Shown here: one piece after another, positions 1 through 64,000 of the stretch
Layout of the letters: each line of letters begins with the position of its first letter
Position numbering within the stretch: the first letter of the stretch is position 1
Source of the DNA: Chrysomallon squamiferum
Lineage: Eukaryota; Animalia; Mollusca
DNA: 64,000 nucleotides
NCBI GenBank assembly: GCA_012295275.1
Contig: CM022665.1
Coordinates: 1,550,001 to 1,614,000, forward strand
Direction: 5' to 3'
The notes under the pieces: generated by a model
Databases searched by the model: none
What the model was told of the DNA's origin: nothing
Seen by the model: only the letters and a program-made list of their open reading frames with translations
Position numbers and translations under genes: made by a program

Positions 1-499
1 ATGATTGTGCAATAAAGGCGTACATGGACACTATAATGTAAAAAAAAAAAAAAAAACGTGAATTTGTTCTTACATTTTTATTTCATCATTCTCTATTTTC
101 ACGAACTAATTGTATTTACTAGCGTATAATTATGTATATTAGAAATACTGTAATCAGTATGAGTCTTAGTAAAACGTATATACAGGATTTCAAATTTTAT
201 AAATTCAATTTTGTATCTACTAATATACTAAAACACATGTAATTGTTTTATTATAGCAGTATTTTATATTTTTTTTTTATTTATTTTTTTTTTTCTGAAT
301 AGAGATAGGTAATTTAAACATAACTATAAACAGCTGTTTAAGCTGTTTAATATTAATTTCTAAAGCACAAGGGATACTATTACAATATTTTAGAAAAGCA
401 GTCCAATAATATTTAAACTGCTATTATTATTATGTGTAGTATCTGTAGAGCTTATATAAGTAGCAGTAATAATAGTAGTAATATACTACTTAGAAGAAA

Positions 500-1250
500 T
501 AGTAAGTAGTAGTAGTTGCAGTAGTACTGCTGAAATAAGACTGGGAGATTACTAGTAATAGCACTTGTATTGCTGACCTAACAGATTACTAGAAATAGAG
601 GTAGTATTCCTGAACTAATCAGTTAGCAGTAATTAGTTATTAGTAGAATTGCTGAAGTTATCGATTAGCACTAAAAGCAGTAGTATCGCTGAAGTAACAG
701 TGATAGATTACTAGTAATACAGTAGTATTGCTGAAGTAACAGTGATAGATTACTAGTAATACAGTAGTATCGCTGAAGTAACAGTGATAGATTACTAGTA
801 ATACAGTAGTATTGCTGAAGTAACAGTGATAGATTAGAAGTAATGCAGTAGTATTGCTGAAGTAACAGTGACAGTTTAGTAATGATAGCAGTATACAGTG
901 ACAGATTAATAGTAATAGCAGTAGCATTGCTGAAGTAACAGTGATAGACTAGTATCAGTAATATTACTGAAGCAACTGTGACAGATTAGTAGTAATATCA
1001 GTAGTATCACTGATTAACAGTGACAGATTAGTAGTACTAGAAGTAGTGTTGAGGAGAGATAAGTAGTAATAGCAGTAGTATCGCTGAAGTAGCAGTGTCA
1101 GATTAGTAGTAATAGCAGTAGTATCGCTGAAGTAGCAGTGTCAGAATGGTAGAAGTATCAGTAATATCATTGGTAGTAATAGCGGTAGTATCGATTAAGA
1201 AACAGTGGCAGATTAGTAGTAATAGCAGTAGAGTAGTGGTAATATCAGTA
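500..1250. repeat. 42-bp minisatellite, degenerate at edges (unit AGTAGTATTGCTGAAGTAACAGTGATAGATTACTAGTAATAC)
   Basis: Consecutive near-identical 42-bp copies from about 679; the spurious ORF 658-927 shows the matching 14-aa period. Confidence 0.9.
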
Positions 1251-1289
1251 ATAATAATAGTGTATTTCAAAATAGGACGTGCACTGTAA

Positions 1290-1930
1290 GAAAGTAAGAA
1301 TAGTAGTAAAACGCGAAAAAGAATAATAAACACCAAGCCGTGAAGGACAGCGCGGGTTTCAACACTAATAATAAAGACATATTAATAATATATTTTAATA
1401 CAGGATGCGCACGCTCAGAAATAATAATTAGGTGATAAAAAACAAAGAAGAATAATGAGAAGCACTTAATAACTACGTTAGGAACAATGCCGGTACAACG
1501 GCAACGACGGCGACATTAATAGAAAGTTCAGTAATATATTTTAATAGCTAAGAAAGTATGAGTATTGACTAATAAAAAGCGCTAAACAATAATGAGAAGT
1601 ACAGCAACGACAGCAACTACGGTGATGTTAACAGAAATAGTAATAATACATTTTAGTATAGCATTTGAACGCAAGAAAAGTATTTGAATAATATGAATAA
1701 TAGTTAATAAAAAGTAAAAGGTTAGTGAGAAGTAAACCAGAACGTTGAGCACAACGCCGTTACGACGCCAATGACGGTGACAGTAACAGACATAATAATA
1801 TACCTTAGCATTTTAAACACGAAAAGGAATGATGAGTACACCAATAACGTTAGGAGCAACGCCGGTTTTGATTTACATTAATAGAAATTAAAATAATATG
1901 TTTTAATACGCGATGCGCCCGCTCAGAATG
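1290..1930. repeat. Highly degenerate ~120-135-bp tandem repeat (about 5 copies)
   Basis: Recurring blocks GAGAAG(C/T)AC...ACGTTAGGA(A/G)CAA(C/T)GCCGGT...GACGG(C/T)GA...TAATATATTTTAATA near 1330, 1460, 1590, 1730 and 1835. Confidence 0.6.
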
Positions 1931-2364
1931 TTCGAGGAATTGTGAAGATAAATATGAATGAACTGTCACGAATGCAATAAACATCTCTATCAAAAACTTT
2001 GAACACATTTTTGTAACAGTAATCTAAATATTCCAGTGAAAAAATGTGTGAATGTTGTTTATAATTTCATTTCACTTTATTAATCTTGAATTCGGTAGTC
2101 CCAGAAAAACATGCTGTGTTGGTTAAACAAGTGCACACTTCAGCATCAAACCTATCTCTGAAAATATATCCTTTTTCATAGAACATGATTATTGTAAACA
2201 CTTGGGTGAAAACAACTGTGATTTCTTCAAGTGAGGATAATGTAAATTCACTTGATCGCTGACTGTAAATCATAAAACAAAAGACCTGAACTGATATAAG
2301 GAAAATGTTTTTATTAGTTTGCGTACATTTCAATAAAAATACTCAGTCCTTTTTCACATTCGCA

Positions 2365-2445
2365 CATATACACAAATACACACACACATATATAGATATA
2401 TATATATACATACACATATACACATGTTCACACACATACACACAT

Positions 2446-2495
<50 letters not shown>
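2365..2495. repeat. (CA)n/(TA)n compound microsatellite
   Basis: Direct inspection. Confidence 0.9.
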
Positions 2496-2496
<1 letters not shown>

Positions 2497-4846
2497 TTGC
2501 CTCCTATATTTAAGAACCCTTGCTTAGAATTAATGTTTGGTCTTTATTCAGAAACCTGGAAAAAAAAACCTTATTAAAAAATAAAAGAGGAATCTTCTAT
2601 AATGTATAATTAGGTATATAACTCAATATACTCATAGTAAAAGTGAAGCTGTAATATTAACACAGTAATTGAAAAACAGATCTTTCTTTTTTTTCCAAAT
2701 TAATATCCTTATCGTATACTGAAAAATTATGGTGTTTAATATTAATTTATTTTATTATTAACAATAATAAGACTGTATAGAAACGCGTGAAGCACACTAG
2801 ATGAATATTGTGTTGATATTATTAAAAATTAAATGTGTTTTATGACCGCAGTAACATGACATTCAGCGACACAATTTACATCTCTCCCTACATGAAATTA
2901 CATGATTAATCTAAAATTCAAATTTATCAAATTATGTAATTAAGAATATATCAGATTTTTTTTTTAAACCCTGAAAAAAGTAAGTTTATCTAGAATGAAA
3001 TTCCATGTTTATTTACTAATATAACTGATAATCTCTAATTAATGTATTTTAATTTCTCATATAAATAATACAGACGTTATAAAACTTGGGTCTTATTTTG
3101 TTATCGATGGGTAACATTATCAGTGAAAACAGCGATATTCTTTAGTTAACTGTGGTTTTGTAAAAGTTCGCGATTTTTCATAAATCAGTTTATTATTATT
3201 ATTATCATTATTATAACATCATTTTTTAAAAAGATGTATTTAGATTTTATCTCGACAGAAACAATACACTAAGAATAAATCTGATTTCTCAGATAACTTT
3301 ACGAGGCCTAAACAAAAATTCGAAGTAATTTTTATATCCGCACTCCGTTTTTACAGAAAAATAAAAACAAAAAATAAAAATATTAAGGTGTTATTACTGT
3401 TGTCGTTGTTTGTTATTTAGCTGTTGACAAAGGAAGGACTTTGACAACTATGGTGTCTGCTTCACTGACTCATTGATACATACTGGTGGAGTTGTTATTT
3501 TAATATCTAATGTAGTAAGTGAACTTCAGGTATAATAAGAAATGTAAAATATACAACTTGTGCTGATATAGACCTTTTAATGAATATAATGAAAACAAAT
3601 TCGCATACTAAAATAACATTTTAACCTTGTTTGCTCTCAGCTAATCAGTACACACTTTTGTGATTCCAGGAATTAACTCTGATATTTTTAAAATATGAGA
3701 TTAACATTTCTCAACATACTTCACCTACAAACTGTAAATATCACTGCTCAGCCAGCAATTAATTATCGACTTTTTCTTTGTATAGGTAATTCATTCTCAC
3801 CTTCTTCTTCTTACAGGTAATTAAGTCGTTTATTTTCATAACGCCATAGAATTATAACTTACAGCTGCCAGTTTTACACCTTTCTGTTATACCATTTAGA
3901 ATTAGCACAGTAAAATACCACGATACTTTTACTAAAACGGACATTTCGTAGCGGTATCTCAAGTTAGTTACACAAAGTTCTTTTGTCACGTATAATCTCT
4001 AACATTGTTTTTTAAAAAAGAACAGCCGCCGTATTTTCCAAAACAATGTGTTAATATTACCGCTACACCTCTGTTGAGAAACTAATGACGTCTAATATAA
4101 CTAGTGAAAGCGCGTTAAAACTGCAAGTGTTGTTTTTATAACGCCGTGTAAAGTAAATCCTAGTTTTTCAGTGAAACATGTTTCTAGAGTTTATAAAATG
4201 TCACACAAGATGCGCCATCTTTATTTCTCGATATATTTTTGACGTCACAATAAAGCTACTTTTATTTATAAAAACATCTATATTTCTGAATGTTCACAGT
4301 GCAATCATACCTGTAACTGGCAATTTTAACTGAATATCATCTCATTCTAGAAGGATAGCTGAGAAATTCAGAAATAAGGAGGCCTTGCAGATTCCAGTTC
4401 TCTGTTACTAACCAAATCAGGATTAGTTTTTAGCTGCCCCTCAGTTTCTAATGATAATTAAATTGTGATTTTCTTTTTCTAGACAGGTGTATATTTAAAA
4501 AGCTGAGATTATATTTTCAAATATTAGTAAATAATTAATTATATATGGAGTGATATTCATCATTTTAATTTCTAGGTGAGATGTAAAGTATATATATAAT
4601 TAAGCAGCTAAAATTATCAGAGTAAATAGTGTATTGTCTTAACAAAAACACTACGTTATTTTTGCTGAGTACAAATTCGTGTAAACATCGGTATCCTTAA
4701 TTAAAAATAACACTTTATTTTTACTTGTTTATAATTATGGGATATGATTTATAGTGTAAACTGCGCTCGTTTTACAAAATAAACATGATAGCTTTTGTAT
4801 ACATAATGGAATATCATTTACTTTTTCTTCTGTTTTTTTTTTTTTA

Positions 4847-4889
<43 letters not shown>
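4847..4889. repeat. (AAT)n microsatellite
   Basis: Direct inspection. Confidence 0.95.
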
Positions 4890-4890
<1 letters not shown>

Positions 4891-5931
4891 GCTCTATATT
4901 TCCCATTATAAAGTAAAAATTGAAGTATTTTAATCTATATGAAGGTCTTGTTTCGTCTATCTATCCGTTGAACAAAAAATGCATCAAATCATCTCTGATT
5001 CCTTTCCCTGCATCCAACATGTTCCTCAGTTTACAACTAAATGTAATTCATCCTGGTCTCTGTATCTGTGTGTGTCTCTGAGTCTGATGAACATTAATCT
5101 TAACTTTCAGCACTTGATTGATCAATAAAAATTCGTATTGTTTAATAATTTATTTTCGATTATCTGCCCTTGAAAACTATCCAAAACGCAGACGACAGAA
5201 GCTAAATTACAAATATGTACTCCAAACTATATAAAGAAAGAAAAAAAGAAGAAAAAAGAACACTGTAGCATTACCTGAATATACAAAAAAATCAACTCTT
5301 CAAATTTATTTGCAAAATCCATAAATAACAAATACCGCAAATAACAGCAGAAATCCCGCACCCCGCAAAAAATAACCACATTATATGAGAGTAATCTCCC
5401 TTCAGCTATAGTTTGTTTCTTTCTTCTGTTTGTGGGGTTCTCGGTGTAAGTCATTGCACACCACAGAAAATCGCTGATAACGAAACGTCGTATATAGCTG
5501 TATAATGACTAATAAATGTAAATGTGTAGATTTGATTATGTTCCAGGAATATCAATGTATATACAGTAAACAACATAACGTATGATAAATAACTACAATA
5601 TAAACAATACAAATAAATACAATCGACTGTCAAAATCGGATTCATTGAGACCAGCGTGGTGTGCCGTTTTAGACAGTGCCGATTTACAAACATTAAAATA
5701 ACATAAAACTGAAATATTTGGTTTATTATTACAAATGTTAATGGTCTATCAGTTGTCTCTGTCGACTGCGTTTTCTTCATATTCCTCTCCAAACTCCTCT
5801 GCCATGGCCTCCAAGTTTTACATTAATTGCAAAAGCTGCTTTCGATAACAGCAGCAAAAGATTTAATTTGTTTGCCACTTTAAGATAATCAGTGAAGGAA
5901 AGTTTGTTTGTATCGTCAGTCCATTCAGATT

Positions 5932-5932
<1 letters not shown>

Positions 5933-5991
<59 letters not shown>
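5933..5991. repeat. (TAA)n microsatellite
   Basis: Direct inspection; produces the poly-L and poly-Y spurious ORFs. Confidence 0.95.
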
Positions 5992-5994
<3 letters not shown>

Positions 5995-7149
5995 GCATGC
6001 ATTCATGACGTAACCAATACAGTTTGTATACTTACAACAAACCGGCCATCTGAAATGTTCGAGGATAATTAATGCAATGTACAGCGAGTACTGACATTTA
6101 TGTATGCTAATTCTGTAAAATAAAACATGAAATAGTAATATATTGAATCGCATGTTACATCAATGTGGTGAATTTTATACATTTTCATTATACATTTTAA
6201 TTAAATAAAACAATGTAAAATATTGCTTACTGTCTATTTTAACACAGTGAATAAGCTGTTTTCTGTGTGTATATGTGTGTGAGTGAGAGACAAAGAGACT
6301 GCCAGTTTCTAATATAAGTGTACTTGTTTGTTGACATCATTGTATAACGCATCACATATGTAATGACAATTTACACCTACAATGGACAGCTAATATATAT
6401 ATATATATATATAAGTTATTACAAGCAGTGTAAACCATTATTGACTACTGATAATAAAAATTTGCTGTGCATATCAAAACAGACTTGTCGACGTTTGAAA
6501 TAAATAAGTGTTAATACTTTGACCAAGACGACACTTTGTAAATTTGGTGATGTTTAATACTTTAACTATTATAAATATACACATACAGCATATTTGATTA
6601 TTTTGTTGTTGTTTCTTTTATTTTTTATTTTTTAGTAAACAAATAAATAAATTAATTAAACAATCCTTAAAAATATATCTCCTTTTACAAGTCAAAACGA
6701 TCTTTAATTTTCATCTCAAAAACAAAGACTTTAGCTATTATTCCAGCTGTTACAATGATCAAGCAAGTGTATATAGGTTTGTCGTTGTATCTTATATTTA
6801 AAGACAAAGTGTGACATTTGCAATGATTCTAAGGCCTTGAAGAAACACAAGACACAAGAGGACGTAATCATTATATTTTGAACGAGAGTAATCATTTACA
6901 CAAAAAGGCATTTTTAAAAAATACTGCGAAATTAACCAAGAAAGAAAGAAGTGATGAAAAAAAAAAAAAAAAAAAAAATAAATAAATAAATAACATCCAA
7001 TAACAAATACTTTTAATATATATTTTATTATTATTTTTTTTTTTTTTAAATAAATGCCTATGGAAAATGTTTACAAAAAACAAATTAATCAATAAACAAG
7101 AAATCTCTTTCTAGGATCTGCGCACATTAAAAGTTGCATCGTGTTTCAT

Positions 7150-8648
7150 TTATTCTTCTGGATTTGTGGAACATAGTCGCTTGAATACTTGCTCTTTTTC
7201 TAGAATCCAGTAAGTTGATACCCATTTAGAGCCAATAAGAACGGGACAAGCTGCATGAATTGTCATTTTGTTAGGTGAACCATTTCGATATAAATTATAC
7301 CAAATATAGTTGCACCTGCTTTAGGTTGTATTCTTACACCAAGATAAGGAAACACTGTTGCACCTCCTTCTACATCACTCATATAGTTTAACCACGTGGC
7401 AATTCTGTTTTCACTGGAAGAATATGCTATGTTGAAATAGTCAGTATGAGCCGTGAACTGTCCGCCTATTCCATAGTTTGCCACCTGAAGTGGCTCTGAA
7501 GCTTTCATTGAAAGACCTTTGATTGCTTCAATTCTTCTCTGAATTCTCTTGTCTGCTTCTGTGAAAGTTCTTCCTAGAAATGTATTTTTGCTAATTCTTA
7601 TCTCAGATTTGAAAATGTTTCCATACTGATTGATTTCAGATGTTTTTAAAAGTGGCATAGAAACTTTTTTAATGTCTTCAATTTCAGCATCACTGATAAA
7701 ATCATGATAGAGAACAATTTTCGGTGAGAAATGCAGAATCTCTTCTTTAGCAGGCTTAAGAATTAGAAGCGGATTTTTGTTGTTGTAATGGTAGCGACAT
7801 TTCAGACGATGTCGCTGTCGTACTTTAATAACGTCTTCACCACGACAGAGAGCATCGAAAGTTGTTTTTTCTTTAATTCTGGCATTTTCTTTTCTCTTTT
7901 CTTTCCTACATTTTGATATACTTATATACTTTTTCCTTCTTTTCGGAGCACGTTCTAGTTCAGGAGATAACATTAACTGTTTATTTGTCAAATTTAAAAC
8001 GTGTTCTATCTGTCCCGCTAATTCTCTACCGTGTATTTCATAGCCATGAATTTTTTCTGTTCTTACTTTCTCAAGACTTGTCTCCATCCAGATATGAACA
8101 TAGTTGTATTTTTTCATTTTGTAAGCAAGGCGACCTAATTGATAACAGTCTTCTGCTGATAATATCTGTATATATCGTTCATATATAAAACCGGCTGCTA
8201 ATCTTGTCGCATTTAATTTGTATGTATCCTGAAGTCGGAACAGAGCTGCAGCGACCCCTTCTAAATCTTCGTAACTTGGAAGATGTTCACGAATTTCTTG
8301 TAGTTCAGTCAGCTCTGTCTGGGACGTAATACTTTCGTGAAGAATAGGCTGCACATCTCGTTCCCAGTCCAAAGTGAAACGTTTAATATATAAAAATGCA
8401 CCAATTGGGTTGGCTATGTAACGATTTGGGTCTTTTAGTGCTATCGAACAGTGCTGTTCCATTTGATCTGAAATTGTTTTCAACTTTTCCAATTTAGTTT
8501 CTTGTTCATGAAAGTGACTGAAATTTCTTAATGCTATTGCCAAGTCTCTTCCTGCTAGTACAGAGCTGTAGAGATGTGATACGGACGTAAACAGTTCTGA
8601 ATTCACAGCTGATAAAAGCAAAACTAAAATAATGTACTGCTGATACAT
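7150..8648 (-). CDS. P4HA: Collagen prolyl 4-hydroxylase alpha subunit-like, intronless; ~499 aa if a 1-nt frameshift at 7302-7304 is corrected (sequencing error or young pseudogene)
   Basis: Signal peptide then ELFTS; P4HA N-domain (NPIGAFLYIKRFTLDW, LFRLQDTYKL, LSAEDCYQLGRLAY); LCRGE...LKCRY; RISKNTFL; EPLQVANYGIGGQFTAHTDY (HxD); NRIATWLNYMSDVEGGATVFP. Shifted frame continues WYNLYRNG...HAACPVLIGSKWVSTYWILEKEQVFKRLCSTNPEE* with stop at 7150-7152. Confidence 0.92.
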
Positions 8649-10699
8649 ACTTGAAGGTATCTGCTAGTGTTATGAATACCTAAATATCTGGTATACAAAT
8701 AGAGTTATGATGAATATAATTCTAAATATATATCAGTTTAAAATATGCAGGTTATTAAACTGATGGGGGGAGGGATAAAATGACACGTTTCATTATTTTA
8801 GCTTTCATTTCTATTTCATTTTATTCGTTTATTTTATTTATGTTATTATATTTATTTTTCTTATTTGTTTTTATCTCCGAGTTTATGTGTTTGTGTTTGT
8901 GTGTACGTGTATATATGTATGTGTATGTGTGTGTGTATGAAACACTTTTTTTATGTTGTTTCTGTTATCCTTTGATTATATATAACTATCTATTTTTCTA
9001 TTTGTCTGTCTGTCTTTCTAGCTATATGATGGAAATTACATTAATAATTTGATTATGTCAGAATAAAGTAAGATACAGAGGAAAAAACACTCCTCAAGAA
9101 GAAATGAAAAATATACAGTTTTTGGATGTGGATGAGCCTTCAGAAAGAAAGAACAGAAAAAATATCAGGAAGAATCTCGATATGGAGTCTAATTAAATGT
9201 CAGTTTTAAGTGACACTAGTTATTAATCTTGTATGCAAACTCTGATTAGCATTATTAAGTAAATAAATACTGTACAGTAACGTGATATTAGCCAAACTAA
9301 CGAAAAGTTTTGTCTCATTTTTATTATTATTATTATTATTTTTATTTTTTATTTTATTGTTATTGTTGTTATTAAAGCTTAAAAAATTCGTATAAAGAAT
9401 AAACATAATAAAATACTCATAAAACTATGAAACAACAACAACAACAACAAAAAATAAATATAAAAATAAAAACAGTTTGGGTAAGTAAACATGGCTGAAA
9501 TAGACAATTTATACTCCGATCTACCAACCCAGTAAACAGTTTAATAAACAAGACAGAAACTTTAGAAACTATTACAAATAAACAGTGGCAATCAAACGTA
9601 AATAAAGAGAAAAGTCCACTGAGGTGTTTACGTAATCGATATAGAAGAGTTTTAATAAAAAGCTCAGTAAAAGAGATTGTAAGACATTCCTCAATGAAAA
9701 AATAAATCTAGTCTGACGTTGTTAGTCTCTAGGTCAACCAGTCCCTGGCTACCTAGATACATTCCGCAGTATTAGCTCAAAAACAAAATTATAAAAAAAA
9801 TAAAAAAAATATACAAAACTTTTATAATATTCAAAAGATAAATCGTTTCGAGTAAAGCATCTGTTAACAAAATAGACCTTAAGTGAAAACATTTATTTTA
9901 CAATTACGAAAAAATGTTGTAGCAACTACTCACTGGGTGTATTCATTAATGATTCACAGGAAACTTTTCCATCAACAGCTGAGCAGTATAGACGTATTTT
10001 TAAATGTCAGAATATTATGAAATGCTTTGTTGTAAAGCGCTGTGGTGATTTAAGTTTTAATGATGGCTTCTGCATTATGGACTAAAGACCTAATTACTGA
10101 ATGTATGGTTGAGGAATGCAGGAACACTGTGTGGATGGATGGGTGTTTGTAAGCATGTATGGAGAGACTGGTGGATGGAGGAGTAGAGAGATTTCTGATA
10201 AATTAATGCATGAAAGGATAGATTGAGACATGAAAATATCGGCTAGACAGAAATCAGATTGATGTAGGATGAAACACAAGAGAGACAGAGAGAGACAGAC
10301 AGAGACAGAGCGAGAGCATGGGCTGTTATAAATCTATAGAAACAAGTCAGAATTCCTGTCTCCCTCTCACTATTATAATTTGTGCTCGTTAATATCAGTA
10401 ATTACTCTTTAAAACAAAATAACAAATATTTACATTTTGTAAGGTGTAAATAGTCAACAGAAAATATTTAAAAAAAAAAATAAAAAAAAAAAAAAAAAAA
10501 GAAAAGGAATGTAATAACAACGTAAACATTAACACATTTGAATTTAGGTATGATTAAAGTGTTTTACAATAGTTTCATTTTGCTTTTATTCAGCATAAAT
10601 ATATGTATGATAATTTTTGTTTCATTATCGCAACATTAAATCAATTTTAAAACATCTGGCTGATACTTTGATGCAGCAGCATATGATTTCCTTGCCATA

Positions 10700-11770
10700 C
10701 CGGTTTCTATAAATTTCCATATCTATTTTTTCTATTTTTCTGTCTTTCAATCTCTGTATTCATCCAGCACTCTAATTGTCTTTCTGACTCTCTGTCTGTC
10801 TGTTCGTCTATTCATCTATTCTTCTCTTTCTGTAAATATGTAAATTTGTCAACACTGTGGGTCTGTTCATCAGTCTTCTGTTAAACTTATAAATATTAAA
10901 ACCTTCTGTCTGTTTGTCCAGCTATCTGTCCATATATAATCAATATAGCTATCTATGTGTTTCTTTCTATCTATCTCTCTTTCTCTCTCTGAAACTCTCT
11001 TTAAACTGTTCAGTATTTGAACATATTTGTCACTCTAATATGTTTCTCTAACTGTCCGAATCCGTTATTCTGTTCATTAATCTTTATCTCGCTATCTGCG
11101 TGTTTGTCTGTCTGTTCTCTCTGTGTTTCTGTATGTTAGTCTAACCAGTCAGCCTTATTATAACCATCTACAATCCATGTAACCATGTTTTTACTATCTA
11201 TCTGTCCACCAATCTGTCTATCTATCAACCTGTCTCTTTATCATTCATCATCAATTCATCTGTATAATGAATATCTCTCTATCACTTGTTTCTCTCTCTG
11301 CCTTTACCACTTCTATGTCTCTCTTCTGATAAATGTATCATTTCTCTGTCTCTCTACACGAACCAGTAGCCCAAATCAATCTCTGCCTAAATGTCAATTG
11401 CCTGTCTGTTTCTCTCCACCTATCTCCGTCACTTTCCCCTTTCGCTGTATCTCTGCCACTTGTCTACATCACTCTCTACACCTATATCTCTATCCCATGA
11501 CTTTCTCTATCTATCTCTTTAGTTATATCTTGATTATGTGTTTCTGTCTCTCTATGTCTGTCCCATGACTCAGCCTTCCTACCTATTATCTTCTCTATCA
11601 TTTGGCTCTACCTCTCTCTACCTTTACCTAGATCACATCTGTCCCTCTACCTTTCTATCTGTCTCTCTTCCTGTAGCTCTTATAGTGTCTCTTGTCTAAC
11701 TACATCTGTCTATCCCATGTATCAGCCTTTCTATATTTGTCTGTCTCTACTTATTTCTCGATAACTTGTC
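10700..11770. repeat. Pyrimidine-rich low-complexity tract (TCTA/TCTG/CT degenerate repeats)
   Basis: Dense TATC, TGTC and CTCT motifs; ORF 11185-11568 is a low-complexity artefact. Confidence 0.7.
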
Positions 11771-13049
11771 TCTACTAAATTTAAGATATTTTTCAATGCC
11801 AAAACTATTGATTTCATCCACCAAATATGCGGGCCAAATTTACCCCATCCATAGGGGCCAGTATTGCCCCAAGTGGTGGAGTAAAATAAAACGCATATTT
11901 CTTGCCTAATTATCACATATTAATCAAGTTTCTTCTGCTGAACTTAATAACTGATTATCTGTTTACCTGTTATAACTTATCACTAACCTTATGTTTTGAA
12001 ATCTCATAATGGAGTATAGCGGCTGCAAGTCATAATATACCTCGGGGGCCAGAATCACCCCAACTTATTCTACTAGTTTTTAATAAAATAATGTTAGTGA
12101 ATTTAGTAAATTCAGTAAATGATCTATATTCAGGCGACTTGAATTCTCTTTTTCTTTTGTTTTTTTTTAAATTTTACTCAACACTCGTTCTTTTTTGTAT
12201 ATTTACCAACGTGCGTGTTAAATAGAGTTGTTTCTCTTAGACCACGAACTTCTGAAATAGATTACTCCTCGCATATACGAGGTGACGGTAAATTAGATTT
12301 GCTGTTTTTAGATGAAAATAATCAATTCTGTATAATGTTTTGTAGGAGACAGAACCAGCTTAGTAACATTCCCTGCATTTTCTTTGTCTTTTAACAAACC
12401 AGTTTCCTGTATTTTTTGTTTATTTAACATGATATTATTTTTTAATGAATTATTGTAAAATTGCTATTTCATTTATTGTTTTTCATTTAATTTTATTTAT
12501 TTCATTTATTTTAGTTGAAAAAGTAGTTAGGAAAGGCGCCGGTTTATTCTTTATCTGTGTAAATCATAAAAAGTTCAGAAAGTAGACGTAAAATAATTGA
12601 ATTTTGAAGTTTAAAAACTTCCGAGAACTCACGGAAACTTCCGATCAAAATCCAATATGGCTGTATCGGACGCCGATCAGTGTTTACAAACTTTTAAAGC
12701 TGTTGTCCTTTATAATGCAATAATTCTACATGAATCATTAAAAGTAATTTGGAGAAGTATGTCATATAACCAATGCCTCTTATACATAGATGGCTAATAC
12801 TGTAGAGTAATTGCTGAAAAGGTGGCAACATTTCTTTACTTATTCTTTTGTTCTCTTTTTCTCTTTTTTTTTTTATAACGTTGACGTAATATACCATCTC
12901 GTACTATTTTTTGTTCACATATTATTACGACATCGCCAGCCAAAAAAATAAATAATAATAAAAAAAAAAATAAAAAAATCAGTTAATTAATGAAAATAAA
13001 TTAAATAATTGAAATAAAATAAAATAAAATGACGCTGGTTGGAGAGATG

Positions 13050-13188
13050 GATTTATCTATATAGATAAACACACATACATACATACATATATATATACAT
13101 ACACACACACGTGTATAGGAATAATAATGTATTTGTATGTTTAGAAGATGATTAGTATGTATACGTATATAAAAGGATAAGTAACTGT

Positions 13189-13236
<48 letters not shown>

Positions 13237-13606
13237 GGTGGATAGATGGTAGATGATAACAGACAGGTAAACTGATAGACAGAAGAAAGGTAGACAGATT
13301 ATAGAAAGATAGATAGATGTAAGGAGCCATGAGTTTATACTGCACAGCTGTCAGAACGATTGACTCTGTTGCTTATGTATATGGCATAAATAGATAGATA
13401 AATAGATATATTTATAGATAGATAAATAGATAGAAAAAATGTATTTAAATATTTAAAAAGGATGTAAATAGAGAGAGTGTATATGTACGTGTGTGTGTGT
13501 TTGTTCAATATATACTTGTGGTATGTATAACTGAGAAGGTGAGATAGACTGATACCGGGATAGTCAGACATCGTTTCAGAGATAGATTGACATGTTAGGT
13601 AGACAA

Positions 13607-13644
<38 letters not shown>

Positions 13645-14340
13645 CAGCTAACAGATAAATTGATGTGTATGTGTGTGTATAAATATAAATGTGTTAGAGA
13701 GAATGGGTATATAAATGCGTGTCAAAGATAGTGTGCTTTTTTGTGGATTTTTGACAGAGTCAGATGATTGATAGAGAGATAATAGATTAAATACATGAGT
13801 GAATAGATTTATGTGTATATATATATATGTGTGTGTTAGAGAGGGTAGATATACATGGATGGGTGGACACACACACAAACACATACCCAGTATAAACTAT
13901 ATATATATATAAACATCATAAATAGATACACAGATACATAGGTTCATAATCATGAGTATGTGTATTTATGTTAGAGGATTGGTATATAACTCAGTGTGTG
14001 AATAACTTTATGTTTATGTGTGTATTGGATTATGAATAGATAGTGAGATATGTAGGTGTTATTTCATGTGTTTCTGTGTTACAGAGAGAACAGGTAGTGA
14101 CCTGTGTATGAAACAGAGAAGTATGCCATGTGTGTATGATTTTTCAGAGAATGAGACATAATTATATAAATCATTTGATTTCTTCATTAAAGTCTGTTTC
14201 TAATAACTATGTTAGAAATAGTCAGAGAAATTGATGATGAAATAAAACAAAATATATTCATAGGGAGATAGATAGATAGAAACATGGAATAAAGTAAGGA
14301 TGGATGATGTATTAGATGGACGGATGGATGCAAAGAAGAA
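13050..14340. repeat. Mixed microsatellite zone: (TG)n, (TA)n, (GATA)n
   Basis: (TG)n about 13198-13230, (TA)n about 13611-13640, GATA runs around 13390-13430. Confidence 0.8.
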
Positions 14341-15134
14341 TTGGGAAAGTAATAAATGGAAAATAGGAGGGAGTTATGGACATAAAGGTTTTCAATTATT
14401 TTAAGCAATTACTTTTCAGACATTGTCACATTCTTAACCAATACGGTCCTCATTGTAGGTCCATGGATTGAGTGATATATCGATCGAAGTTGGCTTAATC
14501 TATAAACTGTATGATGACAAATATATGGAGTTAGGAGGGAGGCATGACTGGAGGTACCAAAAAATCGTTATTGTTTATGAAGAGAACATTAATCTGGAAA
14601 TCTAGTCTCTGTTTGTCTACACTGAAAGCATAGTCGTCATCTATTGATACGAAGTAAATATGATAAGATACAAAGATGTCTGTAACAGTTTGTGTTAATC
14701 ACAGAACCTGTAATACTTAATTATCAATTAATATCTGGTAAAATGAAATAATCCATCTAATTAGAGTAATCTGGGGAGTGACACAGAGAGTAAGAAAGCC
14801 AGAGGGAAATATTTATATGTCATAACTTATTCTTAAGTACATACACTTCTGTCTATGCTCTGTTGGCCTGTCTGTCTATCTGTATATAGAAAGGGCTTTC
14901 AAATTAATGGCACTGTATTCGAAATTAGAAAAAGTAGCAATACCCTGTGTATCCATCTGTTCACCTATCTTCAGTAACTATCTCTGTCTGTCTGTACGTA
15001 TATCTATTTATCTATCATAATTTATCTATCTGTCTATTTAACCAATTAAATGTTATTATATTAATGTACTAATTAGCCATTCCCTTTGGAAATGTTGCCA
15101 CCCCTACACCACGGTGAGGTTCAGTACACGTAGG

Positions 15135-15525
15135 GGATGTTAGTAATGGTTAGTATTTGTTAAATGTTAGTATTTGGTTAATGGTTAGTATTTTGTTAAT
15201 AGTTACTATTTGTTAAATGTTAGTATTTGCTTAATGGTTAGTATTTGTTAAAAATTAGTATTTGGTTAATGGTTAGTATTTTGTTAATAGTTAGTATTTG
15301 TTAAATATTAGTATTTGGTTAATGGTTAGTATTTGGTTAATGGTTTTGTTAATTGTTAGTATTTGGTTAATGGTTAGTATTTGTTAAATGTTAGTATTTG
15401 GTTAATTGTTAATATTTTCTTAATGGTTAGTATTTGTTAAACATTAGTATTTGGTTAATGGTTACTATTTTGTTAATGGTTAGTATTTGTTAAATTTTAG
15501 TATTTGGTTAATGGTTAGAATTTGT
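15135..15525. repeat. 17-18-bp minisatellite (TTAGTATTTGGTTAATGG / TTAGTATTTGTTAAATG)
   Basis: About 20 tandem copies, with scattered extra copies to about 15870. Confidence 0.9.
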
Positions 15526-15556
15526 TTTAATTATAAAATAATATGTGCGTATGTGA

Positions 15557-15557
<1 letters not shown>

Positions 15558-15600
<43 letters not shown>
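15558..15600. repeat. (TG)n microsatellite
   Basis: Direct inspection. Confidence 0.95.
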
Positions 15601-15603
<3 letters not shown>

Positions 15604-16172
15604 TGTTTATACACGTATTCAGATAAGTATGTGGTAATTATTAGTAATTGTAACTAATTGGTTAAGGTTAGTATTTGTTAAATGTTAGTATGTTTGTGTG
15701 TGAGTGTATATATGTTTGTATATATGTTAGTGTAGTTCTGTGTGTGTTCTGTCTGTATGGATATTCGTATGTGTCTGTATGGATGTATGTGTGTGTCTCT
15801 ATATAACGTTTACTACCTGGTTAATGGTTAGTATTCATGTTAATTGTTAGTATTTTGGTTGCATGTTAGTACTTATTAATTAAAAAACAATACAAACCTG
15901 AGCCCACCTCTCAAGGGTTATGGAGCTGCAAGGAGCATAACCAGCTTCACGTCAACATCATCAACACAATCTCCTATAGCACTGATATGCTGGGGCAAAA
16001 GGGACAGAATGTTATTATCACTGCAGATATTACCAACTTCAAATAAATATTTTACAAATAAATGTCTGTATCTATTACTGTTACTATCATCATCATAAAA
16101 TAAAAAATGACAGAAGGATGCCAGCTGAAGTTAAAGCAATACACCTAGAGTAACGTTGTAAGGTTTCTAATA

Positions 16173-17075
16173 TTACACAAATCCTAGTAAACGACCTATC
16201 AGAAGACAAAATTCAATTAGAACAAATAAGATTTTCCACAACAGAGAACTAAATATACGACTAAAATACGTAAATATACGACCGATATACGCAAATATAC
16301 GTCTGATGAATCCAGCTGCAGAATGTCGTCTGACTCTTCTGACTCTTTTGACTCTGAGAGGTGGCAATGTGTACATCTCGCAGTTTCCATCTCTTAAGTT
16401 GTACACGATGGCGGTGAATCTTGCAGAGCAAACTGGACAATTTCTTCTGCTTCTAGACCACCTCTCCAAACAGCTGAAACAAAATTCATGTAAACACGAG
16501 TCTGCATGACACTTATCTAAAAATTCTTCTGAACACAAAGAACAAGTAGGTGACTTATCTGATTCAGGCTGTTGTGTTGATTCAGCAGTGCTGGGTGATG
16601 GTGATGTTGACATCCCTGGTCTTTCTCCACATGCTGCTTTTACAGGGTCACGTTCGGAAATCTTTCGCCCTTTTGGAGGCTTCTCTGGGCACCCATCATC
16701 CTGTGCTTTCCGTTTCCTAGATGTTGATGTCCCTGGTCCTCTACGTGATGTTTCTCCAGGGTCACGTTCGGAAATCTTTCGCCCTTTTGGAGGCTTCTTC
16801 GGGCACCCATCATCCTGTGCTTTCCGTTTCCTAGATGTTGATGTCCCTGGTCCTCTACGTGATGTTTCTCCAGGGTCACGTTCGGAAATCTTTCGCCCTT
16901 TTGGAGGCTTCTTCGGGCACCCATCATCCTGTGCTTTCCGTTTCCTAGATGTTGTTGTCCCTGGTCCTCTACGTGATGTTTCTCCAGGTTCGGAAATCTT
17001 TCGCCCTTTTGGAGGCTTTTCAGGGCACTCATCATCCTGTGCTTTCCTTTTCTTGGACGCTCTTACTTTTCCCAT
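16173..17075 (-). CDS. Single-exon C3HC4 RING finger protein, TOPORS-like putative E3 ligase, 300 aa
   Basis: CSLC-x12-CLHEFCFSCLERWSRSRRNCPVC followed by SARFTAIVYNLRDGNCEMYTLPP, resembling the TOPORS RING and its post-RING segment; four ~40-aa K/R-rich repeats at the N-terminus; hydrophobic C-terminus; GC-richer than flanks. Confidence 0.8.
   Translation of the reverse strand: MGKVRASKKRKAQDDECPEKPPKGRKISEPGETSRRGPGTTTSRKRKAQDDGCPKKPPKGRKISERDPGETSRRGPGTSTSRKRKAQDDGCPKKPPKGRKISERDPGETSRRGPGTSTSRKRKAQDDGCPEKPPKGRKISERDPVKAACGERPGMSTSPSPSTAESTQQPESDKSPTCSLCSEEFLDKCHADSCLHEFCFSCLERWSRSRRNCPVCSARFTAIVYNLRDGNCEMYTLPPLRVKRVRRVRRHSAAGFIRRIFAYIGRIFTYFSRIFSSLLWKILFVLIEFCLLIGRLLGFV
16643..17052 (-). 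repeat. Coding 120-bp tandem repeat (about 3.5 copies) inside the RING gene
   Basis: Unit encodes RKRKAQDDGCPKKPPKGRKISERDPGETSRRGPGTSTS-like peptide; copies nearly identical, first copy 6 bp shorter. Confidence 0.95.
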
Positions 17076-17430
17076 TTCGTATTGATAACTGCAATAACAT
17101 TGTAGGAGAAAACAAAATTATATATAATCCAAAAATATCTATTAAATTTATTTCTGTTGTTAGAACTATTTCTATTTTTATTTTATTTTTTAATGGCAGT
17201 ACATTTTTTTTTATTGTACGTTTTATCTGTTTGTTTTACTAACGTTAATCTTTGCACAAGGATTTCACAACCAGGGCTAATGTTCACATAATGAACATAT
17301 AGCTTGGAACTTTGCATGAATTTATTACATAATGTGAGTTTCGCGTTTAAAATGACAGGTGTACAGGGTTTAAATTGTTTGTGGATGGTGATTTTAAAAA
17401 TACATTCAAAATAAATTAAAATCTATTATC

Positions 17431-17431
<1 letters not shown>

Positions 17432-17476
<45 letters not shown>
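17432..17476. repeat. (CA)n microsatellite
   Basis: Direct inspection. Confidence 0.95.
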
Positions 17477-17479
<3 letters not shown>

Positions 17480-17897
17480 TTAAGGTTTATATGTTATGTG
17501 ATTTCATATCATGAAATTTATTATTTTATTTATATATTTTGAATTTTTGGGGTTTTATTGTGTCATACCTTTTAAAACTTACGTTTATATTTCAAGTATT
17601 GTTATTATCAGTGTTACTTTTTCTTTATCTATATTATTGTTCTTGTTGCTTTTTGTTGTTGGAGGAGTTGTTAGGTACTGAAAAAAGTGATTTTCAGTTT
17701 AGGAAATACAAGGTTGAGTAACTTTTTATCCTGATTTCAGAAACAAAATATTTAAAATTGTTAGTCAAATTGTTCCAAAGTTTTGGATTTTTTAATATTG
17801 CCATTTTGAAGAAAACGTTTTATAGGCTCCTTTCATAATATGTCAACTGTGTCTTCCAAACTCTGCTAAAATTTATTTACATATAAAGTTGGCAAAA

Positions 17898-18219
17898 TCA
17901 ACCAGATGGTCGGATGTCCCAAAAACGCGAAGAATCACCGCAGGATTACCTCCCAGCATTTGCTAGTGCTAGCTCAGTTTACACACAAGCACGTGGCGAA
18001 TACTGAGAAAAAATATGCCTGCGATTACGTTTCGAAAGATGCGCGTAGAAGAGTTGTGAAGTAAAGCTCATCCGATACTCTCCCAGCATTTGCTAGTGCT
18101 AGCAGAACGTGAAACGCCAGCACAACCAAATACAAGCAAAGTACTGATGATGTCTTTCTCTTAATGTACGTAATGCGTAACTTTTCGTCATTTCGTCGTC
18201 TACTTGCGACGGCGATGTT
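17898..18219 (-). repeat. 322-bp inverted copy of part of the array unit, containing hairpins H2 and H3 on the minus strand; pairs with 18386-18707
   Basis: Reverse complement of AACATCGCC...CCATCTGGTTGA; CTCCCAGCATTTGCTAGTGCTA at 17950-17971 and 18080-18101. Confidence 0.95.
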
Positions 18220-19427
18220 CACATTTAGTTTTCTTCAACAGAAACTGTACGAGACAATTTCCTGATATGTTATTTCACGAGCACGAAACAAATACCAGAA
18301 CGTATTTGTTTCGTGCTCGTGACGTAAAACACAACTAGCACTAGCAAATGCTGGAGGTTTATCGAATAGACAGCTGCGCTTCCGAAACATCGCCGTCGCA
18401 AGTAGACGACGAAATGACGAAAAGTTACGCATTACGTACATTAAGAGAAAGACATCATCAGTACTTTGCTTGTATTTGGTTGTGCTGGCGTTTCACGTTC
18501 TGCTAGCACTAGCAAATGCTGGGAGAGTATCGGATGAGCTTTACTTCACAACTCTTCTACGCGCATCTTTCGAAACGTAATCGCTGGCATATTTTTTCTC
18601 AGTATTCGCCACGTGCTTGTGTGTAAACTGAGCTAGCACTAGCAAATGCTGGGAGGTAATCCTGCGGTGATTCTTCGCGTTTTTGGGACATCCGACCATC
18701 TGGTTGAAAGCCTTTCCTTTTTAGCTAAATTATGCTCAAACCGCTACCAGATCACAGAAGACACCACTCAAATTTATTTACGACCATCACGTCCTTAATA
18801 CTTTGCTAGTATTTCTTGGTGCTGGCGTTTCACGTCTTGTTAGCACTAGCAAATGCTGGGAGAGTATAGTACGAAATGCACTTCAACAACGATACCTTTT
18901 GAGCGAAGTAATGCTGTTTCCGCAAACAGATCACAAAAGCAGTCAGATTTATTTAGGACGACTACATCGTTAGCACTCTGCTAGCATTTCTTTGTGCTGG
19001 TGTGTCACAAAGTACTAGCACTAGCAAATGCTGGGAGAGTATAGTACGAAATGCACTTCAACAACGATACGTAAACTGCACGGCCATCATTTCGTTCGTA
19101 ATCCGTTTTTTTTTTTTTTTTTTTCTTTAAAAGCGCTTGGTAATTTGAATTTTCGACGTCGAAATTTCTAATTAGTCCAATTAAGTAAACAATGCTTGAT
19201 GTTTCAACCAAGTGATAACTAGCGGTTGTCAATGAGTCAATTCAAAATTCATTCACTCTCACTGTCAGCTCACTGCCTCATTTACGAAGTATAAGTAATT
19301 TCAGATACTTCTAATATCGTTGCAGATGCAGGCGTCGTCTCCAGTCACATCAGCTTTCAGGTATTATTTGCTTTTCTTCACATTTAGTTTTCTTCAACAG
19401 AAACTGTACGAGACAATTTCCTGATAT

Positions 19428-19516
19428 GTTATTTCTAAACGTTCTGGTATTTGTTTCGTGCTCGTGACGTAAAACACAACTAGCACTAGCAAATGCTGGA
19501 GGTTTATCGAATAGAC
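19428..19516 (+). ncRNA. Pre-miRNA-like hairpin H1 (representative copy); mature candidate 19481-19502 UAGCACUAGCAAAUGCUGGAGG
   Basis: 5' arm TTCTGGTATTTGTTTCGTGCTCG pairs with the 3' arm; lower stem TAAAC/GTTTA; CTAC 17 nt after the arm. Confidence 0.75.
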
Positions 19517-19597
19517 AGCTACGCTTCCGAAACATCGCCGTCGCAAGTAGACGACGAAATGACGAAAACTTACGCATTACGTACATTAAGAGAAAGA

Positions 19598-19681
19598 CAT
19601 CATCAGTACTTTGTTTGTATTTGGTTGTGCTGGCGTTTCACGTTCTGCTAGCACTAGCAAATGCTGGGAGAGTATCGGATG
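19598..19681 (+). ncRNA. Pre-miRNA-like hairpin H2 (representative); mature candidate 19649-19670 UAGCACUAGCAAAUGCUGGGAG
   Basis: TACTTTGYTTGTATTTGGTTGTGCTGGCG - loop TTTCACGTTC - TGCTAGCACTAGCAAATGCTGGGAGAGTA; CTTC 19 nt after the arm. Confidence 0.78.
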
Positions 19682-19726
19682 AGCTTTACTTCACAACTCT
19701 TCTACGCGCATCTTTCGAAACGTAAT

Positions 19727-19813
19727 CGCAGGCATATTTTTTTTCTCAGTATTCGCCACGTGCTTGTGTGTAAACTGAGCTAGCACTAGCAAATGCTGGG
19801 AGGTAATCCTGCG
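19727..19813 (+). ncRNA. Pre-miRNA-like hairpin H3 (representative); mature candidate 19781-19802
   Basis: TTTCTCAGTATTCGCCACGTGCTTGT pairs with GCTAGCAC...GGGAGG; basal CGCAGG/CCTGCG; apical UGUG; CTTC 18 nt after the arm. Confidence 0.78.
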
Positions 19814-19935
19814 GTGATTCTTCGCGTTTTTGGGACATCCGACCATCTGGTTGAAAGCCTTTCCTTTTAGCTAAATTATGCTCAAACCGCTACCAGATCA
19901 CAGAAGACACCACTCAAATTTATTTACGACCATCA

Positions 19936-20019
19936 CGTCCTTAATACTTTGCTAGTATTTCTTGGTGCTGGCGTTTCACGTCTTGTTAGCACTAGCAAAT
20001 GCTGGGAGAGTATAGTACG
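19936..20019 (+). ncRNA. Pre-miRNA-like hairpin H4 (representative); mature candidate 19987-20008
   Basis: ATACTTTGCTAGTATTTCTTGGTGCTGGCG - loop TTTCACGTCT - TGTTAGCACTAGCAAATGCTGGGAGAGTAT; CTTC 19 nt after the arm. Confidence 0.78.
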
Positions 20020-20112
20020 AAATGCACTTCAACAACGATACCTTTTGAGCGAAGTAATGCTGTTTCCGCAAACAGATCACAAAAGCAGTCAGATTTATTT
20101 AGGACGACTACA

Positions 20113-20195
20113 TCGTTAGCACTCTGCTAGCATTTCTTTGTGCTGGTGTGTCACAAAGTACTAGCACTAGCAAATGCTGGGAGAGTATAGTACGA
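20113..20195 (+). ncRNA. Pre-miRNA-like hairpin H5 (representative); mature candidate 20162-20183
   Basis: ACTCTGCTAGCATTTCTTTGTGCTGGTG - loop TGTCACAAAG - TACTAGCACTAGCAAATGCTGGGAGAGT; basal TCGT/ACGA; apical UGUG; CTTC 19 nt after the arm. Confidence 0.78.
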
Positions 20196-20249
20196 AATGC
20201 ACTTCAACAACGATACGTAAACTGCACGGCCATCATTTCGTTCGTAATC

Positions 20250-20500
20250 CGTTTTTTTTTCTTTAAAAGCGCTTGGTAATTTGAATTTTCGACGTCGAAA
20301 TTTCTAATTAGTCCAATTAAGTAAACAATGCTTGATGTTTCAACCAAGTGATAACTAGCGGTTGTCAATGAGTCAATTCAAAATTCATTCACTCACTGTC
20401 AGCTCACTGCCCATTTACGAAGTATAAGTAATTTCAGATACTTCTAATATCGTTGCAGATGCAGGCGTCGTCTCCAGTCACATCAGCTTTCAGGTATTAT
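20250..20500 (+). promoter_or_regulatory. Hairpin-free spacer of each unit, candidate per-unit promoter (representative copy)
   Basis: T-tract 20252-20264, palindrome TTTCGACGTCGAAA 20287-20300, CCAAT about 20313, TGAGTCA 20369-20375, TATAAGTA 20423-20430, upstream of H1; motif-level evidence only. Confidence 0.35.
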
Positions 20501-23500
20501 TTGCTTTTCTTCACATTTAGTTTTCTTCAACAGAAACTGTACGAGACAATTTCCTGATATGTTATTTCTAAACGTTCTGGTATTTGTTTCGTGCTCGTGA
20601 CGTAAAACACAACTAGCACTAGCAAATGCTGGAGGTTTATCGAATAGACAGCTACGCTTCCGAAACATCGCCGTCGCAAGTAGACGACGAAATGACGAAA
20701 ACTTACGCATTACGTACATTAAGAGAAAGACATCATCAGTACTTTGCTTGTATTTGGTTGTGCTGGCGTTTCACGTTCTGCTAGCACTAGCAAATGCTGG
20801 GAGAGTATCGGATGAGCTTTACTTCACAACTCTTCTACGCGCATCTTTCGAAACGTAATCGCAGGCATATTTTTTCTCAGTATTCGCCACGTGCTTGTGT
20901 GTAAACTGAGCTAGCACTAGCAAATGCTGGGAGGTAATCCTGCGGTGATTCTTCGCGTTTTTGGGACATCCGACCATCTGGTTGAAAGCCTTTCCTTTTT
21001 AGCTAAATTATGCTCAAACCGCTACCAGATCACAGAAGACACCACTCAAATTTATTTACGACCATCACGTCCTTAATACTTTGCTAGTATTTCTTGGTGC
21101 TGGCGTTTCACGTCTTGTTAGCACTAGCAAATGCTGGGAGAGTATAGTACGAAATGCACTTCAACAACGATACCTTTTGAGCGAAGTAATGCTGTTTCCG
21201 CAAACAGATCACAAAAAGCAGTCAGATTTATTTAGGACGACTACATCGTTAGCACTCTGCTAGCATTTCTTTGTGCTGGTGTGTCACAAAGTACTAGCAC
21301 TAGCAAATGCTGGGAGAGTATAGTACGAAATGCACTTCAACAACGATACGTAAACTGCACGGCCATCATTTCGTTCGTAATCCGTTTTTTTTTTTTTTAA
21401 AAGCGCTTGGTAATTTGAATTTTCGACGTCGAAATTTCTAATTAGTCCAATTAAGTAAACAATGCTTGATGTTTCAACCAAGTGATAACTAGCGGTTGTC
21501 AATGAGTCAATTCAAAATTCATTCACTCACTGTCAGTCAGCTCACTGCCTCATTTACGAAGTATAAGTAATTTCAGATACTTCTAATATCGTTGCAGATG
21601 CAGGCGTCGTCTCCAGTCACATCAGCTTTCAGGTATTATTTGCTTTTCTTCACATTTAGTTTTCTTCAACAGAAACTGTACGAGACAATTTCCTGATATG
21701 TTATTTCTAAACGTTCTGGTATTTGTTTCGTGCTCGTGACGTAAAACACAACTAGCACTAGCAAATGCTGGAGGTTTATCGAATAGACAGCTACGCTTCC
21801 GAAACATCGCCGTCGCAAGTAGACGACGAAATGACGAAAACTTACGCATTACGTACATTAAGAGAAAGACATCATCAGTACTTTGTTTGTATTTGGTTGT
21901 GCTGGCGTTTCACGTTCTGCTAGCACTAGCAAATGCTGGGAGAGTATCGGATGAGCTTTACTTCACAACTCTTCTACGCGCATCTTTCGAAACGTAATCG
22001 CAGGCATATTTTTTCTCAGTATTCGCCACGTGCTTGTGTGTAAACTGAGCTAGCACTAGCAAATGCTGGGAGGTAATCCTGCGGTGATTCTTCGCGTTTT
22101 TGGGACATCCGACCATCTGGTTGAAAGCCTTTCCTTTTAGCTAAATTATGCTCAAACCGCTACCAGATCACAGAAGACACCACTCAAATTTATTTACGAC
22201 CATCACGTCCTTAATACTTTGCTAGTATTTCTTGGTGCTGGCGTTTCACGTCTTGTTAGCACTAGCAAATGCTGGGAGAGTATAGTACGAAATGCACTTC
22301 AACAACGATACCTTTTGAGCGAAGTAATGCTGTTTCCGCAAACAGATCACAAAAGCAGTCAGATTTATTTAGGACGACTACATCGTTAGCACTCTGCTAG
22401 CATTTCTTTGTGCTGGTGTGTCACAAAGTACTAGCACTAGCAAATGCTGGGAGAGTATAGTACGAAATGCACTTCAACAACGATACGTAAACTGCACGGC
22501 CATCATTTCGTTCGTAATCCGTTTTTTTTTTTTCTTTAAAAGCGCTTGGTAATTTGAATTTTCGACGTCGAAATTTCTAATTAGTCCAATTAAGTAAACA
22601 ATGCTTGATGTTTCAACCAAGTGATAACTAGCGGTTGTCAATGAGTCAATTCAAAATTCATTCACTCACTGTCAGCTCACTGCCTCATTTACGAAGTATA
22701 AGTAATTTCAGATACTTCTAATATCGTTGCAGATGCAGGCGTCGTCTCCAGTCACATCAGCTTTCAGGTATTATTTGCTTTTCTTCACATTTAGTTTTCT
22801 TCAACAGAAACTGTACGAGACAATTTCCTGATATGTTATTTCTAAACGTTCTGGTATTTGTTTCGTGCTCGTGACGTAAAACACAACTAGCACTAGCAAA
22901 TGCTGGAGGTTTATCGAATAGACAGCTACGCTTCCGAAACATCGCCGTCGCAAGTAGACGACGAAATGACGAAAACTTACGCATTACGTACATTAAGAGA
23001 AAGACATCATCAGTACTTTGTTTGTATTTATTGTTGTGCTGGCGTTTCACGTTCTGCTAGCACTAGCAAATGCTGGGAGAGTATCGGATGAGCTTTACTT
23101 CACAACTCTTCTACGCGCATCTTTCGAAACGTAATCGCAGGCATATTTTTTCTCAGTATTCGCCACGTGCTTGTGTGTAAACTGAGCTAGCACTAGCAAA
23201 TGCTGGGAGGTAATCCTGCGGTGATTCTTCGCGTTTTTGGGACATCCGACCATCTGGTTGAAAGCCTTTCCTTTTAGCTAAATTATGCTCAAACCGCTAC
23301 CAGATCACAGAAGACACCACTCAAATTTATTTACGACCATCACGTCCTTAATACTTTGCTAGTATTTCTTGGTGCTGGCGTTTCACGTCTTGTTAGCACT
23401 AGCAAATGCTGGGAGAGTATAGTACGAAATGCACTTCAACAACGATACCTTTTGAGCGAAGTAATGCTGTTTCCGCAAACAGATCACAAAAAGCAGTCAG

Positions 23501-26500
23501 ATTTATTTAGGACGACTACATCGTTAGCACTCTGCTAGCATTTCTTTGTGCTGGTGTGTCACAAAGTACTAGCACTAGCAAATGCTGGGAGAGTATAGTA
23601 CGAAATGCACTTCAACAACGATACGTAAACTGCACGGCCATCATTTCGTTCGTAATCCGTTTTTTTTCTTCTTTAAAAGCGCTTGGTAATTTGAATTTTC
23701 GACGTCGAAATTTCTAATTAGTCCAATTAAGTAAACAATGCTTGATGTTTCAACCAAGTGATAACTAGCGGTTGTCAATGAGTCAATTCAAAATTCATTC
23801 ACTCACTGTCAGCTCACTGCCCTCATTTACGAAGTATAAGTAATTTCAGATACTTCTAATATCGTTGCAGATGCAGGCGTCGTCTCCAGTCACATCAGCT
23901 TTCAGGTATTATTTGCTTTTCTTCACACATTTAGTTTTCTTCAACAGAAACTGTACGAGACAATTTCCTGATATGTTATTTCTAAACGTTCTGGTATTTG
24001 TTTCGTGCTCGTGACGTAAAACACAACTAGCACTAGCAAATGCTGGAGGTTTATCGAATAGACAGCTACGCTTCCGAAACATCGCCGTCGCAAGTAGACG
24101 ACGAAATGACGAAAACTTACGCATTACGTACATTAAGAGAAAGACATCATCAGTACTTTGTTTGTATTTGGTTGTGCTGGCGTTTCACGTTCTGCTAGCA
24201 CTAGCAAATGCTGGGAGAGTATCGGATGAGCTTTACTTCACAACTCTTCTACGCGCATCTTTCGAAACGTAATCGCAGGCATATTTTTTTCTCAGAATTC
24301 GCCACGTGCTTGTGTGTAAACTGAGCTAGCACTAGCAAATGCTGGGAGGTAATCCTGCGGTGATTCTTCGCGTTTTTGGGACATCCGACCATCTGGTTGA
24401 AAGCCTTTCCTTTTTAGCTAAATTATGCTCAAACCGCTACCAGATCACAGAAGACACCACTCAAATTTATTTACGACCATCACGTCCTTAATACTTTGCT
24501 AGTATTTCTTGGTGCTGGCGTTTCACGTCTTGTTAGCACTAGCAAATGCTGGGAGAGTATAGTACGAAATGCACTTCAACAACGATACCTTTTGAGCGAA
24601 GTAATGCTGTTTCCGCAAACAGATCACAAAAGCAGTCAGATTTATTTAGGACGACTACATCGTTAGCACTCTGCTAGCATTTCTTTGTGCTGGTGTGTCA
24701 CAAAGTACTAGCACTAGCAAATGCTGGGAGAGTATAGTACGAAATGCACTTCAACAACGATACGTAAACTGCACGGCCATCATTTCGTTCGTAATCCGTT
24801 TTTTTTTTTTTTCTTTAAAAGCGCTTGGTAATTTGAATTTTCGACGTCGAAATTTCTAATTAGTCCAATTAAGTAAACAATGCTTGATGTTTCAACCAAG
24901 TGATAACTAGCGGTTGTCAATGAGTCAATTCAAAATTCATTCACTCACTGTCAGCTCACTGCCCCATTTACGAAGTATAAGTAATTTCAGATACTTCTAA
25001 TATCGTTGCAGATGCAGGCGTCGTCTCCAGTCACATCAGCTTTCAGGTATTATTTGCTTTTCTTCACATTTAGTTTTCTTCAACAGAAACTGTACGAGAC
25101 AATTTCCTGATATGTTATTTCTAAACGTTCTGGTATTTGTTTCGTGCTCGTGACGTAAAACACAACTAGCACTAGCAAATGCTGGAGGTTTATCGAATAG
25201 ACAGCTACGCTTCCGAAACATCGCCGTCGCAAGTAGACGACGAAATGACGAAAACTTACGCATTACGTACATTAAGAGAAAGACATCATCAGTACTTTGC
25301 TTGTATTTGGTTGTGCTGGCGTTTCACGTTCTGCTAGCACTAGCAAATGCTGGGAGAGTATCGGATGAGCTTTACTTCACAACTCTTCTACGCGCATCTT
25401 TCGAAACGTAATCGCAGGCATATTTTTTCAGTATTCGCCACGTGCTTGTGTGTAAACTGAGCTAGCACTAGCAAATGCTGGGAGGTAATCCTGCGGTGAT
25501 TCTTCGCGTTTTTGGGACATCCGACCATCTGGTTGAAAGCCTTTCCTTTTTAGCTAAATTATGCTCAAACCGCTACCAGATCACAGAAGACACCACTCAA
25601 ATTTATTTACGACCATCACGTCCTTAATACTTTGCTAGTATTTCTTGGTGCTGGCGTTTCACGTCTTGTTAGCACTAGCAAATGCTGGGAGAGTATAGTA
25701 CGAAATGCACTTCAACAACGATACCTTTTGAGCGAAGTAATGCTGTTTCCGCAAACAGATCACAAAAAGCAGTCAGATTTATTTAGGACGACTACATCGT
25801 TAGCACTCTGCTAGCATTTCTTTGTGCTGGTGTGTCACAAAGTACTAGCACTAGCAAATGCTGGGAGAGTATAGTACGAAATGCACTTCAACAACGATAC
25901 GTAAACTGCACGGCCATCATTTCGTTCGTAATCCGTTTTTTTTTCTTTAAAAGCGCTTGGTAATTTGAATTTTCGACGTCGAAATTTCTAATTAGTCCAA
26001 TTAAGTAAACAATGCTTGATGTTTCAACCAAGTGATAACTAGCGGTTGTCAATGAGTCAATTCAAAATTCATTCACTCACTGTCAGCTCACTGCCCCATT
26101 TACGAAGTATAAGTAATTTCAGATACTTCTAATATCGTTGCAGATGCAGGCGTCGTCTCCAGTCACATCAGCTTTCAGGTATTATTTGCTTTTCTTCACA
26201 TTTAGTTTTCTTCAACAGAAACTGTACGAGACAATTTCCTGATATGTTATTTCTAAACGTTCTGGTATTTGTTTCGTGCTCGTGACGTAAAACACAACTA
26301 GCACTAGCAAATGCTGGAGGTTTATCGAATAGACAGCTACGCTTCCGAAACATCGCCGTCGCAAGTAGACGACGAAATGACGAAAACTTACGCATTACGT
26401 ACATTAAGAGAAAGACATCATCAGTACTTTGTTTGTATTTGGTTGTGCTGGCGTTTCACGTTCTGCTAGCACTAGCAAATGCTGGGAGAGTATCGGATGA

Positions 26501-29500
26501 GCTTTACTTCACAACTCTTCTACGCGCATCTTTCGGAAACGTAATCGCAGGCATATTTTTCTCAGTATTCGCCACGTGCTTGTGTGTAAACTGAGCTAGC
26601 ACTAGCAAATGCTGGGAGGTAATCCTGCGGTGATTCTTCGCGTTTTGGGACATCCGACCATCTGGTTGAAAGCCTTTCCTTTTAGCTAAATTATGCTCAA
26701 ACCGCTACCAGATCACAGAAGACACCACTCAAATTTATTTACGACCATCACGTCCTTAATACTTTGCTAGTATTTCTTGGTGCTGGCGTTTCACGTCTTG
26801 TTAGCACTAGCAAATGCTGGGAGAGTATAGTACGAAATGCACTTCAACAACGATACCTTTTGAGCGAAGTAATGCTGTTTCCGCAAACAGATCACAAAAG
26901 CAGTCAGATTTATTTAGGACGACTACATCGTTAGCACTCTGCTAGCATTTCTTTGTGCTGGTGTGTCACAAAGTACTAGCACTAGCAAATGCTGGGAGAG
27001 TATAGTACGAAATGCACTTCAACAACGATACGTAAACTGCACGGCCATCATTTCGTTCGTAATCCGTTTTTTTTTTTTTTTTAAAAGCGCTTGGTAATTT
27101 GAATTTTCGACGTCGAAATTTCTAATTAGTCCAATTAAGTAAACAATGCTTGATGTTTCAACCAAGTGATAACTAGCGGTTGTCAATGAGTCAATTCAAA
27201 ATTCATTCACTCACTGTCAGCTCACTGCCTCATTTACGAAGTATAAGTAATTTCAGATACTTCTAATATCGTTGCAGATGCAGGCGTCGTCTCCAGTCAC
27301 ATCAGCTTTCAGGTATTATTTGCTTTTCTTCACATTTAGTTTTCTTCAACAGAAACTGTACGAGACAATTTCCTGATATGTTATTTCTAAACGTTCTGGT
27401 ATTTGTTTCGTGCTCGTGACGTAAAACACAACTAGCACTAGCAAATGCTGGAGGTTTATCGAATAGACAGCTACGCTTCCGAAACATCGCCGTCGCAAGT
27501 AGACGACGAAATGACGAAAACTTACGCATTACGTACATTAAGAGAAAGACATCATCAGTACTTTGTTTGTATTTGGTTGTGCTGGCGTTTCACGTTCTGC
27601 TAGCACTAGCAAATGCTGGGAGAGTATCGGATGAGCTTTACTTCACAACTCTTCTACGCGCATCTTTCGAAACGTAATCGCAGGCATATTTTTTCAGTAT
27701 TCGCCACGTGCTTGTGTGTAAACTGAGCTAGCACTAGCAAATGCTGGGAGGTAATCCTGCGGTGATTCTTCGCGTTTTTGGGACATCCGACCATCTGGTT
27801 GAAAGCCTTTCCTTTTAGCTAAATTATGCTCAAACCGCTACCAGATCACAGAAGACACCACTCAAATTTATTTACGACCATCACGTCCTTAATACTTTGC
27901 TAGTATTTCTTGGTGCTGGCGTTTCACGTCTTGTTAGCACTAGCAAATGCTGGGAGAGTATAGTACGAAATGCACTTCAACAACGATACCTTTTGAGCGA
28001 AGTAATGCTGTTTCCGCAAACAGATCACAAAAAAGCAGTCAGATTTATTTAGGACGACTACATCGTTAGCACTCTGCTAGCATTTCTTTGTGCTGGTGTG
28101 TCACAAAGTACTAGCACTAGCAAATGCTGGGAGAGTATAGTACGAAATGCACTTCAACAACGATACGTAAACTGCACGGCCATCATTTCGTTCGTAATCC
28201 GTTTTTTTTTTTTTTTTAAAAGCGCTTGGTAATTTGAATTTTCGACGTCGAAATTTCTAATTAGTCCAATTAAGTAAACAATGCTTGATGTTTCAACCAA
28301 GTGATAACTAGCGGTTGTCAATGAGTCAATTCAAAATTCATTCACTCACTGTCAGCTCACTGCCTCATTTACGAAGTATAAGTAATTTCAGATACTTCTA
28401 ATATCGTTGCAGATGCAGGCGTCGTCTCCAGTCACATCAGCTTTCAGGTATTATTTGCTTTTCTTCACATTTAGTTTTCTTCAACAGAAACTGTACGAGA
28501 CAATTTCCTGATATGTTATTTCTAAACGTTCTGGTATTTGTTTCGTGCTCGTGACGTAAAACACAACTAGCACTAGCAAATGCTGGAGGTTTATCGAATA
28601 GACAGCTACGCTTCCGAAACATCGCCGTCGCAAGTAGACGACGAAATGACGAAAACTTACGCATTACGTACATTAAGAGAAAGACATCATCAGTACTTTG
28701 CTTGTATTTGGTTGTGCTGGCGTTTCACGTTCTGCTAGCACTAGCAAATGCTGGGAGAGTATCGGATGAGCTTTACTTCACAACTCTTCTACGCGCATCT
28801 TTCGAAACGTAATCGCAGGCATATTTTTTTTTTTCAGTATTCGCCACGTGCTTGTGTGTAAACTGAGCTAGCACTAGCAAATGCTGGGAGGTAATCCTGC
28901 GGTGATTCTTCGCGTTTTTTGGGACATCCGACCATCTGGTTGAAAGCCTTTCCTTTTTAGCTAAATTATGCTCAAACCGCTACCAGATCACAGAAGACAC
29001 CACTCAAATTTATTTACGACCATCACGTCCTTAATACTTTGCTAGTATTTCTTGGTGCTGGCGTTTCACGTCTTGTTAGCACTAGCAAATGCTGGGAGAG
29101 TATAGTACGAAATGCACTTCAACAACGATACCTTTTGAGCGAAGTAATGCTGTTTCCGCAAACAGATCACAAAAAGCAGTCAGATTTATTTAGGACGACT
29201 ACATCGTTAGCACTCTGCTAGCATTTCTTTGTGCTGGTGTGTCACAAAGTACTAGCACTAGCAAATGCTGGGAGAGTATAGTACGAAATGCACTTCAACA
29301 ACGATACGTAAACTGCACGGCCATCATTTCGTTCGTAATCCGTTTTTTTTCTTTTTTAAAAGCGCTTGGTAATTTGAATTTTCGACGTCGAAATTTCTAA
29401 TTAGTCCAATTAAGTAAACAATGCTTGATGTTTCAACCAAGTGATAACTAGCGGTTGTCAATGAGTCAATTCAAAATTCATTCACTCACTGTCAGCTCAC

Positions 29501-32500
29501 TGCCTCATTTACGAAGTATAAGTAATTTCAGATACTTCTAATATCGTTGCAGATGCAGGCGTCGTCTCCAGTCACATCAGCTTTCAGGTATTATTTGCTT
29601 TTCTTCACATTTAGTTTTCTTCAACAGAAACTGTACGAGACAATTTCCTGATATGTTATTTCTAAACGTTCTGGTATTTGTTTCGTGCTCGTGACGTAAA
29701 ACACAACTAGCACTAGCAAATGCTGGAGGTTTATCGAATAGACAGCTACGCTTCCGAAACATCGCCGTCGCAAGTAGACGACGAAATGACGAAAACTTAC
29801 GCATTACGTACATTAAGAGAAAGACATCATCAGTACTTTGCTTGTATTTGGTTGTGCTGGCGTTTCACGTTCTGCTAGCACTAGCAAATGCTGGGAGAGT
29901 ATCGGATGAGCTTTACTTCACAACTCTTCTACGCGCATCTTTCGAAACGTAATCGCAGGCATATTTTTCTCAGTATTCGCCACGTGCTTGTGTGTAAACT
30001 GAGCTAGCACTAGCAAATGCTGGGAGGTAATCCTGCGGTGATTCTTCGCGTTTTTGGGACATCCGACCATCTGGTTGAAAGCCTTTCCTTTTAGCTAAAT
30101 TATGCTCAAACCGCTACCAGATCACAGAAGACACCACTCAAATTTATTTACGACCATCACGTCCTTAATACTTTGCTAGTATTTCTTGGTGCTGGCGTTT
30201 CACGTCTTGTTAGCACTAGCAAATGCTGGGAGAGTATAGTACGAAATGCACTTCAACAACGATACCTTTTGAGCGAAGTAATGCTGTTTCCGCAAACAGA
30301 TCACAAAAGCAGTCAGATTTATTTAGGACGACTACATCGTTAGCACTCTGCTAGCATTTCTTTGTGCTGGTGTGTCACAAAGTACTAGCACTAGCAAATG
30401 CTGGGAGAGTATAGTACGAAATGCACTTCAACAACGATACGTAAACTGCACGGCCATCATTTCGTTCGTAATCCGTTTTTTTTTCTTTAAAAGCGCTTGG
30501 TAATTTGAATTTTCGACGTCGAAATTTCTAATTAGTCCAATTAAGTAAACAATGCTTGATGTTTCAACCAAGTGATAACTAGCGGTTGTCAATGAGTCAA
30601 TTCAAAATTCATTCACTCTCACTGTCAGCTCACTGCCTCATTTACGAAGTATAAGTAATTTCAGATACTTCTAATATCGTTGCAGATGCAGGCGTCGTCT
30701 CCAGTCACATCAGCTTTCAGGTATTATTTGCTTTTCTTCACATTTAGTTTTCTTCAACAGAAACTGTACGAGACAATTTCCTGATATGTTATTTCTAAAC
30801 GTTCTGGTATTTGTTTCGTGCTCGTGACGTAAAACACAACTAGCACTAGCAAATGCTGGAGGTTTATCGAATAGACAGCTACGCTTCCGAAAACATCGCC
30901 GTCGCAAGTAGACGACGAAATGACGAAAACTTACGCATTACGTACATTAAGAGAAAGACATCATCAGTACTTTGTTTGTATTTGGTTGTGCTGGCGTTTC
31001 ACGTTCTGCTAGCACTAGCAAATGCTGGGAGAGTATCGGATGAGCTTTACTTCACAACTCTTCTACGCGCATCTTTCGAAACGTAATCGCAGGCATATTT
31101 TTTTCTCAGTATTCGCCACGTGCTTGTGTGTAAACTGAGCTAGCACTAGCAAATGCTGGGAGGTAATCCTGCGGTGATTCTTCGCGTTTTGGGACATCCG
31201 ACCATCTGGTTGAAAGCCTTTCCTTTTAGCTAAATTATGCTCAAACCGCTACCAGATCACAGAAGACACCACTCAAATTTATTTACGACCATCACGTCCT
31301 TAATACTTTGCTAGTATTTCTTGGTGCTGGCGTTTCACGTCTTGTTAGCACTAGCAAATGCTGGGAGAGTATAGTACGAAATGCACTTCAACAACGATAC
31401 CTTTTGAGCGAAGTAATGCTGTTTCCGCAAACAGATCACAAAAGCAGTCAGATTTATTTAGGACGACTACATCGTTAGCACTCTGCTAGCATTTCTTTGT
31501 GCTGGTGTGTCACAAAGTACTAGCACTAGCAAATGCTGGGAGAGTATAGTACGAAATGCACTTCAACAACGATACGTAAACTGCACGGCCATCATTTCGT
31601 TCGTAATCCGTTTTTTTTTTTTTTTTTAAAAGCGCTTGGTAATTTGAATTTTCGACGTCGAAATTTCTAATTAGTCCAATTAAGTAAACAATGCTTGATG
31701 TTTCAACCAAGTGATAACTAGCGGTTGTCAATGAGTCAATTCAAAATTCATTCACTCTCACTGTCAGCTCACTGCCTCATTTACGAAGTATAAGTAATTT
31801 CAGATACTTCTAATATCGTTGCAGATGCAGGCGTCGTCTCCAGTCACATCAGCTTTCAGGTATTATTTGCTTTTCTTCACATTTAGTTTTCTTCAACAGA
31901 AACTGTACGAGACAATTTCCTGATATGTTATTTCTAAACGTTCTGGTATTTGTTTCGTGCTCGTGACGTAAAACACAACTAGCACTAGCAAATGCTGGAG
32001 GTTTATCGAATAGACAGCTACGCTTCCGAAACATCGCCGTCGCAAGTAGACGACGAAATGACGAAAACTTACGCATTACGTACATTAAGAGAAAGACATC
32101 ATCAGTACTTTGCTTGTATTTGGTTGTGCTGGCGTTTCACGTTCTGCTAGCACTAGCAAATGCTGGGAGAGTATCGGATGAGCTTTACTTCACAACTCTT
32201 CTACGCGCATCTTTCGAAACGTAATCGCAGGCATATTTTTTTTCTCAGTATTCGCCACGTGCTTGTGTGTAAACTGAGCTAGCACTAGCAAATGCTGGGA
32301 GGTAATCCTGCGGTGATTCTTCGCGTTTTTGGGACATCCGACCATCTGGTTGAAAGCCTTTCCTTTTTAGCTAAATTATGCTCAAACCGCTACCAGATCA
32401 CAGAAGACACCACTCAAATTTATTTACGACCATCACGTCCTTAATACTTTGCTAGTATTTCTTGGTGCTGGCGTTTCACGTCTTGTTAGCACTAGCAAAT

Positions 32501-35500
32501 GCTGGGAGAGTATAGTACGAAATGCACTTCAACAACGATACCTTTTGAGCGAAGTAATGCTGTTTCCGCAAACAGATCACAAAAGCAGTCAGATTTATTT
32601 AGGACGACTACATCGTTAGCACTCTGCTAGCATTTCTTTGTGCTGGTGTGTCACAAAGTACTAGCACTAGCAAATGCTGGGAGAGTATAGTACGAAATGC
32701 ACTTCAACAACGATACGTAAACTGCACGGCCATCATTTCGTTCGTAATCCGTTTTTTTTTTTTTTTTTAAAAGCTTGGTAATTTGAATTTTCGACGTCGA
32801 AATTTCTAATTAGTCCAATTAAGTAAACAATGCTTGATGTTTCAACCAAGTGATAACTAGCGGTTGTCAATGAGTCAATTCAAAATTCATTCACTCTCAC
32901 TGTCAGCTCACTGCCTCATTTACGAAGTATAAGTAATTTCAGATACTTCTAATATCGTTGCAGATGCAGGCGTCGTCTCCAGTCACATCAGCTTTCAGGT
33001 ATTATTTGCTTTTCTTCACATTTAGTTTTCTTCAACAGAAACTGTACGAGACAATTTCCTGATATGTTATTTCTAAACGTTCTGGTATTTGTTTCGTGCT
33101 CGTGACGTAAAACACAACTAGCACTAGCAAATGCTGGAGGTTTATCGAATAGACAGCTACGCTTCCGAAACATCGCCGTCGCAAGTAGACGACGAAATGA
33201 CGAAAACTTACGCATTACGTACATTAAGAGAAAGACATCATCAGTACTTTGCTTGTATTTGGTTGTGCTGGCGTTTCACGTTCTGCTAGCACTAGCAAAT
33301 GCTGGGAGAGTATCGGATGAGCTTTACTTCACAACTCTTCTACGCGCATCTTTCGAAACGTAATCGCAGGCATATTTTTTCTCAGTATTCGCCACGTGCT
33401 TGTGTGTAAACTGAGCTAGCACTAGCAAATGCTGGGAGGTAATCCTGCGGTGATTCTTCGCGTTTTTGGGACATCCGACCATCTGGTTGAAAGCCTTTCC
33501 TTTTAGCTAAATTATGCTCAAACCGCTACCAGATCACAGAAGACACCACTCAAATTTATTTACGACCATCACGTCCTTAATACTTTGCTAGTATTTCTTG
33601 GTGCTGGCGTTTCACGTCTTGTTAGCACTAGCAAATGCTGGGAGAGTATAGTACGAAATGCACTTCAACAACGATACCTTTTGAGCGAAGTAATGCTGTT
33701 TCCGCAAACAGATCACAAAAAGCAGTCAGATTTATTTAGGACGACTACATCGTTAGCACTCTGCTAGCATTTCTTTGTGCTGGTGTGTCACAAAGTACTA
33801 GCACTAGCAAATGCTGGGAGAGTATAGTACGAAATGCACTTCAACAACGATACGTAAACTGCACGGCCATCATTTCGTTCGTAATCCGTTTTTTTTCTTC
33901 TTTAAAAGCGCTTGGTAATTTGAATTTTCGACGTCGAAATTTCTAATTAGTCCAATTAAGTAAACAATGCTTGATGTTTCAACCAAGTGATAACTAGCGG
34001 TTGTCAATGAGTCAATTCAAAATTCATTCACTCTCACTGTCAGCTCACTGCCTCATTTACGAAGTATAAGTAATTTCAGATACTTCTAATATCGTTGCAG
34101 ATGCAGGCGTCGTCTCCAGTCACATCAGCTTTCAGGTATTATTTGCTTTTCTTCACATTTAGTTTTCTTCAACAGAAACTGTACGAGACAATTTCCTGAT
34201 ATGTTATTTCTAAACGTTCTGGTATTTGTTTCGTGCTCGTGACGTAAAACACAACTAGCACTAGCAAATGCTGGAGGTTTATCGAATAGACAGCTACGCT
34301 TCCGAAACATCGCCGTCGCAAGTAGACGACGAAATGACGAAAACTTACGCATTACGTACATTAAGAGAAAGACATCATCAGTACTTTGCTTGTATTTGGT
34401 TGTGCTGGCGTTTCACGTTCTGCTAGCACTAGCAAATGCTGGGAGAGTATCGGATGAGCTTTACTTCACAACTCTTCTACGCGCATCTTTCGAAACGTAA
34501 TCGCAGGCATATTTTTTTCAGTATTCGCCACGTGCTTGTGTGTAAACTGAGCTAGCACTAGCAAATGCTGGGAGGTAATCCTGCGGTGATTCTTCGCGTT
34601 TTTGGGACATCCGACCATCTGGTTGAAAGCCTTTCCTTTTTAGCTAAATTATGCTCAAACCGCTACCAGATCACAGAAGACACCACTCAAATTTATTTAC
34701 GACCATCACGTCCTTAATACTTTGCTAGTATTTCTTGGTGCTGGCGTTTCACGTCTTGTTAGCACTAGCAAATGCTGGGAGAGTATAGTACGAAATGCAC
34801 TTCAACAACGATACCTTTTGAGCGAAGTAATGCTGTTTCCGCAAACAGATCACAAAAGCAGTCAGATTTATTTAGGACGACTACATCGTTAGCACTCTGC
34901 TAGCATTTCTTTGTGCTGGTGTGTCACAAAGTACTAGCACTAGCAAATGCTGGGAGAGTATAGTACGAAATGCACTTCAACAACGATACGTAAACTGCAC
35001 GGCCATCATTTCGTTCGTAATCCGTTTTTTTTTTTTTTTTTCTTTAAAAGCGCTTGGTAATTTGAATTTTCGACGTCGAAATTTCTAATTAGTCCAATTA
35101 AGTAAACAATGCTTGATGTTTCAACCAAGTGATAACTAGCGGTTGTCAATGAGTCAATTCAAAATTCATTCACTCTCACTGTCAGCTCACTGCCTCATTT
35201 ACGAAGTATAAGTAATTTCAGATACTTCTAATATCGTTGCAGATGCAGGCGTCGTCTCCAGTCACATCAGCTTTCAGGTATTATTTGCTTTTCTTCACAT
35301 TTAGTTTTCTTCAACAGAAACTGTACGAGACAATTTCCTGATATGTTATTTCTAAACGTTCTGGTATTTGTTTCGTGCTCGTGACGTAAAACACAACTAG
35401 CACTAGCAAATGCTGGAGGTTTATCGAATAGACAGCTACGCTTCCGAAACATCGCCGTCGCAAGTAGACGACGAAATGACGAAAACTTACGCATTACGTA

Positions 35501-38199
35501 CATTAAGAGAAAGACATCATCAGTACTTTGCTTGTATTTGGTTGTGCTGGCGTTTCACGTTCTGCTAGCACTAGCAAATGCTGGGAGAGTATCGGATGAG
35601 CTTTACTTCACAACTCTTCTACGCGCATCTTTCGAAACGTAATCGCAGGCATATTTTTTCAGTATTCGCCACGTGCTTGTGTGTAAACTGAGCTAGCACT
35701 AGCAAATGCTGGGAGGTAATCCTGCGGTGATTCTTCGCGTTTTTGGGACATCCGACCATCTGGTTGAAAGCCTTTCCTTTTAGCTAAATTATGCTCAAAC
35801 CGCTACCAGATCACAGAAGACACCACTCAAATTTATTTACGACCATCACGTCCTTAATACTTTGCTAGTATTTCTTGGTGCTGGCGTTTCACGTCTTGTT
35901 AGCACTAGCAAATGCTGGGAGAGTATAGTACGAAATGCACTTCAACAACGATACCTTTTGAGCGAAGTAATGCTGTTTCCGCAAACAGATCACAAAAAGC
36001 AGTCAGATTTATTTAGGACGACTACATCGTTAGCACTCTGCTAGCATTTCTTTGTGCTGGTGTGTCACAAAGTACTAGCACTAGCAAATGCTGGGAGAGT
36101 ATAGTACGAAATGCACTTCAACAACGATACGTAAACTGCACGGCCATCATTTCGTTCGTAATCCGTTTTTTTTTTTTTTAAAAGCGCTTGGTAATTTGAA
36201 TTTTCGACGTCGAAATTTCTAATTAGTCCAATTAAGTAAACAATGCTTGATGTTTCAACCAAGTGATAACTAGCGGTTGTCAATGAGTCAATTCAAAATT
36301 CATTCACTCTCACTGTCAGCTCACTGCCTCATTTACGAAGTATAAGTAATTTCAGATACTTCTAATATCGTTGCAGATGCAGGCGTCGTCTCCAGTCACA
36401 TCAGCTTTCAGGTATTATTTGCTTTTCTTCACATTTAGTTTTCTTCAACAGAAACTGTACGAGACAATTTCCTGATATGTTATTTCTAAACGTTCTGGTA
36501 TTTGTTTCGTGCTCGTGACGTAAAACACAACTAGCACTAGCAAATGCTGGAGGTTTATCGAATAGACAGCTACGCTTCCGAAACATCGCCGTCGCAAGTA
36601 GACGACGAAATGACGAAAACTTACGCATTACGTACATTAAGAGAAAGACATCATCAGTACTTTGCTTGTATTTGGTTGTGCTGGCGTTTCACGTTCTGCT
36701 AGCACTAGCAAATGCTGGGAGAGTATCGGATGAGCTTTACTTCACAACTCTTCTACGCGCATCTTTCGAAACGTAATCGCAGGCATATTTTTTCTCAGTA
36801 TTCGCCACGTGCTTGTGTGTAAACTGAGCTAGCACTAGCAAATGCTGGGAGGTAATCCTGCGGTGATTCTTCGCGTTTTTGGGACATCCGACCATCTGGT
36901 TGAAAGCCTTTCCTTTTTAGCTAAATTATGCTCAAACCGCTACCAGATCACAGAAGACACCACTCAAATTTATTTACGACCATCACGTCCTTAATACTTT
37001 GCTAGTATTTCTTGGTGCTGGCGTTTCACGTCTTGTTAGCACTAGCAAATGCTGGGAGAGTATAGTACGAAATGCACTTCAACAACGATACCTTTTGAGC
37101 GAAGTAATGCTGTTTCCGCAAACAGATCACAAAAGCAGTCAGATTTATTTAGGACGACTACATCGTTAGCACTCTGCTAGCATTTCTTTGTGCTGGTGTG
37201 TCACAAAGTACTAGCACTAGCAAATGCTGGGAGAGTATAGTACGAAATGCACTTCAACAACGATACGTAAACTGCACGGCCATCATTTCGTTCGTAATCC
37301 GTTTTTTTTTTTTTTTCTTTAAAAGCGCTTGGTAATTTGAATTTTCGACGTCGAAATTTCTAATTAGTCCAATTAAGTAAACAATGCTTGATGTTTCAAC
37401 CAAGTGATAACTAGCGGTTGTCAATGAGTCAATTCAAAATTCATTCACTCTCACTGTCAGCTCACTGCCTCATTTACGAAGTATAAGTAATTTCAGATAC
37501 TTCTAATATCGTTGCAGATGCAGGCGTCGTCTCCAGTCACATCAGCTTTCAGGTATTATTTGCTTTTCTTCACATTTAGTTTTCTTCAACAGAAACTGTA
37601 CGAGACAATTTCCTGATATGTTATTTCTAAACGTTCTGGTATTTGTTTCGTGCTCGTGACGTAAAACACAACTAGCACTAGCAAATGCTGGAGGTTTATC
37701 GAATAGACAGCTACGCTTCCGAAACATCGCCGTCGCAAGTAGACGACGAAATGACGAAAACTTACGCATTACGTACATTAAGAGAAAGACATCATCAGTA
37801 CTTTGCTTGTATTTGGTTGTGCTGGCGTTTCACGTTCTGCTAGCACTAGCAAATGCTGGGAGAGTATCGGATGAGCTTTACTTCACAACTCTTCTACGCG
37901 CATCTTTCGAAACGTAATCGCAGGCATATTTTTTCTCAGTATTCGCCACGTGCTTGTGTGTAAACTGAGCTAGCACTAGCAAATGCTGGGAGGTAATCCT
38001 GCGGTGATTCTTCGCGTTTTTGGGACATCCGACCATCTGGTTGAAAGCCTTTCCTTTTTAGCTAAATTATGCTCAAACCGCTACCAGATCACAGAAGACA
38101 CCACTCAAATTTATTTACGACCATCACGTCCTTAATACTTTGCTAGTATTTCTTGGTGCTGGCGTTTCACGTCTTTTTAGCACTAGCAACTGCAATGTA

Positions 38200-38522
38200 T
38201 CACAATTCCATCTATCGTATCAAAGAACTGCACTACCAGTGAATCACCAGGGAAACTGTTCTTGGGTCATGAACTGAATACACGGTTGGGTTTAGTGAAA
38301 CCTAACGTTCGATAGAAGGTAGAACGGGTTCAAGAAAATATGTCTTCCCAGATTCAAAATCGCATTATTTTGAAGGAATATATTGTGTTGCAGTTCGATT
38401 TTATCGGAGACAATCTAGTTGAATTCCTGTAGTTATTACATCAAATACTTATCCCAGCTCGTACAAAGCGGCAATTATGCCTTGGGTTGTATGGCGTAGA
38501 CATACTGATCAAATAAGAAGTG
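38200..38522 (+). mobile_element. Degenerate Ty3/gypsy LTR retrotransposon integrase C-terminal fragment (K02A2.6-like)
   Basis: Manual translation across frameshifts and a stop: FHLSYQRT / TTSESPGKLFLGHELNTRLGLVKPNVR*KVERVQ ... VITSNTYPSSYKAAIMPWVVWRRHTDQIR, matching the TTGxSPAELLFGRxLRTRLDLLKP and WRRHxDQLR motifs. Confidence 0.75.
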
Positions 38523-40780
38523 CATATTTTCCACACTGTTCTTGGGGCATAATAATCCGGCGTTATCCAAGAGTTTTTCAAAAACCAAATTTTAGTACTG
38601 TAGTAACACAGTGTTATTTGTTTTAAGCTTTAAAGAATACGATTAACCAAGCGAAAAAAAAAATAATAAAAGGGGTGGTTTAGATCTTAAAATACGATTT
38701 GGAAAACACTTTTCGTTAAAGAAATTACAAATAAATTCCTGAACTATTTTGTTTACATATATAGCAAGAAAGAAGTCAATCTGTTATGATGAGCTGAGAA
38801 ATAAATCACTTACCTTCATTTAGTTATTATTATCCTTTGTTTTTTACAGCGACAGAACGTAACATATATAGTCCTTGACTGTAGTAAAACTTAACAATGC
38901 TACGTCCACGATGACTCCTCTGAAACTTCTCACCTGAACTGGCAGTCTTGAAATGCAAGTGCTTATCAGTTTGGTACAAGTTTTTGCTAGTAATCAGTTG
39001 CCATCATTCATCAAACTTCACATATAGGAGCTTGTACAAGCAATTTTTTCCTGTCAGTCTGCTATTCCTTTTAAAAACATATCTTATCTTCACCGAGGTA
39101 TGTTCGGAAGTAATCAAAAATTTGTTGTTGTTGGTTTTTTGTTTTCTTTTGTGTTTGTTGGCAGGTGGGTATTGTGATATTTTCTCAATCATGTTGTAAA
39201 CCATAGCAAAATTCTTGCCATTTGTTATAAACAGTGACTGGTTGGTGATGGATGAACCAAGCTAACAATATATCCTTAAATGTCTTTTCGTCTCACATGA
39301 AATCAATATAAATTCAACAATCAGAATTTAGGCTAATAAAATATGCCTTAAAGTATCAATTAATCAATAATGATTTTGTGTTTTCTGGGTTTTAAACTGC
39401 ATCCATTATAAATAATCTCTTGCTGATAAAGATATTTTAAAAGTAGATGAACTCCCATTACATATATATTGACAGACACACACAGACACATCAAAAAAAA
39501 ATGTATTTTAAAATGTATGTAAGTGTTGTTCAATGTTGGATTTAGGCATAGGTTAATCAAGCTGTACCTTAAGACTACTGTAAAACATTAGTATAAGATA
39601 AAATTCAGTATAAATATTTTGGCAAATAAAGCATATTTTTAAACAGAAATTCAAAGCTTTATGTAGTTTAGAGCCTCGTGAAGTCTAAATCTGGCATTGG
39701 TGTTATTCGGCATTCTTTTATTTCATAATAAAAATTAAAACTGCAGCATTGTTTACTTTCCTCAGTCTTACAACAAAAATAAAAAGAGTAATAAACAAAA
39801 CAACTTGACAACTAACTCCTGTATAAATATTTTATTATCTGAAAAGTGTATATGAAGATTATTCAAAATAAAATAACAAAACCATCACATAATAATGCTG
39901 ACCAAATTTAAAAAAAAAAAAAAAAAAAAAAGCAGGTAACAAATAATTATAGGTAAAGGAATGATGAAGATACAGTGCAGATGGGCTTTTCACTATTTTT
40001 ATTTGTGAAAAAAACCACAGCATTGATGGTATTAATTACTGAAAGTGAACAATGCATAACAATTTGTATTAGAAAAGCATTTAACTTGAACAAAAAAAAA
40101 TGAAAAAAAAAATATTTTTATCATTCTAAAATTAAAATCGTTTTATAAATATTATTTGTTATTTTATGTTGCTAATATAGCAATATAAAAAGGTACCCCA
40201 AAATAATTTTTTAACAGAAAAACCAGATAACCTGATTTCTTCTGATCATAGAATGTTTTTAATTTATCAACAAACTATTCACACTGACCATGTTTTCATT
40301 TACACTAAATTCTATAACAAATTTTTTTATTTTCCATAAAATGAAAATAATTATTAAATCAGAATTAAATGAAAAAAACTTAGGCTTCCACATACAATAA
40401 TCTTGGAAAATGGAAATAAATATCTGATTTTAAATTCAGTTTGAATATATACATTCAGTAATACTGGTTAATAATGTCACTGACAATAATAAGACTTCAA
40501 AACAAATCACAGCAAATTAAAACTATAGAAATAGCATCTCTTCAAGTGAGCACACAATTTTCCTATAAAGTAATCTGAATAAGTAATATCAATTTTCTTA
40601 ATTTTTGCAGAAACAATTTAAAGTAATTTCACAGAAGAAAAAAAACTGTTTCCACTGAAATTCAACATTTGCAATAGTTCAAATTTAAACTGATCAGTGG
40701 TGCTTACCCCTAATATTGTTGTAGTGGTCAGATTAACGAGATATATAAAATATTGATTTATTAAACATCTAGATGGGTGT

Positions 40781-41067
40781 CTACTTGGTGTCACAGAGAA
40801 GTCCAACACCTCGTAGTATCCAGTGATCAGGATTCTTGTTAGTTTTCAGCATCAGTGGAAAGATGTATGTTAGATCTGTACGACAGGGCTTCTTGTACAC
40901 TGGACATTCATAATGGTTTGCTATTTTGGGGGACTTCTCCATGCTAGAAGCAAAGACATGTACTGTTGGTATGTTGGTATACAGCACTTTTGGTGTCGGC
41001 TCAATCAGTCGGCAGTTCCTCCGATCCCAGCCAGCTCCATCAAGGTAGAGACCATGTACATAAACAC
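40781..41067 (-). CDS. DNAH5: Dynein heavy chain last coding exon
   Basis: [14 protein letters not shown]...YECPVYKKP...[14 protein letters not shown] then TAG; AG acceptor at 41068-41069. Confidence 0.93.
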
Positions 41068-44000
41068 CTAAAACAAAGTATATTAACATATTTATATAGT
41101 ATAAATAAATTCAAATTATTCTCCCAAATATACTTTAATAAGAAAATTACTCAATGATAATGTGATCAAACTAATTAAAAAAAAATTATTTTTGACATAA
41201 TTAAGTATGACAATATACATTATTACAAAAATCTCACTGAGAGTAAATATATATTAATATATATGTAATATTTTTCATCAATATTTGATAACATTTATCT
41301 AGAAATAAAAAAAAGAAGAATACCAGGTATACCAGTATATGTTTCAGTATTTAAGGAAATGAACAATTTAATATCATCTGTAGCATAATTTTAACATTAG
41401 TTATTTTATAATCAAGTCTGCATAACTTATTCACAGCATTTTAAGAAAATATCTATTAATCTTAATATCTATTAAAAATATTTATTTTATTAAAATACCT
41501 GTCTATAGAAAATACACATAAAAGCAAACAATAGCCTATATGTCAATATACAAACAACATATTTAATAATTCTGTAACTTGACAAAGTAAAACTGAACAA
41601 GTGAAAATATTCATACCTTCAGCTGGTGGGCCACTGACATCTTCTTTCATCATTCTAGTGACTTCATTGTCTAGCATGACAGTATCAAGAGCCCAGCCTT
41701 TGTGAGCTCGAGTGATTTCCTGTCTCATTGCAGTCAAGAAACCCTAAATAAAATATCATATCACAGGTTTAATTTATTAAATATCACTACTCCAAAACAA
41801 ATCTTTTACAAATTAAGTTCATTATGGTGAATTTTATATATCTACAACTTCCATGTATTTATATTTGTTTGTGTGAATTTTCTTTCTTTGTGTAAATCAG
41901 CTAAACACCTTCAGTAATTACATGTCATAAAACAACCCCTTCAGTCTTGCTGATTAGTGTCCATTTCATAACTGCATGTAACAAAAAATGAAAACATTAT
42001 TAGAGATAAAGTTACCTGAGGATTGAAGAAACCAGTCATCCAGAAGGTTGTTGGACGACCTTCAAAGATCCATGATGAGAACTGCGTGTTACGATCTATC
42101 AGATCAGTAAACCAGAAACCCAGTGTGGCAGAATCCCAAGAAATCTAATAATGTAATTTGTTTTATTAGTGCACCATAGGAAACAAAATCCCATAAAGAG
42201 TGTTAAATTAATTCATCAATCACTGCAGATTTGTCCAAAAAATGTTTTAGATTTAGTTAAAAAAAAAAAAAAAAAAAAATTATTTGCATTAACATTCAAA
42301 CATTTCACAATTTCCTAACCTAAGAATTCAAATAGTTTGATAAATCCATACTTTGCAATTCAGACAATAAAATATTACTGTTTATTACAACTATTTTAAT
42401 TACAATTCATCATCTGACAAAAACATTCTTTAAAGATATTCACTGAATCATTATTTGATTATCTCAGATGAATATGACAAGAAGTGTCTATTACATATTA
42501 ATTATAAAAAATATATATATATGTCAGCATACCTTCTTCCAAGTGTTGGGCACCCTAGCATCATAAATGTTATCCAGAGCATCTTGTAATGTTTCACTCA
42601 TGATGATGGTACCATCAATAGCCAGTTTGAGATCTTTTAGTGTGCTTCTCACAGAAGTTATGACTTTCTGCATGCGGTCAATCTCCTGCCGCAAGAAGAT
42701 GTTCAGTGGGTGAAACGTACCCATTTTTTTCAGTTTATCTTTCACCTAATAAAAATAAAGAATAACACATTTTTACTGACGTCAAAAACATTATACAAAT
42801 TTAATTTCAGAAAAGGATTACTATTTGCATGTGGATATTGAGGTTAATATGAAGTATAATAAAATTCATACTCAGAGCAATCCCAAATAAAATATTTAAA
42901 AGGAGAAATGAACAAGCTGTCAAAACCTTACTAATAAATAAATTTATTAATATCTGATTACTGGGTTTTTTAACTACATGAAAACACACAAAACAAACCT
43001 CATGTGGATTATAGTTAGGTGGTAATTTCTCCAACATGTCTTCTGCCAATCTGTACACAACACTTTCACGTGTTTCTCCTCCTCCACCACCAGCATCTTT
43101 TGGCTGAATGTTCACTATCATAGTCAGCATACCATTAGCAGTATTAGTCTGGTAAGTGATGTCTGCATTAGGATGAAGACCAAAGCATTCAGGACTATCC
43201 ACCAAAGGCAAGTCTTCAATGTAAGCTCTGTATTCATCTATGGTCTTGCACTTAGGAATCCTGTATCCTGAAAAATCAAAGTCATTTTTTTTAAATTTGT
43301 GTTGAACAGTTTCATGAGTGAATTTAAAAATATAAAAACATGATATGAACAGAAATTAATAATTCAATTAGAAATGTTAAACCTTTTAAAAAGTATTTCC
43401 ATATAAAATGAAAAAAAGTCTTTCAAATTTATGTGTATGAAAATTCCATGAAAATTCAGATATTCTGAACATGGAGTAATAATGATTTAGTATATCATCT
43501 TCCATTCACAACTTCAGCAGAAGATATCAGTATTAAATCATTGCAAAACAAACATTTAATTATCTTTTCAGCAATTTAATTAAACTCTACATAATGTTCC
43601 AAACAGGGTTTTTATCTATCATTTTTTCCCTCTCTAAGTCTCAGACAAATACAAATACATATACAAAAACGTGTATATGCATGTTTGCATTTGTGATATA
43701 TGCATTTGGAAGGTGGTTAATTTACATAATACATGAACATAATATTTTACCACCAGTAATATTTAATATTTCTTAATACACTGCATTAAATAGTATTGAA
43801 ATATTGTTAATTGTCTTTCCTCATAATATTAAATACATTCACTACCAGTTCATTTAGATCCATAGTATAATTTATATACAGTATATTAAAGGCTATTTGT
43901 AAAGTTTTTTAAATTTTACATAATAAATGTTAGTAAAATAAAATACTGAGCAAATAAATATAAAAGAAACAATTTGTAACATTTATGAATAAAATAAAAT

Positions 44001-47000
44001 GTTTATACTGAAGTGAAAATTGTACAGACCTGTGTAGAACTGGAAGTTATCCTGAAACATGTGTTCACTGAGCCAGACACGACAGTATGTGGTAAGAAGT
44101 CGTTTATCATAATCATCTGTGACTCTGCCTCCATACTGAACCTCTCCAGCCATGTAACGTACAGTGATGAAATTTACTCCCTGCAAATATGAAATATAGA
44201 AATGAAGGTAAAAAAAAAAAAAAAAAAAAAACAAAACATCAGATTACATCATTTTATTACTTCTATGTAAATAATTTGACAAATTAATTTTTTTTTTTTA
44301 ATTTAATTATTTATAAATGAGGTCTTAGGAAGATATAGAAAGAAAGAAATGACCAAAAAAAAAAAAAAATTGTGTGCCACTAGTAACTATAAAACAAAAG
44401 AAAATAGATGTAAAAATGTGTTTGTTTTTCATTGTGCCTGAAAAGATTAGTTTTTTTACATAAAAGCATTACCCTCTTTGGATCAAGGTCATCAAGATGG
44501 TTCATTATGCACTGCACAGTTGCAGAAAAGTCAGCCTGGTTGAATTCATATGGAATATTCCAACCAATAGGACCAAATTTCCTCCGCTCCTGCACTGTTG
44601 TGTGAAGAAAGGCTACTCCATACAGCATTGGTTTCCACACAGGCATGTTTGTGTATTCAAGTTGTTCCTGCAGAAACATCATCATTAGTTCTTTTCACTG
44701 AGAATATGTATGTAGATTTGTAAATATTTTCTAGTTTTCTTTCACCTGTTTTGAGTTCTGAATGTGACATGTAATTAAAATTCTTTTTAGAATTTCCAAA
44801 AAGATTTATTTAAATAATACTTTATGATTTAACAATTATTCTGCTTAAAACTAGATTTATGTTAAAAAAAATAACAAAACAAAAACAAAAAAAAATCTCT
44901 CTAATACACTATTTACAAAAGATCTGTTTAGATACAGATATATGTGTATTCTCTTACCTGTGTTATTCCAGCATAGGTTCTCTTAAGACCTGCTTTTACT
45001 CCCATGGGAGGTTCATTTGTAAACTTGATAGATGACTGAAGCAAATTAATTGGGAAGGCTGGATGTTCTTCTGTTGTCAACCACAAGCGGAAAGCATCAT
45101 TTACAGTTTCAGAGGAAAGAACCTGGCATTAGCAAAGATAAATAATATCAAAAACTGTATTTGTTTTCATTTTTAATCACTTAATTTTTATCTCAGATGT
45201 CGTGTTTTGGCATTACATGTGGAGTCTTGTAACTAATATACACATATGCTAAGGGTTTGCAAATTTTCATGTATGACAGTACCAGTCAATGAAGCGATTT
45301 CTGTATTATGTTAATGATACTGTATGTGTTTGATTACACATTATTCAATTCCTCTGTCACATATGAAGCATCCTAATATGAATTTTAACAGTTTTAACAT
45401 TTTCATATAAATGGAATTAAATTTGTTTGATTTTACATTATATAAAAAGTTTTTGTGAAAATGTTACTTGCAAATGTGATTAATCAAATTTTCTGGAATG
45501 ATATTAGGATTTGGATGATGATGAAAAAAATTCAGATCTTTTCATTTGAATTTTCTTATCTGATTGTAATGTACAGTATTATTGTAGAAAATTAAGAATC
45601 TTAGCCCCCATAATAACTGCACAATGATGAAAATACGGAATTATATATTGATGTAGCTTATTGTTATCAAAATATGATGATCTGATTTATGTCCTAGGAC
45701 CAAATTCAGAATGAAGTTCTGATATCATTACTAATATTTAAATGAGTAGATACAAAATTAATTAATGATGTCAAGTGACTGAATTTATGGGAATGATTCT
45801 CATAATTATATCTAACATGTGACGTGTTTACTCACAATGTCCAGTAGCTCATCCATGAAATCAAGACCTAAATGGCAATTCTGTAAGAGTACCCAGCGAC
45901 CTTCCTGCATCGACAACTGCAGAAGACGACGAGCATGTACTTCTTGACCCTGACCCATAGAGATAGAACCACATTCTGAAAGACAATGTTTAAATAATAT
46001 TTATATTATCAAAACAATTATTCCTCATATTCTAAATTATAAGTAATACTGTTAATGGGTTTATTTTAACTGAAGAACAAAATGTTGGGGTTAAACTACT
46101 TGCATGTCAACAGGAAAAGTACCAATTCACTTTGAAGGTTTGTATTCGATAGAGTATTTACTTCTTATAGTTACTGATACTTACTTATTCCATTTTGTTT
46201 GGCCAATTTTTCAATATTCTCTGTCGGATCAGAACCCATGGACAGAAAGCATATCAAGGGAGATCTCTTGTGGGATTCACCCCAGATGGCTTCCATATTT
46301 AAGATGACACTTTCAGCGAACTGCAATCATAAATTCACTTAATTCAATGAAAATAGTTATTGTAAGTTTACTGCATTTGTTTTGCTGAAATTCTACAAAG
46401 ATTTTTAAGCTTATTAACATACCAGTAATCTAACAAAAAACAGCTGTGCAAACTGATCAATATCTGATTAATTTCCAAAGAATATTCTCTAGTTGGATAA
46501 ATATTTAACAAACATTACCATTTGATAATTACTACTTAATTACATACTATCTAGTGCTATTTACAGTTTGCATGAAGTCACTAATTCTTAATGAAAACAA
46601 AACATCAAATTTTCAACTCAAAGTACTCAAATTTTGATTTCAAATACTTCTACTAAAATAGTCCAATGCCTGGATTTACCTGTTTGCCCATTGTCTCTGC
46701 AATGTATGTTCGGGCCATAGGAATGGTTCGATCTGGACTCCAGCATCTGATAAGCAGGAGCTTATGAAATGTATCCAGTGTTGTGCTGTATCCATCTGGA
46801 ATAGTCACCTCTTCAGGTGCATCCTCATCAAACCAAGCCTTCCATGCCTTTCAACATTTTAAAATACATTTTTACTATTCTGAATTATGACTAATTAAAA
46901 AGCAAAAAAGATTACTGAATTACCGATACATCTATTTAAAGTGAAAAACAAAAAACTAAATTTTATCCGATTTATTTATAGTTAAGGTCTGGAAAAGTTT

Positions 47001-50000
47001 ATTAATTAATAGATATATCTAATAATTTTCTGTTGTAATTATCCCTACAAAGACTTTAATTAAAAGAGAAAGATTACTAGATCAAAAAAAAAAAAGAAAA
47101 AATTTAAATCACATATTTTATGTAGTAAATAATTATTTAATGATGTGAAGCTACTTGTATGTATCAAAATCTATCAGTATAAATTTAAATTTTGTTTGTA
47201 GGTTATTTTAAATATTTAAACATTAGCTTTGAAAAAAAAATGTACCTTGTCATTTCTAGCAACTTGTGACAGGATCTGAATGAACTGGGGCAGCTTGCTG
47301 AGCTCAACCAGATTCAACCAGGTCATGTCTGAAATCCATTTCTTAGGCTTTGGCTCTACACTGTTCAGATCAAGAGCTGCACCACCTTTACAAAGAGAAA
47401 ACAAAATATTTTACTTCTTCTGAAATGTTAATTAAGAGTGAAAACAAACACCTGTCTTGAAAAATATTCACAATATATTTTATGTATTTTGTTTTACTGT
47501 CTGAAAAAATGATTTTTTTAATTATAGAATTAGCAAAGAATGTCTGAGAAAATGCTTCTCATTTCTATTATTTGTTACTCACCTTTAATAAACACATGGA
47601 ACTCTTCACGTTTCACTCTGTTGAAGGACATCTCAATTTTCAAGGTTAACAGAATGGTGTAAAGGAATTTGTCATTCTCATAAAGTCCTCTAGCTGTGTA
47701 TTTGAACACTGACAATGTAAGGTACTCAATGATGTTGTTAATACGTTTGCTAGTGATGGGGGATTTCTGAGAACGAGACATAGAAAGGTCAAAGAGTTCA
47801 AGGAACTGTTTCAGTGATGTCTGGTACATGTAGTTTACCATACTCATTTCCACTATGACAAAATACAGAATACTTCCTCGAGAAGCCACTGCAAATTAAA
47901 AAAAATAAAGACTTGTCAATAAAATACATTTCTTCAAAATATTAACAGAAAGAAAACAAAATGTAAACATTTACAAAACAAACAAAATATAAACAAAAAA
48001 GCCTGATTTATTAAATAATTATTTAAATACTGGCCTAGAGTATGACTATGTATTAGTCAGCCAGCTCTGCATTACTGGTTTGTCAAAGCCGTATTATGTG
48101 ATACCTCTCTAAATTTAAAGTTTTACGTGTATCTTTTTCTTTAAACTTAAAATTTTCAAATCTAAATGCTGACTAATTTCATTTAAAACTTACAGAACTC
48201 ATATGTTAAATTTAAAACTTGTAAATAATTCTCAAACACAAACCTGGCCTGAATTCCTCTCGTGCTGTATTGATTTTGAGTTCTGTTTCTTTAGCAATGT
48301 TGAGCTTTTCACTGACTTCTTCAGATGTGGCTTTGGTGATTCTAAGCACCTCTATCAAAGATTCATCTTCTACCAGAGAACCTTCTGTTGATGTCAGTCT
48401 GTAGAGTAAGTTATCTTCAAGTTCCTTCATCTTACGTTTGTTATTAGTGACTTCTTCCAACAAGTTGGTACGTTCTGCCTCCAGTTCCTGCAGATAATGA
48501 TTTCAAATATAAATAGATGTATTTAGGAAATTAATGTTGCTCATCAGTGTTAACATTAAAAAAAGCAAAAAAATAAAATTATGATTCTGGTGCCCGACTA
48601 AATCTGGCAACAATCAGTGTTGACAGGCAGTAAAGAAATAACAAATCACCTGTTTCTCTGTAAGAATGGCAATACCAAGCAGCTGGTCTTCAAGACCTTT
48701 CTGAGTTACTGTAAAGTCAATAATAGATGTTCTGGCAGAGACCTCTGGCGTGTAAGCAGGATTAGCAAGTTTTGTGGTGATGTATAAACGGAATCCTTTC
48801 ATCACATCTACCTCTTTGTCACCAACTATCACCTGTGAGGGACAAAATGAAATTAACTTTGATAACGTGTGTTAAATTGGAGTACTGTTGTTTTAAATAA
48901 AAATTAAAATGTCTTATTACAGATAATAACACACAGTAATGAAATATTTCTTTGTTTTTATTGTATTTTGTCCATTTTTTTTCAGATTTCTTTTTTTAAT
49001 AAAATTTATCTCATTTAACAATTAATTCCTTTTTTTTTTTTAACAAAGTCAGTAATTTTTGGTTTAATAATAAACAATATTAATTATTACTATTTTTCAT
49101 ATTTTTGATTTAATTTATTTACTTATTATTGTTTATGGCAGACAGATGTGGTAATTTTTACCTTAAATGTAGATCCTGATTTGATGAAATTCTTTTCTAG
49201 AACATTGTCTAATGCTGGATCAAGGTCCTCGCCCACATCTTCAATCAGAATTGGTCTTCCTAGTGACAACCCATCTTCCAAATGAGTTCTGAAGTATTTG
49301 TGGTTCAGAGCTGTGACCTATTAAAGAAAAAAAGTATATTACTAACAGGTAATATCATAATTAAAAACAGGAAAAGCTTGTCCTGAATAATTTAACCCAA
49401 ATGTTTAAACCTGCCATATAAATTTTACAATATATTTTACAATTATACAATTAATATTCTGTTAATTTCAGAAAATGTTAATGCCAATTAATAATTATGG
49501 TATCATAAATATAGTGTCATAAATTGTTGTTTTTATTCATTCAAGAACTTACTTGAAGGTCATTCTGAGTTTCTCTGCTTTTAATCCAGGCTTTTCCCTG
49601 TCCCTGTGGATCCACAAGAAGTGGATAACGTGCTGCTTTAGTGACAATCAGTCCATTCTGTATGGAAAGTTCATCATTTGGCAGACCTTGCAAATTCCAT
49701 TCACTGATTGTTGCATTGTCCACTAACATATTTATAATATTTAGTTCCTGAAAATAAGTCAATTCGAGTTTAGCTCAGTTTCCACTTTTTTGATCAATGA
49801 AGTGTGTACTTTCATTTTAAAAAAATGTATATCCCAGGACTGATGTATAACCATAAATCACAAAAAACTGTTTACACATATTGGACCTCATGCATGAGAC
49901 CAAGAAACTAGTGCAAGTGATAGTAGTGCAAAAATAAAACTAATCAGAAGTATGTCAGTAATGTTTAGTATCTAATAAAGAAAGGAGAAAACAGTTTATT

Positions 50001-53000
50001 ACTGATACAAAAATAAGATTATTCACAGGTCATCTAATCCATAATAGTTTTTAAATGTTTGCTGGAAATTTTTATTGTGGGATCATTTCCATAAATCAAT
50101 ATAAACAGCATTATCATATTATAAATATGTATATAACAACTTTGTTAATTTAGTGGCTTCTGAAAATGTGTTACTAAACCTAATTTCTATCTAATTTCAG
50201 TGCTAATATATATCTAATTTTTGTTTTAATCCATAAATTCTAAGTCACTGACAATAATGTGTACAATAATACCAACACTTTAAAATAAAAGAGATTCCAT
50301 ATGCATATGCTAGATGTATTCTAATGGAAGTGGTAGGCATATCAGTAATAATATGTATTTTTATCCTGAATTTTAGAATTCTGAATTCCCATTAATCTGA
50401 GAACAGTTCTAAGATGCTGGACTTTTTAAAAATTTAAATATATGGAGTACATTCAAACTTACATCACTAAATGGAATTTTTGCTTGAATCATCTCTTTCT
50501 TCCATGTCCGGATCAGAAGATTTCTGAATTCTTGATTGAAGGGACCACTGTAAGACAAGAATCCTGTGGCTAAAAGGACATCTCCCACTAAGCGTTGAAT
50601 CTGAGCTTCAAAATTACGACTTGCTTCAGTCCACCTTATCTTTTCTCCTGAAAGTCCATTAATCAGGGCTTCAGCATTGTTCATCTTGCGTCTGCAAGCT
50701 TCAGCATCATCCATCAGAGCCTGTTTTTCTGCCATTGCTGCATCAAACTGAGCCTGGACAACATCCAGCTCTCGCTGCTTTTCATCTAACTGAGCCTGAG
50801 CCTTGGCAAGATCGTTATTAGCTACCTCCAACTTGGCTTCTTGAATTGCTAGGTTAGCCTAAATTAGAAACAAAATTATTTTAACAAGGAATCACCTCTA
50901 AATATGAAAGTAATGCCACTTTAATGAAACAAATTTAAGAATTACAAGATCCAGTTTGAATTCAACCATCTTTGATAAAAAAAAAATATATATATATAAT
51001 ACATTTTTTAAAATCTTTAATTTCCTTTCCTTTGATCTCTATTAAAGTCCCATATGTAACAAACATTCAAATAAATGTCCTAAAATCTAATACTCTGTGC
51101 ATTCAACAAGAAAAATTCACTGACTTCAAAATGACTGTTTTCACACAAGTTAACATCCACTTAAAAAAACACACACCTTAAGAGGCAGGACTTCTTTATT
51201 GATGGTGAAAAAGAAGGCCATGGCTCGTGTCCATGACAACAGCCCAGCCACATCACCACAGACTTTCTTTGCTGTATCAAATGTGTAATCATCAGCTGTG
51301 ATGTATGGTTGCATTAGCTCAACCATCTCTTCATTGATTGTGTCCTATAGTAAAAAAACAAAATAAACAAAATTATTGTCTCATGTTTTATTTTTATATT
51401 TTTTTGAAGTAAGAAATAATGAAAACAGTTTACATGAAGTTTAGAATAAATATTCATTATAAGAGGTACCTATAAAATAAGACACCAAATTTTAATTTAA
51501 AGATTTTTCCATTGAACTGTTTTGGGTTTTTTCTTTTTGGTAATTTTGTTTTCTTTGTTTTCTTTCTTATTTCTTTTTTGATTTAACAAAACTATTTCAT
51601 ATAATGAGCAAATAAAAAAAATTTCAACTTATTAATGTCTACACTTTTGTAACATAAATATTATTATGACAAACCTTATTGAATGCAAGCAGATTGTTTA
51701 GGAAACCACCTGCTGACATCATCTTTGTAGCTTCACTCCAGGATGGCTTGATACATGGTTTTTCAGGATCCATCTGAACCTGGTCCAAACGTCGTCGGAA
51801 GAGAAGCAACGCCACATCCATAATACGCATGATCAAGTGTGGAGGTTTGGCCAGTTTTCTCACTGTGTAGTGATAGAAATTGTGTAATAACTAATCATAA
51901 AATTATTCTAAAATCCTCTTAAAACATTTAATAACTTTCCAAACATTTTAATTTTTAGCTATACTATCACTTGTAATCCACAGAACATCTGTTTGAATAA
52001 AAAGATTTTTAATACTATATCCAACACATTTTTAACATTTAGACATTTTTGTGTATGGGTAATTTGTTTGTTCTTAGCAGAGTTTTCTGGGGAATGGAAA
52101 ATGTGGCGGTTTCTTGCATTTTTCTTGATTAACAATAATTAAATGTAAACAAAATATGTCTAAAATTATTTATTCTCACCTAACAAATAAAACCTTGTTT
52201 TGAATATCTTAAAGTTAAATGCTGAAAGTACTGAATAGTAAAACGACTAACCTGTGGCTATATGAGCTGGTTTGATTGTTTGTAGTGCTGCTTCTGCCTC
52301 TTCAAGAGCTGGTCTCGCAGCCTCCAACTTTTCCATGGCATTACCCTTATCTGCCTGTTATACAAATAAAATATATTTAGAATAATACTAGAACTCCTCT
52401 GACCAAAATAAAACCATACTGACTTTTTAAAAATAGAAAGTATTACTGAAAACTTTGAAATATTTAAATTAAATGTTTTCTCTTCTTATCTCTTAATATA
52501 AACACATTTTAAAATGAGAATCAAATCCTGGATATATATATATATATATATATATAACTGAACTCATTTTCAACTGATAAGCAGACCATTTGATACTCAG
52601 TCCTATTTAATGTTCTGACAATCCATAAACATCCATTAAAAAAAAAAAAAATGTATCACTCTTGATAATTTCTAACTTTTGTTTAAATTTCTCTGATCAA
52701 GATGCATACCATAATTGAATCCACAATCTTTTGAGCTTTTTCTTTTACTACAAGAACTTGAGCCTTCACTTTTTCAGCTGCTTGAGCTTTCACTGTGACT
52801 TCAGCCAACACAACATCAGCTTTCTTTGATGCAACAGCCAACTCCTTTTCTTTCACCACCAGTTGTTTACTCAGTTCATTCACAGACTCTGAAGCTTCAA
52901 TCAGTTTCTTCAAACCTACACAAACAAACCATTTACTGAATTCTTTATGATACTGAAGCAAGTGACAAATAAAACTGATGTTTCAGTTGGCAATAACAAA

Positions 53001-53466
53001 ATGTCATTCTGGTTTCTTCATTTGTTCTGTTCTACAAGTAATAACATGAGCAAGTAATAGCATGTCAAAAAGAACAAATCATGATTCTTTTGTTACAAAC
53101 TAATTAAAAAGATAAATTCAGTAAGAAATACTGTTATGCCATATTTCTGATATAAAGATATTCTTTGATCAATAATGAATTAAGAAATGAAAGTAAAGAG
53201 AATGTAAACAGACATGAAAAATTATTTTTATTAAAAGAATTGAATTTGTTTGGTTTTTTGGGGTTTTTTTTTTTTTGTATTTAACTGACCAGTGTTCATT
53301 CTTGTTGCCAGATTTCCTATTTCTTCTCTCTTCTCTGAGTAGATAGATTTGTAGCCAGAAAGGAAAGAAAGGTAAGACTTTGGAGTCACATGAGTCTGAC
53401 GACGAAACCTTTGGAAATATTCTATACAGTTTTCTGCTACCAAATCCTGTGTAAATAAATAAATAA

Positions 53467-53545
<79 letters not shown>

Positions 53546-54029
53546 TAATGATAATAATAGTAATAATAACTATAAAATAAATGTTTCTTATTTACTTAAA
53601 GAAATGGCATTTAAGAATTCAGAACGTTTTATCATTAAATGTATAGCAATATAATTACAGAAAGTAGTCAAACATTCTGTGAAATAATATTTAATCCTGT
53701 AATAATATTTATTTAATTGACATTGAGCTGCAGAAGCTAAATATTTTTTTAATTATTTAAATTCTGATATCAAAAAGAATTATACCTGGAACATTCCCAT
53801 AGTGTTGACAACAGCTTGTTTCACTGCTGGAGTGCATGCAACATCATAAGAAGCCAAGAAATGGTTGGACACAGCTACAAGAGCATCTTTGGGCCAGCGC
53901 TGGAACCAGTCCATTGTACAGCCAGTAATCAATCCAGGGAATTTCAGTGACCGATTTCGGAACTTCTCACCCACCTAATAAGGAAAACAATAATAGTGAA
54001 ATATATGATTACAATCCTTTTTTTTGCTA

Positions 54030-54061
<32 letters not shown>

Positions 54062-57000
54062 TATTTTAGGGTGTGCTTAATGGGGTTTGTAAAAATGTTA
54101 CTGGTATCTATCTAAATCTTACAATTTTTATCTTGGTGATAATAATCTTTCATTTTTCTATTTTAATTAATTTGTTCTTTTCTCCCACCCCTATTCATAG
54201 ATCATGCTGGTTTTGACATCCCACAGATTTAATATTGAATCCTATTTCATCTTTGCTATCTTTATAACTTTCAAAACAATTTTATTTACTTTTAGATATA
54301 AATATTATTCTTACAGGAGAAAAGCAGAGGCAAACATGAAGGTTATCTCGAACTCTGCTCATATAATAGTCATACAGATTTTCATTGGTTGGTGGCCTTT
54401 TAGGATGCTCTACTTTCATCACAGAAATCAGTTCTTGAAGAATTTCATCCATCTCATCTCTTGGAAACAAGCCAGAAACCTGGAAAAACATTTTATTTGT
54501 TCACTTTTGAAATGTTTCATAAATTAATCTCTCACCTTAACTCTGCTACATATATTTCATTAGAAAGATTAAAAACAATGTTATGGAATATGGTTATTGA
54601 ACTTTTGTATATTAATTCATTATGCGGTTTCAAATGATATTTTTTCAGTTCCCTTAAATTTGCAATAAAAACCAAATTAATACTGAATAACCTCAAATAA
54701 ATAATTAAGAACTTCTTATAACCCTATACAATTATTTCTATATCTGAAAATTTTATGTATATATAAAATTTAAGTTTAAACAGCTAGTAAATCTGAGTTA
54801 ACATTTTTCACTTGCCTCTCCAGATGAGAGGATGTTGTTCATATACTCTAGGAATCCTTCATCTTTGATCTCATTGTCAGTGAAGAGAAATGTGATTCCC
54901 TTTCCTTGCTGTCCTGCAGTACGGTACAGAACTTTCAGATCATCTAACAAGTTCTGCACATTGTATGACCTGAGAAAAGTATTAAATAACATTAAGTAAT
55001 ATGTTCTACTCAACATGAGAAAACTATCAAGTTTCATTGCATGTGTGCTTTAGAAATGAAACCTGAAAACAAACATAACACACAAAAAAAACCAATAACA
55101 ATGAGAAAATAAGAATTATGTAAAATGTAACAAATATTTTCTTTCCATAATTTATAAATATTTATTTTTAATCCATACACTGAAACATTATTTCATTACA
55201 GGATAATGATTTTCAATTGTAAATTATAATAATCAAGTACTTTAAAATTTACATTATGACAATGAAAGTTCAAAATGTTTGATGTGTGATGAAACTGACC
55301 TGGTGAGTGTGATTTGAAAAGTCTGGTAGCCAGCAATGAAGGAAGAAAGTCGAGTCAAACTCTGTTTTCCAGAGCCACCAACACCAACCAGCAAAGCATG
55401 GCCTTTTGGAGTTCTGATGATGCGTGATATTTTCACCAAGTTGGTCATGGCATCCTAAAAAATCATTTATTTTAATTTTTCTTTTCTTTTAATTTCATTT
55501 TTAAAATTAAACAAATAATAAATGCAATTTATCAGCTGTAGTTTTGTAGTTTGTTTTGTATGATATCATCAAGAAAGTAATGTGGTCAGACTTTAATATG
55601 CTTGTTGATAATAAATAGAACTCAATAAGAAATTTTAAAATGTTTTTAGAAAAATACACACATGTAACACACAGTACAGACAATAGAAAACAAACTGGAC
55701 ACATAAAAAATGCTAAGTGCCTATTATTAAAATAATCTAATTTATTTAACACAATTTTCTTATTATTGTTAAAAACAAAAAGATAAAAAGACAAATTATT
55801 ATAAGCACAAGTCCCAGCATCAAGGAGAATTCAGCTTTTTGTCAATAAATCAACAATATGTTTCTTACGAATTAGCCAACATAGGCCCAAAAAATTTTTT
55901 TTGTTCATTGTTATGTATTATCAATTATGTAGACAAGATACATTTCAATAATCTATCAATTAAATAACTTCATCACAGTCAGAGTCATATCACTGACCAG
56001 CATTTCTTCTTTTTACTCTACAGAATATGTTAATCCAAACATACCTTGAAAAACACAAGATCCATCTTTGTACCACGGACCATTTCATTGTACTGCTCCT
56101 GATAGGACAACAGTCTCTCTGCTAGAAATTCCAAAGAAGGAATTGGCTCATAGATTTTAGGAGCATCAAGATCTGCATCGTCTCCCTCCTCACCTAGAAG
56201 TGATCATTACAAATGTATAAAATGTACTAAGATAATGAATAACTGAAATGTATTTAAAACAACTGGTTACCTAGATATTTCTAAAAAACATTTTTTGTAA
56301 GAATACTGTTCTCTATTTTATAACATAAAATCATAATCAGACAGAAACCCAATACTGAATAGTTTAATTGCGATTTTGTCAGAACTTAAAAAAACCATTT
56401 AAAGTATTTAAAATTAAATGTGTAGTAACTTCTTCCACTGATAACAAATAATAAAAAGAAATGTTTTTTCTTTTATGTGTTTACAAGTAAACACATATGC
56501 ATGCATGGATGCATACACATATACAAAAAAGATATGTGTCATTTTACAGGTAAAAGGAGTCTACCTGTAGGTTCTGGTGGTTCTCTCAAGAAATCAACAA
56601 AGTAAGATTCTGTTTGCATGTCAGAAGTCACAGCTGATCCACAGTCTTCCTCAGCCACCTGAAATATTCAAATTTTATGTATCTTTTTATTGCCTTTTTT
56701 TTTTTTTTTTTTTGAAGAGCAAGTAAAAAAATATATTCTTTAATGAAAAACAAGAAATATAGATAGATAAATAGAGAGACAGACAGCTGTATATATATGT
56801 TTAGCATACTGTATGTTTACTTTCACATCTGAATTATGTTTGAAATTAGCAATGAATAATTTACTTTTATAAGTTCCACTGTGAATGTAATGAAATTAAC
56901 CAGGAATCAACTGTGAAACTATCGTGTTATTTAGCAATCAACTAATCCTAACATAAGCATCATCTTCTGAAAATCAAAATTTTAAAAAAAATGTTTTACC

Positions 57001-60000
57001 TGCTTAATAGTTTTATCAAACCAGTCTTTGTCAGCATTTTCAGTGAATCTGTCTGCAATGACTCGTGTACATTCATGTTTCCATAGCGACATCAGCAGAC
57101 CAGAGTCGGTAATTATTTCTGAAGTTGTGTTCAACATACCCTAAAATTATAAATTGTGCTTTTTATATAATAAAATTTATAAATATCAACTTTGTAAAGA
57201 ATAAAATCAAAGCATTCAGATTAAGTGTTCTATTTCTGAAGTATATTTTGTACATATTAAATAAAATCAAAATGAAAGTAATGTTTTATATATATATTAA
57301 ATTAACAAAAACAAGATGTCATAAAATATCATCAGATGTTTTTTCAAAGAAACATGATGCTATGCATTAAAAAGTTTCATTATAAAAAATTCATTAATCC
57401 TTAAAAAAAAAAAAAAATGTATACATCTTTACTTATTGCTCTTCATATGTATCGTTGTTTAACAATAATTATAATAATAATTAATAAATTTAACAACTAA
57501 CCTGCCAAATTCTGCTGAGATCTCTCAAGTTGAATACATAATGGAATTTTGCTGGAGTTGGCAACATTTTAATTTTAACTTTCTGCCAAAGTTTTCTGGT
57601 AGCTGCGATAAGACTTTTTGTGAGTTCTGTCACTTCTTCAATGAAACCTCTTTCCTGTAAATATATATTTATTTCAAATATTTAATTATTACATATTTGC
57701 CTTCAAAACCTTCACATTAAAACTTCAGCAGAAGATATTTTAAATGATTTTATGTGTTTATGTTGAAATTTGAATGCTATTAACTGTTCATTTTCCAATT
57801 TCTGAAAACTATGCCTATAATGTGAACAAATCAGAAAGAATTTATTTAGTGGATATATTGTTAATCGCCAAACAAAATTTCACTTTAGGTTTATTATAAT
57901 TATAATCTGCTGTCCAAAGCATTAACAAACACAAATTTACCCAAATTATTTAGGAAAAGATTATTTAGCAAATGATTATGAAACAATGCTTTCAGGTATT
58001 TAAATAATGTATTAGCTCTAATTTAATATTACTTAATGTCATAAAAAGTTTTTAAAAAGGAGGAAATCACTAGGTACCGGAACAAAGTGACCACAGCCAA
58101 TGGTTCTGAAGATTTTGTCAATAGAATTGTTGGATGGCAGTGTACAGTTGAAGATGTTGAATCCTCTCTTGAGACGTTGTGGTATGTCATTTCTTCCTCC
58201 TCCTGGATGAATCATAGCAGCAATGATCTGAATGTCCACTATGTTGGTGAATTCTCCAGGTTTTTCCAAGTTGTAGAATCCCTTGTATTCCATCATCTGT
58301 CTTGTTATCTCATTGGTTACCTATTTAATAATCATAATTTCTCATCATTCAACCTTTCACTTTCAAAGCTAATAACAGTTTTGCAATATGAAAAAAAAAT
58401 ATGTAAAAATTAAAAAAAAGGAAAACTAAAAAATATGGTAAAGCAAAGGGCTGAACTGTTCGTAATTATTTTAATTTTATGCCTTCTAATGCATAAATAT
58501 TCTTTTTGTTTTCCATTTTTCATTTTATTTTGTTATTATTAAACAGTATGGTGAAAATTAACACATAAAAATATATTTAGCACAGTAAGACTGCCACGAT
58601 ATCTTTTTTTCCCATAAGGAATACAAAATTTTGGTTTATTTTCAACTTGACTTTTTGTTACATGCTTGTAGATGAAATAAAATGTTAAAATTTTGTTTCA
58701 GATTTTATTATGTTTTTTAAGAAAACTGTACCTGATCTCCCCATTCATTGATGACTGGCATGTTGATGTCATCAATGAAAACGGTCATCTTACGTCCAGC
58801 TGGTGGTCCATAGGTTGTACCCATCCGTTTATCAACAAAACTTTCAATGGTCCTCTGGTTAATAAGAAAACATATGAAACAATTAAATAACTATAGAGGA
58901 ATTGGTTTAAACCTTTGGACTGAAATATTAATCACAAACACATGGAACACAAAGCTAAAAAAAAAAAAACCCAAACCATTAGTTAAAAACATGAAAAATT
59001 ATGAAAGGTTAAAACCACCAAAAGCAAGTTATCTTTTGTCAAAATTGCAGGCTATAAATATTATTTATTTTTCACCTGGAACAGGAGAGGTGTGGATGCA
59101 CTGGAGAAGTTGAAACTTTTGAAGAGATGGACTTCAGGGTCTTGCTTGCCACAGTAGCCCTGCACCATAACAGTTTTGCAGTTCCCTGTTCTCCTATCAA
59201 CAAAACAGCTTTGGCTTGTTTGGCTATTATGTCTATGAGAAAGTCTGTCCTGACATTGTCAACATTGGGAACAAGAATTGAATGGTATTCTGGAGTATGG
59301 TCAGTTGGGTATGAATAATCAGGCACCTGAATCATAAACAAATCGTAATTTTATTGCAGACCTACTTAAGCTACAGATACCATTAAAGTAGGTTATTATT
59401 CTAGAAGGAAAGTGAAAAATTAAGAAACTGTTGAAAAATATTTAAAAACATTTTGTATTTAGTATTTAGATATACAAGTGATAACTGAATGAAGTTTACA
59501 ATATACATTTATGTAAAATTTATTTAAATTTGAAAAAATGAAAATTTAAATATTAAATGAAGAATTTTTGCTTAAATAAAAGGAAACAATATGTCATTTA
59601 AAAATATTTCCTTTTCTTGAATTAAACAGTTTTAAAAATGTTATTTACCCGATCTGCCCAGTGCTGCCACTGGCCAGCTTCTGACACTACAAACTCATAG
59701 AAAGTATTGTCTGCATCATACGGAGGTAGGGGCAAATTCAAGTCGGTATTCAACTGTATAAACTGTTCTTCCAACTGAAATTAGAAACAAAAATATTTGT
59801 TATTTGTGAATTCCCATTCACCATTTTGTAATCTAAATAAAACGTAATTTAATGGTATAGCTATAAATAACTTGTGATAACTCTACAGCCATTTCCTGAA
59901 TCAAACTGATAAGAAATTTAGAAAATAGAGATATAGTGAAAGAAGGATATGCAAGTTATTTGCTTTATTAAAAACAAGTTTTATTCACATATTTTCTAAT

Positions 60001-63000
60001 TAACTGAACCTTTGAATCAAAATTTCACTGTAAGAAAATTTCAAAACAGCAGATATGAAGACATTTCCACACAGGTATATATTTTCTTTTTTCTTCCTTT
60101 TTTTTTCTTTTAATTGTATCAAATGAATTTGTAGTTATATTTTGCAGCACCTTTTCCTATAAGAATCTTGCTATCATCCAAAACAAAAATGTAGATATAT
60201 TATTCTTGAACTTAAATTTAATGTGTTTTTTCATATTTTTTATTTTACAATATACTGGTCATTCTTAAAACCAAATACTAATTTTGCAACAACCACCTTT
60301 TACTGTGGATTCTCGACTTTTTAACCTTGTAAACCTTTGGGCTAGCATTAAAAAAAGTTAAGGTTAAGGTTTCAATATCAAGTTATTTTATGTCTTAACC
60401 ATAACAGATATATATTTTCACACTTAACACCAACCTTTAGCCTGTCATCCAGTTCTAACAATGCTCCAAGTGACCACATCATGGCAAATATGATGAGCCT
60501 GACAAGATGTTCCCGAGCCAAGTCTTTACCTTCCTCTCCTTTAGGTATCAGACCTTCCAGCAGATCTGTGGCCTGGCGAATGTAACTGCATTCCAAAACC
60601 TGCAAACAGATTTAAGTGTTGTGAAATTCATTTCTTCTGCAGGTTGTATTTATCATTGTCATTTTAAGTTTAAAAAACAATAAAAATATTTTATATGTTA
60701 TGTTTTTCAGTTAAATTTTAATAAATGTCTCACAAAACTGAATGCAGTCCAATTTAGTTATAAAAACCAAAATTGTACTGTTTATATTTTTGTTTAACTT
60801 CTGATTTAGTTTAAAATTAATATGATATTTTTTTAACTGATGTCCGTGAAAAATAACTTAATATAAATTACCTGCATCTTTGGTAAGAGTGCCTGCTCCA
60901 GATACATAAACAGCTGTGGGAAAAGGCTGGTAAAGATGTCCAAGATAATGTCAGCCTGATTGGAAGGACGCTCATGAAGCCAGCCTGCAGAGTGATAAAT
61001 AATTTAAATATTTAACCTTGATTAGAAGACAGTGTTATAATATATATGATAGTCCTTATCCCCATCATAATATATTACTTTTATTAAACTTATTAGTATT
61101 ATTAATCTATATAATTATTTTTGAAGTTTATGGAGAACTGCTGACCTGTTCCACAATAATAACTATTTAAAATCCCACTGAAAGTCAGAAAATTTCTTAA
61201 AGATACAACATTTTGTATAAATAAAAGAATAATACATTAATTGTGTTATTCAAAAAATCAAATTTAAAAATTAAGAAAAATAAAGAAAACATAAAATATT
61301 GCAAATCACTTAATAAAACAAAATAATTCATTTGTCTTTAAATAATAAAATTATTTTCTTTAGGAATTAAGTGTTGATCAATCTTTTTTTATATATAAAA
61401 AATTTCTGAAAAGTCAATGTGAGTACTTAAAGAGAATTGTGTTCTACCATTCTAAATGCATTTAGATTAATAACAAACACTAACCTCTTAGTATGGGCTC
61501 CCAGTCAAGAATGGAACTACTCATGAAAACCATACCATTCCTTGATACTGTGGCAGGTGATGCATTGTCAATATTGTGGACCTCAAAGATGATTTTACAG
61601 TTTGGAGCCATTGGTATACGATCACCATTGGCTAGAGTCAGTGTTTTGTTATCATCAAGGACAGAGTTCAAGTTCTCAATCCAAATGGCATCAACAGGTC
61701 CATCCAGAATCAACCACACATGTTCACCCTTGAAATATAAAAAAATAATATTGAACAACCTTAGTTTATGACACACCCTGGGGTCTGGACAGGTCCAATT
61801 GGTGCACCATCCTGACTACATTTTACCACTGTTTTCGTTTAGTTAATACACTGAATGAAATCTGGTTTACTTATTTCTGGCTTCTAACAATAAAACCATA
61901 GAATTAATTTGTATTAATTATGCACGACCATACAAGAACTGCATAAAAGTACTATAAAAGTATTTTCTGTTGTATGCAGTGGATCCTCTAAACCATGAGG
62001 CAGTATCCAAGTAAATAAATGACATGGTTTTTTATTTGCTTTAACATTGCTTACATTTTAAGTGATTTTTTATCTTCTTTCATTCTAAATGAAATTCTGT
62101 TTATAAATACCTTTTTTGTTTTATGAGTTCTTCTCCAGAGTGTTGAGAAGATTCCATCAGTCCAGTCATTGGTTGCCACATCCAGACGGCCAAACATTTG
62201 TGGTGCAGTTATAGCTTTAGGATTCATCCTCATCTCTTTATGTGGAACACCACACTCAGTCATTGCCTTCATCAGAGTTTGAATACATTTTGTTTTGCCA
62301 GCACCTGTTGGCCCAAGAGCCATCATTCCATGACGTACACACTGAGTCTCATACAACTGAATCAGCTTCAATATCCAAGGCTTATGCTGAATAAGTCCTG
62401 CAGCATCAATCTGCACAACAAAAACAAAATATAGAATGAATAAAAATTTGGAAATGACACCACTTCAAACTGCTGTTCATAAATTTAACACCACTTTGAT
62501 GTCAAATACTTTTGTGTATTATTATTAAAATGGTAAAATAATTAACACTTTATCATTTATACTATTAAGATAACATTTACAAAATTAAAAGTGAATATTT
62601 TTGGTATAGTTAGAATTGTGGTGAGTATTTGTTGTTTTTAATCATCAATGAATAACATGTTTTGGGAACCAAAGAAAGTACATTCTTTTAAGCATATTAA
62701 CAGAAATGATTTCAGTAATGCAGTAACAGGATCAGTATATTTATTTATTAACCTGGTGATCTATAGCAGCTTCCATTTCTGGGTAGCCAGCCTTATCAAG
62801 TGTCATGCCAGGGAAAAGATCATCAATCAGAGACATGAAAAGTGGCTCATCTTCATCCACCTGCAAGTAAACAGCTAATTACATACCCTTTCAAAAACCA
62901 TTTTACAAAATTTAATATAATAGATATAGGTACATATAAAATATCAGAATCTGCTAACAGCTAAATAATTTACACTATCACTAGTCAAGGCAAGTATTTT

Positions 63001-63742
63001 GAAATATAAACTTAATCTTCACAGATTTTTTCCTAAGATAAATACCAGCTATGAAATCAATTTTATTATTCGTTTTTCTCTTTCTTGACAGTTTTTTTTG
63101 TTTTAGTTCTGTTGAAAGATTTCACCAGTAAAGTGAATTTATCTGAATTCTATGAAATAATTTTCTTCTGTTACGACAATTTCTATAAAATGCTTACCAG
63201 TTTTGAAAGGTTCATATCTCTCAAGACTCTCATCACAATGGTAGGTTCACTGTCTTCTGGATTTGATCTCTTGAAAGACCCAAGTGTTCTTAGTACTGAC
63301 AAGATGTTCCTGAGACCAAAATCATAATGAACCTAAAAATCAGAAAATTAATAAAATATTAATAATTTACATTCATTTTTATGTAATGGAAAGAAAACCA
63401 GAAAATTAATCACATGTTGTAAAACATAAAAACAGTTCTTCCTTAGTTTACATTTTCTTCAGTAAGACTTAAGTTTTTATTGAAAACATCTGTTTATGAA
63501 ACTTTAAGTCTTAATAGGAAACAGCTGTAGGACAAATAAACACATGCCTGTTTACTGAGCTGCTCTTCACAAAGTTTGTAGAGTGTGTAGAATTTTTTCG
63601 ACAGCACAACGTTCTGCAGAAAGCCACATGAAGCAAGTTTCACTCGGATGATAATGGCTCGATCTGGAACCATCATGGCCACTGTACGGAAGTTGATTTT
63701 CAAATTCTCTGGCAGCTCTTGACGGCCAGCATATCCAGGATT
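40781..63742 (-). CDS. DNAH5: Axonemal outer-arm dynein heavy chain, DNAH5/DNAH8 type; 3' portion (end of AAA1 to C-terminus), 42 exons; gene continues beyond the window
   Basis: P-loops [15 protein letters not shown](T), GVGGSGKQS; stalk coiled coils; C-terminus [14 protein letters not shown]. Exons read by eye: 63548-63742, 63198-63332, 62753-62860, 62111-62410, 61485-61728, 60872-60984, 60435-60599, 59649-59774, 59076-59326, 58732-58854, 58078-58320, 57502-57654, 57000-57140, 56565-56658, 56045-56193, 55300-55454, 54816-54969, 54315-54479, 53786-53974, 53290-53446, 52710-52915, 52252-52354, 51675-51862, 51177-51344, 50463-50858, 49553-49747, 49162-49317, 48650-48832, 48244-48487, 47583-47888, 47246-47385, 46680-46847, 46185-46320, 45836-45975, 44958-45122, 44473-44667, 44030-44180, 42999-43267, 42533-42745, 42016-42144, 41617-41743, 40781-41067. 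Confidence 0.95.
50463..50858 (-). CDS. DNAH5: Dynein heavy chain exon, stalk CC2
   Basis: [13 protein letters not shown]...[23 protein letters not shown]; GT/AG flanks. Confidence 0.92.
53468..53544. repeat. (AAT)n microsatellite in a dynein intron
   Basis: Direct inspection. Confidence 0.95.
55300..55454 (-). CDS. DNAH5: Dynein heavy chain exon with AAA4 P-loop
   Basis: [19 protein letters not shown]; GT/AG flanks. Confidence 0.92.
59076..59326 (-). CDS. DNAH5: Dynein heavy chain exon with AAA3 P-loop; contains an apparent 1-nt deletion
   Basis: [15 protein letters not shown]...[10 protein letters not shown], then shifted frame [33 protein letters not shown]. Confidence 0.9.
62111..62410 (-). 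CDS. DNAH5: Dynein heavy chain exon with AAA2 P-loop
   Basis: [16 protein letters not shown]...[28 protein letters not shown]. Confidence 0.93.
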
Positions 63743-64000
63743 CTGTAAAACATTTATGTCATTTGATCTATTATGTACTACTGACCATCAGTGAAGAATA
63801 ATAATGGAGAACAGAAACAAAGTGCTGAAATAGTGAGTATGATGGATACATAAAGACAAAATTATACATGAAAGAAGACACTAGTCTGAATTATAACAAT
63901 TAAAATCTCACCTAAATAAATGTTTTTATATGGGATAAATGCTTTGAATTTCAAAAATATATATTTATTTACAGTGATTTTAAAAATACCTTCTGCTTTT

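Follow-up and report, generated by a model that had tools for sequence, protein, structure and literature searches.

A probable homogenised microRNA array with predicted promoters and a putative role in maternal-mRNA clearance in Chrysomallon squamiferum

The window analyzed here, 64,000 nucleotides of Chrysomallon squamiferum (GCA_012295275.1 CM022665.1:1550001-1614000), contains a ∼20-kb tandem repeat that is very probably an array of microRNA genes. We consider the best explanation to be an array with a predicted promoter per unit that acts in the clearance of maternal mRNA, its units being held nearly identical by concerted evolution. We assign this reading as a whole a probability of roughly 0.7.

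Anatomy of the Array

The repeat is built around a 19-mer, of which an exact search found 88 copies on the + strand and 2 on the − strand of the window (expected 0, from 100 shuffles), plus one truncated copy comprising its first 12 nt. These are the numbers that the first-pass annotation had reported. Copies with one or two mismatches were not found in the window, and a covariance model detected no further hairpin copies in 1–17897 or 39300–64000. The forward copies fall into five upstream contexts, termed H1–H5 (18, 18, 18, 17, and 17 copies, respectively). H1 recurs at intervals of 1132–1145 bp (n = 17, mean 1137), which bears out the five copies per ∼1137-bp unit given earlier. The positions of all features are collected in Table 1.

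Table 1. Features of the array, in coordinates of the window. H1–H5, hairpin classes; L001, homologous metagenome contig.
Feature	Position	Strand	Remarks
Whole array	17898..38189	+	17 full ∼1137-bp periods, last unit partial; 88 forward hairpins
Inverted copy (fold-back) of 18386-18707, with H2 and H3	17898..18219	−	variant private to unit 1 common to both copies
Small inversion where the first H1 would have its 5′ flank	18275..18303	−	
Polypyrimidine tract with a terminal AG, following H5 in each unit	20243..20272	+	17 copies; L001 unaligned there
Representative unit	20290..21423	+	1134 bp
Promoter-like block, hairpin-free	20305..20454	+	150 nt; conserved with L001:78-230; 17 copies, 19169 to 37361
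Splice-donor-like site CAG/GTA	20491..20496	+	42 nt (L001: 41 nt) past initiator-like site; 17 copies
Hairpin H1	20577..20635	+	predicted mature arm 20614-20635; loop 15 nt
Hairpin H2	20746..20803	+	predicted mature arm 20782-20803; loop 14 nt
Hairpin H3	20876..20933	+	predicted mature arm 20912-20933; loop 13 nt
Hairpin H4	21083..21140	+	predicted mature arm 21119-21140; loop 14 nt
Hairpin H5	21259..21316	+	predicted mature arm 21295-21316; loop 14 nt
Truncated H4 arm	38178..38189	+	12 nt; right array end

Substitutions between units amount to 0.24% (99.8% identity). A unit alignment of 1162 columns contains 14 columns with a substitution and 33 that differ by gaps only, 15 of them located in homopolymers. 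A single C/T variant in the star arm of H2 divides the 18 units 11 versus 7. At its left end, the array folds back over 322 nt with an identity of 321/322, and this fold-back contains both inverted 19-mer copies. No promoter-like block precedes the five leftmost forward hairpins.

The repeat is real, and 88 hairpins is its assembled copy number. At least half of the unit's words are present in 11 of the 24 sequencing runs listed (20 holders, 12 studies), and the head-to-tail joint between units occurs in contigs of two of the four runs examined (X12 and X17). A vent-metagenome run (X20) contains a small share of the words. Runs X12, X15, and X16 yielded near-identical pieces alone, at a depth of 2–4; we took them for traces of the species that the window comes from and left them out of the relatives.

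The Hairpins as Probable MicroRNA Precursors

On the + strand, H1–H5 all fold into hairpins whose 3′ arm is the 19-mer and which are more stable than their dinucleotide shuffles (z −3.1 to −5.0, 300 shuffles), in line with the five different hairpins proposed before; on the − strand, H3 (z −3.2) and H5 (z −2.1) alone score. Hairpin geometry was analyzed for a set of 15, namely the five window classes and ten hairpins of the homologous contig L001. In this set, + strand z values range from −1.7 to −6.2 and lie below the − strand value in every hairpin. As in canonical microRNAs, 18–20 of the 22 arm bases are paired (15/15 hairpins); MirGeneDB 3.0 gives 19 ± 1.6 paired arm bases and, for 3p microRNAs, a loop with a median of 15 (PMC11701709). 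The loops of 12–15 nt and precursors of ∼58–60 nt of all 15 hairpins also agree with the dimensions of canonical microRNAs (loop of at least 7–8 nt; molluscan precursor below 80 nt). The Microprocessor recognizes a CNNC motif positioned 16–19 nt after the 3p arm. When the arm is assumed to be 22 nt long, this motif occupies the expected interval in 13 of the 15 hairpins, against a background of 0.09–0.19. Counted by class, it is present in eight of nine (p ∼ 1e-5 if the classes are independent).

Arm bases 1–17 are identical throughout the five window classes (1.00), compared with identities of 0.71 for the star arm, 0.43 for the loop, and 0.35–0.44 for the flanks. This is the pattern of an invariant 3′ arm in diverged surroundings that had been noticed on first inspection. 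Departures from Watson–Crick pairing in the star arm (255 cells) comprise 41 G-U, 2 A-C, and 19 other pairs; counted as distinct position/pair types, these become 6, 2, and 7, a small G-U excess. As the hairpins are related by descent, pairing and covariation counts describe non-independent events: 92.8% of the cells in the alignment are paired and 25 are altered on both sides, a combination reached in 0/500 shuffles, and seven pairs show a change on both sides, which is no excess over shuffles (122/500).

The predicted seed of the arm is AGCACUA. Structure, CNNC motif, and cross-species conservation (see below) support a single 3p product made from paralogous microRNA hairpins and amplified in dosage, as the first-pass annotation had suggested.

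A Promoter-like Block in the Repeat Unit

The hairpin-free block in the repeat unit aligns with L001 at z 14.9, whereas the inter-hairpin linkers are at chance level (4/4, z −1.3 to −0.1). Its motifs follow an order common to both species: TAATTA, CCAAT, RTAAACA (Fox-like), CAAGTG, two TGTCA, a TATA-like element (at 20423), and an initiator-like element (at 20450). These names are consensus labels. The TATA-like element of the window is weak (TATAAG), and its distance to the initiator is 29 nt, versus 36 nt in L001. The block had been overlooked in the earlier annotation.

Promoter activity is predicted because a hairpin-free block is conserved between species; judged on this sequence conservation, 17 of the 18 units likely possess one promoter each. 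If the donor-like site were used, the hairpins would be intronic, and the polypyrimidine tract is a possible splice acceptor.

Homologous Arrays in Other Species

L001, the sole match among JGI metagenome contigs, is 1767 bp long with a 155-nt terminal repeat and represents a collapsed tandem unit (∼1614 bp) of another species' homologous array. Its ten hairpins comprise a single one and three triplets, and arm bases 1–17 do not vary among them (10/10). Between the window and L001, identity is 1.00 for arm bases 1–17, 0.74 for the star arm, 0.45 for the loop, and 0.35–0.39 for the flanks.

Run X17 contains contigs of ∼24–560 depth that are confined to hairpins. Summed depth, which is not equivalent to copy number, is 2e4–8e4 in arm bins and 0–6 in most spacer bins. 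All 11 substitutions listed for these hairpin contigs fall in terminal loops. Their flanks are loose ends that do not resemble the window, and the contigs, compared by eye, differ from L001 as well. By its sequence, X17 appears to be a third hairpin type from a third species, which suggests that the array state recurs between species. The mature arm is conserved in at least two species, as seen in L001, in X17, and, with up to 18 of 22 bases identical, in an oyster. Matches in prokaryote genomes (four) and viral contigs (18) are single, form no arrays, and were taken as chance.

Homologous MicroRNAs in the Pacific Oyster

Among novel 3p microRNAs of Crassostrea gigas are two clusters, m0314–m0317 and m0338–m0347 (PMC4138081, files s003 and s005), that resemble the array. 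In these files, m0342-3p and m0345-3p share bases 1–10 with the arm, including the exact seed. Counted by eye, identity over the 22 arm bases is 18 for m0342 and m0316, 17 for m0347, 16 for m0317, and 15 for m0314; the chance of an 18/22 match over 254 arms is ∼1e-5 to 2e-4. Bases 2–7 are identical in m0314, m0316, m0317, m0342, m0345, and m0347, which have the same 3p register and a similar star arm. The m0314–m0347 group thus groups with the array by arm, by seed bases 2–7, and by arm plus precursor similarity. The oyster homologues are 22 nt long, with reads from both arms. However, m0316 failed the authors' 2-nt overhang test, and the rows with the exact seed (1–13 reads per stage) were excluded by the authors for “too few reads.” A further entry, m0324, matches the seed term yet is unrelated and broadly expressed (PMC4138081, same files).

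The expression of these homologues is concentrated in early development. According to the same files, m0314-3p has 14 RPM in eggs, 741 in blastulae, 297 and 226 in trochophores, and 81 in D-larvae, with 0 afterward. For m0317-3p, the values are 14, 287, 374 and 140, and 37, followed by 0 in later stages and in eight organs, female gonad included. Over the homologue rows, female gonad has 0 reads save for a single read in one row, and eggs have 0–6, from a small library in which 8 reads correspond to 113 RPM (PMC4138081). By analogy with the oyster, expression of the array in the early embryo is very probable. Of the two settings envisaged at first, early embryo or germline, the former is thus favored by homologues read from blastula to D-larva, whereas the near-absence of reads from female gonad and eggs leaves the latter unsupported.

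The oyster clusters are small (four hairpins on one scaffold and six listed on another), and their authors labeled m0314–m0347 oyster-specific (PMC4138081). Since a bivalve has clustered homologues, the family is probably ancient, common to bivalves and gastropods as far as sequence indicates, and the mega-array a lineage amplification. The description “lineage-specific” therefore suits the mega-array and not the family. The main text of PMC4138081 does not contain the terms “maternal” or “miR-430,” nor the name of the oyster host gene, CGI_10025557.

Relation to Known MicroRNAs

Rfam returned no match in the window at gathering scores; at E ≤ 10, the matches (1 for the unit, 25 for L001) were generic hairpins far below thresholds. 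Several identities were rejected. The miR-430/427/302 family has the seed AAGUGCU (PMC10417697) and showed no Rfam match. Rfam gave no match for a hammerhead ribozyme satellite either, nor for miR-96, which resembles the arm. A protein-coding role was dismissed, as the one 95-amino acid stop-to-stop frame, on the − strand, is without support. Mir-29 also starts its 3p arm with UAGCAC, and the array seed is one base (base 7) off oyster miR-29-3p, but the Mir-29 seed is AGCACCA, the 3′ halves are dissimilar, and oyster miR-29 has reads at every stage and in every organ in the files cited above. The unit and L001 had no Rfam mir-29 match at E ≤ 10. Although Mir-29 was rejected as an identity, descent from it is possible.

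The family may already be named in MirGeneDB or in a survey of bivalve or mollusc microRNAs. Supplementary Table 1 of MirGeneDB 3.0, which lists names by node without seeds, includes Mgi-NOVEL-2 to 8, MIR-12588, MIR-1988, MIR-1984, and MIR-2722; seven novel families are oyster-only, and two (MIR-12588 and MIR-1988) are gastropod. An exact 15-mer of the arm had no match in the full-text literature searched, nor had the seed terms in the portions seen of the supplements of PMC11067994, PMC7488030, and PMC12479628, which cover adult or juvenile tissues.

In overall design, the array resembles the miR-430 locus of zebrafish. There, a unit consists of a TATA-type promoter and two to three hairpin triplets, and >300 promoters are found in ∼0.6 Mb, of which the reference assembly had only eight (bioRxiv 10.1101/2021.08.09.455629). 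Among fish species, the hairpins and the promoter are better conserved than the rest of the locus (PMC10417697). Both systems have head-to-tail units with several hairpins each and a TATA-type promoter, here a predicted one, and in both, cross-species conservation is limited to the hairpins and the promoter or promoter-like parts. Triplet sub-repeats recur in L001, where the block is followed by one hairpin and three triplets. However, the two are without sequence homology (seed AGCACUA versus AAGUGCU), and their extents differ: the assembled 20 kb here comprise 88 hairpins and 17 blocks, as opposed to >300 promoters in ∼0.6 Mb. In addition, one mature sequence replaces the a, b, and c variants of zebrafish, and clearance is putative here.

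The oyster clusters share with the array the 3p arm, its register, bases 2–7 (15–18 of 22 identical overall), and the arrangement as clustered paralogues. In contrast to the array, they are small and their paralogues diverged, and the available parts of PMC4138081 report no mega-array, promoter per unit, or link to maternal clearance. A parallel among invertebrates is provided by the multicopy clusters mir-3851 and mir-3836 of Tribolium and by Drosophila mir-309∼6, whose 3p products appear at zygotic activation and target maternal transcripts (PMC4691753). Similar to the array, these are multicopy clusters with a 3p product, but the seeds listed in the consulted part of that paper do not contain AGCACU, and the clusters consist of diverse paralogues and not of a homogenised promoter-plus-hairpin array.

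Proposed Function and Alternative Explanations

In the proposed mechanism, each 1.14-kb unit would be a Pol II transcription unit of its own, composed of the promoter-like block, a short first exon, and five hairpins, and likely switched on at zygotic genome activation. Drosha and Dicer would process the five hairpins to one ∼22-nt 3p microRNA, and its dose would likely clear maternal mRNAs carrying UAGUGCU sites in their 3′UTRs. Joint amplification of promoter and hairpins could thereby deliver a burst of one microRNA within short early cell cycles. Because the matching oyster microRNAs are confined to embryos and early larvae, the array is a would-be mollusc counterpart of fish miR-430, and by this analogy clearance of maternal mRNA is probably its main role. 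Two metatranscriptome runs from adult-type libraries (X6 and X11) contain 76% and 70% of the unit's words, which are unusable as expression, since DNA carry-over of a high-copy repeat would look alike.

The blastula–trochophore peak, lasting to the D-larva, also fits a larval role. An early-expressed microRNA array might accordingly target zygotic blastula or trochophore transcripts, such as those for patterning or ciliated cells, and not maternal mRNA. We regard this as unlikely, even though the oyster homologues are as abundant in trochophores as in blastulae or more so (PMC4138081, files above). Extreme dosage combined with one promoter for each unit corresponds to the layout of miR-430 (bioRxiv 10.1101/2021.08.09.455629), and the multicopy early clusters of Tribolium hit maternal transcripts (PMC4691753). 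Moreover, stable microRNAs outlast their own transcription.

A satellite may have captured an old microRNA cluster and spread by unequal crossing-over, with dose not under selection and most copies silent or redundant; the recent amplification or homogenisation implied by 99.8% unit identity, the small clusters of the oyster, the first unit without a block, and the truncated last unit would all suit it. This is nevertheless improbable, as L001 is also tandem, with a different hairpin count but the same block and arm, and the high-depth hairpin contigs of a third type in X17 place the array state in separate species. Still less credible is a source of piRNA or endo-siRNA (a satellite piRNA, or double-stranded RNA from the left fold-back), or a 19-mer that serves as a DNA-binding box of a satellite or mobile element. 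The near-perfect 322-nt inverted repeat and a reported Aedes precedent for satellite-derived piRNA point that way, but strand-biased folding, CNNC position, loop length, and 22-nt oyster homologues with star reads fit Drosha–Dicer processing. That the long-read assembler over-expanded a few real hairpins seems hardly credible at all. The differences between units are mostly gaps, many in homopolymers, and the left fold-back may be a chimeric read; yet sequencing runs contain the unit's words and, in two of them, its head-to-tail joint, the H2 variant splits the units 11 versus 7, and under-assembly of the copy number is equally possible.

Returning to the promoter-per-unit array that would act in clearance, a broader proposal can be made more tentatively and with somewhat less than even confidence. 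An old, unrecognised family dating to the gastropod–bivalve split may be a mollusc maternal-mRNA clearance factor, for which the snail lineage would have arrived at the miR-430 solution on its own, namely a promoter-dense, homogenised array in at least three species that would fire in the first zygotic wave and perhaps nucleate a transcription body. In fish, frogs, and insects, maternal mRNA is known to be cleared by microRNAs that are unrelated to one another. If true, this would be the first miR-430-type clearance locus in spiralians; the literature searched holds no report of such a mollusc array or of a spiralian clearance microRNA, although subscription papers or supplements may. As a named spiralian candidate, the array comes with a seed, a predicted promoter, and Pacific oyster homologues; the embryos and staged transcriptomes of that species are accessible, which makes the question testable at once. 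Promoter-dense microRNA arrays, regarded as a fish trait, would recur in a distant phylum if the predicted promoters here are active, and such loci hide among masked “satellites.”

Genomic Neighborhood

An intronless prolyl 4-hydroxylase-like frame is located at 7263–8663; its best named matches are molluscs, topped by the gastropod Gigantopelta (45%), and by this single protein search the host is likely a gastropod. On the − strand are a RING-finger frame (16173–17117) and an axonemal-type dynein heavy chain that ends near 40781. As far as these neighboring frames show, the array is intergenic.

CpG Content of the Array

The array unit at window positions 20290-21423 is rich in CpG, with an observed/expected ratio of 1.22 at a GC content of ∼40%, whereas the ratio is 0.23-0.69 in the array flanks and 0.25 in L001, the metagenome contig of another species that carries a homologous 10-hairpin array. 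The array possibly escapes methylation in the germ line, or else GC-biased conversion has acted on it in the window species alone.

At the left end of the array (17898-18707), two nested fold-back inversions of 322 and 29 nt are found. These are either a trace of the origin of the array, an artefact of long-read sequencing, or a site from which long dsRNA could arise.

Neighboring Genes and Other Repeats

The RING frame lies ∼0.8 kb off the left edge of the array and is oriented away from it. Short intronless genes adjoining the array could be subject to early co-activation. The prolyl 4-hydroxylase α-like frame is likely a retrocopy; it stops short of the full catalytic domain (profile positions 1-69 of 98) and therefore may be frameshifted or truncated. 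The window also contains two unrelated minisatellites.

Genes and minisatellites in the window
Feature	Position	Strand	Remarks
Minisatellite	678-1250		42-43 bp period
Prolyl 4-hydroxylase α-like frame	7263-8663	-	intronless
Minisatellite	15144-15526		18/35/53 bp periods
C3HC4 RING protein	16173-17117	-	single frame; three to four 38-aa basic repeats
Axonemal-type dynein heavy chain	40781-63787	-	exons; end ∼2.6 kb from array

Related Hairpins and Seeds

One contig of sequencing run X17, at window position 20769, carries a hairpin whose 3′ arm retains the 3′ half of the common arm and is changed in the 5′ half. The predicted seed of this variant is AGUUGUG in that single contig, and the hairpin may represent a seed-switched paralogue in the X17 organism.

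Both m0316 and m0317, novel oyster (Crassostrea gigas) 3p microRNAs resembling the array arm (PMC4138081, supplementary tables), have the seed AGCACUU. When reverse-complemented, this seed is identical to that of miR-430, AAGUGCU, a correspondence that is probably coincidental.

Follow-up and report, generated by a model that had tools for sequence, protein, structure and literature searches.

The 64,000-nt stretch of the Chrysomallon squamiferum genome analysed here, referred to below as the window, contains a tandem array (18220..38190, + strand) of about 17.5 units with five hairpins each, comprising 88 + strand copies of a common 3' arm with the shared seed AGCACUA. The array hairpins are very likely real microRNA genes read from the + strand. 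Their arrangement is probably that of a multi-promoter microRNA locus that would release a zygotic burst of the AGCACUA seed and function like fish miR-430.

The length of the array units varies from 1131 to 1142 nt (about 1.13-1.14 kb), and five hairpins, H1 to H5, make up the 1.14-kb unit taken as the reference. The 19-nt core of the arm occurs 88 times on the + strand (18 H1, 18 H2, 18 H3, 17 H4, and 17 H5) and twice on the - strand. The initial annotation had fixed the cluster on the + strand; this holds for the 88 copies and fails for one H2 and one H3 contained in an inverted 322-nt copy (17898..18219, - strand) at the left array end. On the right, the array breaks off within a truncated H4 (38134..38190, + strand), halfway through its 3' arm. 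The region 17898-18337 on the left comprises the inverted H2-H3 copy, which is perfect over its 322 nt, and a short fold-back wrecking the 5' arm of the first H1. Either a long read folded back on itself and left an artefact here, or the inverted duplication is real, in which case it could give rise to long double-stranded RNA against the array.

The array units are 99.7% alike (15 aligned segments compared, one of them a double unit). Most differences between them are in homopolymer lengths, while two common substitutions segregate among the units, one being a C/T variant in H2. An assembly artefact produced from a few-copy cluster would fit the dominance of homopolymer lengths and the perfect inverted copy with its fold-back. 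This explanation is nevertheless extremely improbable, since the head-to-tail unit joint is present in public contigs, the two substitutions segregate among units, and contig depth in run X1 is near 984 on the unit versus 3.8 and 5.4 on two paralogous fragments, which serve here in place of a single-copy control. The depth hints at more units than the 17 assembled, and the assembly more likely under-counts them. The low-depth X1 contigs (3.8-5.4) carry the common arm within other flanks, with loose ends at window positions 19471 and 19593-19652, and belong elsewhere in the genome; one is a hairpin of a sixth type, the other a copy whose arm has a deletion. In run X11, contigs with depths of 4000 and 7364 resemble the arm and its surroundings over about 39 nt, with 5-6 differences, which hints at another high-copy array. 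The observed/expected CpG ratio is 1.22 in the array (18336-38190) versus 0.26 in the body of the neighbouring dynein gene, which suggests that the array is unmethylated; the feature is not general, given a ratio of 0.25 in the related array L006 described below.

All five predicted precursors of the reference unit are encoded on the + strand. H1 (19443..19502) has its 3' arm at 19481-19502 and a CNNC motif at 19519-19522 (position 17), and H2 (19613..19670) has its 3' arm at 19649-19670, the C/T variant at 19614 and CNNC at 19689-19692 (position 19). H3 (19745..19802; 3' arm 19781-19802) contains apical UGUG and is followed by CNNC at 19820-19823 (position 18). H4 (19951..20008; 3' arm 19987-20008) is followed by CRC at position 17 and CNNC at 20027-20030 (position 19). 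H5 (20126..20183; 3' arm 20162-20183) again contains apical UGUG and has the same 3' flank as H4, with CRC at position 17 and CNNC at position 19. As the flanks of H4 and H5 are identical and that of H2 is related to them, the five hairpins represent three lineages.

A scan of metagenome contigs revealed 25 loci, two of which are arrays (L006 and L014), with hosts that may not be molluscs. L006 consists of a single 1.61-kb unit in which one hairpin is followed by three triplets, 10 hairpins in all; the unit of L014, about 1 kb long, has four. The other 23 loci were rejected as single matches without a full hairpin. L007 scored 33.5 bits with the hairpin model but was also rejected: its fold reaches -17.4, and the search pattern is present in it by construction. 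Both arrays keep the 3' arm, while their loops and flanks are divergent. H2, H4, and H5 are closest to the C type of L006 (80% over 84 nt); by sequence similarity H1 may correspond to type B and H3 to type D, which are weaker assignments.

Sixteen of the 19 hairpins of the three organisms were aligned, after removal of three near-duplicates from L006, and all have the same letters at positions 1-9 of the arm. Conservation decreases along the 3' arm from 1.00 at the seed end to 0.94 and 0.77, and is 0.78 in the 5' arm, 0.53 in the loop and 0.50-0.54 in the flanks. The mature arm thus exceeds the star, loop and flanks, as in other microRNA genes. In hairpins 1 and 2 on the - strand of L014, the arm departs from the consensus at positions 10-15 with the seed unchanged; 3' pairing therefore varies within one unit.

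Animal microRNA precursors are hairpins with arms of about 22 nt, at least 16 paired bases and a loop of 8-40 nt. The array hairpins have these canonical arms, pairing and loops, with loops of 12-15 nt in all 19 hairpins. Folding of both strands, proposed as a check in the initial annotation, yielded lower RNA energies on the + strand for all five window hairpins: -28.9 versus -15.0 kcal/mol for H1, -35.6 versus -17.9 for H2, -34.0 versus -27.4 for H3, -35.9 versus -15.9 for H4, and -36.0 versus -28.7 for H5. Compared with 200 dinucleotide shuffles, the z-scores on the + strand range from -3.0 to -5.3 in all five; on the - strand H3 and H5 alone are below chance, with z about -3. All 19 hairpins of the three organisms fold better in the + orientation, and the consensus energy is -18.8 on this strand versus -6.1 on the other.

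The pairing register was fixed from the invariant columns to avoid circularity, and the opposing bases were then classed. The 320 cells of 16 hairpins comprise 219 Watson-Crick pairs, 63 G:U, 4 A:C and 34 other combinations, with G:U at 11 and A:C at 3 of the 20 positions. The G:T stem pairs quoted earlier for H2 and H1 are present as written, and the five window hairpins contain 21 G:U versus 1 A:C in 100 cells. These cells are related by descent, which deprives a nominal P value of meaning, while the direction is clear. Paired cells make up 93.4% of the 320 versus 89.7% in shuffles, none of 500 shuffles being as high. The covariation proposed as a further check was recovered for cells, with double-sided changes in 12 versus 3.9 in shuffles (1 of 500 as high), but not for pairs, of which 5 changed on both sides versus 2.8 in shuffles, a difference that is not significant (38 of 500 as high). 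Covariation is thus modest, as is to be expected with an arm that hardly varies. The first U of the 3' arm is unpaired or in a G:U pair in all 16 aligned hairpins.

Canonical CNNC motifs are located about 16-18 nt past the 3' cut, and CRC at position 17 can serve as an alternative, according to the part of PMC9905709 consulted. The CNNC starts at positions 17, 19, 18, 19, and 19 in H1-H5 are as the initial annotation gave them; its remark that H1-H4 differ in their flanks needs qualifying, since the flank of H4 is identical to that of H5 and related to that of H2. Within the window, CNNC is found at 16-18 in two of the five hairpins, or two of three lineages (P=0.09), and at the post hoc interval 17-19 in three of three lineages (P=0.007). 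In the three organisms, 16 of the 19 hairpins have a CNNC starting at 17-19 and 13 have one at 16-18; the expectation from shuffled flanks is 2.6. When each type is counted once, the types being partly homologous, CNNC occurs at 16-18 in 8 of 11, against 1.5 expected. The canonical spacing is thus present across the three organisms, with CRC at 17 in H4 and H5 and position 19 only in H2.

Apical UGUG in H3 and H5 is located, as had been noticed, at the apical junction, where the 5' arm is predicted to end; UGU or GUG was seen by eye, with no null computed, in the 8-nt junction of 14 of the 19 hairpins. The optional basal UG at -14 was found in none of the five window hairpins and in two of the 19 in the three organisms. 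The C/T variant indeed replaces C:G by U:G at position 19614 (C in 11 and T in 7 of the 18 + strand H2 copies; 2.3 kcal/mol), but it is a single transition, weak on its own, and was discarded as stand-alone evidence of selection, with which it is compatible without being proof of it. In H2 and H3, two variants that each occur once disrupt the stem. On window data alone, the CNNC, UGUG and C/T points are weak.

Probable members of the same family, as judged by sequence, have been sequenced in oyster. Data accompanying PMC4138081 include eight precursors with the seed AGCACUA on the 3' arm (m0214, m0215, m0338, m0341, m0342, m0345, m0347, and m0348), loosely spaced on two scaffolds, six of them within 4.1 kb. 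Six were rejected there as candidates and two were filed as novel and oyster-specific; m0214 and miR-430 have no occurrences in the main text of PMC4138081. A manual count for two oyster members gives agreement with the window arm at 17-18 of 22 letters. Discrete reads are reported in these data for both arms, in accordance with the precise ends expected of a microRNA. In contrast to the proposed 3'-arm product, m0214 has more reads from the 5' arm than from the 3' arm (322 versus 38). The 3'-arm reads begin one base before the seed in seven of the eight precursors, and several 5' arms are 23 nt long, ending 2-3 bases past the paired core (PMC4138081, data covered). These read-defined ends agree with the cut register predicted from sequence for the window hairpins.

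Two RNA runs (X7 and X10) contain unspliced contigs only, with the same break points as DNA; they were rejected as evidence of expression, since DNA carry-over explains them. Satellite DNA, or an inverted-repeat element acting at the DNA level without an RNA product, would be consistent with this possible DNA origin of the RNA-run coverage, with the near-identity of the units and with the lack of an Rfam family match. It is highly improbable all the same: neutral decay of an inverted repeat is expected to leave G:T and A:C in equal numbers, against the 63 and 4 seen, H1 and H3 folded as DNA are no better than shuffles, conservation peaks on the seed, and the oyster homologues yield discrete reads from both arms.

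The array hairpins, taken as microRNA genes, may also be related to a cluster of an annelid. An embryonic tandem cluster of Capitella teleta on CAPTEscaffold_488 was called reminiscent of miR-430 (PMC8915122, part covered). At least nine of its rows have the AGCAC core, and at least three have an AGCACUA stretch with a similar 5' arm; the mature form starts one base earlier, giving the seed AAGCAC followed by U or C (PMC8915122, same part). Like the window array, it comprises tandem 3'-arm microRNAs with an AGCAC core, but its members are diverse and not homogenised. Homology of this cluster to the mollusc family is likely from the sequences, although not proven. Searches for the seed gave a single chance hit in the supplement of PMC11067994, which covers adult tissues, no family member there or in that of PMC9699675, and no match in the supplement of PMC11701709, which gives family names only, from MirGeneDB 3.0.

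Each unit of the array contains one promoter-like block (19169..19322, + strand, 17 copies), the putative function of which is suggested by its motifs. These are presumably a homeodomain-type site (19169), a CCAAT box (19177), a forkhead-type site (19186), an E-box (19209), TALE-type half-sites (19227 and 19263), a TATA-like box (19290) and an initiator-like motif ending at 19322. Outside the hairpins, this block alone aligns with L006 (70% over 120 nt, E=2.4e-7; score 81 versus a mean of 25 and a maximum of 42 in 500 shuffles), while all four tested spacers score at chance. The order of motifs is identical in both, and the distance from the TATA-like box to the initiator-like motif is about 29 nt in the window and 34-36 nt in L006. 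The upstream region of L014 gave no alignment with the window block; it contains a TATA-like box and seven TALE-type half-sites in the 300 nt ahead of the hairpins (shuffle mean 0.65). The enrichment of TALE-type half-sites has P=0.012 in L006 and P=0.06 in the window. TALE and Fox genes are among the earliest upregulated in Owenia embryos (PMC12550047, part covered), and a link between them and the block motifs is speculation by analogy. A splice-donor-like motif (19358..19366, + strand) is located about 40 nt past the predicted start near 19319, at the same place as in L006, and no splice joint of a spliced form was found in the public contigs. An AT-rich 34-nt palindrome (19141-19174) lies directly upstream of the block in each unit. 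A bacterial promoter scan, irrelevant here, was empty. The initial annotation proposed that selection acts on RNA structure rather than on a DNA motif; the RNA part is borne out by the 19 folds and the consensus energies, while the exclusion of a DNA motif is incomplete in view of the conserved promoter-like block in each unit.

The sequence of this block suggests that each unit probably has its own promoter. Alternatively, a single upstream promoter could produce a long polycistron, the repeated block serving in processing or termination, or having merely been carried along when the array was amplified. A canonical poly(A) signal is indeed absent from the unit, RNA-run contigs span the unit junction, and the first partial unit has no upstream block. 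Against this unlikely alternative, the CCAAT, TATA-like and initiator-like motifs occur in promoter order, the block is conserved while spacers are not, and L014 also has its TATA-like box and TALE-type half-sites ahead of the hairpins.

The array is intergenic. An intronless 300-aa ORF (16173-17075, - strand) with three to four basic 38-aa repeats followed by a C3HC4 RING finger is located about 800 nt to the left, divergent from the array. Fish miR-430 is adjoined by early zinc-finger genes. To the right, a gene for an axonemal dynein heavy chain has its last exon ending 2.6 kb from the array; the 3' part of this DNAH5/8-like gene (40781-64000, - strand) is convergent with the array and usable as a synteny anchor. 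Farther to the left, an intronless prolyl 4-hydroxylase alpha ORF of 461 aa (7263-8648, - strand) with an incomplete catalytic domain is likely a retrocopy; among the best 42 of 120 matches, all named hits are from molluscs, the top one with 45% identity.

In the proposed mechanism, a TATA promoter in each unit would drive a short polycistronic pri-miRNA. Judging by hairpin anatomy and oyster read ends, Drosha/DGCR8, aided by an SRSF3-type factor on CNNC or CRC, would cut out precursors of 58-60 nt. Dicer would then free the 22-nt 3' arm, the loading of which may be favoured by its unpaired or G:U-paired first U. Expression would be zygotic and transient, as suggested by oyster and Capitella, and target mRNAs with a match to the seed would be repressed or cleared. 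As the least certain step, the copy number could provide a fast high dose at genome activation, clearing maternal mRNAs that match AGCACUA.

By analogy with oyster, a burst of expression in the early embryo is quite likely. In the columns covered of PMC4138081, a set that excludes the male gonad, no oyster reads are recorded from egg, spat, juvenile or eight adult organs including the female gonad. They appear first, and are highest per million, at the blastula stage, and continue through the trochophore, fading by the D larva. The level is modest, with 107 RPM for m0214-3p at blastula, where miR-29 has 93 RPM (PMC4138081, same columns). The persistence to the D larva, this modest level and a role in metamorphosis also proposed by the Capitella authors (PMC8915122, part covered) would suit another use of a real microRNA array, in germ line, testis or larval timing, with copies raised by drift or unequal crossing-over. 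Such a use is rather improbable in view of the zero reads in egg and female gonad and the maximum at blastula; moreover, a TATA-like block per unit is a trait of the earliest zygotic genes in fish (10.1101/2021.08.09.455629, part covered). Within the preferred reading of early zygotic expression, maternal clearance as the main job of the microRNA is a guess by analogy that has slightly less than an even chance of being right.

The kind of locus is already known, as a spiralian miR-430-like cluster was noted in Capitella and the oyster members were sequenced. Among the papers listed by the literature search, none connects the oyster and Capitella members, gives the family a mollusc-wide name or describes an array with a promoter in each unit, and none of these points appears in the covered parts of PMC11701709, PMC12479628, PMC11067994 and PMC12257675 (including its microRNA section). 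The family may already have a name in MirGeneDB or miRBase. A tentative, rather doubtful extension is that molluscs and annelids share an old, unrecognised early-embryo family with the AGCAC core, the spiralian equivalent of miR-430. The promoter-dense gastropod array would then have evolved independently, perhaps with at least 100 TATA units under maternal TALE/Fox control, forming a transcription body and clearing maternal mRNAs. It is largely an open question how embryos with spiral cleavage dispose of maternal mRNA and turn on transcription of their own, and the terms microRNA and miRNA do not occur in the text of a 2025 study of annelid genome activation. The locus supplies a candidate regulator, a seed and a putative promoter, joins separately published oyster and Capitella data, and opens the question to tests in oyster, abalone or Capitella.

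Among known families, MIR-29 shares with the array a 3'-arm product, the first six letters and position 8. It was rejected as the family of the hairpins, since its seed is AGCACCA, with a different position 7, and 9 of 20 letters agree without gaps (manual count). In oyster, miR-29 is encoded by separate genes expressed at all stages. A distant origin of the window family from MIR-29 is possible. Rfam gave no gathering-level match in the 64 kb, and the unit had no hit, mir-29 included, with E values allowed up to 5; 14 weak matches in L006 and L014 were rejected as far below gathering. Membership in the MIR-430/MIR-302 family was also rejected, the seed being AAGUGCU there and AGCACUA here, with no Rfam match; miR-430 has been reported absent from molluscs. 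Taken as the reverse complement, positions 2-7 of the H2 arm (19650-19655) are identical to six letters of the miR-430 seed, probably by coincidence.

The closest known system in organisation is the zebrafish miR-430 locus, where a transcription body, early firing and maternal clearance have been shown, while the window locus is known from its sequence. The zebrafish unit consists of a TATA promoter and triplets (10.1101/2021.08.09.455629, part covered), and more than 300 promoters are present there versus 17 blocks assembled here (10.1101/2021.08.09.455629; PMC10417697, parts covered). Shared features are tandem homogenised units of 1-2 kb, a TATA promoter (putative in the window) with repeated hairpins and one 3'-arm seed; the block of L006 with one hairpin and three triplets resembles the promoter-plus-triplets unit of zebrafish. 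By sequence, the plan of a putative repeated promoter with same-seed hairpins is found in the window (17 blocks, 88 hairpins), in L006 and in L014. If the promoter-per-unit plan is true, the miR-430 design would have arisen twice, independently. The locus is not of the miR-430 family but, by this analogy, probably works like it.

Follow-up and report, generated by a model that had tools for sequence, protein, structure and literature searches.

A tandem array of short hairpins in the mollusc Chrysomallon squamiferum raises three questions: whether it encodes a microRNA, to which family such a miRNA would belong, and what so many copies of it would do. The array lies in a stretch of 64,000 nucleotides (GCA_012295275.1, contig CM022665.1, positions 1,550,001 to 1,614,000, forward strand), which was analysed as a whole and is called the window here; positions are counted from its first letter. 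An earlier note on this DNA had read a 22-mer as a 3p miRNA starting at U with the seed AGCACUA, one base from that of miR-29 and with a body resembling miR-96, and had proposed either a miR-29-like derivative or a new family. The 22-mer was confirmed at its position (Table 1).

A 10-base core of the motif, with at most one mismatch allowed, matches the window 94 times, compared with 3.1 matches expected. The full 19-base core occurs in 88 plus-strand copies distributed over five paralogous hairpins (H1/H2/H3/H4/H5 = 18/18/18/17/17), besides which there are two minus-strand copies and one truncated copy. H1 anchors are spaced 1132-1145 bp apart (n=18), which gives a unit of about 1,135 bp holding the five paralogues. 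The units are near-identical, with a mean of 1.9 and a maximum of 5 substitutions over 15 aligned segments (one of them two units long, an anchor having gone undetected), and shared variants define subsets of them. The first unit is without the upstream spacer block, and the last one is cut off within the mature arm of H4. The open reading frames inside the array recur unit by unit and carry no coding signal, and within the 64-kb window no family members were found outside the array. At its left edge, region 17898-18330 combines an inverted copy with a 25-bp fold-back that pairs with the star of the first H1; a transcript crossing this region would make long double-stranded RNA. We ascribe the inversion and fold-back to template switching or to an assembly artefact.

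Table 1. Positions of the hairpin array and its parts within the window.
Feature	Position	Strand	Remarks
Inverted 322-bp copy with H2 and H3	17898..18219	-	321/322 bases identical to 18385-18706
Tandem array of hairpin units	18220..38189	+	18 H1 anchors, 88 complete hairpin arms
Promoter-like spacer, one per unit (17 copies)	19169..19363	+	conserved with DNA upstream of L046 hairpins
H1 mature arm, 3' variant ending GGAGG	19481..19502	+	
Predicted 58-nt pre-miRNA H2	19613..19670	+	star 19613-19634, loop 19635-19648; from the fold
Predicted mature miRNA, 3p arm of H2, seed AGCACUA at 19650-19656	19649..19670	+	sequence, fold, homology to oyster reads
H3 mature arm	19781..19802	+	
H4 mature arm	19987..20008	+	
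H5 mature arm	20162..20183	+	similar to oyster m0317

Some 0.8 kb downstream of the inverted hairpins, and on their strand, is an intronless ORF (16173-17075, minus strand) that encodes a RING finger and contains tandem repeats of 114 bp. Another intronless ORF (7263-8648, minus strand) encodes a fast-evolving prolyl 4-hydroxylase alpha that ends early relative to its 530-aa relatives. Among named proteins it is most similar to those of molluscs, with the gastropod Gigantopelta first at 45%; in a tree it groups with that gastropod on a long branch (support 99/95), which makes a gastropod host likely. The ORF is likely a retrocopy. On the other side, 40781-64000 (minus strand) holds numerous exons for an axonemal dynein heavy chain, the 3' end lying 2.6 kb from the array; the best named match to the exon queries was a bivalve.

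Canonical animal miRNA hairpins are imperfect, the arms forming at least 16 pairs and the loop spanning 8-40 nt. All five classes fit this description: 16-22 of the 22 arm bases are paired, and the loops measure 13-15 nt by the inferred cuts, the ends of the H2 precursor having been placed from 2-nt overhangs and the register of oyster star reads. The H2 fold has a z score of -4.35, with none of 200 shuffles equally stable, and plus-strand folds of H1-H5 range from -2.7 to -4.6, each with 4-8 G-U pairs. Minus-strand folding energy is weaker in all five classes; the exception in z is H3, which scores lower on the minus strand (-3.5) than on the plus strand (-2.7). The mature arm is half-palindromic (AGCA ... 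UGCU at the two ends of 19649-19670), so the opposite strand also gives a weak match. Conservation follows the same outline: the 3' arm is constant across classes, the 5' arms vary yet still pair with it, and loop and flanks diverge. A CNNC motif lies 17-19 nt past the 3' end in all five classes (chance 0.16 each; H4 and H5 share a flank). Apical UGU/GUG was seen by eye in H1, H3 and H5, and in H4, the one class checked by eye for it, basal UG is absent at -14.

The seed AGCACUA is present in all 88 copies. The base before the motif does vary in the way first described, being C in 71 copies and T in the 17 copies of H4, and the H1 variant ending in GGAGG recurs in 18 copies. Since C also precedes the motif in 123 of 140 related hairpins from other loci, this variation is a weak argument for the position of the 5' end. 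That end, and with it the seed, is supported by homology, since the reads of related oyster hairpins put AGCACU at nt 2-7. The 22-mer is thus very probably a miRNA with seed AGCACUA, whose predicted target sites would be UAGUGCU(A), as the seed implies and as the note had anticipated.

The oyster relatives come from the supplement of PMC4138081, in the part available, which holds 11 of them: four of the 19 accepted novel precursors (m0214, m0314, m0317, m0347) and seven rejected ones (m0215, m0316, m0338, m0341, m0342, m0345, m0348). There, 3p reads are given for 10 of the 11, and all 10 carry AGCACU at nt 2-7, continued to AGCACUA in seven and AGCACUU in three, with U, A or G at nt 1. In a by-eye comparison, the window 22-mer shares 18 of 22 positions with m0342_3p and with m0316_3p on the same arm, and m0317 matches H5 at 26 of 29 bases over star end, loop and arm start. 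As in the window, C stands before the U in m0316, m0317 and m0345, and their reads begin at U. The likeness extends to the 3p arm, the UGCU(G/U)GG tail, a star with GUAY and GUGCU, and clustering, whereas the middle bases 9-13 differ and the oyster hairpins form dispersed clusters of few members in that assembly. A further candidate, m0324, had the search word on its 5p arm and was dropped.

Expression of these hairpins is confined to early development in the same available tables (PMC4138081). Their 3p reads number 0-3 in the egg, peak from blastula to D larva, and are 0 from the umbo larva on and in eight of eight adult organs. For m0314_3p the values are 14 RPM in the egg, 741 at blastula, then 297, 226, 81 and 0, one read equalling 14 RPM in the small egg library. 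In several AGCACUA paralogues 5p reads equal or exceed 3p reads (322 versus 38 for m0214 at blastula). According to the authors, four of the homologues have reads from both arms, a homogeneous 5' end and 2-nt overhangs; they regarded the novel miRNAs as oyster-specific and the clustered ones among them as of different origin. By eye and by alignment, the window hairpins fall into the unnamed m0214/m0317 group and, as judged from these comparisons, are the same family as the unnamed oyster embryo miRNAs.

Metagenomes were scanned with a pattern built from the window and the oyster hairpins (AGCACU required, nt 1 and 10-12 free), so part of the identity of seed and tail among the matches is there by construction. 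The scan returned at least 121 loci; among the matches listed, 14 had several matches, compared with none of 45 viral loci. A model, R1, run on 100 of the 107 single-match loci, identified four members (50-75 bits), the others scoring 25.4 bits or less. Among the matches listed, members form seven sequence groups by BLAST with 140 hairpins, a count that omits the near-duplicates L019, L082 and L089; their seeds are AGCACUA in 116 and AGCACUU in 24. In all 50 pairings of locus L046 with the window, nt 1-17 are identical; agreement falls to 68% at the base preceding the motif and mostly to 15-60% in loop and flanks. In 25 chosen hairpins, 86.5% of stem cells are paired versus 75.6% after shuffling and 29-49% in slid controls, and 15 of 26 pairs have changed on both sides, a covariation score reached by none of 500 shuffles; since we set the structure ourselves and related sequences inflate such counts, these figures are support rather than a probability. 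The flanks of L021, L048 and L069 contain animal-type exons by eye. In these three, the neighbours of the arrays, which have 113-bp hairpin units, are helicase-like exons and BEACH-like exons at separate loci (by eye); such a difference suggests that within one type of genome the array changes place or multiplies. Judging from the hairpins recovered, arrays are present in several other animals, and the family is not private to this genome, its oyster homologues having been published unnamed in 2014.

The unit itself occurs in six listed sequencing runs, four of them RNA from one study and none of them small-RNA. Contigs X1-X3 of that study cover 24-30 of 30 unit bins evenly, spacer included, with no splice joint; DNA carry-over would give equal coverage, and we did not count them as evidence of expression.

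More distant candidates are found in annelids. In the available part of PMC8915122, scaffold_488 of Capitella carries an embryonic tandem cluster of 3p hairpins that its authors likened to miR-430, with prolonged expression and a suggested role in metamorphosis. Among the matches listed, nine of 15 hairpins have the seed AAGCACC or AAGCACU, and the best match to the window 22-mer is 15/22 with one gap (by eye). For the Capitella members, the annelid and mollusc entries of MirGeneDB gave no match with the same seed, according to the same part of that paper. From Platynereis, the available part of PMC12257675 holds 10 such miRDeep2 rows, which are not in its curated table; two of 12 rows considered were unrelated and were dropped. 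Both annelid sets are expressed from embryo to larva; they share with the window tandem 3p hairpins, an AGCAC(C/U) core and a similar star start and 3' tail, and differ from it in a seed shifted by one base. From this by-eye comparison, homology of the annelid clusters to the window family is probable.

We then compared the family with the named ones. miR-96, in its vertebrate form, is a 5p product with another seed; it has in common with the window the word GCACUAGCA. The conserved arm here is 3p, the seed is not that of miR-96 and Rfam gave no mir-96 hit, so a link to miR-96 is not supported. The MIR-29 family comprises miR-29, 285, 83, 995 and 998. Its 3p product starts UAGCAC as here, with the seed AGCACCA differing from that of the window at nt 7 only; the 22-mer lacks that seed, and the hairpin matches neither the family model nor the mature body. 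In the available tables of PMC4138081, oyster miR-29 is moreover expressed in all stages and organs (8-411 RPM) from separate loci. A search of the 64 kb with Rfam gave 0 hits at gathering score and, at E up to 10, neither mir-29 nor mir-96; an exact match to an annotated family, which would have removed the novelty, was thus not found there. Weak Rfam matches to mir-653 and mir-2566 (on the fold-back), mir-2766, mir-155 and HOTAIR_3 were rejected as chance, as was mir-2012 (18.7 bits versus 90).

Members of miR-430/427/302 have a seed complementary to AGCACUU sites, and the window seed nearly copies that site word. The paralogue seed AGCACUU (L011, L018 and oyster m0314/m0316/m0317) is identical to the zebrafish miR-430 7mer-m8 target-site word, as given in the available part of PMC10949700; the relation between the two seeds is thus one of complementarity, not of similarity. 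By the tests run, the window family is not a member of MIR-29, MIR-96 or miR-430. The word AGCACUA does not occur in the oyster table of conserved miRNAs, as available (PMC4138081), and no matches were found in the accessible text and four supplement files of an octopus study (PMC9699675) or in the accessible part of PMC12261956. The lead MIR-12096/12097 was set aside: mir-12096 was not found in the literature searched and the sequence of miR-12097 differs. Nor is 12096 in the available MirGeneDB 3.0 table (PMC11701709). The literature searched contained nothing joining the window, oyster and annelid sets.

That the family branched from MIR-29 with a changed seed, or is another one already named in MirGeneDB 3.0, seems to us unlikely. 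The seed is one base from miR-29 on the same arm, the star arms of both begin CUGGU, MirGeneDB includes oyster, limpet, abalone and clam, and annelid relatives have AGCACC(A), a core that makes a miR-29 origin of the family possible. The 22-mer is, however, identical to cgi-miR-29-1-3p at 9 of 20 positions (by eye) and to the unnamed oyster set at 18 of 22, and the Rfam search with E up to 10 gave no mir-29 hit. The MirGeneDB 3.0 node table, in the part available (PMC11701709), assigns a single row each to Mollusca (MIR-2722) and Conchifera (MIR-1984), three to Lophotrochozoa and none to Bivalvia. The absence of the Platynereis members from the curated set of PMC12257675 and of same-seed MirGeneDB annelid or mollusc matches to those of Capitella, each in the parts of these sources available, points the same way. 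Of what the earlier note proposed, a family for which the searches gave no name is supported, descent from miR-29 is a possibility and a link to miR-96 is not supported.

The unit has a further conserved part, an AT-rich spacer. Aligned with DNA upstream of the L046 hairpins it scores 100 (1000 shuffles: mean 29, maximum 57), whereas for the shorter stretches that separate the hairpins the scores are 16-20. The window contains 17 copies of the block and L046 two, one on either side of its ten hairpins; in 16 other loci no match was found (score at most 35). It contains CCAAT, Fox/Sox-like and AP-1-like words, a TATA-like word at 19289-19296 and a donor-like CAGGTA at 19358-19363, names that follow consensus sequences. 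CAGGTA is also kept in L046, and a long T run follows H5 (19106-19133). The hairpins may sit in an intron of a non-coding host, yet the contigs show no splice joint. Run X1 contains a second spacer variant at 19193-19316, which differs at 7 of 124 bases and may come from a diverged copy at another place in the genome. Since L046 keeps both nt 1-17 and the spacer, each unit looks like a promoter plus hairpins, as at zebrafish miR-430.

At the zebrafish locus, according to the available part of bioRxiv 2021.08.09.455629, a TATA promoter is followed by two or three hairpin triplets, with 313 promoters, one per 1.8 kb. The likeness lies in repeated units of a TATA promoter (here a predicted one) and a run of same-seed hairpins, and in the early zygotic timing seen in the oyster homologues; the differences lie in seed, targets and the lack of an Rfam hit in the window. 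We propose that each 1,135-bp unit would be a TATA-type promoter driving five hairpins, from which Drosha and Dicer would release a 22-nt 3p guide starting at U. Seventeen promoters and 88 hairpins could then supply a short, high dose at genome activation, and maternal and early zygotic 3' UTRs with UAGUGCU(A) sites would be the targets, their mRNA being destabilised. Overall, the array is probably an embryonic zygotic miRNA family that would destabilise early-embryo mRNAs, miR-430-like without being miR-430, and the family is likely an old molluscan, perhaps spiralian, one.

Clearance of early mRNAs, proposed by analogy, is the role towards which we lean slightly; what counts against it is that expression in the available oyster tables continues up to the D larva, beyond the period that pure maternal clearance would require. 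The same family and seed might instead shape zygotic, larva-specific expression (trochophore and veliger programmes). The oyster reads span blastula to D larva with a peak placed at trochophore, the Capitella authors noted prolonged expression and suggested a role in metamorphosis (PMC8915122, in the part available), and miR-430 also regulates zygotic mRNA in the sources available. Against such a larval role, which we rate as rather improbable, stand the near-absence from the oyster egg and the strong expression by blastula (m0314_3p, 14 to 741 RPM), and a many-promoter build typical, in the sources available, of genes fired at genome activation. It is very unlikely that the array in this species is a satellite-like expansion of once-functional hairpins, mostly silent or making other small RNAs, or that its copy number was inflated in assembly. 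The small divergence of the units (1.9 substitutions on average) and the almost perfect inversion and fold-back at the left edge would suit such an origin. However, arm nt 1-17 and the spacer are constant against L046 where the linkers are not, the promoter-plus-hairpins build recurs in L046, some units can be grouped by variants that they share, and the unit is present in independent runs.

The preferred reading, an embryonic miRNA family that destabilises early mRNAs, can be set beside other systems. miR-427 and miR-309, like miR-430, are miRNA clusters of genome activation. To our knowledge, such clusters are usually regarded as separate inventions, and our literature search found none proposed for molluscs. 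A bolder view, which we hold tentatively and at less than even chances, is that the mollusc and annelid sets are one ancient family of multi-promoter arrays fired at zygotic genome activation and clearing maternal mRNA, a spiralian counterpart of miR-430 since the Cambrian, with its seed shifted by one base between phyla. Sparse sampling of embryos would explain why the family was overlooked. Orphan miRNAs, the "oyster-specific" ones and those of annelid embryos, are now tied to arrays of gastropod type and of other kinds; the seed (AGCACU[A/U]) and the site (AGUGCU) are concrete enough to be used on existing oyster time courses. The array may also represent a miR-430-like many-promoter build outside vertebrates. 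If the family spans bivalves and gastropods, it would correct the molluscan miRNA inventory used in phylogenetics.
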